From: an uncultured Pirellulales bacterium
GTDB lineage: Bacteria; Planctomycetota; Phycisphaerae; Sedimentisphaerales; SM23-30
NCBI GenBank assembly: GCA_964578395.1
Contig: CAZOCV010000001.1
Location: forward strand, 6,738 to 43,743
Direction: 5' to 3'
Length of the DNA stretch: 37,006 nucleotides
Part shown: piece by piece, positions 1-37,006 of the stretch
Layout of the letters: each line of letters starts with the position of its first letter
How positions within the stretch are numbered: the stretch's first letter is position 1
Program-made: the position numbers and the translations under genes
Notes under the pieces: generated by a model
Told to the model about the DNA's origin: nothing
The model's input: the letters and a program-made list of their open reading frames with translations, nothing else
Databases searched by the model: none

Positions 1-474
1 CGAAAACTGATTGAGCAATACCATCTTAATGCTGACGCCTCCATCCTTGACGTCGGCTGCGGCAAGGGATTTTTGCTATATGAATTTAAGAAGTTGCTGC
101 CTCAGGCGCGGGTGGCCGGTTTTGACGTATCGGCTTACGCGATTGAAAACGCCAAACCGGAAGTAAAACCATATCTATCCGTCGGCCGAGCCGAAGAGCC
201 TTTGAGCTACACGGATAACGAATTCGATGTGGTGGTTTCGCTGGGCACGCTGCACAATCTGGCCATCGACGGCCTGCAAACGGCGCTGCGGGAAATCCAG
301 CGTGTCGGCCGCAATGCCTATATCATGGTCGAAAGCTTTCGCCGTGAACAGGAGCTTTTCAATCTGCAATGCTGGGCCTTGACGTGTGAATCTTTCTACC
401 GGCCCGAAGGCTGGACGTGGCTGTTCGACCACTTTGGTTATCAGGGTGATTATGAATTCATCTACTTTGAATAA
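1..474 (+). CDS. class I SAM-dependent methyltransferase (5' end lies outside the window)
   Basis: Frame 1 is open from base 1 to TAA at 472-474. Bases 43-72 translate to ILDVGCGKGF, the glycine-rich SAM-binding motif I, and FDVVVSLGTLHNL follows at the usual spacing. The track start at 73 (TTG) sits right after motif I, so the real start is upstream of the window. Confidence 0.85.
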   Translation, partial: RKLIEQYHLNADASILDVGCGKGFLLYEFKKLLPQARVAGFDVSAYAIENAKPEVKPYLSVGRAEEPLSYTDNEFDVVVSLGTLHNLAIDGLQTALREIQRVGRNAYIMVESFRREQELFNLQCWALTCESFYRPEGWTWLFDHFGYQGDYEFIYFE

Positions 475-499
475 AACACCAACAATGCGAAACAGATTT

Positions 500-589
500 G
501 TCATTCTGAGCGCAGCGAAGAATCTCTCTTCTTCGAACATGCGAGACCTTTCGCGGAGTTTCTCCTTGAGCATAGCGAAGGACTCAAGG
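500..589. repeat. two related hairpin-forming intergenic repeat units (core TGAGCnnAGCGAAGrA)
   Basis: 507-522 (TGAGCGCAGCGAAGAA) and 567-582 (TGAGCATAGCGAAGGA) match at 13/16. There are perfect 7-bp hairpins at 516-535 (CGAAGAA/TTCTTCG) and 564-589 (CCTTGAG/CTCAAGG). The element lies between a stop codon (474) and the next start (614). Confidence 0.4.
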
Positions 590-598
590 TGATATAAT
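590..598 (+). promoter_or_regulatory. candidate extended -10 promoter element TGaTATAAT
   Basis: TGATATAAT is read directly at 590-598, 15 nt upstream of ATG 614 and 45 nt upstream of the alternative ATG 644. No convincing -35 was seen. Confidence 0.3.
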
Positions 599-613
599 AT
601 TTTACGTAACGCT

Positions 614-1693
614 ATGGGACACAAACGACAGTTATATACCCGCATGAAGGTTTTCCATTATCAGGAAAAACTTGATTCCCTGCCGCGCGCCGCGGACGCC
701 ATCCTGCCGCCGGTGCATGTGCGCGTCAAACCCACCAATGTCTGCAATCATCGCTGCAACTATTGCGCCTATCGCGCTGATAATCTGCAACTCGGGCGCG
801 ACATGAATCAGCGTGACAGTATCCCCCGCGAAAAGATGCTGGAAATTATCGACGATTTCGCGGCTATGGGCGTGCAGGCGGTAACGTTCAGCGGCGGCGG
901 CGAACCGTTCTGCTGGCCCCATCTGGCCGAAGCCGCGCAGCGTCTGAGCCAAACGCCGATTCGCTTCGCCGCCCTGACCAACGGCGCCCGCCTGACCGGC
1001 GATGCGGCCGAAGTATTTGCTCATCATGCCACCTGGCTGCGCATCAGCATCGACGGCTGGGACGACGCCAGCTATGCCCGCTATCGCAACGTGGCCGAAG
1101 GTGAATTTACCCGCGTGATAAATAATATGCGGGCCTTCAAACAATACGGCGGCAAATGTTATTTGGGCATAAGCCTGATCGTGGATGCGGCCAACGCCCC
1201 ACACGTCCATGATTTCATCGCCCGGCTGCGCGATATCGGCGTCGATAGCGTCAAGGTTTCCCCCTGTATTATCAGCAATGACGGGGCGGCGAACAATGCG
1301 TACCATGCGCCGTTTTTCGCGGAGGTGAAAACGCAAATCAGCCGCGCTATACAGCAGTTCGCCGGCGACGCCTTCGAGATTTTCGACGCCTACCACGAAC
1401 TCGATGATAAATTCGCCAAGGATTACACCTGGTGCCCCTACCTGCAAATCCTGCCGGTCATCGGCGCGGACCTGAACGTGTATTCGTGCCAGGATAAAGC
1501 CTACAATCTCGCCGAAGGCCTGCTTGGCTCCATTAAAGACCGACGTTTCCGCGATTTCTGGCTATCGGATAAAAATAAATTCTTCGCCATCAATCCGTCC
1601 GTGCATTGTAACCATCATTGCGTCGCCAATGAAAAAAACAAAATGGTCTTCGATTACCTCAACGCCGATCCGGAGCATCTGGCGTTTGTATAA
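614..1693 (+). CDS. radical SAM protein with Cys-rich SPASM/twitch-like C-terminal region
   Basis: CNHRCNYC (CxxxCxxC) follows VRVKPTNV near the N-terminus, and a GGGEPF glycine motif is present. The C-terminal cysteines (CPYL..YSCQD..HCNHHC) resemble an auxiliary Fe-S domain. There is an alternative in-frame ATG at 644. Confidence 0.85.
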   Translation: MGHKRQLYTRMKVFHYQEKLDSLPRAADAILPPVHVRVKPTNVCNHRCNYCAYRADNLQLGRDMNQRDSIPREKMLEIIDDFAAMGVQAVTFSGGGEPFCWPHLAEAAQRLSQTPIRFAALTNGARLTGDAAEVFAHHATWLRISIDGWDDASYARYRNVAEGEFTRVINNMRAFKQYGGKCYLGISLIVDAANAPHVHDFIARLRDIGVDSVKVSPCIISNDGAANNAYHAPFFAEVKTQISRAIQQFAGDAFEIFDAYHELDDKFAKDYTWCPYLQILPVIGADLNVYSCQDKAYNLAEGLLGSIKDRRFRDFWLSDKNKFFAINPSVHCNHHCVANEKNKMVFDYLNADPEHLAFV

Positions 1694-1722
1694 TCACGGG
1701 TTTCTACTTAGAATTTATTTGT

Positions 1723-1751
1723 CCGCAGATTACGCAGATTTGCGCAGATAA
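1723..1751. repeat. left inverted-repeat arm, three tandem CGCAGAT-containing units
   Basis: CCGCAGATTACGCAGATTTGCGCAGATAA is read directly. CGCAGAT occurs three times at about 10-nt spacing. Confidence 0.95.
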
Positions 1752-1768
1752 GACAAAAAGACATCATT

Positions 1769-2179
1769 ATGGCTTTAAAAAGAGACGAACAAACATATGC
1801 AATTATTGGGGCGGCGATGGAAGTGCATAATACTCTTGGTCGTGGTTTTCTGGAAGCGGTGTATCAGGAGGCGTTGGCGATTGAGTTTAAAAATAGAGAC
1901 ATTCCTTTTCAACGCGAAGTCCAACTGCCCGTCTATTACAAAACAGAGAAGCTGTCCACTATTTATAAAGCGGATTATGTCTGTTATCAAACAGTCATTG
2001 TCGAATTAAAAGCCCTCGACATCATAACCACAACCGAAGAATCTCAATTGATAAACTACCTGAAAGCTTCAGGTTTTCATCGAGGATTAATTATTAATTT
2101 CGGTTCGGTTAACCTTCAATATAAACGTCTGGTTCTAAACTTCGATAACGAACAATTACTCATAGATGAAAAAATATGA
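1769..2179 (+). CDS. GxxExxY family protein (PD-(D/E)XK nuclease fold)
   Basis: The 136-aa translation contains LGRGFLEAVYQEAL, the GxxExxY signature. A D...VELK-type core (ADYVCYQTVIVELKA) is typical of PD-(D/E)XK folds. The size and N-terminal pattern (YAIIGAAMEVHNTLG) fit the family. Confidence 0.85.
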   Translation: MALKRDEQTYAIIGAAMEVHNTLGRGFLEAVYQEALAIEFKNRDIPFQREVQLPVYYKTEKLSTIYKADYVCYQTVIVELKALDIITTTEESQLINYLKASGFHRGLIINFGSVNLQYKRLVLNFDNEQLLIDEKI

Positions 2180-2192
2180 AAATAATATGGTT

Positions 2193-2221
2193 TTATCTGC
2201 GTAAATCTGCGTAATCTGCGG
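2193..2221. repeat. right inverted-repeat arm, three tandem ATCTGCG-containing units
   Basis: TTATCTGCGTAAATCTGCGTAATCTGCGG is the reverse complement of the left arm except at one position (T2202 opposite G1742). Confidence 0.95.
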
Positions 2222-2236
2222 ATAAAGGCTTTAATC

Positions 2237-3349
2237 ATGCCCCCTGTAACAGAACAAATAAAAGTGCCTTATCTCGACCTGCGAGTTACCGATAATGAAC
2301 AGCGTCAGGCATTGCTTGATGCCGTAGCGCGAGTTTTTGATCACGGTCGGATGATTATGGGGCCGGAAGTAGCCCAGTGGGAAGCAGAACTTGCCCGCCG
2401 CTGCGGCCGGAAATTTGCTGTCGGCGTTAATTCGGGCACCGACGCTCTTTACATGGCCGGACGAATACTGGACCTGCACCCCGGCGATGAAGTCATCACC
2501 ACGGCTATGAGCTGGATAGGAACCGCTAACGGTATCGCCCTGACCGGCGCTACGATGGTGTTCGCCGATATCCGCGATGACCTGAACATCGACCCCGACA
2601 GCGTCGCCCGCCTGATTACGCCCCGCACCAAAGCTATTATGCCGGTTCATTACACCGGTAAAGTGTGCGATATGGATGCGTTACAAAAAATCGCTACAAA
2701 ACATAACCTGCCCATCATCGAAGACGCCGCTCAGGCGTTCGGCGCCGCATATCATGGACGGCCCTCTGGAAGTTTTGGCCGAATTGCCTGTCTAAGCATG
2801 AACGCCATGAAGGTTTTGGCGGCGTGCGGCGAGGCCGGAGCCGTACTCATCGACGACCCTTCCCTGCACGAACGACTTACGGCATTGCGCTATAATGGTA
2901 CGGTCAACCGGGAAACCTGCCTCGAACCCGGCCTTAATGCCCGCCTGGACACCCTACAGGCTGCGATTTTATTGGTACGGCTGCAATATTTCGACGAATT
3001 GGTGGAAAAACGACGGCTTATTGCCCAAAAATATGAAGAAAAACTCTCCGATTTGGTAAAAACGCCGCGCGAAGCGGAAAACTGCCGCGATGTCTGGTAC
3101 ACCTACACCATCCAGACCGACCGGCGGGATGCTCTTCGCGCTTATCTGACCGACAACGGCATCGAAACCAAAATTCACCACCCCATTCTCATGCCTGAAC
3201 AACCGGCATACCGTGATAACGCGCGGGGCGAATGGAAAAACGCCAGCCGAATACTGGGACGCATGTTATCAATACCCGCTCATGAAAAAATGACGCCGGA
3301 ACAGGTTGATTACGTCGCGGCCGCCATCAGGAAATTCTATGGAGCCTAA
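2237..3349 (+). CDS. DegT/DnrJ/EryC1/StrS family PLP-dependent sugar aminotransferase
   Basis: The 370-aa product carries family-typical strings: GPEVAQWEAELA, NSGTDALYMA, IIEDAAQAFGA, and SMNAMK with the candidate PLP lysine. It sits among glycan genes. Confidence 0.9.
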   Translation: MPPVTEQIKVPYLDLRVTDNEQRQALLDAVARVFDHGRMIMGPEVAQWEAELARRCGRKFAVGVNSGTDALYMAGRILDLHPGDEVITTAMSWIGTANGIALTGATMVFADIRDDLNIDPDSVARLITPRTKAIMPVHYTGKVCDMDALQKIATKHNLPIIEDAAQAFGAAYHGRPSGSFGRIACLSMNAMKVLAACGEAGAVLIDDPSLHERLTALRYNGTVNRETCLEPGLNARLDTLQAAILLVRLQYFDELVEKRRLIAQKYEEKLSDLVKTPREAENCRDVWYTYTIQTDRRDALRAYLTDNGIETKIHHPILMPEQPAYRDNARGEWKNASRILGRMLSIPAHEKMTPEQVDYVAAAIRKFYGA

Positions 3350-3845
3350 GCCAAAATCCACAACCTTTTATAATAACCAGGATATCATCGCGGTCGGCCC
3401 GGAAGATTTGGAAAAATTACGCCATGCCGCACGTCACGACCCCCTTGGCCGGGCGCGGCTATGCCTGCATCATCATGTCAACGACGCAGTCCATGAAATG
3501 GTAATTGCTTTTCAGAAAAGCAGTTACATTCATCCGCATCGCCATTTTCATAAAAGCGAATCCTTTCATCTTATCGAGGGCGAGTTGCTGGTGGTGTTTT
3601 TTGACGATGACGGAAAAGAAACCTCGCGTTTGCGGCTGGCGGAGCAGAGAAAAAACGGCCTATTTCTGTATCGGCTGGCGGCAAGCCGCTGGCATACGCT
3701 TATCCCCTTAAGTGAATGGGTAATTATCCACGAAACTACGCCCGGCCCATTCCGGCCGGAAGACACCGAAATGGCGAATTGGGCGCCTGCCGAAATTCAG
3801 GTTGAGACCGTTAAAGCCTTTATCTCAAAAATAATCAGGGCGTAA
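3339..3845 (+). CDS. wbuC: WbuC family cupin-fold metalloprotein
   Basis: RARLCLHHH..HEMVIAF..SYIHPHRH..ESFHLIEGEL..WHTL..HETTPGPF matches my memory of the WbuC cupin pattern. ATG 3339 has AGGA 8 nt upstream and overlaps the aminotransferase stop. The track start 3306 is an upstream in-frame alternative. Confidence 0.7.
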   Translation: MEPKPKSTTFYNNQDIIAVGPEDLEKLRHAARHDPLGRARLCLHHHVNDAVHEMVIAFQKSSYIHPHRHFHKSESFHLIEGELLVVFFDDDGKETSRLRLAEQRKNGLFLYRLAASRWHTLIPLSEWVIIHETTPGPFRPEDTEMANWAPAEIQVETVKAFISKIIRA

Positions 3846-4039
3846 AACACACCCTGGCATCGATAAAACCGTGGGCAGGATGCCATCGATACACACTTAA
3901 CGCTTTTTTGTGGAAAACATAGCCAATAATAACTTTAACTATATTAACAATAATAAGATACATCCGTCATCCAGACGAACTGACATAGGGATAAAATTAA
4001 AGCCTGCCCCGGCGAACGCCCGATAACTAGAAAAAGTGT

Positions 4040-6244
4040 ATGGACTCAACCACCATAAAAACACCGTCGCAGGCTGCACCGGATTTTGCGGCAATGTCGG
4101 CACAGATTGCCGGCCTGATAGCCCAGGCGCGCGGCCATGAGGCTGACGAGGTTCTGGCCGAAATTGAGCAGCGTGCCGCCGACCCCGCCCTACAATTACT
4201 GGCGGCGGCTACGCGACTTTTTCTTCGGGGACAATATCCGGCAGCAATTGATAAATTTCGTCAGGCCGGAGAGTTGCTTACCCCTAAATCCTATCCATCA
4301 TTAAACACCTTTTATTCACAGGCGTATCTCAAAGCCCAACTGGCTTTACCGCCCCAACAACGTCCGGCGGTCATTCAGGGCGAAAAAAATCTGCAAACCA
4401 ACCTTGATGCTTTGGCCGCCATTGACCCGCCCACAGCGGCCATCATCCAAGCCGCCAACTGGCCCAAAGATTTGCTTTTAGTACAATACTGGGAGGGACT
4501 CTGTTTGTTTTCCGTCACTCAGGGAAAGGTCTTCACCCTCGAACCCGATGTTGAAGAACAATTAACGCCGTTGTTTGGCAAACGCGAGCATTCGGCCTTT
4601 CGTTCGCCGCCGGCGTATCCGGCGCTATGCTATTTATTAGCACATCCGTATCAGGGAATTCACGGCATGGCGCGGGCGCACTATCTGGTGGAAGATAACC
4701 CTGAATACGTGAAGGCGTTTTTACATCTGCGTCATTTCGCCGAGCGTGTGCGGCGTCGCGAGTTGATTATTTTCACCGGGGGCCAGACGCGGCAAAATTG
4801 GGAGGAACACTTCCAAACGCTACGTTATGTACCGCCGTTAACGCATTTGGACAGCACCGGCAAACTGGCCGGCGTTATCGCCGACACTCATAAGCTGTTC
4901 ATCATCGAGACTGTTCAGCAACAGGTTCAGGAGTATTATGCGTCGGCGGAATTTCGCCGCCGGCGTGAAGATATTATCGCCGGCCGCCTCCAGCCGCGCA
5001 TCCTTATCGAAACCAGCCGCTGGACAACCTTTTTGCAGTACAGTTCGGCGGATTTTCAGCGCGCCTTCGAAGCCCTGGGCTGCGAAACCCGGCTCATCAA
5101 GGAAGAAAACGACGCCCAAACCCTGACGCTGCCGTTTCGACTGCAAACGCTGGCGGATTTCCAGCCGGACGCCCTTTTTCTCGTCAGCCACGCCCGGCCG
5201 ACAGTCCCCTTTTATCCGCGTCAATTATCCATTATTTCGCACATTCAGGACAAATGCGGCCCGTTGTTGGGATATAATGATCTTCGGGATCACATTACGA
5301 ACACAGACATGCTTGCCTGCGTATCCCGTGAACATCAGCGTTTTATACTTCATAAAAACGTCCCTCTAAACCAAACGCTCATTATGCCGATTCCGGCCGA
5401 TGAAAAACATTTTTACCCTCTACCGGCGGATCATCCGCTGGCCGGCCGGTTTTCGGCCGATATTAGTTTCGTCAAACACGCTGACGGCGAAAAACAACAG
5501 GTTTTCGAGCAATTTCTCGCACATCATCTGCCTCCGGCCCAGCCGCATCTGCATAAAGCGCTCGTGGAAGCATATACGACCTTGTATCAAGAAACCTGCC
5601 AATCGGATGAACGCCGTCACTATGAAGATGAAATGCATCAGTTTATTACCACACGCCTGAAACCCTATATCAGTTCCGAATCACTGGTGCAGATGGAACA
5701 AATAACTCACTTTTTTTTCCTGAAAGTATTTAGCGCTGCCTGGCGCTGCTGCTTTCTTGAGGCGCTGGACCAGGCCGGGCTTACACCGGCGCTATACGGT
5801 AATGACTGGGACAAACATCCGCGTCTGAAGCACGCCGCCCGCGGTCCGGCGGCTTTCGGTGCAGAACTCAACGCCGTGTATAATTTCAGCCGCATCAACC
5901 TGCATATCAACCAGGCCGGAACCATGCACACCCGGCTGGCCGAATGCGGTCTGGCGGGCGGATTTATCATGGCGGCCGACCATCCCCGCGAGCGAGACTG
6001 GTCGCCGGCGCGCGACTTTTTCGAGCAGGACCGCGAAATCGTCTTTTTTGATTCGCGTCAGGACCTGATCGACAAATGCCGCTATTACCTCGCCCATGAA
6101 AATGAACGGCATGACATCGCTCAGCGTCTGAGGGAGCACTGCCGGCGCGAACGCACCTATATCGTCGCCGCGAAATCCATCCTTGACGCCTGGCGCACAC
6201 AACTGAGCCGTTTTCAGCAATGCGCCTCCGGAGATAATCAATGA
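4040..6244 (+). CDS. large soluble protein with C-terminal CgeB-like glycosyltransferase domain (Glyco_trans_1_2/DUF3880 type); N-terminal ~550 aa unassigned
   Basis: The 734-aa product has no TM helix. Its C-terminal region (NFSRINLHINQ..RLAECGLAGGFIM..EIVFFDSRQDLIDKCRYYLAHENERHDIAQ) resembles CgeB-type GT tails. A TPR-like helix pair lies near residues 50-80. It is the first gene after a 194-bp AT-rich gap. Confidence 0.6.
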   Translation: MDSTTIKTPSQAAPDFAAMSAQIAGLIAQARGHEADEVLAEIEQRAADPALQLLAAATRLFLRGQYPAAIDKFRQAGELLTPKSYPSLNTFYSQAYLKAQLALPPQQRPAVIQGEKNLQTNLDALAAIDPPTAAIIQAANWPKDLLLVQYWEGLCLFSVTQGKVFTLEPDVEEQLTPLFGKREHSAFRSPPAYPALCYLLAHPYQGIHGMARAHYLVEDNPEYVKAFLHLRHFAERVRRRELIIFTGGQTRQNWEEHFQTLRYVPPLTHLDSTGKLAGVIADTHKLFIIETVQQQVQEYYASAEFRRRREDIIAGRLQPRILIETSRWTTFLQYSSADFQRAFEALGCETRLIKEENDAQTLTLPFRLQTLADFQPDALFLVSHARPTVPFYPRQLSIISHIQDKCGPLLGYNDLRDHITNTDMLACVSREHQRFILHKNVPLNQTLIMPIPADEKHFYPLPADHPLAGRFSADISFVKHADGEKQQVFEQFLAHHLPPAQPHLHKALVEAYTTLYQETCQSDERRHYEDEMHQFITTRLKPYISSESLVQMEQITHFFFLKVFSAAWRCCFLEALDQAGLTPALYGNDWDKHPRLKHAARGPAAFGAELNAVYNFSRINLHINQAGTMHTRLAECGLAGGFIMAADHPRERDWSPARDFFEQDREIVFFDSRQDLIDKCRYYLAHENERHDIAQRLREHCRRERTYIVAAKSILDAWRTQLSRFQQCASGDNQ

Positions 6245-7176
6245 CTCAAACCGCCATCAAAACGGCGCCGCCCGCAAAAATCACCGTATTCCCGCCCTAT
6301 TTACAGATTGAAACCGTCGCCCTCTGCAACGCCCGCTGCACCATGTGCACCTCGCGCAACTGCCGACGGGAAACGCGGCTGATGACCGATGAACTTTTTG
6401 CTAAAATCGTCGGCGAACTGGCCCCTCATAGCAACGGCATAAAACGCATCACCATACAGGGCCTGGGAGAGCCTTTACTCGACAAACAACTTGAAACGCG
6501 GATCCGCATGCTCAAAGACGCCGGTGCCGCTTTGGTCGCTTTCGCCACCAACGGTTCTTTAATGAATGCCAAAAGAGCGGCTGCGATACTGGATTGCGGA
6601 GTTGACGAGGTCACTTTTTCCGTGGACGGCATTACCCGGGAAACGTATGAAGGCATACGCATCGGCCTCAAATTTGATGAAGTGATGGCGAATATCGAAC
6701 AATTCGTTCACCTGCGCAACCGGATTAAAGCAAAAACCGTTATCCGTATCCGCTGGACGGCTCAGCAAGCCAACCACGATGAACTGCAGGGATTCAACCG
6801 CTTCTGGAATAAACGCCTTGGCCCCGGAGATACGGCTTACGCCAAAATCATTCACACCTGGGGCAACACCGCCGAATATGACGAGTTGCCTGATAATTAT
6901 GATTTTGAACGGCTTAACCGACAGCCGTGTCCTTCGCTGTGGACGTCGCTTATTATTTTTTCAGACGGACAAATACCCTTATGCTGCAGCGACTTCAACG
7001 CCCGCATCTGCCTGGGCGACGTCAAGCGCCAGACCATCACCGACGTCTGGAACAGCCCGATTTTGGCGCGGATACGGGAAAAACATCTCACCGCCGGCCG
7101 GGGCACCATGGCGATGTGCGCCAACTGCGTCGTCTGGGATGATGAAGCGAAAATCGACGCGCACTCAGATAAATAA
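6241..7176 (+). CDS. radical SAM/SPASM domain protein
   Basis: CNARCTMC (CxxxCxxC) lies at about residue 29, and GLGEPLL is present. The C-terminal Cys-rich block (CPSLW..PLCCSDF..CANC) is typical of SPASM. There is an ATGA overlap with the upstream stop. Confidence 0.85.
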   Translation: MTQTAIKTAPPAKITVFPPYLQIETVALCNARCTMCTSRNCRRETRLMTDELFAKIVGELAPHSNGIKRITIQGLGEPLLDKQLETRIRMLKDAGAALVAFATNGSLMNAKRAAAILDCGVDEVTFSVDGITRETYEGIRIGLKFDEVMANIEQFVHLRNRIKAKTVIRIRWTAQQANHDELQGFNRFWNKRLGPGDTAYAKIIHTWGNTAEYDELPDNYDFERLNRQPCPSLWTSLIIFSDGQIPLCCSDFNARICLGDVKRQTITDVWNSPILARIREKHLTAGRGTMAMCANCVVWDDEAKIDAHSDK

Positions 7177-7191
7177 ATAAACCATCAAAAA

Positions 7192-9276
7192 ATGGATAAC
7201 TCCATGAACATGACTGTTTACCTGGCGGACCTGACCCACACCGGCGTGGGCGTCAACTCCAGTGCATTCCCACTGGGTATCGGCATCGTCGCGGCTTACG
7301 CCCGACAGCATTTCGGCGCCCGGTGGCAAGGAGAATTGTTTAAATTCCCCGATGAACTTAACGAGGGCCTGCGGCGAAAAATGCCCCACGTACTGGGTTT
7401 CAGCAACAACTGCTGTAATTTCAATCTATCTCGCGCCTTCGCGCAATACGTCAAAAAACAGAATCCTCAAACCGTCGTCGTTTTCGGCGGGCCTAATTTC
7501 CCGACCACGCCGCCGGGCCGCGCCGCTTTTCTGCGTGATTGTCCTGAAATCGATTTTTACATCAAATGGGACGGCGAAATCGCTTTTGTTAAACTGCTGG
7601 AATATCTGGCGGCCCGGCATTTTGACGCAGCCGGTTTTAAAAAAGAACGTCTTCTCCCGGAAAATTGCTGTTATCTTGCCGCTGATGACTACCTTGAAGG
7701 CCCTGATCATCGCATCGATGATTTCAGCGCCATCCCCAGCGCTTATACTTCCGGAACACTTGACGCCTTCTTTGGGCGGGGACTCCACCCGCTGGTGGAA
7801 ACCACGCGCGGCTGCCCCTATTCGTGCACCTATTGCAATGACGGCCACGACTTCAAACGATATATCATGAAAAAATCCGCCGCCGCCGTCGCCGCAGAGC
7901 TGGACTACATCGCTCAACGCATCGATCCGGCCGCGGAGTTATGGCTGTGCGATAATAATTTCGGCATGTTCACCGAAGACCTGCACACCAGCGGTGTTAT
8001 CAGCCGTCTGATCAAAACGTACGGCTGGCCGCACGCCCTGCAAACCTCCAACGGCAAAAGCCACCCCGAACGCATTTACGAATCCCGCCGCATTATCAAC
8101 GAGCACCGCGACGGCACGCTGCGTTTCGGCGCTTCGCTGCAAAGCACCGATCCTGAGGTATTACGGCGGATTAAACGCCGCAACCTTCCCGTCAAGGAAT
8201 TACTCAAACTGAATCAATTGCGGCGCGCCGCTCACAACCACCGCACCGCTTTTTTCACCGAACTGATTCTGGCCTTGCCCGGCGACAGTCTGGCGCGGCA
8301 TTATCAGTCACTGCACGACGCCATCGACACGCTGGGCGTAACCAACATCGACATCCACCAGCTAAACCTGCTCCATGGCGCGCCTATGGCCGACGGCGAT
8401 GACCTCCAGCGCTACCAATTTGACGTGCGTTACCGCGTTTTCGTGGGCTGTTTCGGCCTGTACCGTATCGGCGACAACGATATCCCCTGCGCCGAAATCG
8501 ACCGAGTAGTCGTCGGCAATAATACGCTCTCCTTTGAGGATTACCTCGAGTGCCGGGTGATGAACCTGCTGATTAAAATCTTCATTGATTACGATCCTTT
8601 CCGGGAAGTGCTGGGGTTGCTGCGGCATCTGCAACTGAGCATCTTCGACTGGCTGCGGCTGCTGAAAGACGAATTCCTGCCTTGCTCCACGCCGCTGACC
8701 CGGCTGGTCGATAGTTTTCTCCGCGACACGCAAAAACCGCTGTTCCCCGACAAAGCAACCATAAACCGTTTTTTGCAAAATCCCGATCATATTCGCCAGT
8801 ATATCTCCGGCGAACGCGGCGGCAATGAACTGTTAAATCATAAGGCCAGGGCATTCCTGGAGCATCTCGACGCTCTGCATGACATTCTGCACGACAGTGT
8901 AAAAGCATACCTGCAGCGCCGGCAGCGCTTGACGAATGACCTGGCCGACTACCTCGCCCAAGCCGTAGCCTTCAGCCGCCTGACCAAATTCAATCCGTAT
9001 CACCTCGACCAGACCCCGCAGAGTGAATTCACGTTCGATTTCATCGCCGCTCAGCGCGAAGATTTTCAGGTGAATCCCGCCGATATTCGCACCGAACGCA
9101 CGATTTATTGCTTCGTCTATGACGCCGACACGCTGGATTACATTCGGACGCGCATGGCTTGCTGGGGCGGCGAAAATATCGCTCAACTGGGCAAACTCCT
9201 GCAAAAAACCAACCTGCAACTCATTAACCGCCGGCCCGTACCTCTGACCCTCCCTCGCTCCCTGCAACCGGCTTAA
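7192..9276 (+). CDS. B12-binding domain radical SAM protein (class B type)
   Basis: An N-terminal Rossmann-like segment (VLGFSNNCCNF..VVVFGGPNFP) is followed by TTRGCPYSCTYCNDG. The 694-aa product has a long C-terminal extension. Confidence 0.8.
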   Translation: MDNSMNMTVYLADLTHTGVGVNSSAFPLGIGIVAAYARQHFGARWQGELFKFPDELNEGLRRKMPHVLGFSNNCCNFNLSRAFAQYVKKQNPQTVVVFGGPNFPTTPPGRAAFLRDCPEIDFYIKWDGEIAFVKLLEYLAARHFDAAGFKKERLLPENCCYLAADDYLEGPDHRIDDFSAIPSAYTSGTLDAFFGRGLHPLVETTRGCPYSCTYCNDGHDFKRYIMKKSAAAVAAELDYIAQRIDPAAELWLCDNNFGMFTEDLHTSGVISRLIKTYGWPHALQTSNGKSHPERIYESRRIINEHRDGTLRFGASLQSTDPEVLRRIKRRNLPVKELLKLNQLRRAAHNHRTAFFTELILALPGDSLARHYQSLHDAIDTLGVTNIDIHQLNLLHGAPMADGDDLQRYQFDVRYRVFVGCFGLYRIGDNDIPCAEIDRVVVGNNTLSFEDYLECRVMNLLIKIFIDYDPFREVLGLLRHLQLSIFDWLRLLKDEFLPCSTPLTRLVDSFLRDTQKPLFPDKATINRFLQNPDHIRQYISGERGGNELLNHKARAFLEHLDALHDILHDSVKAYLQRRQRLTNDLADYLAQAVAFSRLTKFNPYHLDQTPQSEFTFDFIAAQREDFQVNPADIRTERTIYCFVYDADTLDYIRTRMACWGGENIAQLGKLLQKTNLQLINRRPVPLTLPRSLQPA

Positions 9277-9297
9277 CCTTTCGAGGCCATCGCGTTT

Positions 9298-10494
9298 ATG
9301 TACCGTTATTATGTCGCCGAAAACTTTAATCCCACCTATGCCCGGCTGGAAAAAGCCGACCGGCTTGCTGATTTTATGGCCCAGCGGCTTTTCATGCTTC
9401 AGCATCGCCTGAACCTGCCGCTGCCGATGTGGCGCGATTGTCAGGTACTGGAATTTGGCCCGGCCGCCGGTGAAAACGCTCTCGTGAACGCTTTGCTCGG
9501 CGCCGACGTTCATCTGGTCGAACCGGTGGCGGCCTTTCACGAAAAAATCCGTGATTATTTCGCCACCTGGAGGCAAAACCATCGCCTCAAACAACTTACG
9601 ATTTCCACTTTAAATGAGTTTCAGACCAACGAACAGTTCGCCCTGGTTATCGCGGAGGGCTTCGTTTACACCACCGGCCCGGCCGAACAGTGGACCAAAC
9701 GCCTCGCCTCCTTCTGCGGCGAGCAGGGATTTATCCTGATAAGTTTTCCCGCGGTGTCCGGTTTTCTTATCGAAATGCTGCAAAGCCGCATTTGCCGCCT
9801 GGTCGCGTCACAACGCCGTTTGGATAAAGTTCAGGTTGCTGATTTAATCCTTGGCGCCAAATGGAGGGCTATCCCCCACTCGCGCAGTTTTGAATCATGG
9901 GCCAATGATGTGCTTTTTCACCCCTTTATCCGTTATGAATCGCTGAATCATCCCGATGATATCATCAAATTAATGTATCATATCGGCTTCGACATGTATT
10001 CCTCCTGGCCGCTGCTATCAAGCCCCTACGATGTCACCTGGATTCGCCAGACGCCGTCGCGCGAACAACTCTGCAATAACTATACCCATGCAGCGCTGGC
10101 CCTGCAGCCCAGTCTGCTCCTGGGCCGGCCCGTACCCCTCAAGCCTGATGTCAGTGACGCTTCTCTTATGGCGCTGCATCAGGCTCTCGACCAGGAATTA
10201 CGCTGTTTGGATGCTCTCAACGCGGAGGATGAAACAAGTTTTACGCCTATTGTTACCGCCCATGAGCGCTGTTGTCAGCACCTGGCGGACGTCGTGCTGG
10301 AATACCATCAATCGCCTCTAATGAAAATGATGAACGAAATTAAAATATGCCTTCATCATGCTAAAAATTCTCCGGAAGAACTTTCTCTGTGCTTTCAACC
10401 CGGGCGACTGCTGGGCGATCTCTGGGGCAGCCCGAATTTTTATATGGTGTTTCATCGGGCCATGCCCGTAAAAAAAGCGAAAATTAAACCATGA
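9298..10494 (+). CDS. hypothetical protein, probable class I methyltransferase fold
   Basis: VLEFGPAAGENAL (motif I-like), VHLVEP (acidic loop) and FALVIAEGFV (motif IV-like) occur in the right order. The C-terminal 200 aa are unassigned. Confidence 0.5.
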   Translation: MYRYYVAENFNPTYARLEKADRLADFMAQRLFMLQHRLNLPLPMWRDCQVLEFGPAAGENALVNALLGADVHLVEPVAAFHEKIRDYFATWRQNHRLKQLTISTLNEFQTNEQFALVIAEGFVYTTGPAEQWTKRLASFCGEQGFILISFPAVSGFLIEMLQSRICRLVASQRRLDKVQVADLILGAKWRAIPHSRSFESWANDVLFHPFIRYESLNHPDDIIKLMYHIGFDMYSSWPLLSSPYDVTWIRQTPSREQLCNNYTHAALALQPSLLLGRPVPLKPDVSDASLMALHQALDQELRCLDALNAEDETSFTPIVTAHERCCQHLADVVLEYHQSPLMKMMNEIKICLHHAKNSPEELSLCFQPGRLLGDLWGSPNFYMVFHRAMPVKKAKIKP

Positions 10495-10943
10495 CTCAAA
10501 CCGTATCCCATTATCGTCTCGACCAGCTCCGCGAAGGCCGGGAAGCAGTTTTCGAAGAGGAAATAACGCCGGCGCTGGTGGACGGCTTCGCGGCGCTATC
10601 GGGCGATGTCAGCCCGCTGCACGTCGATGACGCCTTCGCGCGGGAGCGCGGCTTTGGCGGCCGCGTGGCGCACGGGATGATTTTAGGGGCGTTCGTCAGC
10701 CGCCTGGTCGGCGTGCATTTGCCCGGAGCCAACGCCCTGCTGCAATCGGTCAATCTGAAATTTCTCGAACCGGTTTACCTCCATGACCGCCTGCGCATCG
10801 TCGGCCGCGTGGAACAGGTGTCTGAGGCCGCCGGCGCGGTCGTCCTGCAGGTGACCATCACCAACATCCAAAACGATCAGATGGTCGCCAAAGCCAAAGT
10901 GCAGGTAGGTTTTACAAAACCGGCCCGGGGGGAACCGACATGA
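10491..10943 (+). CDS. MaoC-like (R)-hydratase/dehydratase, hot-dog fold
   Basis: The 150-aa product contains SGDVSPLHVDDAFARERGFGGRVAHGM, the MaoC hydratase-2 type motif. There are ATGA overlaps at both ends. Confidence 0.85.
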   Translation: MTQTVSHYRLDQLREGREAVFEEEITPALVDGFAALSGDVSPLHVDDAFARERGFGGRVAHGMILGAFVSRLVGVHLPGANALLQSVNLKFLEPVYLHDRLRIVGRVEQVSEAAGAVVLQVTITNIQNDQMVAKAKVQVGFTKPARGEPT

Positions 10944-12529
10944 TTGATTTTATCATCATCAGCCAATCGGACGTGGTGGATTATGACCAGTACGCCCAAC
11001 TGCCGCTGGACCGGCTGGAGTTGTACCGCGATCTGGTGTTTCCGCGCATGGTGCGCCATGCAGGACGATTCCGGCCGCACCTGGATATGATGCACCTGGC
11101 GCGTTCGCACCCAAATGACGCCGGACTGAATATCTGGAACCTGCCGACATTCGCCGGCATACATCTGGCCGATGTGCTGGCCGCCGATGGCATCAACGTC
11201 GCGGTAATCAATAATATCCGCACCGAATGGACGCGATTTTGCTTTTTGTATGCTCAGTGCTCCACCCCGCCGCTGGTGGGCATTTCCACGACCTTTTATC
11301 TGTCCGCCCGCCCCATTACCCGCATCATCAAAAAACTGCGCACCATCGACCCTGATATGGCCATCGTGCTGGGCGGGGCATTCGTCAATGAACAATGGCG
11401 CAATCACGGCCCGGATGCCTTCAGTAGCCTGATGCTCAAGCATCGCCTTGATTATATTCTCCACGGATTCAACTCCGAAATCGACCTGCGCGATCTGATA
11501 CGAGCGCGCCGCGGACGCGGCCGGCTCGCGGATGTGGCCAATCTTATATATCGTTGTGATGATACAACGGCCGTCACTTCAACGTGCTGGCATGACCCTG
11601 TCCTTAACGACGCCCCGGGACAATGGGACCGGCTGGATTTGCCCTTTATCAACCACACCGTGCAAATGCGAACCTCCAGCGGCTGCCCTTTCGCTTGCGC
11701 CTTTTGCTCTTATCCGCAAACGGCGCAGGGATTTTTCCAGATGGAACCCGGCCGCATTGCCGCTCATTTGCAAAATATTGCACAAATTCCCGGCGTCAAT
11801 CGCATCATTTTTATTGATGATACCTTTAATGTCCCGCCCCGGCGATTTGAGCAATTACTCACGCTGCTGGAACATCATGATTTTACCTGGTTCGCCTTCA
11901 TCCGCGCACAATTCGTGGATGACCGCATCGCCCGGCGCATGTATCAAAGCGGCTGCCGCGGCGTTTATCTCGGCCTGGAATCCGCCAATGATGACGTGCT
12001 GCGCAGCATGAACAAGCTCGCTCGCCGCGATGAATACATCCGCGGCGTCGCGGCCCTGAAAAACGCCGGCATCATCACGCTGGCGGCCTTTATTATCGGC
12101 TTTCCCGGCGAAACGGAAAATAGCCTGCGCGACGATGTGACCTTCATCGAAACCGCCGGCCTGGACTATTACACTCTCAAGGAATTTTATTACATGCCCC
12201 ATACACCCGTGCATCAGCATAGCGCCGACTTTGGCCTCAGCGGCTCCGGCGCGGACTGGTCGCACGCCACGATGGATTCCGCCCGGGCGCGGCAGGCGAA
12301 ACTGGACATGTTCGGCGAAATTAAAAACTGCACCTGGTTCGACGCCGACGCCAATTTATGGGGACTGGCCTATTTGTATGACCAGGGATTTTCGTTTGAG
12401 CAGATTCAGCGCGGCCAGCAAATCATCAATACCATCATCGCCGACCAGATCGCCGGCGACCTGCGCGATCCGCATCCGGCCTTCGACCGGCTTAAGGCTC
12501 TTTTACAACGAGAGACGGTTTCAGTATGA
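10940..12529 (+). CDS. B12-binding domain radical SAM protein (class B type)
   Basis: VGISTTFY..IVLGGAF (B12-binding-like) is followed by MRTSSGCPFACAFCSYP. The product is 529 aa. Confidence 0.8.
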   Translation: MIDFIIISQSDVVDYDQYAQLPLDRLELYRDLVFPRMVRHAGRFRPHLDMMHLARSHPNDAGLNIWNLPTFAGIHLADVLAADGINVAVINNIRTEWTRFCFLYAQCSTPPLVGISTTFYLSARPITRIIKKLRTIDPDMAIVLGGAFVNEQWRNHGPDAFSSLMLKHRLDYILHGFNSEIDLRDLIRARRGRGRLADVANLIYRCDDTTAVTSTCWHDPVLNDAPGQWDRLDLPFINHTVQMRTSSGCPFACAFCSYPQTAQGFFQMEPGRIAAHLQNIAQIPGVNRIIFIDDTFNVPPRRFEQLLTLLEHHDFTWFAFIRAQFVDDRIARRMYQSGCRGVYLGLESANDDVLRSMNKLARRDEYIRGVAALKNAGIITLAAFIIGFPGETENSLRDDVTFIETAGLDYYTLKEFYYMPHTPVHQHSADFGLSGSGADWSHATMDSARARQAKLDMFGEIKNCTWFDADANLWGLAYLYDQGFSFEQIQRGQQIINTIIADQIAGDLRDPHPAFDRLKALLQRETVSV

Positions 12530-14409
12530 ATGCTTCGGACAAAAAAACCGCTCTGGATAAAATCAAACAGCTTATACAGCAGGCTGATTATCAGGAAGCG
12601 TTTCATGCGCTGCTGCATCTTGCTTCGCCTGATGATGATTTCGTTTTGCAGTCGCGTTATGCCGCGCTGTTTGGCAAAATCCCCGCCGACCAATTAAACC
12701 TGCATGAAGTCCGATTGGCGCTGGTCGCCACCAGCACCATCGATCATTTTGCCGGCATTGTGCCTTTCTGGCTGGCGACATTCGGCCTGCGCAGCAAAAT
12801 TTTTCTGGCCCCGCATAACACCCTGCAACAAACCATCCTCGACACAACCAGCGGTCTTTATGCCTTCAAACCCGATGTTACCTTCCTGTTTACCAATCAC
12901 CGCGATGTGCAAATCGATGTGCCGCCGGGAAGCACGGCGGATGAAGCCAACCAGGCGGTCCAACTGGCCGCGGACCTATGGCGCGGTTTATGGAATAATC
13001 TGCTCCATCATAGCGGCGGCCACATTCTTCACAATAACGCCGATATCCCCCACGTCCGCGCGTATGGCAATTACGATGCGGCCATTGCCTGGGGCCGCAG
13101 CCATCTGCTGCAGCGATACAATCTTGAATTGGCTAAAAACCTGTCGGCGGGCGTAACGCTATTCGACCTGGACGCTCTGGCCGCCCGCTTCGGCAAAGAC
13201 CGCTGGTTTGATGAACGCTACTGGCATCATTCTCAACACGCCTTTTCCCTCGACGCATCCGGTCTGGTTGCCCATCAAACCGCCGCCGTCATTGCCGCCA
13301 TCAAGGGCCGGGCCAAAAAGTGCATCGTCCTCGACTTGGACAACACCCTCTGGGGCGGCGTAGTCGGCGATGAGGGCTGGCAAAATCTCCAACTCGGCCA
13401 CGGCGTCAATGGCGAGGCTTATGCCGCGTTTCAAAAATATCTGCTGGAACTTAAAAACCGCGGCATCGTTCTGGCGGTATGCTCCAAAAACGAAGACACC
13501 ATCGCCCGCGAACCCTTCCTGCATCATCCTGAAATGCAACTGCGGCTCGAAGACATCGCCGTTTTCGTCGCCAATTGGAATAATAAAGCGGACAATATTC
13601 GTTATATCGCCCAAACGCTCAACCTTGGCCTCGATGCTCTGGTGTTCCTGGATGATAATCCGGCCGAACGCGAACTCGTCCGCCGCTGCCTGCCTATGGT
13701 CGCCGTCCCCGAATTGGGCGATGATCCCACCCGCTATATCCGCATCCTTGACCATGCCGCCTGTTTTGAAACCATCACCTTTTCCGACGAAGACCGACGA
13801 CGCAGCGATTTCTATCGTGATAATGCCCGTCGCGCGGAACTTCAGCAGCAGTTCAGCGATCTGTCCGGCTATCTGCAAAGCCTGGACATGACGGCGGACG
13901 TCGGCGATTTCGATGAACTGCGCCTGCCCCGTATCGCCCAGCTTATTAATAAAAGTAATCAGTTCCATCTGACCACCACGCGCTATAGCGAAACGCAACT
14001 GCTGATGATGATACAGGACTCCGCCTGGCTGGGGCGGCATTACAGCCTTGCAGATAAATTCGGCCGTCACGGTCTGATTTCGGCGGTCATCCTCCGGCGT
14101 ACCGCCGACAACGCTCTGGACATTGATACCTGGGTAATGAGTTGCCGCGTCCTATCCAAAAGTATGGAGCAATTCGTCGCCAACGATATCATCGCCTGCG
14201 CCCGCCGCCTCGGTTGCCGCCGCCTCATCGGCCGATACCGCCCCACCGCCAAAAACCAACTGGTCGCCGACCTGTATCAGCGTCTGAAATTCACACCCCT
14301 GAGCCAAAATGATGCTGAAACGCTATGGACATTGGACCTCGGCGACGCTAACCTGAACTACGAAACGTTTATCCGCCATTCTCAGTCACTGGCTGAGATA
14401 ACTTTATGA
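12526..14409 (+). CDS. FkbH-like HAD-IIIC family protein with C-terminal GNAT-like region
   Basis: KKCIVLDLDNTLWGGVVGDEG carries the HAD DxDxT motif in the FkbH/HAD-IIIC context. AVCSKNE and VFLDDNPAERE are also present, and the C-terminal block (ISAVILRR..DTWVMSCRVLSKSME) is acyltransferase-like. Confidence 0.85.
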   Translation: MNASDKKTALDKIKQLIQQADYQEAFHALLHLASPDDDFVLQSRYAALFGKIPADQLNLHEVRLALVATSTIDHFAGIVPFWLATFGLRSKIFLAPHNTLQQTILDTTSGLYAFKPDVTFLFTNHRDVQIDVPPGSTADEANQAVQLAADLWRGLWNNLLHHSGGHILHNNADIPHVRAYGNYDAAIAWGRSHLLQRYNLELAKNLSAGVTLFDLDALAARFGKDRWFDERYWHHSQHAFSLDASGLVAHQTAAVIAAIKGRAKKCIVLDLDNTLWGGVVGDEGWQNLQLGHGVNGEAYAAFQKYLLELKNRGIVLAVCSKNEDTIAREPFLHHPEMQLRLEDIAVFVANWNNKADNIRYIAQTLNLGLDALVFLDDNPAERELVRRCLPMVAVPELGDDPTRYIRILDHAACFETITFSDEDRRRSDFYRDNARRAELQQQFSDLSGYLQSLDMTADVGDFDELRLPRIAQLINKSNQFHLTTTRYSETQLLMMIQDSAWLGRHYSLADKFGRHGLISAVILRRTADNALDIDTWVMSCRVLSKSMEQFVANDIIACARRLGCRRLIGRYRPTAKNQLVADLYQRLKFTPLSQNDAETLWTLDLGDANLNYETFIRHSQSLAEITL

Positions 14410-14654
14410 CTGAAAAACGCCACAAACTTCGCCAACGGCTGAATCGAGTGTTTCAGGAAACCTTCGACGACGATGCCATCGATATTTTCGATGAAATGAC
14501 CGCCGCCGACCTCGACGAATGGGATTCCCTTATGCACATCACCCTCGTCATCGCCACGGAAAAGGAATTTGGCCTGGAACTCAAGGCCGATGAGGTCGGC
14601 CGCCTGCAAAACGTCGGCGCTATGCTCGATCTGCTCGAACAGCGCGTGAGTTGA
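14406..14654 (+). CDS. acyl carrier protein
   Basis: The 82-aa product is acidic. LDEWDSLMHITL contains the D-S-L phosphopantetheine attachment serine. It lies directly after the FkbH-like gene with an ATGA overlap. Confidence 0.8.
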   Translation: MTEKRHKLRQRLNRVFQETFDDDAIDIFDEMTAADLDEWDSLMHITLVIATEKEFGLELKADEVGRLQNVGAMLDLLEQRVS

Positions 14655-14656
14655 CC

Positions 14657-15718
14657 ATGACGATTTCCCTCCGCCAGGCCCGCCCCGATGATATCGACCA
14701 GCTTATCCCGCTTTTCCGTAGTGTATATCGCCACAATCCCCGCCTGACCGAACGCGATTACCTCGACTGGCAGTTTCGCGGCGGCGCTTTCGCCCAGCAC
14801 CACGATTATCATCTCTGGCTGGCCGAACAGGAAGGTCAAATCGTCGCTTTTCTCGGTTACGTGCCCGTGGAATTTTATCACCACGGCCAATTGCTTAAGG
14901 GATGTTGGCCGCAAAATTGGGCCGCACCCGGCCAGAAACTCGCCGGTTTCGCCGTTCTTTCCAAACTCATGGAATCCTTCGACAACCTTTTTTATGTCGG
15001 CCTAACGAATGATACCATGAATATTTTCCAGCGTTTGCATGTCCCCATGCAGCGATGCATGCCTCGCTGGCTGGGCATCCTCGACGCAACAAAAACAGCA
15101 TCTATGTTTGGTATCAGCAGTCAACAGGACATGGAGATTATCGGACGTAGTTCTCTGAAATGCCCCAACCATCCCTCCGGCCCGGACATATCCTGCTGCA
15201 CCCGCTTCGCCGATGACATTGACTTTCGCTTTGACCATATTCCTGCGGTTCAAAGCTACTCCCGCCGCACCGGCTCTTACCTGAATTGGCGTTATTTTGA
15301 TATTCCCCGCCACAATTATCGCGGTCTGTACGCCAAAACCGGACAATTCGCTGTCTATCGCATCGAAACCATCACCGGCCACGAGGCCGCCGTACTGCGT
15401 ATTCTGGAATGGTCCTTTACCGGAAATCTCGCCGCTGAGGCTCTTGGGTGGCTCCTGCAGGATGCCCGCCGCCATGGCGTTATTTTGATGGACTTTTTCT
15501 GCACCGCCCCCGCCGTCGGCCGCGAACTGGAAAACCTCGGTTTTTTCCCCCAATCCGAACTAAAAACACCCATTCCCTACCTTTTTCGTCCGGTTTGTCA
15601 GGCCGATGGCATTTCTGTCGCCGTCGATCTGCCCCCCCATCGCCAACCCCGCGACCTCGATTTTTCCACCTGGTATATCACCAAAGGCGATAGCGATATC
15701 GACCGCATTAAATGTTGA
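14657..15718 (+). CDS. hypothetical protein, GNAT-like N-acyltransferase fold suspected
   Basis: The N-terminus ISLRQARPDDIDQLIPLF resembles GNAT starts; the rest is unassigned. ATG 14657 is preferred over the track TTG at 14651. It is the last gene of the plus-strand run. Confidence 0.5.
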   Translation: MTISLRQARPDDIDQLIPLFRSVYRHNPRLTERDYLDWQFRGGAFAQHHDYHLWLAEQEGQIVAFLGYVPVEFYHHGQLLKGCWPQNWAAPGQKLAGFAVLSKLMESFDNLFYVGLTNDTMNIFQRLHVPMQRCMPRWLGILDATKTASMFGISSQQDMEIIGRSSLKCPNHPSGPDISCCTRFADDIDFRFDHIPAVQSYSRRTGSYLNWRYFDIPRHNYRGLYAKTGQFAVYRIETITGHEAAVLRILEWSFTGNLAAEALGWLLQDARRHGVILMDFFCTAPAVGRELENLGFFPQSELKTPIPYLFRPVCQADGISVAVDLPPHRQPRDLDFSTWYITKGDSDIDRIKC

Positions 15719-15750
15719 TTTTTTCCTATTTCTTACCCAAAAAATTCGCT

Positions 15751-16443
15751 TTAATCCGATGTTGATACCAATTCGTCAAGCATAGCAGCAGATATTTCAC
15801 GTAAATTATCCACAATTCTGTCCGCCGAACCAAGTTGCTCCCTCTGATAACTATTACTTACGGCTACGCACATCATTCCCGCCCCTTTGGCCGCCTGAAT
15901 CCCCCAGGAACTATCTTCGATGGCGATACATTTCTCGGGCGTCAATTTTTTGCCGCCTATCAGCCGCCCCGCCCGTTCCATACTTAATTTATATCCTTCA
16001 GGGTCCGGCTTACCCGCCCGCACATCATCTGCGGCAACAATCGTCACAAAATTATCCCTCAGGCCCGATCCGGCCAGCATCATCTCTATTTCCGCACGCA
16101 ACGCCCCCGAACAAATAGCCGCCGGAATGTGAGATTTTCGCAATTCCTGCAAGAATTCCCTTACTCCCGGATAAATTTCCGTCTTTTTTTGGGCTAAAAT
16201 AGCGAAAATTGCGGCTTTTTTTGCCGCCAAACCTTCTATTATCGCCTTATTTCCCTCCCTGCCGGCATTCTTCAGGGCAACCGGGAATAATTCTATATCA
16301 CTATATCCCAAATACTTACGACAATATTCCTCCCACGATAGGGGAATATTTATCTCCTGTAGTGTTTTTCGCACTGCCTCAAAATGCAATGGCTCACTAT
16401 CGACGATCACCCCGTCGAAATCGAAAACCACTAATTCCACCAT
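15751..16443 (-). CDS. HAD-IA family hydrolase (beta-phosphoglucomutase-like)
   Basis: VVFDFDGVIVDSEPLH (DxDG motif I), AICSGA, GKPDPEGY and IAIEDSSWGIQAAKGAGM are all present. ATG 16443 is preferred over the upstream TTG at 16473. Confidence 0.85.
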   Translation of the reverse strand: MVELVVFDFDGVIVDSEPLHFEAVRKTLQEINIPLSWEEYCRKYLGYSDIELFPVALKNAGREGNKAIIEGLAAKKAAIFAILAQKKTEIYPGVREFLQELRKSHIPAAICSGALRAEIEMMLAGSGLRDNFVTIVAADDVRAGKPDPEGYKLSMERAGRLIGGKKLTPEKCIAIEDSSWGIQAAKGAGMMCVAVSNSYQREQLGSADRIVDNLREISAAMLDELVSTSD

Positions 16444-16593
16444 AATGGTCGCGCTCCCTGTAATATACTGCAAAACAACAAGTTATATCTCTTTCTGGAC
16501 AGCTTTATCCAGGCCTCACCCCCGTATTTTACTTGCCATCGGGCGTGCGGAGGAGATAATAGCACCCATAAGACGATTTGTATAATTTTGTGA

Positions 16594-16649
16594 ATGAACT
16601 TCATAAATTATTAAAAAAATTATATAAAATTCCGGATGAACTTTATAAA
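16594..16649. promoter_or_regulatory. two copies of a 14-nt box ATGAACTT(C/T)ATAAA spaced 42 bp apart; the first contains the palindrome ATGAAcTTCAT
   Basis: Read directly at 16594-16607 and 16636-16649, 13/14 identical. They lie in the AT-rich divergent region between the HAD gene and the porin gene. Confidence 0.3.
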
Positions 16650-16677
16650 AAATTAATATTTCGCCACTATAACCTTG

Positions 16678-16912
16678 CCTGGCGGCGGGGAGACGCGCCG
16701 CGGCAGGAATGATAAGAGCTATCGATTCTTATCGGATAACGATTTAAATGAGCAACATGGATGTTGTAAAAGCTAAACAGCGATAACATGATTAAGAGAA
16801 GCGCCGCGAAAGTCCTCTTATCTGAGATCAGTTGTGCCTGCCATCGCCCTTCGGCACGGCTGATGCTGCCAAAGCCGTTCAGCAGTACTGATAATGCCTG
16901 TTATCAGTTTTT
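16678..16912 (+). promoter_or_regulatory. structured RNA candidate (long leader or sRNA) ending in a terminator-like hairpin
   Basis: There is a GC-rich hairpin at 16678-16707 and a perfect 7-bp hairpin at 16711-16733. Duplicated complementary boxes occur: GATAAGAG 16711 / CTCTTATC 16815, and GCGCCGCG 16695 and 16801. The hairpin ACTGATAA/TTATCAGT at 16887-16908 runs into a T tract (16908-16912). No ORF covers it. Confidence 0.3.
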
Positions 16913-17059
16913 ATACTGTGCGGTTTTTAAAGCAGATTTTCCTTTGCGGCCGATATGGTAATGGGCGTTTAATATAAAACGTCGTTATGTGTAATGGGTA
17001 ATAGACTGTTCTGCGGTGGAACAGCAACGGTATTCAGTGTTTTTTAGAAAGGATGATCA

Positions 17060-18562
17060 ATGAGAAAACTAACAACTCTTCTTACCGTGGGCGTGGTTTT
17101 GCTGATGGTTTCAGCAGCGTCCGCCAATTCTGACCAGGATACGCAGGCACAACTGCAAGCCCTGCAGCAGCGTGTTGCTGAACTGGAAGCCCAGCAAAAT
17201 CAGCAGACGCTTCAGCAGCGCAACGCCGAACTGATTCGGGACATGGTCGCCCAACTGACCGCTCAGCCCGTCAATCAGTCGGCCGACACCGGTGTTACGG
17301 CCGGTTACGACAAACGGTTTTTCATTAAAACCACCGATGACCAGTTCAAACTGGAATTCGACACCCTTTTGCAATTCCGTCATTCTTATCTCTATACCGA
17401 TGATGGTAATGGCGATCTCAACAATGACGGCACTCGCGCTGTTGACGGCAACGGTGCAGACCCCTCCGGACACGGGTTCGAACTGGAATCCGCCCGGTTG
17501 TTCCTCAAAGGCCATGTCCTCAAGGATGTCAAATACAGCATTGTCCTTGAAGGCGACGATGACGCCGGCACAGAGTTCCTTTATTCTTATGATGTAAGCT
17601 ACTCTTTCATCCCGGAATTCGGCATCAAGGTCGGTAAATTCAAAGCCCCCTTCGGCAAATCGGAACCGACCAGCCAACACCGTTTCATGCTGGTGGATCG
17701 CTCCGTGGCCAATGAAGTATTCAATCTGGACCGGTGCGTAGGTATTGAAGTTTTCGGCGAATTGGATATGGGCGAAGTCAAACCCGTTTACGAAGCCATG
17801 GTTTTCAATAATGCCCGCCAGGGCGAAAACGGCCCGTTCACGTCCCATGACAATTCCGTCGATTACGCCGCCCGCTTGATGTTCCCCATGCTGGGCGCTT
17901 CAGTTGAAGATTTTGAAAATGAATCCGATCTCGAATGGCATGAAAACCCCGTGGCCATGCTCGGACTCAGTGGCGCTTATCTCAATGACCGCCTGGAAGA
18001 CACCTTCGCCGGCGGCGGCACCAGCAATTACACGTTCCTCGGCAAGAGCTACACCGACGGTATTCTCGATACCGACGGCCGCACCGATATCTTCCGGTTT
18101 GGCGGAGAATGTGAAATGCTTGGCGCGGATATCTCCCTGAAATACCAGGGCTTCTCGATGACTCTGGAAGGCTTCTATCAGCATATTGATGCTGACAGTG
18201 GTGAAGTCGCTTTTGCCAATACGTTTGGCCCCGGACGCAATAATGCCGATCCTCTGACCGGTGAAATTATTGACGGCCATGAACTTGACAACTTCGGCTG
18301 GTATGCTCAGGCCGGTTACTTCATCGTGCCCAAAGCCTTTGAGTTAACCAGTCGCATCAGCAGCGTCTGTGTGGATAATTCCAATGACTCCTATGAGTAC
18401 GCCGGCGGCTGGAACTGGTACCTCTCGGGCCAGGACCTCAAGCTGAGCATGGACGTCTCCTATATCGACGACCTGCCGATGCAAAGCTCGTCCGCCAACC
18501 TCGTGGGCGTTCAGAACAACAGCTTGTTGCTGATCCGCTCGCAGTTGCAATTCATGTTTTAA
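17060..18562 (+). CDS. outer-membrane porin, phosphate-selective porin O/P (OprO/OprP) family-like
   Basis: RBS AAAGGA precedes the start. The product has a signal peptide (LLMVSAASA) and a Gln-rich coiled coil. GYDKRFFIKTTDDQFKLEFDTLLQFRH is typical of Porin_O_P, and the beta-strand-like periodicity ends in a C-terminal ...LQFMF. Confidence 0.75.
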   Translation: MRKLTTLLTVGVVLLMVSAASANSDQDTQAQLQALQQRVAELEAQQNQQTLQQRNAELIRDMVAQLTAQPVNQSADTGVTAGYDKRFFIKTTDDQFKLEFDTLLQFRHSYLYTDDGNGDLNNDGTRAVDGNGADPSGHGFELESARLFLKGHVLKDVKYSIVLEGDDDAGTEFLYSYDVSYSFIPEFGIKVGKFKAPFGKSEPTSQHRFMLVDRSVANEVFNLDRCVGIEVFGELDMGEVKPVYEAMVFNNARQGENGPFTSHDNSVDYAARLMFPMLGASVEDFENESDLEWHENPVAMLGLSGAYLNDRLEDTFAGGGTSNYTFLGKSYTDGILDTDGRTDIFRFGGECEMLGADISLKYQGFSMTLEGFYQHIDADSGEVAFANTFGPGRNNADPLTGEIIDGHELDNFGWYAQAGYFIVPKAFELTSRISSVCVDNSNDSYEYAGGWNWYLSGQDLKLSMDVSYIDDLPMQSSSANLVGVQNNSLLLIRSQLQFMF

Positions 18563-18610
18563 TGCTATAAAAGGTGACGGATTTCACCGCAACCGTCCTT
18601 AAATGCAAAG

Positions 18611-18641
18611 AAACGCCGCTGTAAAAAGCGGCGTTTTTTTT
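18611..18641 (+). terminator. rho-independent terminator of the porin gene
   Basis: A perfect 10-bp stem (AAACGCCGCT / AGCGGCGTTT) has a 6-nt loop and is followed by a run of 8 T. Confidence 0.85.
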
Positions 18642-18939
18642 GCGCTTTTTTTATATTCTCCTCGAATAAATACGGACCTTGCGTCCTCCCTTTCCTGTAA
18701 AAATATAACGATTATGCCGATACTGCCGCTAAAGGGGATAAACTTTATGCGATATCGAAACCGCTGACTCTTCTTCGACTTGCTTATGGCCGTAGCGGAC
18801 CGTAAACTTTAATGCGATGTCAGGGAAAATCGTAATAACTGTAATTCCCGGCAGCCAACTGAGATCCTGATCTCCCTGCCAACTTTCTCTGCTCGCCGAT
18901 AGAAGTGTATTAATTTGTAGGAATACAGGTAGCACCGCC

Positions 18940-20319
18940 ATGAATAAAATTTTATCGGCATTCCTCCTCTTTCCAGGCATAGTCTTAGTATTGGTCTGCG
19001 GTGAAGCCGCCTGGGCTATAGGCGGAAACATGGGCAACGGCCTTGGCACCGCCGACTCACCCTATCTGATTGAAGACTTCGCGGATTTTCAAACGTTTGC
19101 CGCTCATGCCGCAACCTATTGGGCGGCCGGCGTTCATTCCCGTCTTGAAACCGACCTGGACCTTGATCCCGCTCTTCCCGGACGGCAAATCTACACCTCC
19201 GCCGCCATCGCTCCCGACACCGATCCCGCTGATTGGGGTTTCCAGGGGCCTCGCTTCGCCGGTGTATTTGACGGTAACTATTTTCGCCTCCGCCATTTCA
19301 CGATTGATACGAATGGTGCAGAAAAATGGTTTCTGGGCTTTTTCGGCTTTGTCGATTTTGGCGGTCAGTTAAACCATGTTATCATGGAAAACACTCAGAT
19401 TATCAGCGCCTCAACCTGCTCTTTTATCGGCAGTCTGTGTGGTGAAAATTCCGGCGCGATTACGTCATGCGCCATGTTAAATTCCACCATTGACATCAAT
19501 AACGCCACCAGTATCGGCGGATTGTGCGGCCGCAACTCAGGTTCCATTATTGATAGCTATGCCACCGGTACCGTTCTCAGCGGCAACGACAGCCGTTATC
19601 TGGGAGGATTATGCGGCACCAACAATACCAATAGTCTTATCGCAACCTCCTACACCACGTCTGCACTGCTGGGCGGAGAAAACAATCTTTATATGGGAGG
19701 GCTTTGCGGCGCGAACGCCGGAACCATAAATAACTGTTATGCCACCGGCGCCGCCGTCGGCCAAACCGGCAGCAGCTTTATCGGCGGTTTATGCGGCTGG
19801 GATTATTACGGGATAATCAGCAAATGCTACGCCGTCGGCGCTCCCGGCGGCGATAACTATATTGGCGGTTTGTGCGGTTATCGCACGGGTTCATCGTCTC
19901 TCATCACCGCTTGTTTCTGGGATGTCGAAACGTCGGGCATTCCTGATCCGGAAGCCGGCCAGCCTGATACCGACGGCATGATTGGCAAAACCACCGCCGA
20001 CATGCAAGCCTTGATCACGTTCACCGCCGCAAACTGGGATTTCACCACGTCCGACGGCAATCCGGCCATATGGACCATCCGCGAAACCATCACCTACCCG
20101 CTTCTGGCCTGGAACGAATACCTGCCCGGTGATTTCTCCGGCGATTCCTTTGTGAATTTAGCGGATTTTGCCATTTTCGCGGCGGCCTGGCTCACCAACG
20201 ATGGTGATCCGGGGTACAATCCCGCCTGCAATCTGGATACCACAGCCCCCAGTGATAATACCATCGATATCGCCGACTGGATTATCTTCTGCCAATACTG
20301 GCTGGAAGAGGAAAATTAA
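18940..20319 (+). CDS. secreted GLUG-motif repeat protein with C-terminal dockerin-like domain
   Basis: The product has a signal peptide (LVLVCGEAAWA). At least six repeats of [IL]GGLCG..N.G.I..CYATG carry the GLUG motif. The C-terminal pair of Ca-binding-loop-like segments (GDFSGDSFVNLADFAIFAAAWL and SDNTIDIADWIIFCQYWL) resembles dockerin. Confidence 0.75.
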   Translation: MNKILSAFLLFPGIVLVLVCGEAAWAIGGNMGNGLGTADSPYLIEDFADFQTFAAHAATYWAAGVHSRLETDLDLDPALPGRQIYTSAAIAPDTDPADWGFQGPRFAGVFDGNYFRLRHFTIDTNGAEKWFLGFFGFVDFGGQLNHVIMENTQIISASTCSFIGSLCGENSGAITSCAMLNSTIDINNATSIGGLCGRNSGSIIDSYATGTVLSGNDSRYLGGLCGTNNTNSLIATSYTTSALLGGENNLYMGGLCGANAGTINNCYATGAAVGQTGSSFIGGLCGWDYYGIISKCYAVGAPGGDNYIGGLCGYRTGSSSLITACFWDVETSGIPDPEAGQPDTDGMIGKTTADMQALITFTAANWDFTTSDGNPAIWTIRETITYPLLAWNEYLPGDFSGDSFVNLADFAIFAAAWLTNDGDPGYNPACNLDTTAPSDNTIDIADWIIFCQYWLEEEN

Positions 20320-20373
20320 GCCAGCCTCATACCGAGCCGAAATAATTTTCCCCGTCAGAAAACACCTATAATC

Positions 20374-22161
20374 TCAAATGCCTCCCGGAGCCATACCCGG
20401 CATCATGCCCGGCATCATGCCCGGCATTCCCGGAGTACCGGGCGCAGCTTTTTCCATTTTTTCCTGATCTCTGATTTGCCTGGTAACGCTGCTATGCAGT
20501 TTTTGCAGGTCTTCGGGCCATGCGGTCTTCTCCACCGGGAGGCGATGAATAATCCCCTGGGCGTCATTATAAACCAGCTCGGTCGTAACTACGTCCTTGA
20601 GATTTCTTCCCATTCGATACCAGTAATGCACTCCGGGAATAACATCAATTACCATGGCGCCGGTGCGGTAATCGATAGGTGTGGCCTGCTGGGTTTCGCC
20701 GGTCATCGGCGCTGCCATAGCCGCTGCGCCCGGCCGGCCGGCGGCCGCACGAACCTCTTCCAATTCACCCACCACGGTCCCCGGTATGGCGCGATAACGC
20801 TGGCTGTGCCAAAGGCCATTTTGCCAGCGATAGACTTCGATGCCCACGGTCTGACCGGCGTCGGCTATGCGCGGCACAAAAAACGTACGTTCAGGAATTT
20901 TTACAGCACCATCCGGACGAATCCAGTCCGTCCAAAGCACCCGCTGCGTCGCCAGTGCCGCCTGATCTTCCTCCACCCAATTGGGATGGCCGGCGACAGG
21001 ATTAAAGAAACCCAAACGAATGCGATAACGATAAATCCCGCCCGAATCCAGCGACGCATCATGCGCCCAGAAGGAAATGGTATCCGCATTGGTAAATTCT
21101 TCCGCTGCATACTTCGACGTGCCGGGAACTCCGCCGCCCATCGTCATCCCGGGCATCATCCCTTCTTCCATCATCCCGGGCATCATTCCCGGCATCATAC
21201 CCGGCATCATTCCGGGCGCCATTCCAGGAGCGGTCGGGCGTGCCGTGGTAGTACGGCGATCGCCCGTTGTCCCGGCGGCCTCTTCGCTCTTGCTGAGCCA
21301 TTCCCCCGTCAACAACCGAAAGGGCTGAGGCTTTAATAATAAAAGCTGCGTATCGGGAGCTCCCCATTCCGTGCGGCGAACCTCGTATGATTCCGGGGTC
21401 AATTGCTCAAGTTGGTCCGGCGTAAGCGCTTTCCCCGCCATCGGATCTACGGGCAAACGCACGGTATCTTCAAACTCACTCCACTCGCCATCGGGCAGCA
21501 AGCGCGAACGCTGCAACTGGACAACCGCCACCGCCGGCGAAGAAACCGTCAGAGGGTCTCTGCTGCCGGAGCCGAACGCCGAATCGAACCGCTGGCGCAA
21601 TTCGCCGATGCGGAAAGACGCCTCAACGGAAACAAAATCAACATCGGAAAGTACTTCCTGCAAATTTCCGGACGTCATCATCCCCATGCCCATCGCGCCC
21701 ATCCCGGCCGTCGCTGTCGCCGTCGTATCGACGGCGACCGGCACATACGCCTGATCCCGCGTCAACTGCAGTTTCACCTCCGCCAGCGCCGGCATATCGG
21801 GAATGCGATATGGACCGCGCATCTCTTCACGCACATCCGTAATATAAGGCGGCGTCAGCGGAACCGCATCGACAACCGTTTTCTCCAGCGGATGAGCTTC
21901 GATAATTTGCTCCGGCACATCCGTATTGACAGGCGCGGGAGGAAGCGGGCCGGTCTGCGCCAGACGACTGACGATCTCTTCGCCCTTCTCGGCTGCTTCG
22001 CTGGTCGCCTCGGAAGCCTTAAGGATTTCATCATTCAGCGGCACTCCGGCGGGACGCAATATCTGGCTATAAACCACCCACAGCAATATGACCAGCGCCA
22101 CCGCCAGTACAATCTTTTCCAAGTGCCCTTCAATAATATTTATGCCTTGTTTCTTCGCCAT
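20374..22161 (-). CDS. single-pass membrane-anchored protein with two (PGMM)n tracts, function unknown
   Basis: The 595-aa product has RBS AGGAT upstream and an N-terminal anchor helix IVLAVALVILLWVVY. (PGMM)n tracts lie mid-protein and at the extreme C-terminus. I recognise no catalytic motif. It is the third gene of the pilMN-headed operon. Confidence 0.8.
   Translation of the reverse strand: MAKKQGINIIEGHLEKIVLAVALVILLWVVYSQILRPAGVPLNDEILKASEATSEAAEKGEEIVSRLAQTGPLPPAPVNTDVPEQIIEAHPLEKTVVDAVPLTPPYITDVREEMRGPYRIPDMPALAEVKLQLTRDQAYVPVAVDTTATATAGMGAMGMGMMTSGNLQEVLSDVDFVSVEASFRIGELRQRFDSAFGSGSRDPLTVSSPAVAVVQLQRSRLLPDGEWSEFEDTVRLPVDPMAGKALTPDQLEQLTPESYEVRRTEWGAPDTQLLLLKPQPFRLLTGEWLSKSEEAAGTTGDRRTTTARPTAPGMAPGMMPGMMPGMMPGMMEEGMMPGMTMGGGVPGTSKYAAEEFTNADTISFWAHDASLDSGGIYRYRIRLGFFNPVAGHPNWVEEDQAALATQRVLWTDWIRPDGAVKIPERTFFVPRIADAGQTVGIEVYRWQNGLWHSQRYRAIPGTVVGELEEVRAAAGRPGAAAMAAPMTGETQQATPIDYRTGAMVIDVIPGVHYWYRMGRNLKDVVTTELVYNDAQGIIHRLPVEKTAWPEDLQKLHSSVTRQIRDQEKMEKAAPGTPGMPGMMPGMMPGMAPGGI
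20386..20442 (-). repeat. 12-nt tandem repeat CATCATnCCnGG (encodes PGMM units), tract A
   Basis: It encodes PGTPGMPGMMPGMMPGMAP at the C-terminus of the 595-aa protein, read codon by codon. Confidence 0.9.
21140..21231 (-). repeat. 12-nt tandem repeat CATCATnCCnGG (encodes PGMM units), tract B
   Basis: It encodes APGMAPGMMPGMMPGMMPGMMEEGMMPGMTM in the middle of the 595-aa protein. Confidence 0.9.
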
Positions 22162-22231
22162 AAGCTTTATCCTGTTTTATTGCACATCAACTTCCGGGAA
22201 TCGCCGCTACGCCTGTTTTTCGCTTTTGCTG

Positions 22232-23566
22232 TTATACCCCTCCCGCCGCGGACGTATCCAAAGGTTTCAAATCCAGTTTAACCGGCTCGGGCATAATACT
22301 TTCATACCCTTTATGAAAAAATACATATTCGCAAATCATGCGCAGTTCGGCCAGCGAGCCTCCGCCATAATAATATCCCGCCGCCTCCTCCTGACGCAGG
22401 TTGATCGGATTGGTGTGAATCAGCAAAACGGTAATCTGGTTGCGCGGCGTATCATCGCTGGTTTTTATGTTTTGAAGAATGTTCACGAAATCAACGATAT
22501 AGGTCGTGTCCATAATCACGGACAATTCAAAATGCACCACGTCGATAAAATCGTCACTGGCGCGGTTGGTCCAGGAACGGGTCATTTGCCCATAATATGT
22601 TTTGGTCGCAGGCGCCGTTGTGCCATCGCCGCTCGTCGCGGCGGCCGCCGCGGTCGGCTCCAGCACATACACGGGCATACGCAGCGCACTATCGGCAACG
22701 CGCCGTCCGACGGTTTCAGCGGTTCCAGCGCTGACGGATGTAGTCGTCGTTTGGCCGCCCAGCGCATCGCCGCCGAAAGAAATTTCCACCAGCCGTTTGA
22801 TCGGCGCATTCACCACCGAGGTCGCGGCGGCATTGCCTTCCAGCAGGGAATCGGCAACATCTTTTTGTATCCAGGCGGCCAACTGCGTGTACCAGGCGCG
22901 GCGGAGCATGGTATCCTTATCGTCCTCATCGCTTTTCTTCCGCATGGAATCCCAATAGCTGTAGCCGAACAGCGACTCCGTGGAGGCATATACCTTGATG
23001 GATTCCGCGCGCTTCTGGCGTAACGCATCCACCAGTTCATCCGCGGGGGTTTTCGCCATGCCTGTCGTTCCAGAATACATGCCATACGTGGGCGCATAAG
23101 CCGCGCCTGTCGCGGCGGCGCCGACCAGACTGCTGGCATAATCCTGACGAACCTTATCCTCTTCCAATTTGGTGGGCTTGTCGCCCGCGCCCATATCCGT
23201 CAGAAGGGCGTTGGCATAATTCACATACGCCTCGGCAAAACGTTCTGTAGAAAGAATCATATCGTATTTGGGTGCGGGAAAATAATCCGACATCAGCAGC
23301 GGCCGGCGCGACACCTTACTGATGGCCGCCAGCATGGCGTCGGCCTTCATGTTCCGTTCCTTCGCCAGCGACTCAAAATATTCAATCTGATTATTATACT
23401 TGAGGTTTTTTTCGAGGTCATAAACGGCCTTGCAGCGCGAGGCAAGATTTTCCATTTCCTTGCGGTTGGCGGCCGATATCCTCATGCCGAAAACGAACAA
23501 TCCGGCCGACAGCAGCACCACCAGAATCGCCGTTATCAGAAACATGTATTTTTTGATGAATTTCAT
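22232..23566 (-). CDS. single-pass membrane-anchored hypothetical protein (second gene of the pilMN-headed operon)
   Basis: The 444-aa product has RBS AAGGTGAG upstream and an N-terminal anchor FLITAILVVLLSAGLFVFG. A coiled-coil-like segment is followed by Ala/Thr-rich linkers. I recognise no motif; a PilO-like role is suggested by position only. Confidence 0.75.
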   Translation of the reverse strand: MKFIKKYMFLITAILVVLLSAGLFVFGMRISAANRKEMENLASRCKAVYDLEKNLKYNNQIEYFESLAKERNMKADAMLAAISKVSRRPLLMSDYFPAPKYDMILSTERFAEAYVNYANALLTDMGAGDKPTKLEEDKVRQDYASSLVGAAATGAAYAPTYGMYSGTTGMAKTPADELVDALRQKRAESIKVYASTESLFGYSYWDSMRKKSDEDDKDTMLRRAWYTQLAAWIQKDVADSLLEGNAAATSVVNAPIKRLVEISFGGDALGGQTTTTSVSAGTAETVGRRVADSALRMPVYVLEPTAAAAATSGDGTTAPATKTYYGQMTRSWTNRASDDFIDVVHFELSVIMDTTYIVDFVNILQNIKTSDDTPRNQITVLLIHTNPINLRQEEAAGYYYGGGSLAELRMICEYVFFHKGYESIMPEPVKLDLKPLDTSAAGGV

Positions 23567-23639
23567 AACTTTCTCACCTTATATTTGCCTGTCGTCAATA
23601 TGTCCGTTACGGACCAAAATCACTCCCGGTCGGCGGCCG

Positions 23640-26171
23640 TTACATCTGGCCGCCGGCAGGATTGGCGGGCGCCGATGACGCTGTATTACTCGCTTTGAGT
23701 TTTAGCTTTAATTTCACGCGGAACCAGTAATCATTGTTGACCAGTTCCGGCTCGCCCTGGGCGTTCCGCACCACTTCACCTTTATCGTTATATTTATACA
23801 TTTTGCTGATCGGTTCATTGGTAAAGGGATCAACCAGAGCCGGCAGCGTTTCCACGGTGGGAGTGGTTGTTGTCGCATATCCCGGCATGGCGCCATATGT
23901 CCTCGGCGTTGTCGCCGCCGGTTTCGGCGCAAGGTTAGGAAGACCTTCCGGCAGTAAAATGGCGCTCAACACCGGCTGATCGGGCGACGCCAGCGTACTG
24001 GTTGCAACCCAGTCTCCCTGGCTGTAATCAATATAAAGTTTTTCGGGAGCTTCTTTTTCGATGCAGATTTCGAAAGGCAATGCGGGATCACCTTCGGCGG
24101 CCGGTTCGGCCGGTGCTGACGGCGCCGGTGACAGAGGAGATGCCGGAAACGTCGGCATACCCGGCGTTAACCCCGGTTTCGCCGCACTCGCTGCCGGCCT
24201 AACTGACGGCGGCCGCTGACCCAGATGGCGCAACCGCTCGAAAAAGCCCCATTGGTCCTGCTGATCCCACCCAACCTGCGGCCCCAGCAAAAACGCGCGA
24301 TAGTCCTGGTGCGGCGTGGTCCCCTCAATTACCACCACAAATCCTGGTTCCGCCGGCTTCGTGGAAAAATCGAATTGGGCGCCCGGCGTCGTTGTCCCCG
24401 GACTCATTCCCGGCGTGGGATATGCTGTCGGTGGCCTGAAGGTCCCCGGCATCATGCCCGGTTCATCCCCCATCATACCCGGCGGCATCATACCCGGCAT
24501 CATACCCGGCATCATACCAGGCATCATCATGCCCGGCATACCCATCATACCGGTCGCCCTGCCGCCCGTGCCTAAATTGCTTCGTCGTTCGGTAGCCGCC
24601 CAGGAAGCAATAATGGTTTCAAACGGCTGATGGATATTATCCGTGTAAATAATTCTGATGCTTTCCAGAAATACCTGCTCGCGCTGGTTGCGCGGCACGG
24701 CAATAACCGTGTCATAATCCCCCGCGGCGTACGCCTGATAAAACGCGGTCAAATCAGGATTGTTATTCTCGTTCGGCACACATTGACGAATCAACTGAAA
24801 CACCTTCGGCACCAGCAAGCGCGGGCCATACAGCGATTTGGGCTTTTGAATCTTGCTGACGGCGGCGGAAATTGCCGCGTTGGCCTGCTGAAATTTGGTG
24901 TTATTGGCCGTAACTCTCTGTTTGGCGCTATCCATTATTTGAAGATTGGCAACGGTCTCCGATGATTTAATATCGGCGCTGTTTTTCATCGCGCTGACCA
25001 GCATGAGCAGAGGACCCGCAATCAGTATCAGGCCCGCGGCGGCGAACCACGGCCGTTTCCGCGCCCACAAACCTTGCCGGGCGACTTCACGCGGCAGAAG
25101 ATTGCTCTGAATCGCGCCCAGCCCCAGTCCCTGCAGCGCCAATCCGTAAACCACGCCGAGATTCGGCAGATTTTCCGTAAATTGCGCCGGCGATAACTCC
25201 GGGCTGACTTGTGCGTTTTCAAAGTTTTCCAAACGCTTGACCGGCAAGGACAGACTTTGCTGGAGAAACTTCAGCAGACCGGGCAGCTTCATGGCGTTTC
25301 CCAGCGCCAAAACTTCGCGGAACTGAACCTCCCGGCTGCCGCTGGAATAAAAACCCAGGGATCGCTGGATTTCGGCCGCCAGATCGGCAAACACCGAACG
25401 CATCGCCTGGAATATCTGCCGGGCGTATTTACTCGTGCTGGCCGTACGCTTCAGAGCCTCCGCCTTGGCGAAACTGAGTTTAAATGCTTTTTGAATCGCC
25501 GAAGTAAAATGCCCGCCGCCAATGGGAATGCTTCTCTGCCACACCCGCTGCCCATCGGCGATAACCAGTTCAGTGTTATCCGAACCGATATCCAGAGCAA
25601 TCACGGCCTGCTTGCCGGCGACTTCCTGCAGCCGCTTATGGTCGTAATTGAGAAAATTATACAAGGCCATAGGCGTCATCTGCACCATTTGCACCGGACA
25701 ACGTGTCTGGTTAAACGGCTCCAGGGCCGTCCGCACCAGATCCCGCTTGACGGCGAAAATCCCCACTTCAATATCAGGGCTGGTTTCCGTCTGGAAAAGC
25801 TGCCAATCCCATTCCACCTCGCTGATTTCAAAAGGAATCTGCTGAATGGCTTCAAAACGTACAATTTCCGGAATGCGTTTCTTTTCCACAGGCGGCAATT
25901 TGATAAATCGCGCAAAACTGCTCTGGCCGGGAACGCTTACAACGACGTTGGTTCCGCGCACCTCGTGCTCTTCCAGAAATCGCCCCAGGGCCGCAGTTAC
26001 CATTTCCGCCCGTTCCGCGGGAGTGACGTCGGATTGCGATAGAATTTTTTCATGTTCGATTACCGCAAAATCAACGACCTCGACGCTATCGGCGGTTCGG
26101 CGCAGCTTGATAGCCTTAAGGTTACAGTTACCGACATTAATGCCCCATGCCATTTTACCGGTCTTTGCCAT
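23640..26171 (-). CDS. pilM: type IV pilus assembly PilM-PilN fusion protein with ~450-aa C-terminal extension containing a (PGMM)n tract
   Basis: The N-terminus is actin-like PilM (WGINVGNCNLKAIKL; VIALDIGSDNTELVIADG..IPIGGGHFT). Then come the PilN-type NLLPRE motif and a TM helix (PWFAAAGLILIAGPLLMLV). A long Pro/Met/Gly-rich region with no recognisable domain follows, ending in KLKLKLK. RBS GAAAGG precedes the start. Confidence 0.8.
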   Translation of the reverse strand: MAKTGKMAWGINVGNCNLKAIKLRRTADSVEVVDFAVIEHEKILSQSDVTPAERAEMVTAALGRFLEEHEVRGTNVVVSVPGQSSFARFIKLPPVEKKRIPEIVRFEAIQQIPFEISEVEWDWQLFQTETSPDIEVGIFAVKRDLVRTALEPFNQTRCPVQMVQMTPMALYNFLNYDHKRLQEVAGKQAVIALDIGSDNTELVIADGQRVWQRSIPIGGGHFTSAIQKAFKLSFAKAEALKRTASTSKYARQIFQAMRSVFADLAAEIQRSLGFYSSGSREVQFREVLALGNAMKLPGLLKFLQQSLSLPVKRLENFENAQVSPELSPAQFTENLPNLGVVYGLALQGLGLGAIQSNLLPREVARQGLWARKRPWFAAAGLILIAGPLLMLVSAMKNSADIKSSETVANLQIMDSAKQRVTANNTKFQQANAAISAAVSKIQKPKSLYGPRLLVPKVFQLIRQCVPNENNNPDLTAFYQAYAAGDYDTVIAVPRNQREQVFLESIRIIYTDNIHQPFETIIASWAATERRSNLGTGGRATGMMGMPGMMMPGMMPGMMPGMMPPGMMGDEPGMMPGTFRPPTAYPTPGMSPGTTTPGAQFDFSTKPAEPGFVVVIEGTTPHQDYRAFLLGPQVGWDQQDQWGFFERLRHLGQRPPSVRPAASAAKPGLTPGMPTFPASPLSPAPSAPAEPAAEGDPALPFEICIEKEAPEKLYIDYSQGDWVATSTLASPDQPVLSAILLPEGLPNLAPKPAATTPRTYGAMPGYATTTTPTVETLPALVDPFTNEPISKMYKYNDKGEVVRNAQGEPELVNNDYWFRVKLKLKLKASNTASSAPANPAGGQM
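24444..24551 (-). repeat. 12-nt tandem repeat CATCATnCCnGG (encodes PGMM units), tract C
   Basis: It encodes GMMGMPGMMMPGMMPGMMPGMMPPGMMGDEPGMMPG inside the PilMN fusion. Confidence 0.9.
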
Positions 26172-26496
26172 GATTTAACCTTTCCGGTTCCTTCAGGTTC
26201 GGGGAAGCTCGCGTTGTCCACTTTTCCGTTGCCCCAAAAATATACTAACGCCTCTTTGCCCAAAATTCCAGTCGAATATCGCTCTTCGCGTATGGGTTTT
26301 ATGCAACTTTTATAAGCCGATGAACGGCCTGGCTCCATAATAACAGGCCTGGCGGACCGCCCAGCAGCAATTTATTACAAGCCATTATATAATAAATGCT
26401 TAAACAAATTGCAATAGGCTACACCTTAGGCCATTTCTATGTCTGGCCAAATATATTAAAACAAGAGGAGATTAACGAAGAAATGCAAAAAAACAA

Positions 26497-26943
26497 TTAT
26501 TGGGGACGCCCCTGAAGACGGCTAATTTCCTGGCGAGCTTGGGATAATGTCAAACCCAGCCCCCGAAGGATTTTTTCCGCGATACAATCGGTCTCGCGCA
26601 GCAAACCCAGCAAAAGAAATTCGGTGCCGACTTTCTTTTGGCGGACCAGTTCGGCCTCTTCGATGGCATTGGCTATCACCTGCTTAAAGTGGGGAGAACC
26701 CGGCAAACGGCCAAAAACCCATGTGTCTTCCGAACTGCTGCGGTTCACCTGCTGAATGGATTCCTTTAATAATTCTAACGTAATGCCTGCATTTTGAAGC
26801 ACTTGCGCACCCAACCCCAAACCGTGCTCCATGATCCCCAGCAGGACATGTTCGGTGCCGACATAGTCCAGATGCGCACGCCGGGCTATTTCATCGGCAA
26901 GTTTGATGACTTCCTTGGCGGTTTCTGATAAATGCTGATACAA
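26497..26943 (-). CDS. stand-alone Clp N-terminal (Clp_N double repeat) domain protein
   Basis: Two Clp_N repeats are present (YVGTEHVLLGIMEHG..AQVLQNAGITLELL and KVGTEFLLLGLLRETD..EKILRGLGLTLSQA). TTG at 26943 has a GGGAGG RBS 5 nt upstream. The track ATG at 27000 would overlap the upstream gene by 28 nt. Confidence 0.8.
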   Translation of the reverse strand: MYQHLSETAKEVIKLADEIARRAHLDYVGTEHVLLGIMEHGLGLGAQVLQNAGITLELLKESIQQVNRSSSEDTWVFGRLPGSPHFKQVIANAIEEAELVRQKKVGTEFLLLGLLRETDCIAEKILRGLGLTLSQARQEISRLQGRPQ

Positions 26944-26972
26944 AATAACCTCCCACCGCCGGTGCAACCTAA

Positions 26973-28667
26973 TCAGGGAGTAATTTTCATCGCCCGGCAA
27001 ATTTCCGTCATTAACTGGTCCACTTTAAACGGTTTATAGAGCACGGCGGACAGCCCTTCCTTGTTAGCGCGAACAATGGAATGATTGGGATCATAGCCAA
27101 AACCGGTCATTAAAATCACCGCCATCTCCTGATCGACATTGCGGGCGGCGGAAAAAATTTCATAACCCGTGGCAAAGGGCAATTTAATGTCGGAAAGCAC
27201 CAGATGGTATTTCTGCCGGGCCAGCAAAGCCAGCGCCTCGCGGCCGTCACGGGCGGTATCTACAACCGCACCATATTTTATCATCACATCCGCAATGGTG
27301 CGACGGATAAACTGTTCATCATCAACGACCAGAACCTTTTTACCCTCCAATACCGCCTTGACCGATGGCTCCACATCGCCGGCCCCGCCCAAAATACCCT
27401 GCCGGGGCGCGGAACGCACGTCCTTGACAATGGTTTTGGCCTCCGTTACATGATCGATAATCTCCTGTAACCGATGCCGCAGATCGTCGTGTCCGATATA
27501 TTCCTCCATCAAAAGCGACACTTCCGTGAGAATCTGGCTCAGCGGTTCATTGATACGCTCGTGGAGATTTTCCGCAGCCTGATCGGTGGTCTTGAATCGC
27601 TCCACCACCAGGAGATTGAGGATATTGAGGGCCAGGGCGATATAACGCCCGAATATTTCCGCCACCTGCCGGTCATCCTCACCGAAAGCCGCTTCATGGT
27701 GGCTTTCCACGTTCATAGTGCCAATAATATGATCGTGCAGACGCAACGGCACCGTCAGGCTGGACCGAGCGCCATCAAGTCCCGATATGTAATGCTCGTC
27801 CGTCTCCGGTTTATTGCAGATATAGCTGCGTCCCGTGGCGGCGACATAACCGGTAATACCGTTATTGTGGATATTGGCGAAAATTTCCGTGCGCTCATCG
27901 CCTTCCAATCCCACACCAAACAGCACTTCCAACTGATTCGTTTTACGGTTGAGCAAACGAATCACAAAATGATCGAAATTAAGCAATTCCCGGGCGTAAC
28001 GAATGATTTTATCCTGCAGCAGGCGAATACGCTGCTCAACATTCATATTGGCCAGCGATTCCGCATCGAGACGAACCAGCTCCCGTCCCGCCTGATCAAT
28101 GGCATTAATGCGCTGCTGCAAGCGCCGGCTGGCGGTCTCCTCCCAGATGACCGTGGCCACCTGGGTCATTTTTCCCTGCACCTCCATCATAGGCGCCACA
28201 ATCATTTCGAAGTATCGGTCGTTGGCGTCATCCACAAAAGAGTAACGCCGGGGACGAACCTGCTGGGGGTCCAGACCGGGTTGGCGCTGAAACAAATCCG
28301 CAAACGTCTCATACCCGTGGCGACTCCGCAGGGCGACTCCCTGACGGACATCCTCGCTGAATTCGGCCATTTTGCGGTTTGCCCAGAGTATGACACCATC
28401 GCCATCCACCAGACAAACGCCTTCGCCGATGGTGTTCAGTATGGCCACCGCCTGCTGGCTGACCACCGCCCGTTCCAGGGGCAGAAAATCGCCCGTCCGA
28501 CAGACTACCAAATCAAAAGGCCCCTCACGAAGCATGTACAAGGCCTGTTCGAGGTTTTCGGCGGTATGCACCTCAAACGCCTCCCCCAGCAAGTTGAGAA
28601 CATCCCCATCAGGAGCATTGGGCCCCTGAAACACTAACGCTTTACGCTGACCGGTTTTACGTTCCAT
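26973..28667 (-). CDS. multidomain signalling protein: degenerate receiver - PAS - GAF - HisKA-like DHp - receiver; no HATPase domain and no output domain
   Basis: The C-terminal REC is KKVLVVDDE..HLVLSDIKLP..AVILMTG..YKPF, with acceptor Asp codon 27189-27191. The GAF-like region is GITGYVAATGRSYI..LTVPLRLHDHIIGTMNVES, and the PAS-like region is AILNTIGEGVCLVDGDGVILWANR. An H-box-like LHERINEPLSQI has its His codon at 27561-27563. The N-terminal REC-like fold has Cys at the acceptor position (FDLVVCR). No N/G1/G2 ATP-binding boxes are present. Confidence 0.8.
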   Translation of the reverse strand: MERKTGQRKALVFQGPNAPDGDVLNLLGEAFEVHTAENLEQALYMLREGPFDLVVCRTGDFLPLERAVVSQQAVAILNTIGEGVCLVDGDGVILWANRKMAEFSEDVRQGVALRSRHGYETFADLFQRQPGLDPQQVRPRRYSFVDDANDRYFEMIVAPMMEVQGKMTQVATVIWEETASRRLQQRINAIDQAGRELVRLDAESLANMNVEQRIRLLQDKIIRYARELLNFDHFVIRLLNRKTNQLEVLFGVGLEGDERTEIFANIHNNGITGYVAATGRSYICNKPETDEHYISGLDGARSSLTVPLRLHDHIIGTMNVESHHEAAFGEDDRQVAEIFGRYIALALNILNLLVVERFKTTDQAAENLHERINEPLSQILTEVSLLMEEYIGHDDLRHRLQEIIDHVTEAKTIVKDVRSAPRQGILGGAGDVEPSVKAVLEGKKVLVVDDEQFIRRTIADVMIKYGAVVDTARDGREALALLARQKYHLVLSDIKLPFATGYEIFSAARNVDQEMAVILMTGFGYDPNHSIVRANKEGLSAVLYKPFKVDQLMTEICRAMKITP

Positions 28668-28826
28668 ATCGGCCTTTTCTCGGGACTATCTCTAAACCGC
28701 TGTACACTCTCGGGCGCAATCCAGGATAGTTTATAAGCTCACCTCATGTTAGTGGAGTTGCCGCAAAAAACCAATGTCGATTTTCGGGGGCGGATAAGCC
28801 CGTCAGAAAGCCATCCAGGAATGAAT

Positions 28827-28860
28827 CGGCCCGGCCGGGGTGTAAATCCCGGTCGGGCCG
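28827..28860 (-). terminator. GC-rich hairpin downstream of the recombinase gene (possible terminator)
   Basis: It is a 13-bp stem, CGGCCCGGCCGGG / CCCGGTCGGGCCG, with one G-T position and an 8-nt loop. The U-tract on the minus strand is weak. Confidence 0.3.
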
Positions 28861-28934
28861 GTTTCTCTCAATACCTCTCAGGCTTTTTGAACTAATTCTG
28901 CCCTACCTTATAGTTGTTTCCGGCCTATTGGGGA

Positions 28935-29924
28935 TTACAGGGTTCCGCGAGGATGCGATTCCTCATAAACTTCTTTCATCCGGCTGGTGGTCAGGTGCGT
29001 ATAAACCTGGGTAGTGCTTAGCGATTGATGCCCCAGAAGTTCCTGCACCACGCGCAAATCGGCGCCGTTGTTGAGCATGTGCGTGGCAAACGTGTGCCGC
29101 AGCGTATGGGGACTGATGCGGGGATCCAAACCCGCCTGCTGCAGATACTTATCGAGTTTACGACGCACGGACCGCGTGCTAAGCCGCTGGCCGTGCTTAT
29201 TAACGAACAGGGCCTGCTGGTCAAAGCGTCCCTTGCGGGGGTCGGCGTCACGGTACGTTAAATAGCGCTGAATGGCCTGCAGGGCGCCGGCACCAATCGG
29301 CGTCAGCCGCTCCTTCTTGCCTTTGCCGCGAACATGAAGCACTTCACCCAGAAAATCCACGTCACTGAGGTTTAGTTCCACCAGTTCGCTTACCCTTAAA
29401 CCGCTGCTGTAAAGCGTCTCCAAAATCGCTCGATCGCGCGCGCCCAGCATATCGCCGGTGTCAGGACAGTTCAGAAGAGCATTAATCTGCTCAAGGCTCA
29501 GAAAACGCGGCAGGGTTTTTTCCTGCTTGGGCGTACGAATGGCCGCCACAGGACTGGTTTCCACGTGGCCGCGGCGCACCAGAAATTTATAAAAACTGCG
29601 CAGCGTGGCCAGCTTTCGGGCGGATGTGGCCTTGGAGTACTGCTGCTCATGCAGGTAGGCCATATACGCACGTATCAAATTCACATCCGCCTGGATGATG
29701 CGCGTACTCAAATCCACTCCCGCCACGGTGGCCGTAGCGGTGTTATGGTTTGAGGTATCGAAACCGGCTTGCGAAGACGAAGCCTGTTCCGATGAGCTTT
29801 GCGCCAGCCATTGGGTGTATTGCTGCAAATCAGCGTGATAACACTTGGCGGTATGACCGGAAAAATGCCGTTCGTAATTCAGATATTCCAGAAACTCGCG
29901 TACGATATTAGGATGCTCCAGCAT
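28935..29924 (-). CDS. xerC: site-specific tyrosine recombinase, XerC/XerD family
   Basis: The C-terminal catalytic pattern is HTLRHTFATHML..GADLRVVQELLGHQSLSTTQVYTH, and ARDRAILETLYSSGLRVSELV carries the catalytic Arg. The N-terminal SAM-like core-binding region is interrupted by a Ser/Thr-rich insert. XerC versus XerD cannot be resolved by eye. Confidence 0.8.
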   Translation of the reverse strand: MLEHPNIVREFLEYLNYERHFSGHTAKCYHADLQQYTQWLAQSSSEQASSSQAGFDTSNHNTATATVAGVDLSTRIIQADVNLIRAYMAYLHEQQYSKATSARKLATLRSFYKFLVRRGHVETSPVAAIRTPKQEKTLPRFLSLEQINALLNCPDTGDMLGARDRAILETLYSSGLRVSELVELNLSDVDFLGEVLHVRGKGKKERLTPIGAGALQAIQRYLTYRDADPRKGRFDQQALFVNKHGQRLSTRSVRRKLDKYLQQAGLDPRISPHTLRHTFATHMLNNGADLRVVQELLGHQSLSTTQVYTHLTTSRMKEVYEESHPRGTL

Positions 29925-30121
29925 GGTTTTGCTATCTCACGGCGAAAGGTTTTTTGTGTCCGGGAACATCAGGCTCCCGCTTTTTTATTGTCCGCATCGC
30001 CGATAGGGTCATATCCGCCATGCGAAACACCATCATGTCGCCGGATGGTCGGCCGGACGGCGTAGCGCACGCCTCATTCCGGCCAGAACCGCTCTGGCAA
30101 CCAAATTATCGAGCCGACCGA

Positions 30122-30373
30122 CTAGGGCGCCGAAGATTCGTTGGCTTGCCGCCGCACGTCCTGGAGCGGGCATAACAGCCGGTCGGCTTCATCCACCAGA
30201 TGCTTGCTGAGCTGAAAACTCAGCACCGCTGCATCAAACCAGTCAAATTTATTGGCCTTGTCATTGGCCATATGGATAAAAGCATCGAGGACTTGTTCTT
30301 CGCTGCCGGGTTCGTAGCGAAAAACAAAACGCTCCTCACCTTTGACCAACAATAATTCTTTTTGCTCGGTCAT
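30122..30373 (-). CDS. small hypothetical protein (83 aa)
   Basis: There is a strong RBS (AAGGA) upstream of the ATG, and the gene lies 17 nt downstream of the lipoprotein gene stop. The product is acidic and soluble, with no motif I recognise. Confidence 0.6.
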   Translation of the reverse strand: MTEQKELLLVKGEERFVFRYEPGSEEQVLDAFIHMANDKANKFDWFDAAVLSFQLSKHLVDEADRLLCPLQDVRRQANESSAP

Positions 30374-30390
30374 CCGAACATCCTTCTTGC

Positions 30391-31143
30391 TTACTCTCGG
30401 GATTGGCGTATCCGAAGTTTTTCCTGAGCCAGCAATTCACCAATCATTTCATGCGCGACAAACCGCAGATAATTGCGCCGGGTAGCCTGTTTGCGCCACT
30501 GCATGGGAGTGGCCTCGCCGCCGCGCTGGCGGCTATAGGTCTTCAGCCGCTCAATGACATCATCCTTGCCGGCGTCATAAATTCGCACCACCATCGCCTG
30601 CGGCGTGAGCGGATGGCCGCCGCCCAATTCAAACGTCGTGGGCATTCGCGATAAATCCCAGGGCTGCGGTGGAGCCGTTTCTTCCGCGGATTCGGTTTTG
30701 GCCGCGTGCTGCACCCTGCCGTACACCTGCACAATCATTCCCATCACGGGCGGCCAGTACGGATCGTATCGCGTAACCGCCCCGACAATCACACCATCGA
30801 CCTGGAGATGATCGGCCAATCGCACGGCATCATCGGGACTGCGAACCCCGGCCATATGCAACTCGTCCATCGCCTCGAGCACCCGATTTACCGGCATGAC
30901 TTCCAGTCCCGGCACCTGCTGCAATTCGGTGTAAAACTCATCGGTCACCACCACGGTATCAAGGGCATCACTGCCGGATTGATTCATAAAGACGGTGACC
31001 GCCAGGCTGCGTGGTTCGTCATAGGGGCTGGCATAAAGCCAAACCCTATCCTCGGCTTTTGGTCCAGATTTACAACCCAAGAGCCAGACGACCATTACAG
31101 CCTGCGTCATCAGCAGCAGGTATCGGCGATTTCCGGAGTTCAT
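30391..31143 (-). CDS. lipoprotein, CsgG/LpoB/TolB-N-like fold suspected
   Basis: It has a signal peptide with a lipobox (VVWLLGC). SLAVTVFMNQSGSDALDTVVVTDEFYTELQQVPGLEVMP resembles the N-terminal alpha/beta module of LpoB/CsgG-type lipoproteins. Confidence 0.6.
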   Translation of the reverse strand: MNSGNRRYLLLMTQAVMVVWLLGCKSGPKAEDRVWLYASPYDEPRSLAVTVFMNQSGSDALDTVVVTDEFYTELQQVPGLEVMPVNRVLEAMDELHMAGVRSPDDAVRLADHLQVDGVIVGAVTRYDPYWPPVMGMIVQVYGRVQHAAKTESAEETAPPQPWDLSRMPTTFELGGGHPLTPQAMVVRIYDAGKDDVIERLKTYSRQRGGEATPMQWRKQATRRNYLRFVAHEMIGELLAQEKLRIRQSRE

Positions 31144-31189
31144 GAGGTTCGTCGCTATTTACTTGTTGAAAAAGCACTTATGTTAAAGG

Positions 31190-32317
31190 TTAGTTCGCTA
31201 ACACCGCGCCCTGCGGATGTTTGCTCAAATCCACGGGCGCTGTAGCGGCGAAATCAACCTGCGTCGGTTTGGCGGACCATACATTGTCAATGCCTTTGCG
31301 GTCGGAGCAGAAATAAATCCGGCCGTCCGTCGCCCAGCAGGGCGAAAAATTCGCGGCGTCTCCCTGGGTCAGGCGCAAACTGTTCCGGCCGTCAATATCC
31401 ACCATCCAGACGTCCTCTCCGCTGCTACCCGGCAGAGCGTTAGGCGTCTCCTTTTCATAAACGCTGCGGGACACCGTGCTATACGCAATTTTTTTGCCAT
31501 CGGGATGCCATGTCGGGCAGATACAGGCGTGATTGACGCTGCTGACGATTTCGGTGGGGTATTTCGCTTCGCCGTCAATCATATCCACCGTCCAGATACT
31601 GAACCATTGGCTGCCGCGATAACGGGCCATCTGGTAGGCTATTTTGGGAATATTCGCGTTCGGACACCATTCCGGGAAAACCCCGTATCCGATCCATTTT
31701 TTGATACTGGGCGTATCGACATTCACGATCCACAGTTCCCACTGATTACTGCGTCCGCCCAGAGAACAGTAAACAATTTGCTTGCCATCGGGCGACCATG
31801 AAGGATGAATATCATTGCTCGCGCCGTCCGTCAGGCGAATAGGATTCGACCCATCCACACTGATAACCCATATATCCCAACTGCCGGACCGATTGGAGGC
31901 ATAAGCCACCTTATCGCCCAGCGGCGATATGCAGGGCTGGATTTCACTGGCGGGATCACTGGTCAGGCGTGTGGCCGTGGAGCCGCTCACCTGTTTGATA
32001 TATAAATCAGGATTGGGCGCGTGTCGCAGGGAACTGAACGCCATCCATTGGCCGTCACCACTGATATCCGGATCGTAGTCTCCGCCCTCTTCACAAAAAC
32101 TATGCTGGATAAGCGAACTAAAGGGGGTCGAGGTAAAATCCACCGGTTGCCAGGCATCGAGGTTGCCGTACAGGTTGGTTTCCACAATCGGACTTAGCAG
32201 GGGTTGTTGCGTTCCTGCTGAACAACCCATCAGCAGAAGCATCGTCAGGAAGACGGTGGCATAAGCTAATAATCGCGGCAGCAATGTCAACTCCCCGAAA
32301 AAGATGCCCGGTGGCAT
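31190..32317 (-). CDS. TolB-like WD40/PD40 beta-propeller lipoprotein
   Basis: It has repeated PD40 units (DPDISGDGQWMAFSS; QPCISPLGDKVAYASNRSGSWDIWVISVDG; HPSWSPDGKQIVYCS; CPTWHPDGKKIAYS; SPCWATDGRIYFCSDR). ATG 32317 gives a signal peptide with a lipobox (LLLMGCS). The track start 32476 adds 53 unlikely residues. Confidence 0.8.
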   Translation of the reverse strand: MPPGIFFGELTLLPRLLAYATVFLTMLLLMGCSAGTQQPLLSPIVETNLYGNLDAWQPVDFTSTPFSSLIQHSFCEEGGDYDPDISGDGQWMAFSSLRHAPNPDLYIKQVSGSTATRLTSDPASEIQPCISPLGDKVAYASNRSGSWDIWVISVDGSNPIRLTDGASNDIHPSWSPDGKQIVYCSLGGRSNQWELWIVNVDTPSIKKWIGYGVFPEWCPNANIPKIAYQMARYRGSQWFSIWTVDMIDGEAKYPTEIVSSVNHACICPTWHPDGKKIAYSTVSRSVYEKETPNALPGSSGEDVWMVDIDGRNSLRLTQGDAANFSPCWATDGRIYFCSDRKGIDNVWSAKPTQVDFAATAPVDLSKHPQGAVLAN

Positions 32318-32739
32318 ATTTTCGCAGTTGCTTCCCGCGTCGCTCGGCGTCCTGCCCCGATGCGAGGAATATATCCAATTTACAAGAACCTGACGCCACT
32401 CCCGTGACGTCCACGTCAAATGTTTAGTTGTCCGATACATAGGCCGAAGTCTCCGATTCCGGCCGGGGCCGCCCACGTTCCATATAACCGTCGGCCCAAG
32501 GCCTTTCGTTTTTATCGGCCTCTTAGACGCTCAAGGTCACAAAAAAGTAACCCAGGACTCTTCGTCCTATAAAAGCACCCAAGAATTATCGGCGGGGAAC
32601 GTCCGAATACTTTACTCAAACTTCCCCCAAGTGCCACACAATCGCTAAAAACAGAGCAAAATGAAGCTCAAGATCCTTCTTGGGATTTTTATTACTTCGG
32701 CCACCTATGGTCCGATAACATTGTCTGAGTGAAAAACCT

Positions 32740-32768
32740 TTGACCCTTCACCCGTTTTTTGTTACTAT
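32740..32768 (+). promoter_or_regulatory. candidate sigma-70 type promoter for the glycosyltransferase array
   Basis: TTGACC (32740-32745), a 17-nt spacer and TACTAT (32763-32768) lie about 65 nt upstream of ATG 32835. Confidence 0.35.
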
Positions 32769-32834
32769 GTCTATGTGAGACAATCAATTACGTTATTTTG
32801 CTTGTAGCCGGAACACCTTGATTCAAGGTATGCC

Positions 32835-33767
32835 ATGAGCATGATTTCCGTTGTGGTATGCACCCATAACCGGGCTAATATCCTTAAAAGAATGCTGGAA
32901 AGCTTCGCCGGCCAGTATGGCCTCAACAACGAGGCCTGGGAACTGCTGGTGGTGGACAACGGCTCCACGGACGCTACCCGCACCATCATTGAAGATATGC
33001 AGGAAAAACTGGCTTTACGATATATTCATGAACCTTGTCTGGGACTAAGCCACGCCCGAAACCGAGGTGTGGCTGAGGCGAAAGGCGACATTGTAGCGTT
33101 TCTCGACGATGACGTGCTGGTGGCCCCCGACTGGCTGCAAAACATGCGCCTGGCCTTTGAACAAACTGGGGCTGACGCGGTAGGCGGACGAAGTTATTGT
33201 GTGTTTTTCCGCAAACCTCCCGCATGGATGGGACCAGCGCTGCGAGAACATCTGGTGGAAGTAAATAAAGGCCGGCAACGAAAACTTCTGCCGGACGGGT
33301 GGGGGGTATTTGGCTTGAATTTAGCCTTTCGCAAAGAAAGTATCCTCAAATACGGAGGCTTTACCAGTCATTTGGGACGCAAAGGAAAATCTCTATTAGC
33401 GGGAGAGGAATGTGCCTTATTACAGTCTATATCCCACGCCGGAGGTCAGGTGTGGTATGATCCGGGACCGGTCGTCGGCCACATAGTAACACCGGAACGA
33501 TTAAGCTATGATTATGTTCGTCGGTGGCGTTATGGCATGGGCCGCACAGAAGGCCTACAGGAAATCGAGGTTTCGCTTAGAATGCGCCTTTTGCGGGTGC
33601 TCCTGCGCAGCGCCAATGTGATACGCTATATTTTTATTCTTATGTGGATTTCCATTCGCGGCGATAAGGATTATCAGCGACGTATGATGGCAACAAAATT
33701 ATGGTGGATGATTGGCGTATTAGTCGAACGATGGCGAGCATTATTTAGGTTTTCTTTAAAAAATTAA
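32835..33767 (+). CDS. family 2 glycosyltransferase
   Basis: ISVVVCTHNRANILKRMLES..LLVVDNGSTDAT..AFLDDDV (DxD) is present, with C-terminal hydrophobic helices. Confidence 0.85.
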   Translation: MSMISVVVCTHNRANILKRMLESFAGQYGLNNEAWELLVVDNGSTDATRTIIEDMQEKLALRYIHEPCLGLSHARNRGVAEAKGDIVAFLDDDVLVAPDWLQNMRLAFEQTGADAVGGRSYCVFFRKPPAWMGPALREHLVEVNKGRQRKLLPDGWGVFGLNLAFRKESILKYGGFTSHLGRKGKSLLAGEECALLQSISHAGGQVWYDPGPVVGHIVTPERLSYDYVRRWRYGMGRTEGLQEIEVSLRMRLLRVLLRSANVIRYIFILMWISIRGDKDYQRRMMATKLWWMIGVLVERWRALFRFSLKN

Positions 33768-33784
33768 TTCCGGCTGTGGCTATT

Positions 33785-34840
33785 ATGCACGACGTTGATA
33801 TTATCATCCCGCTCTACAACAAAGCCTCAACGGTGGTACGGACGATTGATTCCATCCGGGCGCAAACTGTCACGAACTGGCGTTTATGGGTGGTGGATGA
33901 CGGATCAACCGATGATAGTGCAAAACGGGTTGCCGACATCAATGATAGGCGCATAACGCTTATCCGCCAAACTAATCAAGGCATCGGTGCTGCTCGTAAT
34001 ACAGGTATAGCACGAGCAACAAGTGAAATACTGGCGTTTTTAGACGCGGACGATGAGTGGTATCCATGGTATCTGGAAAACGCTTTGACGGCGCTGAAGA
34101 ACAACAATGTAAGTATGGCGGCATCGTTATATTATCGCTGGCCGCGCCAGGAGGATATGACAAGTCACTTTGAACAGCTAGGAATAAAGGCGGGTCGCTA
34201 CGAGATTACCGGTAGAGAGGATCCTGTATGGTTTTCGGACATCATGTCATTTATATCCGCTTGGAATACCGTAGTTCGTACTGATATACTGAGACACTAC
34301 GGCGGTTTTTACGACAAAAATCATTGCTGCTGGGGTGAAGATCAAATTCTTTTCATTCGTATCGCCCTGAATGAACCTTTTATGGTCATCGGTCCACCGG
34401 CGGTACGCTATCACACAGAAACATCCAGTTTTTCTTATGACCGCCAATCTAATAGTCCCCGTTTGAGACTTTTATCACCACTTTTACAGGAAGAATCCCT
34501 TTTGCGGGATTATTGTCCGCCGGAAAAACAGGAGATGCTGCAAGGTTTTTTCGAACGCGCAGCGCTGGCTACCGCAACCAACTGGGCTTATTATGGCCGG
34601 CGTAAAGAAGCCCAGGAGCTTTTGAAAAAATACCCTCATGCCAGACGATTCAAGAAAATTTACCGGCATTACCTCTGGTATGGACGCATTCGCCCTTTTT
34701 GGTGGGCGCGATTTAAACTTTGGATTGGACCCCCTATACGAGCCAAACTGCGAGCATGGGCGATAAAACTGGGTCTGACAACAGCGCCCCCGACGATGGC
34801 GTCCGATACCATAATGGATAAAAATCATGGTGGAAATTGA
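33785..34840 (+). CDS. family 2 glycosyltransferase (paralog A)
   Basis: [44 protein letters not shown] is present. ATG 33785 aligns exactly with the N-terminus of the downstream paralog; the track GTG is at 33776. Confidence 0.85.
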   Translation: MHDVDIIIPLYNKASTVVRTIDSIRAQTVTNWRLWVVDDGSTDDSAKRVADINDRRITLIRQTNQGIGAARNTGIARATSEILAFLDADDEWYPWYLENALTALKNNNVSMAASLYYRWPRQEDMTSHFEQLGIKAGRYEITGREDPVWFSDIMSFISAWNTVVRTDILRHYGGFYDKNHCCWGEDQILFIRIALNEPFMVIGPPAVRYHTETSSFSYDRQSNSPRLRLLSPLLQEESLLRDYCPPEKQEMLQGFFERAALATATNWAYYGRRKEAQELLKKYPHARRFKKIYRHYLWYGRIRPFWWARFKLWIGPPIRAKLRAWAIKLGLTTAPPTMASDTIMDKNHGGN

Positions 34841-35849
34841 CATTATTATCCCGCTCTATAACAAGGCTAGAACTATCGCACGCGCCATTCAGTCTGTTTG
34901 CCATCAAACGGTTGCGGACTGGCGACTTTTTATTGTCAACGACGGATCCACGGATGACGGAGCGGATATTGTACGGTCAATAAACGAACCTCGGCTCACC
35001 ATGATTCAACAGGAAAACACCGGACCCGGCGGTGCGCGTAACACCGGCATCGCGGCAGGCAATGCCCCCTATCTAGCCTTCCTTGACGCAGACGATGAAT
35101 GGTATCCCTGGTATTTGGCCAATGCCTTGAGTGCTATCAAGAAAAATGATGTGGCCATAGTGGGCACAATGTATTACCAGTGGCCCCAGCAGCAGGACAT
35201 GACGGCCATCTGGGCCAATTGGGGCATCACACCGGGCATCCATCAGCTCCGCGGTAATGAAGATCCTGTATGGACCGGACATCTCACCCCGTTTTATTCA
35301 CCTTGGAATACCCTGGCGTTACGCCATTTCGTGGAAAAGTATGGCGGTTTTTATGGCCATAATCGCTGTATGAGGGCGGAAGATGAAACCCTGATGATGC
35401 GCATTATTTTTAATCACTCGGTTATGATTATTGTGCCGCCCGCGGTGCGTTATCATGTTGAAACATCCACCATTGGCCACCAGCCGCGTGCGTATCCTTT
35501 AGAACCTTTTCTGGCTGATCCGAACGTTTTACTGGATTATTGTCCCAAAGCCAAAATAGATTTATTACATCAATTACTGGATATCCGTGCGCTTTGGACG
35601 GCAACCAACTGGGCATATCACGGCGAAGTAAAACGCGCCGAAGAATTACTGGGGCGATTTCCAGGAATAAAAAACTTTCCTCAAATATATCAGGAATTCT
35701 GCTTCTATGCTTATCAACGCCCCCGATGGTGGACGCAGCTTAAATGTCGAGTTGGAGCACCAATTCGGCAGGTTTTTCGCCAGAGCGCACTGAGGCTGGG
35801 TCTGCGAAAACGTGCCCCGCTAATGCCCTATGAAAAGGAGATGCGATAA
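34827..35849 (+). CDS. family 2 glycosyltransferase (paralog B)
   Basis: [49 protein letters not shown] is present. It is colinear with paralog A over its full length and overlaps the upstream stop by 14 nt. Confidence 0.85.
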   Translation: MVEIDIIIPLYNKARTIARAIQSVCHQTVADWRLFIVNDGSTDDGADIVRSINEPRLTMIQQENTGPGGARNTGIAAGNAPYLAFLDADDEWYPWYLANALSAIKKNDVAIVGTMYYQWPQQQDMTAIWANWGITPGIHQLRGNEDPVWTGHLTPFYSPWNTLALRHFVEKYGGFYGHNRCMRAEDETLMMRIIFNHSVMIIVPPAVRYHVETSTIGHQPRAYPLEPFLADPNVLLDYCPKAKIDLLHQLLDIRALWTATNWAYHGEVKRAEELLGRFPGIKNFPQIYQEFCFYAYQRPRWWTQLKCRVGAPIRQVFRQSALRLGLRKRAPLMPYEKEMR

Positions 35850-35852
35850 ATT

Positions 35853-36851
35853 TTGCACCATGCCACTGACAATATAACTATCAGCGCCATAATACCTGCC
35901 TATAACGCAGCGGCAACGATTGAACGAGCTATCCGAAGTGTGTTGGCGCAAACCCGACCGGCAGATGAAATCATTGTCATCGACGACGGCAGCCGCGACC
36001 AAACATCTGAGGTAGTGAGAACTTTCGGAAATAAGGTGCGCTTAATTCAGCAAATCAACAGCGGTGGCGCCACCGCTCGTAACACTGGCATAAAAAAAGC
36101 TCGCTTTGATTGGATTGCTTTTCTGGACGCCGACGATGAATGGTTGCCGGAAAAACTCACTCGACAAACGGCGCTGGCGAAACGCAATCCTGATTTGGCA
36201 TGGATGACGGGTAATTATTTCCGCAGTGTCGCTTCAAAAAATCGCACTGAACCTTTTATCAGCCCGGCTGAGGCGATGCAAGTAACTCATGGTCGGGATG
36301 TCATGGAAAATTATTTCCACGGTTATGTCCAGCGCGTCGGCGGCTGCACCATCACCATGATGATTCGCAAAGACGTTCTCATGACTGTAGGCGGATTTCG
36401 TGAAGAAATGCGGCGCGGCCATGATGAGGATTTATGGTGGCGGATCTCTTACCATCATCCCCGCTATGGTTACGATGTTCAACCGCTGGCGATATATCAT
36501 CTGGAAACTCCTGACAGCCTCAGTTGGAAACCTAAACCGCTGGCGTTTTTGGAAGATATGGTCGGCCGCCATTTGGAACTCTCCGCCCAGTGGGGCCAGG
36601 AATCACAATTTCTACCGGTGGCAAAACTCATGGTGCGCAGTTGGATGCGGGCGTCCCTGTTCGATGACCGTATTTACACCAACAAAGCATGCCAGCGGCG
36701 ATTTGCTCATCTACTGCCTATGTGGCATCGCGGCTGGATGAATCTGCTGACGTTGTGGCCTTCGGCAACCCTGGCAACGTGCCGAACGCTTAGCCACATA
36801 TCCCAACGATTAAACTTACGACGTAAACTGTTTCATCCCACGCTTCGCTGA
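35853..36851 (+). CDS. family 2 glycosyltransferase
   Basis: [46 protein letters not shown] is present. The TTG start at 35853 is uncertain. Confidence 0.8.
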
Positions 36852-36865
36852 TTTTAGGAATTGCT

Positions 36866-37006
36866 ATGGCAGATATAATCATATCTCCCCCAGCCGTCAA
36901 TACTTCTTTGAGCGTCGTTATCCCGGCGTATAATAATGAACGCTACATCAACCGAGCCATCGAGAGCGTGCTGCGCCAAACACATCCGGCTAACGAAATC
37001 ATTGTC
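36866..37006 (+). CDS. family 2 glycosyltransferase (3' end outside the window)
   Basis: From ATG 36866 the frame is open to the window end. The translation is [47 protein letters not shown], a typical GT2 N-terminus. Confidence 0.8.

Follow-up and report, generated by a model that had tools for sequence, protein, structure and literature searches.

What kind of element is formed by a small, AT-rich gene that is boxed by a long inverted repeat and lodged between two genes of a glycan-modification operon, and do its repeats act within the DNA or within the transcript? The locus that raises this question lies in a stretch of 37,006 nt (hereafter the window, meaning the whole of the DNA analysed) from a Sedimentisphaerales-like genome. 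A first-pass annotation, made from the letters of the sequence, had proposed that it is a self-contained insertion module, either mobile or operating at the level of RNA.

Architecture of the cassette

The upstream host gene encodes a radical SAM enzyme (614-1693, plus strand; PF04055, E 5e-23), whilst the downstream gene encodes a DegT/DnrJ/EryC1-type aminotransferase (2237-3349, plus strand; PF01041, E 7e-105). The cassette between them (1718-2226, plus strand) comprises a left arm with three CGCAGAT units (1718-1754, plus strand), a GxxExxY gene, and a right arm with three ATCTGCG units (2190-2226, minus strand), such that the radical SAM stop codon is 24 nt upstream of the left arm and the aminotransferase start codon 10 nt downstream of the right arm. 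Each arm is 37 nt in length, and the two are 92 % complementary with 435 nt between them. As originally described, the inner 29-mers (1723-1751 and the reverse complement of 2193-2221) are identical at 28 of 29 positions, with G1742 opposite T2202 as the sole mismatch, and the arms do indeed reach outward to 1718 and 2226. The presence of three tandem units per arm likewise stands (1724-1730, 1733-1739 and 1743-1749 on the left; 2195-2201, 2205-2211 and 2214-2220 on the right). Counted from the outer end, units follow one another at 9 and then 10 nt, mirrored in both arms, and are thus not uniformly 10 nt apart. The outer end of the left arm reads TGTCCGCAGAT, where the family consensus is TTATCCGCAGAT, and that of the right arm reads ATCTGCGGATAAA. 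A 29-mer pair of this quality within 2 kb is expected by chance 2e-8 times in 37 kb; the window contains no other strong inverted repeat, and no second copy of the arm was found in it.

The AT-richness of the interior, previously judged by eye, is borne out by calculation. Cassette GC is 0.381 compared to a window mean of 0.530, constituting the lowest 499-nt stretch of the window and falling 15 points under the flanking genes, and GC3 is 0.36 in the cassette gene versus 0.58-0.68 in neighbouring genes. Searching the sense strand of the cassette for promoters and terminators gave nothing above the chance level. With 1718-2226 taken out, the radical SAM stop (1693) and the aminotransferase start (2237) would be 34 nt apart, and with 1723-2221 taken out, 44 nt; the first-pass estimate was about 40 nt.

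Empty junctions in related genomes

The genes around the cassette form a conserved run, in which a methyltransferase, the radical SAM enzyme, the DegT aminotransferase and DUF6016 are followed by a glycosyltransferase, a radical SAM/SPASM protein and a B12-radical SAM protein; the methyltransferase/radical SAM pair is kept in 18 of 20 related loci. The closest relative found is a Sedimentisphaerales MAG (locus L342), whose aminotransferase (P0122) is 85 % identical to that of the window, whose radical SAM C-terminus is ~90 % identical, and whose downstream gene order is the same. At this orthologous junction the cassette is not present, with the radical SAM stop followed by 9 nt and then the aminotransferase start. 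Two more distant loci are also empty: in L343 (65 % identity) the radical SAM and aminotransferase genes overlap, and in L127, from another Sedimentisphaerales MAG, they adjoin. From these three junctions it follows that the window lineage gained ~530 nt at this position, and on such comparisons 1718-2226 has been inserted between two cistrons of the glycan operon, in keeping with the self-contained insert first proposed. A scan of metagenome contigs for the exact junction returned 0 matches. The near-perfection of its arms, and a GC far under that of the host, suggest that the window copy was acquired fairly recently.

A cassette type found across phyla

In all, 25 homologues were aligned, and a sample of 80 GxxExxY loci, one per species, was drawn from many phyla (56-68 % identity). 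Amongst the 77 GxxExxY genes for which both flanks were available (from ~80 species), 59 have a CRCRGAT array upstream and an inverted array downstream, as in the window, and one arm or more is present at 72; away from GxxExxY genes, such arrays have a background density of 0.22 per kb. The cassettes have sharp ends of the form (T)(T)ATCCGCAGAT ... ATCTGCGGAT(A)(A), with a position profile that drops steeply outside ATCCGCAGAT, and their typical span is 413-475 nt. In-frame overlap between the right arm and the 3′ end of the ORF is frequent, with offsets that are 3-nt periodic, and explains why database proteins are found that end in NLRESAQSAD or start with TQMNADK. These peptides, together with SADYTDYHR, are translated arms carried as tails, and the repeat-derived strings that the first-pass annotation had mentioned for other phyla are accordingly real.

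Three classes of unit spacing occur, 9+10, 9+9 and 10+10, and the spacing is mirrored between the arms in 35 of 37 cassettes, where 16 would be expected under random pairing. Spacing class also follows the protein tree across phyla, with 0 of 2000 permutations reaching the observed value. Mirrored spacing and agreement with the protein tree together indicate that gene and arms are inherited, and have been moved between phyla, as one unit. Distant subfamilies from annotated records (35-51 % identity) are boxed too, by the variant units CRCRGAG in Bacteroides and Bernardetia and CACGGAT in Treponema; in the records from these three genera, the GxxExxY gene is co-oriented between two unrelated genes. 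GC of the GxxExxY gene is under that of its flanks at 69 of 73 loci (mean −7.4 points), and this systematic deficit fits a history of transfer.

Some cassette positions are kept across genera, which speaks for long residence rather than frequent movement. Exact-protein look-ups yielded one context per protein, with the window protein found only in its source contig, and neither these look-ups nor the homologue search found a near-identical second copy of the window cassette. Taken together with the retained positions, this suggests that movement is rare. A search of the literature on GxxExxY, on PDDEXK proteins with inverted repeats, on IVS and four-helix-bundle proteins and on repeat sequences did not find a description of the cassette. 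A GxxExxY gene boxed by phased CRCRGAT arrays is a very widespread and apparently undescribed cassette type, as the first-pass annotation had surmised.

The GxxExxY protein

The sole ORF inside the arms (1769-2179, plus strand; GC 0.380, GC3 0.358) encodes a predicted nuclease of 136 aa with a PD-(D/E)XK fold, in agreement with the initial reading of the interior. Its only Pfam match is PF13366 (PDDEXK_3; E 1e-39, 135.9 bits vs a curated cut-off of 22), and it is a full-length member of the NCBIfam family TIGR04256 (E 7e-42, 142.4 bits vs a curated cut-off of 35). Motif residues E29, D69, E79 and K81 are all intact, and G26-F-L-E29-A-V-Y32, D69 and E79-L-K81 are invariant in the 25-sequence alignment that includes the window protein. 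An AlphaFold2 model (pLDDT 91.9) displays an alpha/beta core, for which Foldseek returned weak, generic PD-(D/E)XK matches in the PDB (restriction-endonuclease-like, Cas4 and RecE); a sequence search of the PDB with the same protein matched no solved structure. The family is very large: of the candidates scored, over 7,900 clusters fall at E <1e-10. The best homologue of the window protein is 69 % identical to it. Members of TIGR04256 apparently occur many times per genome.

To our knowledge GxxExxY proteins have no known function, and a literature search for GxxExxY, PF13366 and TIGR04256 did not find a biochemical paper. The PADLOC (defence) and PHROGs (phage) protein libraries gave no matches. 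A phage record collection had no GxxExxY homologue, and plasmid records contained only 8. When proteins with GAG arms were compared to those with GAT arms in search of a specificity-determining residue, one separating column emerged (Y118), which is at about the level of chance.

Action of the arms in DNA or in RNA

Were the arms to function within the polycistronic transcript, they would pair into a long stem, which would either be cut, in the manner of an RNase III substrate, to release the nuclease mRNA, or bring the radical SAM stop codon beside the aminotransferase start; in both variants the insertion would do operon expression little harm. In support of this, the sense strand is predicted to fold (−154 kcal/mol, z −5.8) with the whole cassette closed by a 37-bp stem, Watson–Crick complementarity extends to 88 % of arm positions across 58 distinct cassettes, and the mirrored spacing of the units holds the arms in register. 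Cassettes are also co-oriented with both neighbours at 39 loci, versus 7 in the opposite sense, and their arms lie directly against the stop codon on one side and the ribosome-binding site of the next gene on the other. However, the predicted fold of the antisense strand is of equal quality (z −5.4). The first-pass annotation had noted that the single mismatch of the window arms is a G-U pair in the sense transcript but a C-A mismatch in the antisense one. Over the 58 cassettes, however, 32 arm mismatches are compatible with G-U pairing in the sense transcript, 53 in the antisense transcript and 100 are transversions; with no excess on the sense side, the pair in the window sits outside any trend.

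The heptamer cores are nearly invariant family-wide, and pairing alone needs no such conservation of the heptamer across phyla and in archaea. Spacers, by comparison, match between the arms at 38-86 % within a cassette versus 24-61 % between different cassettes. Nearly invariant cores with variable spacers imply selection mainly on motif and spacing and thus suggest that a protein recognises them. Pairing, too, would be compatible with the mirrored spacing and with the correlation that remains between arms. Further evidence against a role in RNA is that single arrays with no partner are common, and that the cassettes are preceded by U-rich and followed by A-rich sequence, the opposite of an intrinsic terminator. 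Rfam contributes no family either: at E ≤10 the window region gave nothing relevant, with two chance-level matches (TMV_UPD-PK1 and RUF1), and at the gathering threshold 40 related loci gave one tRNA only. Overall, action of the arms at the level of RNA appears unlikely, whilst retaining some weight.

The parallel with rRNA intervening sequences that had been drawn at the outset finds no counterpart in these data. None of 40 GxxExxY loci lies in an rRNA context, and in 2.9 Mb of fetched DNA only two loci encode four-helix-bundle (23S_rRNA_IVP) proteins, neither of them with CGCAGAT arms in its readable flanks; one is without a boxing inverted repeat, and the other, readable at its 3′ end only, has no arm there.

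With regard to events in DNA, a comparison of 217 arm pairs over all offsets revealed no target-site duplication of at least 3 nt, which excludes ordinary DDE transposition but leaves room for hairpin- or repair-based routes. The dinucleotide AT, seen in 50 % of pairs compared to 38 % of shuffled pairs, is indistinguishable from an extension of the inverted repeat.

Arms that lack the gene

Two arm-pattern scans over 185,579 species genomes yielded at least 120 matches each. Those listed include matches from cyanobacteria, Planctomycetota, Verrucomicrobiota, Acidobacteriota, Nitrospirota, proteobacteria and Chloroflexota amongst bacteria, and from archaea that include Methanoperedens, Methanosarcinales and Thermoplasmatota. 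Among the matches listed, the first scan has 3 of ~130 sites beside a GxxExxY gene, and the second has 9 of 160; ~90 % of the sites are ORF-less hairpins or single arrays, which are some ten times commoner in this set than arms that bear the gene. For the 160 window-type sites amongst these listed matches, the nearest inverted partner is at no more than 60 nt for 47, at 61-250 nt for 40, at 251-600 nt for nine (seven of which enclose a GxxExxY gene) and at 601-2000 nt for two; it is absent within 2 kb for 37, and a further 25 are too near the end of the fetched DNA for a call. Inward-facing arms outnumber outward-facing ones by 43 to 9, again among the matches listed.

Hairpin interiors are heterogeneous, and no remnants of the GxxExxY gene were found in those that lack an ORF. 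Descent of the ORF-less hairpins from the gene by deletion was considered and rejected, having produced one weak match only (E 0.03). Arrays are usually positioned just beyond the ends of unrelated genes, with single arrays found beside ordinary housekeeping genes. A candidate family of ~370-aa upstream ORFs proved to be an artefact of where the fetched DNA was cut, the ORFs being unrelated to each other, and GxxExxY is the only gene family that is repeatedly enclosed by arms. Several assemblies were matched repeatedly, and three contain a cassette together with separate arm loci. Both are also present in Oligosphaera ethanolica DSM 24202, a cultured carrier. In IMG/VR, 81 arm-bearing stretches of viral contigs were recovered, and in 720 kb of such contigs no GxxExxY gene was found. 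Single viral contigs can carry at least 8 hairpins of ~90 nt, which have related loops and unrelated flanks.

It could be argued from this that the arms are generic REP-like repeats with a role or a means of spread of their own, for example by binding a host protein or stabilising mRNA, upon which GxxExxY merely hitch-hikes, its nuclease serving an unrelated function such as defence or repair. The gene-less majority of sites, the viral contigs with arms alone and the single arrays beside housekeeping genes all favour such a view, as does the presence of some cassettes within restriction-modification operons. Conversely, the arms travel with the gene, with a spacing class that tracks the protein tree and an in-frame fusion between right arm and ORF. 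The presence of arms on almost all GxxExxY genes, the lack of a second enclosed family and the lack of PADLOC and PHROGs matches also tell against it; moreover, we know of no host factor common to bacteria and archaea that reads CGCAGAT, which counts in the same direction. Hitch-hiking is hence considered improbable, albeit not to an extreme degree. That the arms are, for the most part, REP-like repeats with no enclosed ORF is nonetheless an outcome that the first-pass annotation had named as counting against its insertion module. In the other direction, the association of the gene with arms is very strong.

Finally, the source is a metagenome assembly and one contig only carries the window cassette, which could suggest that chance or faulty assembly has placed an inverted repeat around an unremarkable small gene. 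This is exceedingly improbable, given the chance expectation above and the same architecture of boxed loci in dozens of assemblies made independently, with isolate genomes and complete plasmid records among them.

Comparison with known elements

The closest likeness is to the REP/RAYT/REPIN system, in which the REP-associated tyrosine transposases are HUH/Y1 enzymes (IS200/IS605-like). In both cases the gene is flanked by its own repeats in inverted orientation, ORF-less hairpin doublets are intergenic, just past gene ends, and appear far commoner than the gene, no target-site duplication is seen, and repeat variant and gene co-vary. For the cassette, the excess of doublets is that of the database sample, in which they also recur within single assemblies and contigs. 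There are, however, several differences. The cassette protein has a PD-(D/E)XK fold and ~125-136 aa, unlike the HUH/Y1 transposase; its arms consist of three or four phased heptamers, as opposed to the single palindrome with a GTAG head that makes up a REP; and its core motif is common to phyla and to archaea, whereas REP sequences are lineage-specific. In addition, GxxExxY genes apparently occur many per genome, whilst a RAYT occurs once per REP family.

MITEs and their terminal-inverted-repeat partners (e.g. IS630/Tc1-mariner) similarly possess sharp-ended terminal inverted repeats, short non-coding derivatives that keep only the ends, multiple copies within a contig, and both presence and absence at orthologous sites. 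The cassette differs from these in having neither a DDE transposase nor a target-site duplication of at least 3 nt, and at ~415-500 bp it is far smaller than any known autonomous insertion sequence.

The intervening sequences of 23S rRNA, which reside inside the 23S rRNA gene (helix 25 or 45) and have a stem that is cut by RNase III, resemble the cassette in that a small ORF (that of the S23p four-helix-bundle protein) is set within inverted repeats that may form a long stem in the transcript, in a transcribed, co-oriented context. The cassettes, however, are outside of rRNA at all 40 loci, the window copy being between protein-coding genes, and the protein family is a different one, with four-helix-bundle genes seen without these arms.

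Homing endonuclease genes can be free-standing between conserved genes, as with seg and mob of T4, and include PD-(D/E)XK enzymes such as I-Ssp6803I. They share with the cassette a small nuclease gene placed between two operon genes, a GC under that of the host, and presence or absence between relatives, but are not known to have terminal inverted repeats or non-coding hairpin companions. Integron gene cassettes, too, contain an ORF that is co-oriented with host transcription and promoterless, as the GxxExxY gene appears to be, and an imperfect palindrome at the boundary. The boundaries of the GxxExxY cassette (TGTCCGCAGAT and ATCTGCGGATAAA in the window), by contrast, carry the same repeat at either end and lack the attC core (GTTRRRY). 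The neighbouring genes in the window encode glycan-modification enzymes, and GxxExxY cassettes occur one at a time in scattered operons, unlike the stack found at an attI site.

A candidate nuclease-plus-repeat module

The reading that we favour, at somewhat short of an even chance, is that the window cassette is a REP/RAYT-like selfish module of nuclease plus repeat. It draws on the 59 of 77 genes that are boxed, the mirrored spacing, the REPIN-like hairpin companions and the intact catalytic motif. In such a module, the GxxExxY gene would lack a promoter of its own and depend for expression on host-operon transcription that reads through it. The heptamers, set approximately one DNA helical turn apart, would be binding sites for the nuclease, which may act at or near the ATCC termini. 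Together with host repair, the nuclease would spread and maintain the cassettes and, in trans, the ORF-less hairpins, as is proposed by analogy to the RAYT transposase flanked by REP sequences in its relation to REPINs. A number of observations sit less comfortably with a selfish module, namely the lack of a near-identical copy, the lack of a target-site duplication of at least 3 nt, the gene-less hairpin interiors, the viral contigs that bear arms and no gene (720 kb), and the positions kept across genera. Furthermore, a protein of ~125 aa is small for a nuclease that both recognises a sequence and joins DNA.

A bolder proposal is that these cassettes represent a new class of mobile or selfish element, present in bacteria and archaea, with a PD-(D/E)XK protein of ~125 aa as its sole protein and phased CRCRGAT/CRCRGAG ends, which has seeded genomes and phage-like contigs with many non-coding hairpins derived from it. 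This is possible but doubtful at present; if true, it would be the smallest autonomous DNA element known.

For the host organism, the glycan operon carries a foreign insert, and the cassette is thus not to be counted in the pathway. More broadly, a short, phased pair of sequence-specific nuclease and site would be of interest to those who build DNA tools. If GxxExxY is indeed tied to the repeat, a testable hypothesis for this family would be the specific recognition of CRCRGAT arrays. Such a tie would also account for a class of intergenic hairpins and for many spurious peptide tails in annotations, and may define a type of mobile element that relies on a restriction-endonuclease fold in place of HUH or DDE chemistry.

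Arrangement of arms and units

Three identical copies of a GxxExxY cassette stand in tandem, with a period of 443 nt, in L154 (1466-2773 of this locus; OW818681.1, approximately 3.35 Mb; other L handles likewise denote fetched loci, with positions counted within each). Where adjacent copies meet, the right arm of one is separated by 16 nt from the left arm of the next. Two other arm layouts around genes were seen among seven further loci (L208, L211, L144, L145, L157, L162 and L163). The first places a whole short hairpin at one or both sides of the gene, with the two-sided form reading left arm, loop, right arm, gene, left arm, loop, right arm; in the second, the arms on the two sides of the gene are both right-type and lie in direct orientation. 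These layouts suggest that arms are duplicated locally. L224 (1250-1813) holds a 79-aa CDGSH iron-sulfur gene with an arm hairpin on one side and an additional single arm on the other, this being the only non-GxxExxY gene seen in such a position.

Arrays without a partner also vary. The single arrays of three Nostocales loci (L007, L020 and L068) are orthologous, with conserved flanks, and contain either three or four units, indicating that arrays gain and lose whole units. A seven-unit plain tandem array of GAACGCAGAT, again without a partner, occurs in Alicyclobacillus mengziensis (L077, 7227-7293), and is probably an unrelated slippage repeat caught by the search pattern.

Variant units accompany other GxxExxY subfamilies (L447, 522-993; L449, 545-995; L445, 540-1000; and L202), with CRCRGAG units boxing the genes of Bacteroides, Bernardetia and one unclassified MAG, and CACGGAT units that of Treponema. 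The sole protein column dividing GAG-arm from GAT-arm cassettes corresponds to window residue Y118 (Ile versus Tyr/His/Phe), and a single such column is about what chance would give.

Genomic settings

Numerous arm hairpins of approximately 90-110 nt, whose loops are related and whose flanks are unrelated, are found on viral or prophage-like contigs (L348, L363, L380 and L400 (IMGVR_UViG_3300044816_000209); L344, L358 and L388; and L392), from all of which the GxxExxY gene is absent.

Within the window, another GC dip (0.37, 3801-4000) spans the 194-nt gap ahead of the 734-aa glycosyltransferase gene, where the gene cluster may have an internal promoter region.

Cassettes also lie inside restriction-modification operons. 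In L425 (1760-2340) the left arm begins 1 nt after the hsdM stop, and in L436 (1-3010) the cassette is placed between N6_N4 methyltransferase and RhuM/ResIII genes; upstream of this methyltransferase stands a 23S_rRNA_IVP four-helix-bundle gene, whose 3' end lacks a CGCAGAT arm.

In three lineages, the same intergenic junction holds cassettes in several genera: in Verrucomicrobiota (L143, L168, L194 and L195), in Phycisphaerae upstream of a trpG-like gene (L146, L155 and L204), and in Gallionellaceae/Nitrosomonadales upstream of a gene starting MKF.IYRYNP (L166, L191 and L196). This sharing of a junction across the genera of a lineage points to cassettes having been long resident at some sites.

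Follow-up and report, generated by a model that had tools for sequence, protein, structure and literature searches.

The general logic of joining a modified acid to an amino sugar has bacterial precedents, among them Campylobacter cj1302 with di-O-methylglyceroyl-Pse, the modified viosamine of P. syringae and the N-glyceroyl-Pse of Tannerella. In characterised systems, the C3 donor of FkbH-type proteins is 1,3-bisphosphoglycerate. N-glyceroyl and di-O-methylglyceroyl amino sugars have been described (PMC5378307; PMC3958885), and a 2017 paper stated that the genes behind the N-glyceroyl group were unknown (PMC5378307).

Here, we describe an operon from an uncultured Planctomycetota-like bacterium, found within a 37,006-nucleotide stretch of DNA that was analysed as a whole (the window). 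No characterised equivalent was found in the literature, in agreement with a preliminary description that had not recognised the gene set and order as a known pathway. We consider it fairly probable that the operon tailors a glycan, such that a modified C3-derived acid would be built on an acyl carrier protein (ACP) and joined to an amino sugar destined for a surface glycan.

Results

Organisation and conservation of the operon

Co-directional open reading frames on the plus strand fill positions 4040-15718 of the window. This interval, presented at first as an eleven-gene operon, holds nine genes, the number that also appeared in the earlier list itself; eleven is reached only if the DegT and WbuC genes upstream of 4040 (2237-3845) are added. 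ATGA start/stop overlaps were borne out at 6241, 10491, 10940, 12526 and 14406, and the two positive gaps measure 15 and 21 nt, within the 21 nt claimed. At 14651, the sixth junction, the genes overlap by TTGA unless the downstream one starts at ATG 14657 instead. The domain calls made for the nine genes (Glyco_trans_1_2, radical SAM with SPASM, B12 radical SAM, a weak methyltransferase-like match, MaoC, B12 radical SAM, FkbH, ACP and a weak GNAT match) were reproduced, as were those for the upstream methyltransferase, radical SAM, DegT and WbuC genes.

The nine-gene order is unchanged in two other metagenomic bacteria, L001 (46-73% protein identity to the nine genes of the window) and L052 (71-84%), so the linkage is functional and beyond chance. 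Related gene orders occur in L002, L055 and L058. The operon is real and conserved.

A 194-bp intergenic gap (3846-4039) precedes the run; its length and its lower GC content (41%, versus ~54% inside the run) are as first described, but it is not a boundary of the system, since in L052, the closest relative, the order rSAM359-DegT-WbuC-glycosyltransferase-SPASM-B12-398-MaoC continues unbroken across a counterpart of ~115 bp. The gap may contain an internal promoter. The functional unit begins 5' of 4040, and its start probably also lies upstream of the window. The 14 promoter-like matches show no excess over the 12.7 expected from shuffled sequence; terminator-like matches are in excess (29, with 17.6 expected), and none of the 29 marks the ends of the run.

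Probable sugar-side genes and their neighbours

The 5' edge of the window truncates a plus-strand gene for a class I SAM methyltransferase (1-474; Pfam Methyltransf_11/31/25) with a DVGCGKG motif at bases 49-69. In L002, L055 and L058, its homologues (62-63% identity) lie directly 5' of the counterpart of rSAM359, and the gene belongs to the conserved system. The radical SAM enzyme rSAM359 (614-1693, plus strand; 359 aa; Pfam Radical_SAM, 82.6 bits) has no B12 domain, carries CNHRCNYC at residue 44 and has SkfB and DesII as weak solved relatives; it is conserved with the system, with homologues 68-88% identical in L002, L011, L052, L055 and L058.

The DegT-family PLP sugar aminotransferase (2237-3349, plus strand; Pfam DegT, 351.6 bits) is closest to the C-3 sugar aminotransferases DesV (2oga, 253 bits), WbpE and QdtB, its best solved relatives, with only 150-187 bits for perosamine synthase, ArnB and WecE; good scores were also obtained against scyllo-inosose and NtdA-type transaminases. 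A WbuC-family cupin (3306-3845, plus strand, alternative start ATG 3339; TIGR04366, 139.7 bits, cut-off 42) follows DegT in all related loci, and the DegT-WbuC pair recurs in L002, L004, L006, L007, L052 and L058.

Between rSAM359 and DegT lies a plus-strand element (1718-2226) in which a GxxExxY/PD-(D/E)XK gene (1769-2179; TIGR04256, 142 bits) is bounded by 37-nt inverted repeats (I1, 92% complementary). This gene is missing between the L052 homologues, which are separated by about 10 nt; as an insertion with inverted repeats that is absent in L052, it was rejected as a pathway member.

Within the run, the 311-aa radical SAM/SPASM enzyme (6241-7176, plus strand) matches Pfam Radical_SAM and SPASM above both cut-offs and possesses, besides CNARCTMC at residue 29, a set of six C-terminal cysteines. 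Its nearest solved relatives are BtrN (E 1.8e-12), which acts on an aminocyclitol, and then BlsE, which acts on a sugar nucleoside; the enzyme probably acts on a sugar in a BtrN-like manner.

The adjacent 694-aa cobalamin-type (class B) radical SAM enzyme (7192-9276, plus strand; CPYSCTYC at residue 208) is related to the iterative C-methylases TokK (7kdx, E 6e-33) and CysS (9n1b, E 1e-28), and its score against the KedN5 family, 130 bits, does not reach the cut-off of 700. B12-binding Pfam matches fell below the gathering threshold. Among the loci compared, its homologues are confined to the window, L001 and L052. The 398-aa protein that follows (9298-10494, plus strand) looks like a methyltransferase, with a Methyltransf_23 match of 22.3 bits (cut-off 27) and a conserved VLEFGPAGGEN motif, and had no match in NCBIfam or PDB. 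Homologues 46-74% identical occur in L001, L052 and L055, and the gene is conserved alongside those for the glycosyltransferase and the SPASM enzyme.

The 734-aa glycosyltransferase

The first gene of the run (4040-6244, plus strand) encodes a 734-aa glycosyltransferase with a Pfam Glyco_trans_1_2 match (88.5 bits, residues 571-715). That domain agrees with the original designation as a CgeB-like glycosyltransferase-tail protein, but the protein models as a complete GT-B enzyme with extra N-terminal domains: in the AlphaFold2 model (pLDDT 87.6), N-terminal helical repeats and a Rossmann-like middle domain precede a C-terminal GT-B (GT4-like) fold, for which Foldseek returned MshA, HepE, BshA and TreT (E 4e-8 to 1e-6). 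Only 13 clusters of this rare family were found, and the top hit (71% identity) comes from a Sedimentisphaerales MAG.

A widespread acyl cassette

The genes from 10491 to 14654 encode a MaoC-type dehydratase, a second class B radical SAM enzyme, an FkbH-type loader and an ACP. The 150-aa MaoC-type (R)-hydratase/dehydratase (10491-10943, plus strand; Pfam MaoC, 72.1 bits) retains the SGDvSPLH motif with Asp38 and His43, and its gene lies directly 5' of the radical SAM gene in 43 of 69 evaluable loci. The 529-aa radical SAM enzyme (10940-12529, plus strand; CPFACAFC at residue 249) matches TIGR04479 (PhpK) over its full length at 367 bits, below the cut-off of 600, and among solved proteins it is closest to the diol dehydratase AprD4 (E 7e-16). 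This PhpK-like enzyme is matched by more than 519 clusters at E<=1e-20, with ~50% identity across phyla, and is the marker of a widespread acyl cassette.

The 627-aa FkbH-type HAD-IIIC protein (12526-14409, plus strand) exceeds the TIGR01686 cut-off of 146.65 with 276.5 bits and aligns with PDB 3slr at E 5e-81. Its HAD motifs are intact and the conserved Cys is present; across 23 homologues, conservation is 90% or higher at D270, D272, S320, K354, D376, D377 and the S539-C540-R541 triplet. The protein is predicted to make glyceryl-S-ACP. The dedicated 82-aa ACP (14406-14654, plus strand; PP-binding, 21.6 bits, cut-off 20.8) bears the DSL serine motif, and its homologues (54-73% identity) follow FkbH in many loci.

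The four genes travel together and are not special to this locus. In 19 of the 34 metagenomic loci that span 7 kb or more, the quartet adjoins an MBOAT acyltransferase gene, as it does in Bradyrhizobium and Paramagnetospirillum, and only in the small clade of the window is it paired with the 355-aa protein described below. The four stay together whether the transferase is GNAT-like or MBOAT, which places the PhpK-like enzyme on acyl-ACP. The cassette is widespread but unstudied.

A tandem-GNAT protein linked to activated acyl donors

The last gene (14651-15718, plus strand) encodes a 355-aa protein without a Pfam family of its own, whose GNAT match is below the gathering threshold. Its AlphaFold2 model (pLDDT 94.3) is that of a tandem-GNAT acyltransferase, with N-myristoyltransferase and Eis2 as Foldseek matches (E about 1e-12). 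The family comprises 416 representatives at E<=1e-30. Natural fusions of FkbH, ACP and GNAT-like domains, of ACP with GNAT-like, and of an AMP-binding (adenylating) domain with GNAT-like tie the protein, by Rosetta-stone logic, to carrier- or adenylate-activated acyl donors, and about 23 out of 37 distinct loci, from many phyla, show FkbH-ACP-GNAT-like adjacency. The close clade is always accompanied by DegT and WbuC. Against the reading proposed below, an Elusimicrobia relative has the GNAT-like, DegT and WbuC genes and lacks FkbH and ACP. The protein is predicted to move an acyl group from the ACP to a sugar amine.

Distant family members lie in polysaccharide loci: one (L015) is accompanied by NeuB, Wzt ABC transporter, deacetylase and GT2 genes, and the neighbours of another, in Azospirillum, are GT4 genes and genes for a deacetylase, an ACP and an adenylating enzyme.

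Discussion

The domains and catalytic motifs observed here, together with the conserved order of the genes, their fusions and their co-occurrence, can be read as a system of three parts: an acyl branch, a sugar branch, and a step that joins the two and delivers the result. From them we infer which substrates are used, how the steps follow one another, what is made and which acceptor receives it. In the acyl branch (10491-14654), FkbH would convert a glycolytic C3 unit to glyceryl-S-ACP, and the MaoC dehydratase and PhpK-like enzyme would then remodel the carrier-bound unit, at a guess by beta-dehydration and one C-methylation to a 2-oxo- or 2-hydroxy-enoyl C4 unit. In this clade, further methyls may come from the TokK/CysS-like second B12 enzyme, and perhaps from the 398-aa protein. 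In the sugar branch, DegT, WbuC, the BtrN-like SPASM enzyme, the upstream methyltransferase and rSAM359, probably with a contribution from genes 5' of the window, would make a keto sugar that is then transaminated, probably at C-3. The 355-aa protein would transfer the finished acyl group to the sugar amine in an N-link, and the 734-aa enzyme would deliver the sugar to its acceptor, a glycan or a protein.

This scheme keeps the core of the original proposal, in which an FkbH-loaded unit is dehydrated or C-methylated on the ACP and passed to an amino sugar by the GNAT-like protein; the adjacency in ~23 of 37 loci, the fusions and the association with DegT and WbuC favour it. It is improbable, however, that the acyl chain is the substrate of all three radical SAM enzymes: only the PhpK-like enzyme tracks the FkbH/ACP/MaoC module, and the SPASM enzyme is related to BtrN and BlsE.

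Even the PhpK-like enzyme may be no methylase at all, judging from its score and its resemblance to AprD4. A reading in which this enzyme, the TokK-like enzyme or both use radical chemistry to dehydrate, rearrange or cyclise the glyceryl unit or the sugar, without acyl C-methylation, strikes us as rather unlikely. AprD4 is a diol dehydratase and glyceryl-ACP a 1,2-diol, the B12-binding matches are subthreshold, and the NCBIfam matches of both proteins also include BchE, HpnJ and BzaD, class B enzymes that are not known to be methylases. However, the full-length PhpK match at 367 bits is far above AprD4's 57 bits, TokK and CysS, to which the 694-aa enzyme is related at E 1e-28 to 6e-33, are both proven methylases, and dehydration is already supplied by a separate MaoC enzyme.

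Two further readings concern the product. Next to the operon, the window has no gene for a nucleotidyltransferase, a 4,6-dehydratase, a flippase, a polymerase, an ABC exporter or an initiating transferase, so the amine acceptor could be a sugar phosphate, a cyclitol or another compound. That absence of sugar-activation, Wzx/Wzy and exporter genes would also suit a diffusible aminoglycoside-, aminocyclitol- or nucleoside-like metabolite with an unusual N-acyl group, as would an enzyme set typical of aminoglycoside clusters (a BtrN-like enzyme, DegT, a glycosyltransferase and class B methylases with TokK, CysS and KedN5 as relatives), the good DegT matches to inosose and kanosamine transaminases, and an operon in L058 that ends without any glycosyltransferase. 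We nevertheless regard a metabolite as quite unlikely: PKS/NRPS genes and resistance or regulator genes of the antibiotic-cluster type are absent, related loci contain GT2, GT4, polysaccharide deacetylase, Wzt-type ABC transporter, NeuB/NeuA and PEP-CTERM proteins, and the usual partner of the acyl cassette is MBOAT, a family that O-acylates extracytoplasmic polymers. Protein O-glycosylation, in which the 734-aa enzyme would find a pilin, S-layer, PEP-CTERM or other surface protein through its N-terminal helical repeats, is likewise improbable. Its layout of repeats followed by a GT-B catalytic fold resembles that of FlmG and OGT, automatic annotation labels its homologues CgeB, after a spore-surface maturation protein, and three PEP-CTERM proteins lie just 3' in L002; known glycerate-acylated sugars sit on glycoproteins (PMC5378307, PMC3958885). 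On the other side, no search matched the repeat region to TPR, the operon has no flagellin, pilin, Maf or S-layer gene beside it (the PilM-like genes lie at a distance of 8 kb, on the opposite strand), and most loci with the acyl and amino-sugar core lack the glycosyltransferase.

With tailoring of a surface glycan as the preferred reading, the operon is most likely an uncharacterised variant of a known strategy, arranged around a widespread enzyme cassette.

Organization and conservation of the operon

The interval 4040-15718 is wholly occupied by nine long open reading frames (ORFs) on the plus strand. In order, these encode a 734-aa glycosyltransferase-like protein (4040-6244), a 311-aa SPASM radical SAM enzyme (6241-7176), a 694-aa B12-type radical SAM enzyme (7192-9276), a 398-aa protein (9298-10494), a MaoC-type protein (10491-10943), a 529-aa PhpK-like B12-type radical SAM enzyme (10940-12529), an FkbH-like protein (12526-14409), an acyl carrier protein (ACP; 14406-14654), and a 355-aa GNAT-like protein (14651-15718). 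The preliminary description had counted eleven genes in this interval, a number that is reached only if the upstream DegT (2237-3349) and WbuC (3306-3845) genes are included and is thus wrong for 4040-15718. Its five ATGA start/stop overlaps, at 6241, 10491, 10940, 12526 and 14406, lie exactly where it placed them. A further overlap, TTGA, occurs at 14651 (with an alternative ATG start at 14657), and the run contains two positive gaps in all, of 15 nt and 21 nt. The AT-rich gap that it had described ahead of the run (3846-4039) is indeed 194 bp long, with a GC content of 41% compared with approximately 54% within the run. Neither end of the transcription unit could be placed by promoter and terminator scans. 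The window lacks tRNA genes and Rfam elements, the cobalamin riboswitch among them.

Comparison with related loci demonstrates that this operon is real and conserved. One locus (L001) carries the identical nine genes in identical order, with 56% identity between the GNAT-like proteins. In the closest relative, from a Sedimentisphaerales metagenome-assembled genome (MAG; L052), the genes for a second radical SAM protein (rSAM359; 614-1693 in the window), DegT, WbuC, the glycosyltransferase, the SPASM enzyme, the 694-aa enzyme, the 398-aa protein and MaoC are contiguous, and their products are 71-88% identical to those of the window. The system therefore starts upstream of position 4040, and the window probably derives from a related planctomycete of Phycisphaerae type. 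A scan of genome contigs revealed no close relative of the organism; the best match was to a Pirellulales MAG, at 51% identity. Chance adjacency of these genes was rejected because their synteny is conserved.

Three further loci (L002, L058 and L055) share the order SDR, split transketolase, methyltransferase, radical SAM, MaoC, B12 radical SAM, FkbH, ACP, GNAT-like, an optional methyltransferase, DegT and WbuC; in L055 the glycosyltransferase, SPASM and 398-aa genes are placed first. The window opens within the methyltransferase gene (1-474, 5' end cut), and thus the SDR and transketolase genes probably lie directly upstream of it. Genes encoding an SDR epimerase/dehydratase and the N and C subunits of the split transketolase occur directly upstream of the methyltransferase and radical SAM genes in L002 (1261-4080), L055 (6242-9061), L058 (105-3056), and the elusimicrobial locus L004 (535-3289). 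A ThDP-dependent two-carbon transfer onto the sugar is possible.

When the window proteins were compared by tblastn with all fetched loci, FkbH, ACP and GNAT-like genes were adjacent in approximately 23 of 37 distinct loci, often together with MaoC, in Planctomycetota, Lentisphaerota, Latescibacterota, Verrucomicrobiota, Acidobacteriota, Chloroflexota and Patescibacteria. Among the same loci, DegT and WbuC occur only with the clade of GNAT-like proteins at least 40% identical to that of the window, plus one other locus (L024). The glycosyltransferase, the 694-aa enzyme and the 398-aa protein are found together only in L001 and L052, and L055 has the glycosyltransferase, SPASM and 398-aa genes.

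Between the rSAM359 and DegT genes lies a GxxExxY/PD-(D/E)XK gene (1769-2179), flanked at 1718-2226 by inverted repeats of 37 nt with 92% complementarity. Because of these repeats and the absence of the gene from L052, it appears to be a small mobile element inserted into the operon. The intergenic region between the methyltransferase and rSAM359 genes (475-613) contains TCATTCTGAGCGCAGCGAAGAATC, which occurs once in the window. Elsewhere in the window, two minus-strand genes (20374-22161 and 23640-26171) encode proteins with (Pro-Gly-Met-Met)n repeats, each specified by tandem repeats of 12 nt. No family was matched by one of these proteins; in the other, of 843 aa, the repeats are fused to a PilM domain. 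Four tandem paralogous GT2 genes with a period of approximately 1040 nt occupy 32835-37006, with a fifth starting where the window ends; this array is 17 kb away from the operon, past a minus-strand tyrosine recombinase gene (28935-29924).

Enzymes predicted to form the acyl group

Every motif call of the preliminary description was upheld by Pfam and NCBIfam. The FkbH-like protein scores above the curated cut-offs for TIGR01686 (276.5 versus 146.65 bits), TIGR01681 (65.2 versus 35.75) and FkbH_N (43.9 versus 27), and it matches PDB entry 3slr with an E value of 5e-81. We looked for the HAD catalytic motifs of this family, namely DxDxT, Ser/Thr, Lys and DD, together with a conserved cysteine that would form the acyl-enzyme intermediate. 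In a set of 23 homologues, conservation reaches at least 90% for D270 and D272 (DLDNT), S320, K354, D376, D377 and the triplet S539-C540-R541, and Cys540 would be the catalytic cysteine. On the basis of domain match, motifs and the adjoining ACP gene, we predict that this protein loads a glyceryl unit onto the ACP, with 1,3-bisphosphoglycerate as the source. Glyceryl-S-ACP loading is established for the FkbH family (PMC7489565). The ACP itself is an 82-aa ORF overlapping the fkbH stop codon, with a PP-binding score of 21.6 bits (cut-off 20.8) and a DSL motif serine. MaoC, of the (R)-specific hydratase/dehydratase type, matches the hot-dog domain PF01575 at 72.1 bits (cut-off 27) and contains SGDVSPLH with the catalytic residues D38 and H43.

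All four radical SAM proteins of the window possess the CxxxCxxC motif. In the 694-aa and 529-aa enzymes (C208/C212/C215 and C249/C253/C256, respectively) the Radical_SAM domain is above cut-off, and the N-terminal cobalamin domain, PF02310, scores 25.3 and 24.3 bits, under the gathering score of 32.1. Over residues 19-410 the 694-aa enzyme resembles the iterative C-methylases TokK (E 6e-33) and CysS (E 1e-28), and it scores 130 bits against NF033712, for which the cut-off is 700. The 529-aa enzyme can be aligned from end to end with the PhpK family of P-methyltransferases, TIGR04479, at 367.5 bits, under the cut-off of 600, and its best solved relative is AprD4; with this score and no phosphonate context it falls outside the PhpK family. 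The PhpK match had raised the possibility of a phosphonate pathway. This was rejected because the family cut-off is not reached and no PEP_mutase domain is present among the Pfam-annotated genes of the window or of the annotated related loci. A plasmid collection contained no relative of the PhpK-like enzyme.

The putative acyltransferase and sugar-modifying enzymes

The 355-aa GNAT-like protein falls under the Pfam thresholds for Acetyltransf_9 (21.2 versus 25) and Acetyltransf_1 (16.8 versus 20.7), and more distant members of its family pass the Pfam GNAT thresholds. Its structural model (pLDDT 94.3) predicts a tandem-GNAT fold, with two GNAT folds per chain, and Foldseek matches this model to N-myristoyltransferases and Eis2 with a probability of 1.00 and a TM score of approximately 0.5. 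The family comprises approximately 416 representative clusters (E<=1e-30), has no name in any source and no Pfam model, and its profile found no relative among solved structures. We predict that the 355-aa enzyme takes a carrier-protein-bound acyl donor, the basis being genomic: the adjoining ACP gene and a series of gene fusions. Directly upstream of the GNAT-like gene there is an ACP gene, both in the window and at many of the loci. One fused protein joins FkbH_N, HAD, PP-binding and GNAT-like domains (P0268), two join PP-binding to GNAT-like domains (P0264 and P0270), and one joins AMP-binding to GNAT-like domains (P0298). These proteins constitute Rosetta-stone evidence.

The first gene of the run had been described as encoding a glycosyltransferase tail. 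A glycosyltransferase domain is indeed present, but the AlphaFold2 model (pLDDT 87.6) predicts more than a tail: helical repeats at the N terminus, then a middle domain of Rossmann-like type and an entire GT-B fold, for which Foldseek returned the GT4 enzymes MshA, HepE, BshA and TreT. Sequence searches of the PDB yielded no match for the N terminus of this protein, the 398-aa protein or the WbuC cupin.

The 311-aa enzyme has Radical_SAM (62.7 bits) and SPASM (48.8 bits) domains, both over cut-off, and its closest solved relatives are BtrN (E 1.8e-12), which acts on an aminocyclitol, and BlsE (E 8e-6), which acts on a sugar nucleoside. Its core, auxiliary-cluster domain and likeness to BtrN suggest that it belongs to the SPASM/twitch enzymes of the carbohydrate-acting type. 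The highest scores of the DegT protein are to the C-3 aminotransferases DesV, WbpE and QdtB (233-253 bits); those to C-4 aminotransferases are lower (150-187 bits), and it also matches inosose and NtdA-type transaminases. In butirosin synthesis a BtrN-like dehydrogenase is followed by a DegT transaminase, and the pairing of a cupin with a transaminase is reminiscent of FdtA/FdtB; both parallels are offered as analogies. The window contains no sugar-activation gene.

Distribution of the acyl cassette

A metagenome scan with a profile of the PhpK-like enzyme returned 80 loci. MaoC is encoded directly upstream of the PhpK-like gene in 43 of the 69 loci evaluable on that side, and FkbH directly downstream in 26 of 43. 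Of the 34 loci that span 7 kb or more, 19 encode MaoC, FkbH, ACP and an MBOAT protein, and only one (L058) encodes a GNAT-like protein. The cassette is thus kept with either transferase, and the PhpK-like enzyme is therefore part of the acyl-ACP module. The window appears to represent a rare version, in which this module is coupled to N-acylation. The MBOAT-coupled cassette is found inside polysaccharide loci in Bradyrhizobium (L056, 6152-13787) and Paramagnetospirillum marisnigri (L057, 9573-16086), and we found no paper describing it. Cassettes of MaoC, PhpK-like, FkbH, ACP, MBOAT and partner-protein genes are widespread in metagenomes (L059-L137).

GNAT-like genes also occur in other contexts. 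In a Verrucomicrobiae MAG (L015), FkbH, ACP, GNAT-like and MaoC genes accompany those for NeuB, a NeuC-like epimerase, a CMP-transferase, a D-2-hydroxyacid dehydrogenase, a polysaccharide deacetylase, a Wzt ABC transporter and GT2 enzymes; here FkbH, MaoC and the 2-hydroxyacid dehydrogenase would fit a lactyl-type acyl route. On an Azospirillum ramasamyi plasmid, two GT4 genes, a deacetylase, an ACP, an adenylating enzyme and AsnB precede the GNAT-like gene. Both settings favor a role in polysaccharide synthesis in which sugar amines become N-acylated. The neighbors of a homologue on an E. albertii plasmid were uninformative. In L004, which has no FkbH or ACP gene, a 250-nt gap ahead of the GNAT-like gene holds an 84-aa ORF (9744-9998) whose motif, LQKYGTTE, is like a fragment of an adenylate-forming enzyme; it may be a decayed loader.

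Discussion

The preliminary description proposed that the operon would build a small, dehydrated and/or C-methylated hydroxyacyl unit on the ACP and attach it to an amino sugar. This main inference stands, although we have corrected the gene count, the boundaries of the operon and the parts assigned to its radical SAM enzymes. In the scheme that we propose, FkbH would load the ACP with a glyceryl unit. MaoC might then remove the beta-hydroxyl and the PhpK-like enzyme add a methyl group, in either order, to give a 2-oxobutanoyl or 2-hydroxybutenoyl C4 unit, a step and a product that we suggest only tentatively. Further methyl groups may come from the TokK/CysS-like 694-aa enzyme. The tandem GNAT would carry the acyl group to a DegT-made amine, and the GT-B enzyme would transfer the resulting sugar.

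Less likely rival readings are a secondary metabolite, protein glycosylation and radical chemistry of a non-methylase type. Among the closest known systems, the PKS/NRPS systems that make methoxymalonyl-ACP, tetronates and aeruginosin/suomilide (AerB) share the FkbH HAD-IIIC protein, a dedicated carrier protein and tethered tailoring. In the AerB module the glyceryl unit is methylated and sulfated and becomes the final N-acyl cap (PMC7489565, PMC10143770), and the suomilide and varlaxin NRPS pathways likewise tailor FkbH-loaded glycerate on the carrier as the final N-acyl cap (PMC10143770). The window, however, lacks a PKS/NRPS, dehydrogenases of the FkbI/FkbK type and a FabH-like enzyme; here tailoring would fall to MaoC and the B12 radical SAM enzymes, and off-loading to a stand-alone tandem GNAT adjoining a sugar aminotransferase. 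Both B12-type enzymes share the CxxxCxxC radical SAM core of the class B C-methylases TokK/ThnK, CysS and KedN5 and the P-methylase PhpK, and would share their B12-like N-terminal domain, yet they are under the family cut-offs and are accompanied by no carbapenem, cystobactamid, enediyne or phosphonate genes.

Another of the closest known systems is found in Campylobacter jejuni. The neighbors of cj1302 are presumably ACP, GNAT and methyltransferase genes. This FkbH-domain gene belongs to the flagellar glycosylation island (PMC7099621), and strain 11168 makes di-O-methylglyceroyl-Pse, in which a glycerate-derived acyl group is carried by an amino sugar (PMC3958885). The Campylobacter locus, which we compared by its published description, differs in that B12 radical SAM and MaoC enzymes are not known there and in its ties to flagellin and maf genes. 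Flagellin, maf and nonulosonic-acid genes are all absent from the window. The operon also differs from an O-antigen or capsule cluster, as Wzx/Wzy, an ABC exporter, an initiating transferase and sugar-nucleotide genes are absent within or next to 1-16500; genes of this type do occur beside relatives of the operon.

Synthesis of an acylated surface sugar, the reading that we prefer, has precedents. The vio genes, the tetronate-perosamine genes of V. cholerae O1 and the anthrose genes antABCD of B. anthracis direct CoA- or carrier-dependent N-acylation of 6-deoxy amino sugars. The viosamine, perosamine and anthrose loci share with the window an aminotransferase, an acyl-maker (hydratase or ACP-dependent), an N-acyltransferase and a glycosyltransferase, the set yielding a short hydroxyacyl amide. 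They differ in that the acyl group derives from FAS-type synthesis or leucine catabolism rather than FkbH, the acyltransferases have other folds, and radical SAM chemistry is absent. The modified viosamine of P. syringae has been described structurally (PMC3958885). In most homologous cassettes the order MaoC, radical SAM, FkbH, ACP, MBOAT and partner protein mirrors DltC, DltB and DltD of Dlt-type systems, whereas the window has no MBOAT, loads by FkbH instead of a DltA-type adenylating enzyme and uses a soluble tandem GNAT as its transferase.

The known glycerate-derived N-acyl sugars, cj1302 and the NRPS caps thus make the general strategy a known one. What appears to be uncharacterized is the set of enzymes, the family of tandem GNATs and the action of a B12 radical SAM enzyme on a small acyl-ACP. 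Within the literature library searched, nothing linked FkbH with O-antigen, with GNAT and glyceryl, or with radical SAM and MaoC, and nothing linked N-glyceroyl with ACP. The combination of FkbH, ACP, aminotransferase and polysaccharide retrieved a single unrelated bioinformatics paper, FkbH with flagellin retrieved cj1302 only, and FkbH with MBOAT retrieved unrelated aeruginosin work only. For Pse5Am7Gra of Tannerella, the genetic basis of the N-glyceroyl group was called unknown and "a major challenge" in 2017 (PMC5378307).

We raise the possibility, which in its entirety we hold at slightly less than even confidence, that MaoC, the PhpK-like enzyme, FkbH and ACP constitute an unrecognized, phylum-spanning "acyl-donor factory" for cell-surface glycans. 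Starting from a C3 unit of glycolysis, this module would produce an acyl-ACP that is both C-methylated and dehydrated. In its common form, as in Bradyrhizobium and Paramagnetospirillum, it would supply an MBOAT protein for O-acylation outside the cytoplasm, and in its rare form, as in the window, a new tandem-GNAT family that would N-acylate amino sugars within the cytoplasm. Within this same reading, the tandem-GNAT/FkbH pair would be the missing genetic basis for N-glyceroyl-type sugar modifications. The sister MBOAT cassette has cultured hosts, Bradyrhizobium oligotrophicum S58-like strains and Paramagnetospirillum marisnigri, in which experiments are feasible.

When bacteria decorate their surface sugars with unusual N- and O-acyl groups, antigenicity, phage recognition and host recognition are affected, and several of these groups lack known genes. 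The locus and its relatives offer a concrete, testable candidate route, consisting of FkbH, ACP and a tandem GNAT, for cases such as the Tannerella N-glyceroyl group, and they define a tandem-GNAT family of about 400 representative clusters that is without a Pfam model. To our knowledge, small acyl-ACPs have not been described as a substrate class for B12 radical SAM enzymes, and these loci present a widespread enzyme of this type that appears to act on one.

Follow-up and report, generated by a model that had tools for sequence, protein, structure and literature searches.

The 37-kb window, by which we mean the whole stretch of DNA analysed, contains a triad of minus-strand open reading frames, P1, P2, and P3, encoding proteins of 843, 444, and 595 aa separated by intergenic gaps of 73 and 70 nt, with the sizes and gaps given in an earlier note on the DNA reproduced here. 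The features of the triad are as follows.

26172..26496, minus strand: A+T-rich spacer 5' of P1, 325 nt, presumed promoter region (read from the sequence)
23640..26171, minus strand: P1, 843 aa, natural PilM-PilN fusion with enlarged periplasmic part (ORF; PilM_2, TIGR01175, and Amuc_1101_fam matches)
25131..26144, minus strand: PilM actin-fold domain of P1, cytoplasmic, residues 10–347 (Pfam PF11104)
25086..25103, minus strand: NLLPRE, PilN-type N-terminal peptide motif of P1, residues 357–362 (alignment with 5eou)
24981..25055, minus strand: sole transmembrane helix of P1, residues 373–397 (Kyte-Doolittle scan)
23643..24980, minus strand: periplasmic part of P1, residues 398–843, conserved blocks between variable low-complexity loops, presumably folded
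24426..24578, minus strand: Gly/Met/Pro-rich (PGMM) tract of P1, residues 532–582 (composition)
22232..23566, minus strand: P2, 444 aa, bitopic enlarged PilO/Amuc_1100-like protein (AF2 model, Foldseek)
22316..22801, minus strand: alpha/beta core of P2, residues 256–417, probable PilO-matching part (model secondary structure)
20374..22161, minus strand: P3, 595 aa, predicted bitopic periplasmic protein of a fold family without known relative (AF2 model)
21115..21246, minus strand: Gly/Met/Pro-rich tract of P3, residues 306–349 (disordered in the AF2 model)
20527..21105, minus strand: beta-rich C-terminal domain of P3, residues 353–545 (~11 strands, pLDDT above 90)
20377..20460, minus strand: C-terminal PGMM tail of P3, residues 568–595 (family consensus)

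Shine-Dalgarno-like sequences lie 5' of the three starts (GGAAAGG, AAGGTGA, and AGGA), with the AGGA of P3 being weaker. A sigma-70 scan of the spacer upstream of P1 flagged nothing, the promoter and terminator scan gave no signal above the shuffled expectation, and neither Rfam nor tRNA scanning found anything in the window. A Kyte-Doolittle scan gives exactly one hydrophobic segment per protein, within P1 as listed and at the N-termini of P2 and P3, in agreement with the single anchor helix previously proposed for each. Two of the three triad proteins are annotated only as “hypothetical”, a look-up of the exact P1 sequence returned no record, and a full-text literature search found no paper describing the triad.

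The N-terminal domain of P1 matches Pfam PilM_2 (PF11104) over residues 10–347 (E 5.9e-36; 124.5 bits, cutoff 27) and TIGR01175 pilM (151.7 bits, cutoff 133), with matches among PDB sequences to the PilM of 3jc8 (1.4e-33), and to 2ych and 5eox. Residue 12 is Asn in P1 and Asp in 41 of 44 relatives. The SNLLP of P1 aligns with the “RINLLP” of 5eou, an engineered P. aeruginosa PilM-PilN(1-12) chimera, and the motif residues N357, L359, and P360 are invariant in all 44 family members. Together with the PilM_2 and TIGR01175 matches, this alignment bears out the PilM-PilN fusion that had been claimed: P1 is a PilM actin-fold domain followed by a PilN “NLLP” peptide, one transmembrane helix, and a large periplasmic part. 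The motifs quoted for P1 in the earlier note are likewise found by sequence check (GINVGNCNLKAIKL, IALDIGSDNTELVIADG, IPIGGGHFT, and NLLPRE at 357–362), as are the PGMM tract at 532–582 and FRVKLKLKLK at 817–826, although the “KLKLKLK tail” proves to be a conserved amphipathic strand motif, DYWFR-K-K-K-K, and not a low-complexity stretch. Conserved blocks of the periplasmic part are GFVVVIEG..WGFF (606–650) and LVDPFT..DYWFRVKLKLKLK (778–826).

The best-scoring family for all 44 P1 members is NF045709 Amuc_1101_fam, with a best E of 1.1e-75 compared with 2.5e-51 for pilM, and the match of P1 itself reaches 239 bits, below the equivalog cutoff of 650. A PilM-N fusion is not unusual in the lineage of P1: this match to the Amuc_1101 model spans the transmembrane helix and continues to residue 453, and the related locus L083 has a second protein, of 510 aa, that contains a PilN domain. 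The Pfam PilN model (PF05137) gives no match to P1 at E<=1, although in L083 it does detect a PilN domain in another planctomycete protein. More than 4195 homologues of P1 are found, the best of which are full length and derive from Phycisphaerae and Sedimentisphaerales, and at least 565 species encode a relative.

Pfam FtsA (PF14450, E 3.7e-10) and, at a weak 26.3 bits, TIGR01174 also match P1, which could be read as a membrane-anchored FtsA/PilM-like actin that acts with P2 and P3 as a division or morphogenesis factor in Phycisphaerae, whose binary fission proceeds without FtsZ and FtsA. The FtsA match is, however, limited to the shared actin subdomain, with PilM scoring far higher (151.7 vs 26.3 bits), and the PilN motif and PilO-like partner are pilus-type features. 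Whilst ftsZ is missing in all planctomycetes and ftsA in most, with the division mechanism unknown (PMC12673574, PMC12283558), and the triad is widespread and lies amid housekeeping genes in the loci examined, its flanks show no link to dcw genes, and the related MUL2 locus of Akkermansia came to light through its part in mucin acquisition rather than through a division defect (PMC12418764; bioRxiv 10.64898/2025.12.30.696933). We consider a role in division very unlikely.

P2 and P3 had been described as lacking recognisable motifs, but confident fold predictions were obtained for both. For the AF2 model of P2 (pLDDT 87.1, pTM 0.79), the best Foldseek matches in the PDB are the Amuc_1100 structures 6lad, 6laf, and 6kny (prob 0.94–0.98, E ~6e-3), with PilO structures 2rjz and 5uvr matched at a prob of 0.97–1.0 and an rmsd of 2.8–4.4 Å over 82 columns, at E-values of only 0.02–0.09. 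Judging from its size and topology, the PilO match probably falls on residues 256–417. The predicted structure suggests that P2, whose family comprises ~2,000 clusters at 50% identity, is a bitopic, enlarged protein of the PilO/Amuc_1100 fold. At the sequence level, Amuc_1100_fam (NF038287) is the NCBIfam family with the most matches among P2 relatives (5 of 63, best E 7e-4), with no match to the P2 of the window itself; Pfam assigns P2 to no family, PF04350 (PilO) included, and a P2 profile search of PDB sequences returned noise, with neither Amuc_1100 nor PilO detected. Underpowered hhalign comparisons of the family profiles with single planctomycete PilN and PilO sequences were not significant, though the aligned segments were those topologically expected. 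Among the three family profiles themselves, the likeness of P1 to P2 that hhalign finds is confined to transmembrane and coiled-coil similarity (prob 24%), and the sole match between P1 and P3 is short and implausible.

P3 is a bitopic periplasmic protein whose AF2 model (pLDDT 76.9, pTM 0.67, with 285 residues at >=90) contains confidently predicted globular domains, and the columns in which its family is most conserved (Y377, Y379, R380, N387, and P388) fall in the domain spanning residues 353–545. Foldseek searches of the whole-chain model against the PDB and BFVD returned only Ig, Fab, and FN3-type matches of low probability, those in the PDB with a prob below 0.25, and Pfam and NCBIfam assign no family to any of 36 P3 relatives. 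A P3 profile search of PDB sequences gave noise, from which PilP was absent, and P3 is not detectable as PilP or GspC, with no such signal in the profile, Pfam/NCBIfam, Foldseek, or phmmer tests. The anchor of P3 is a transmembrane helix and not a lipobox, and its homologues are found only in Planctomycetota.

Conservation of the triad as a unit, a point on which the earlier note had staked its novelty, holds: gene order and strand are kept in 71 of 71 related loci long enough to show all three genes, each locus being read within +/-10 kb of the match. The window neighbours are indeed Porin_O_P, GLUG, and PD40 proteins, as claimed, but they are not conserved neighbours of the triad, and the porin, GLUG, and PD40 genes are therefore uninformative on function and are ruled out as its functional context. 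The flanks in the loci examined are housekeeping genes that vary between loci. The absence of linked pilus genes is upheld. Searches with E. coli HofB/C/Q, PpdD, and GspC-G, L, M, and O by phmmer against window ORFs of >=60 aa detect the PilM gene only, a prepilin-motif regex finds nothing in the window, and the 37 kb contain no gene for an ATPase, platform, secretin, pilin, or peptidase, nor is one contiguous with the triad in any related locus (71 complete).

Secretins lie within 10 kb of the triad only in loci L083 and L068, where they belong to separate gene clusters, and as a weak match in L005. Chance finds of separate PilM/N/O-secretin genes at distances of up to 10 kb came from L083, L075, and L068. 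Ordinary PilM/N/O(-secretin) genes, complete with alignment proteins of their own, occur in the same genomes as the triad (L083, L075), and triad-bearing genomes encode secretins and prepilin-type proteins. The triad is a paralogous module, since some of its genomes hold an ordinary PilM/N/O-secretin cluster apart from it, and because these ordinary sets bring alignment proteins of their own, it lacks an obvious client machine.

Compared with PilM-PilN-PilO-PilP of the type IVa pilus (P. aeruginosa, M. xanthus, T. thermophilus), the triad shares the PilM actin-fold domain, the INLLP-type PilN motif followed by a transmembrane helix, and probably, in P2, a bitopic partner with a PilO-fold core. 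It differs in that PilM and PilN form one polypeptide, the Pfam PilN, PilO, and PilP models find no match, no pilQ is linked, and the periplasmic parts are enlarged two- to threefold, with low-complexity insertions; moreover, P3 is anchored by a transmembrane helix and lacks similarity to PilP, a lipoprotein whose beta-sandwich binds PilQ. In the type II secretion system, GspL is the one-chain analogue of PilM and PilN, GspM is PilO-like, and GspC is a third component anchored by a transmembrane helix, a platform that the topology of P1, P2, and P3 mirrors. In contrast to this topological likeness, E. coli GspL gives a single, non-significant match (9.6e-4), GspM and GspC give none, and no gsp genes are adjacent to the triad, with TIGR01709 gspL matching one of 44 P1 relatives (6e-5).

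The closest likeness by family is to Akkermansia MUL2 (Amuc_1098-1102), a pilus-like locus in which Amuc_1101 is PilM-like and Amuc_1100 PilO/N-like, with P1 scoring best against the Amuc_1101 model, the P2 model best matching the Amuc_1100 crystal structures, a few P2 relatives matching Amuc_1100_fam, and the order of a PilM-like gene, an Amuc_1100-like gene, and a third gene being common to both, as is membership of the PVC superphylum. The numerical order of the Amuc_1101 and Amuc_1100 locus tags equals that of the triad (PMC5332112, PMC13174399), and the Akkermansia locus includes a secretin and a pilin-like gene (PMC13174399). In contrast, the triad has no adjacent secretin (Amuc_1098) or archaeal-type pilin-like gene (Amuc_1102) in the window or in the conserved parts of related loci, P1 is ~235 aa longer than the 608-position Amuc_1101 model, P2 has 444 aa compared with ~170–200 residues in the Amuc_1100 crystal-structure chains, and the Gly/Met/Pro-rich tracts are, as far as observed, specific to the triad family. 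The suggestion that the triad is a diverged PVC-type PilMNOP equivalent is favoured by P1 and by the fold and weak sequence evidence for P2, but not by P3, which carries no PilP or GspC signal.

Our preferred reading, to which we assign a probability of about 0.5, is that the triad encodes an alignment platform that sits in the inner membrane, extends into the periplasm, and belongs to a PVC-type machine of the type IV filament class. It would correspond in Phycisphaerae to the Amuc_1101-Amuc_1100-(Amuc_1099) core, with its partners encoded elsewhere. The PilM domain of P1 would clamp its own NLLP peptide in cis and present a cytoplasmic dock for an ATPase or platform protein, the periplasmic parts of P1 and P2 would pair like PilN and PilO, and P3 may replace PilP or GspC as the link to an outer-membrane partner, with the ATPase, platform protein, filament subunits, and secretin encoded at other sites in the genome. 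By analogy with MUL2, the output could be a surface fibre for polymer attachment or acquisition; Akkermansia mucin acquisition requires MUL genes for pili and periplasmic complexes (PMC12418764; bioRxiv 10.64898/2025.12.30.696933), and cultured Phycisphaeraceae are described with fimbriae (PMC8882080, Table 1), which we count in favour of an alignment platform.

Several observations weigh on the other side of the alignment-platform reading, namely the Foldseek E of only ~6e-3 for P2, the 239 bits of P1 compared with the Amuc_1101 equivalog cutoff of 650, and the lack of PilP or GspC similarity in P3. No gene of the filament machine (secretin, ATPase, platform, pilin, or peptidase) is contiguous with the triad in any locus, unlike PilMNOP, which is normally linked to pilQ. 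Amuc_1101 and Amuc_1100 similarly differ from the triad in adjoining a secretin (PMC5332112).

Lack of linkage to type IV filament genes in 71 loci, with varying housekeeping genes in the flanks, would also suit a pilus-independent trans-periplasmic scaffold, in which PilM/N/O-derived proteins were recruited to build or position another Phycisphaerae envelope structure, and P3 and the enlarged periplasmic domains supply a new function with no filament. Such a scaffold accords with the separate ordinary PilM/N/O-secretin clusters in the same genomes and with the confidently predicted P3 fold, which has no known relative. However, dispersed genes are common in type IV pilus systems, and the NLLP partner motif of the PilM groove shows the same strict conservation as in pilus systems that work. 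Precedent for a scaffold comes from Helicobacter pylori, which lacks pili and in which an orphan pilMNO operon builds a flagellar motor cage (PMC10823254), but the nearest named relatives of the triad, Amuc_1101 and Amuc_1100, are part of a locus that also has a secretin and a gene for a pilin-like protein (PMC13174399), and we regard the scaffold as unlikely.

The H. pylori operon resembles the triad as a stand-alone set of alignment-complex homologues with no further pilus genes nearby, and its PilM, PilN, and PilO genes are drawn beside miaB (PMC10823254, Fig. 1 legend), with a MiaB-type methylthiotransferase gene adjoining the triad in 61 of 83 loci. This adjacency, the H. pylori precedent, and the motility of several Phycisphaeraceae (PMC8882080) could point to a similar accessory cage, in which rings of P1 and P2 around the flagellar motor would modulate motility. 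Nonetheless, the H. pylori operon consists of three separate genes for distant PilM, PilN, and PilO homologues with no counterpart of P3 (PMC10823254), related to the triad in sequence only at the level of shared families, and the triad proteins are far larger. Their closest family is Akkermansia Amuc_1101, with A. muciniphila reported to be non-motile (PMC12418764), chance may account for the miaB adjacency, and no flagellar gene is a conserved neighbour among the gene clusters identified next to the triad; we hold a motor cage to be highly improbable.

It is unlikely that the triad stands outside any pilus or secretion machine altogether, as a self-contained, Phycisphaerae-specific cytoplasm-to-periplasm scaffold in which the actin-fold domain drives or organises, and P3 and the Met-rich disordered segments extend across the periplasm, serving FtsZ-less division, envelope tethering, or whole-polymer uptake. 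Phycisphaerae are abundant polysaccharide degraders of sediments, digesters, and soils, and their envelope biology is little explored: they have fimbriae, lack crateriform structures, and divide in the absence of FtsZ and FtsA. As a sharply bounded three-gene module, the triad offers a concrete genetic handle on surface fibre building or polymer uptake, and ties the well-studied Akkermansia Amuc_1100 and Amuc_1101 to a far larger family of the PVC superphylum. A role in crateriform structures was ruled out, because Phycisphaerae are reported to lack them (PMC12673574, PMC8882080).

The Met-rich tracts are a periplasmic feature conserved in position. An enlarged periplasm is reported for planctomycetes (PMC12673574), and the Gly/Met/Pro-rich loops may be flexible spacers plausibly tied to it. 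Tracts recur at fixed periplasmic positions in the P1 and P3 families, with equal composition at the position of the P1 tract in 28 of 44 members, and at least one tract in 32 of 36 P3 members, at the 306–349 position and/or in the C-terminal tail, where the family consensus terminates in PGxMPGMMPGMPGMMPG.

The operon claimed in the earlier note, together with every motif quoted there, was found in the window sequence as three consecutive ORFs separated by gaps of 73 nt (P1/P2) and 70 nt (P2/P3); this operon and its equivalents in related loci are here called the triad.

23640-26171, minus strand, P1, PilM-PilN fusion, 843 aa
22232-23566, minus strand, P2, PilO/Amuc_1100-like protein, 444 aa
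20374-22161, minus strand, P3, third protein of the operon, 595 aa

A Shine-Dalgarno-like sequence lies 5' of each start, that of P3 being the weakest. The single membrane helix proposed for each protein agrees with a hydropathy scan, which places exactly one in P1 (residues 373–397) and one at the N-terminus of both P2 and P3.

The reading of P1 as a PilM-PilN fusion is upheld, with Pfam PilM_2 covering residues 10–347 (E = 5.9e-36), TIGR01175 pilM scoring 151.7 bits (cutoff 133), and the matching PDB sequences including PilM of M. xanthus, T. thermophilus, and P. aeruginosa. The most telling of the PDB alignments is that to 5eou, an engineered PilM-PilN(1-12) chimera, which extends to P1 residue 360 and sets “IQSNLLP” of P1 on the chimera’s PilN peptide “RINLLP”, with N357, L359, and P360 invariant across 44 family members. 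The best-scoring named family, ahead of generic pilM, is NF045709 (“Amuc_1101 family PilM-like pilus complex protein”), which matches residues 49–453 at 239 bits, through the TM helix and ~55 residues past it, and scores top for 44 of 44 P1 relatives (best E 1.1e-75, compared with 2.5e-51 for pilM). P1 is a natural PilM-PilN fusion, of a type specific to PVC bacteria; since 239 bits falls far under the equivalog cutoff of 650, it counts as related to Amuc_1101 but lies outside that family.

The periplasmic part of P1 (446 residues) is not matched by Pfam PilN, and consists of conserved blocks, including GFVVVIEG...WGFF and LVDPFT...DYWFRVKLKLKLK, interrupted by variable, low-complexity loops; it may be an expanded PilN-type core. 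The “KLKLKLK tail” described previously is present, but since it lies inside the second of these blocks it proves to be a conserved, alternating, strand-like motif. At residue 12, in the phosphate-1 motif (window 26136-26138), the window’s P1 carries Asn (GINVGN), the position being Asp (GIDIGN) in 41/44 relatives and Glu in 2/44; this Asn may alter nucleotide or Mg binding in the window’s protein.

P2 had been described as lacking any recognisable motif, and none of its 64 detectable homologues, all “hypothetical” and from Planctomycetota, Phycisphaerae or Sedimentisphaerales throughout, carries a Pfam domain; its AlphaFold2 model, built from the homologue alignment, is however confident (pLDDT 87.1, pTM 0.79) and resembles Amuc_1100 and PilO. 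The model shows an N-terminal TM helix running into long helices, followed by a helical domain and an alpha/beta core, with a Foldseek search of the PDB ranking the Amuc_1100 crystals 6lad, 6laf, and 6kny on top (probability 0.94–0.98, weak E ~6e-3), followed by P. aeruginosa PilO 2rjz and 5uvr (probability 0.97–1.0, rmsd 2.8–4.4 Å over 82 columns, weak E-values), and third by PilO of an M. xanthus model. NF038287 (Amuc_1100_fam) is the NCBIfam family with most matches in the P2 family (5/63 members, best E 7e-4), and Amuc_1100 is itself described as structurally PilO/PilN-like (bioRxiv 10.64898/2025.12.30.696933). Predicted fold, weak sequence signal, and position beside an Amuc_1101-like gene agree in pointing to P2 as an enlarged PilO/Amuc_1100-like protein.

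P3, with 37 detectable homologues, Planctomycetota without exception, was likewise said to lack recognisable motifs, which holds for Pfam and NCBIfam (0/36 members matched), yet it has a confident predicted fold without a known relative (AF2 pLDDT 76.9, pTM 0.67, 285 residues ≥90). The model comprises a TM helix, a mixed alpha/beta domain (~120–300), a beta-rich domain (~353–545), and a C-terminal helix, with four disordered stretches. Foldseek against the PDB and BFVD returned immunoglobulin-like matches only, at probabilities below ~0.35 and with long, poorly superposed alignments, a profile search of PDB sequences found no relative, and phmmer gave no match to E. coli GspC or HofP. P3 is not detectably PilP or GspC in any of these searches, and its membrane attachment is a TM anchor, with no lipobox.

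Gly/Met/Pro-rich, PGMM-type tracts occur in P1 at ~530–580 (28/44 members), in P3 at ~300–350 and in the C-terminal tail (32/36 members), and sporadically in two loops of P2 (9/63 members). Their sequence drifts among members (PGMM, GMPG, GGMG etc.) with position and composition retained, and they are disordered in the P2 and P3 models; they may provide flexible or elastic spacing. GGMP repeats are found at the C-termini of Hsp70, and the PGMM tail of P3 (profile positions 599–643) weakly matches the C-terminal region of the Hsp70-like chain 1ud0 (E 0.05), which we read as compositional resemblance only.

When one genome of each GTDB species was scanned, at least 565 species proved to encode a P1 relative; the best 80 are MAGs or isolates bearing the label Phycisphaerae, Sedimentisphaerales, Anaerohalosphaeraceae or generic Planctomycetota. 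Searching every ORF of 83 loci (these 80 and three others) with HMMs of the P1, P2, and P3 families showed the triad to be kept as a unit, with P1, P2, and P3 in this order on one strand wherever enough downstream DNA exists (71 complete triads; the other loci are broken by contig ends). Searched exhaustively with HMMER, the P2 profile gave 1,994 clusters (50% identity) at E ≤1e-3 and 1,482 at ≤1e-10.

Flanking genes vary by lineage, with dnaJ/grpE and thiC in some, and the only frequent neighbours identified are a MiaB/RimO-type methylthiotransferase, divergent from the PilM-N gene and immediately 5' of it (61/83 loci), and a GH2 glycosidase, convergent and directly downstream of P3 (17 loci, L018 and 16 others). 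The window has Clp_N and GAF-regulator genes at the methylthiotransferase position, a pair common to ~9 close relatives (e.g. loci L003 and L007) and not to the wider family. The GH2 neighbour could indicate a link to glycan use, or merely synteny inside one clade.

L018:8573-9868, minus strand, MiaB/RimO-type methylthiotransferase (UPF0004 and Radical_SAM)
L018:15734-18244, minus strand, GH2-family glycoside hydrolase (Glyco_hydro_2_N2, Mannosidase_ig)
26497-28667 of the window, minus strand as P1 and upstream of it, Clp_N-domain-only protein (167 aa) and PAS-GAF-receiver protein (564 aa)

As claimed, the 37 kb holds no other pilus component: with E. coli HofB, HofC, HofQ, PpdD, and GspC-G, L, M, and O as queries against all window ORFs ≥60 aa, the PilM gene is the sole match, and a regex found no prepilin motif across the window. 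Genes around the triad encode Porin_O_P, GLUG, Clp_N, PAS-GAF response regulator, tyrosine recombinase, and PD40 proteins. Across the 83 loci, no pilus, secretion or flagellar gene is among the annotated frequent neighbour clusters, and the Hof/Gsp search of the flanks found pilus or secretion genes in few loci only. Three loci by chance carry other type IV filament genes within 10 kb of the triad, L068 having a secretin and a prepilin-type protein, and L083 and L075 the following clusters.

L083:17486-21403, minus strand, Pfam-detectable PilN/PilO/secretin cluster, 2 kb from the triad on the opposite strand
L075:434-2244, minus strand, second pilM and PilN-like gene, 8 kb upstream of the triad

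In L083 a small protein whose N-terminus is hydrophobic comes first; behind it the cluster encodes a Pfam PilN-domain protein of 510 aa, a PilO/T2SSM_b protein (Pfam, 197 aa), and a secretin of 447 aa. L075 belongs to U12dextr, a cultured isolate of the Anaerohalosphaeraceae; its separate PilM is of ordinary size (325 aa, PF11104), and the next gene, PilN-like and 248 aa long, starts “MATINFVPN”, the cluster running past the locus end. As the standard models succeed with planctomycete PilN and PilO of the ordinary kind, the triad proteins are truly divergent, and the genes of these three loci make the triad an additional, paralogous module, not the genome’s sole alignment complex.

The best-supported reading, to which we give a probability of about 0.5, is that the triad serves a type IV filament machine of PVC type as its platform in the cytoplasmic membrane. 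The homologous unit would be the Amuc_1101/Amuc_1100(/1099) core of the pilus-like locus MUL2 in Akkermansia, P1 matching best the Amuc_1101 family and P2 having an Amuc_1100-like fold, and the partner genes of the triad would be unlinked in Phycisphaerae. In Akkermansia, in contrast to the unlinked triad, the core adjoins genes for a secretin (Amuc_1098) and for a pilin-like protein of archaeal type (Amuc_1102), and mucin acquisition requires the locus (PMC5332112, PMC13174399, PMC12418764). The platform reading is weakened by the complete absence of linkage to other machine genes, by the ordinary alignment genes elsewhere in triad genomes, and by the unclassifiable P3. A pilus-independent scaffold, for which H. 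pylori offers the precedent with its orphan pilMNO operon, the builder of the flagellar motor cage (PMC10823254), seems unlikely to us, and a flagellar cage specifically is the least probable of the readings weighed here; the H. pylori operon is likewise drawn adjoining miaB (PMC10823254, Fig. 1 legend), which may be coincidence. Planctomycete division is unexplained (PMC12673574, PMC12283558), leaving room for a role in FtsZ/FtsA-less division, but the FtsA signal of P1 reflects the shared actin subdomain alone (26 vs 152 bits), and we consider such a role highly improbable. Fimbriae are reported in Phycisphaerae (PMC8882080); crateriform structures are reported absent (PMC12673574, PMC8882080) and are ruled out for this class.

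In the source databases P1 is entered under “type IV pilus assembly protein PilM”, P2 and P3 both being hypothetical, and full-text literature searches found no description of the triad. Orphan PilMNO operons are already known, and fusion of PilM to PilN has parallels in GspL, Amuc_1101, and the L083 protein, so that in principle it is no novelty. The triad represents a large, uncharacterised family, with P2 a probable, unrecognised PilO/Amuc_1100 homologue and P3 a protein without an assigned fold family, distinguished by its conserved Met-rich periplasmic tracts and by lying strictly apart from every other pilus gene. The pilus-independent reading, if true, would make it of considerably greater interest.

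Long plus-strand ORFs lie antisense to the triad (20476-21336, 21077-21328, 24225-24630, and 25209-26042), some encoding PGIIPGIIPG or HHTRHHTR, which mirror the PGMM-coding repeats; we regard them as artefacts arising from the repeats and the codon composition, not as genes. No tRNA gene or Rfam family at gathering threshold was found in window 1-37006. Co-oriented plus-strand ORFs form a row at 614-14409 and, read by eye alone, resemble radical-SAM and B12-binding radical-SAM enzymes, a DegT-type aminotransferase, a methyltransferase, a MaoC-like dehydratase, and an FkbH-like HAD protein; such a set suggests a gene cluster for modifying glycans or lipids.
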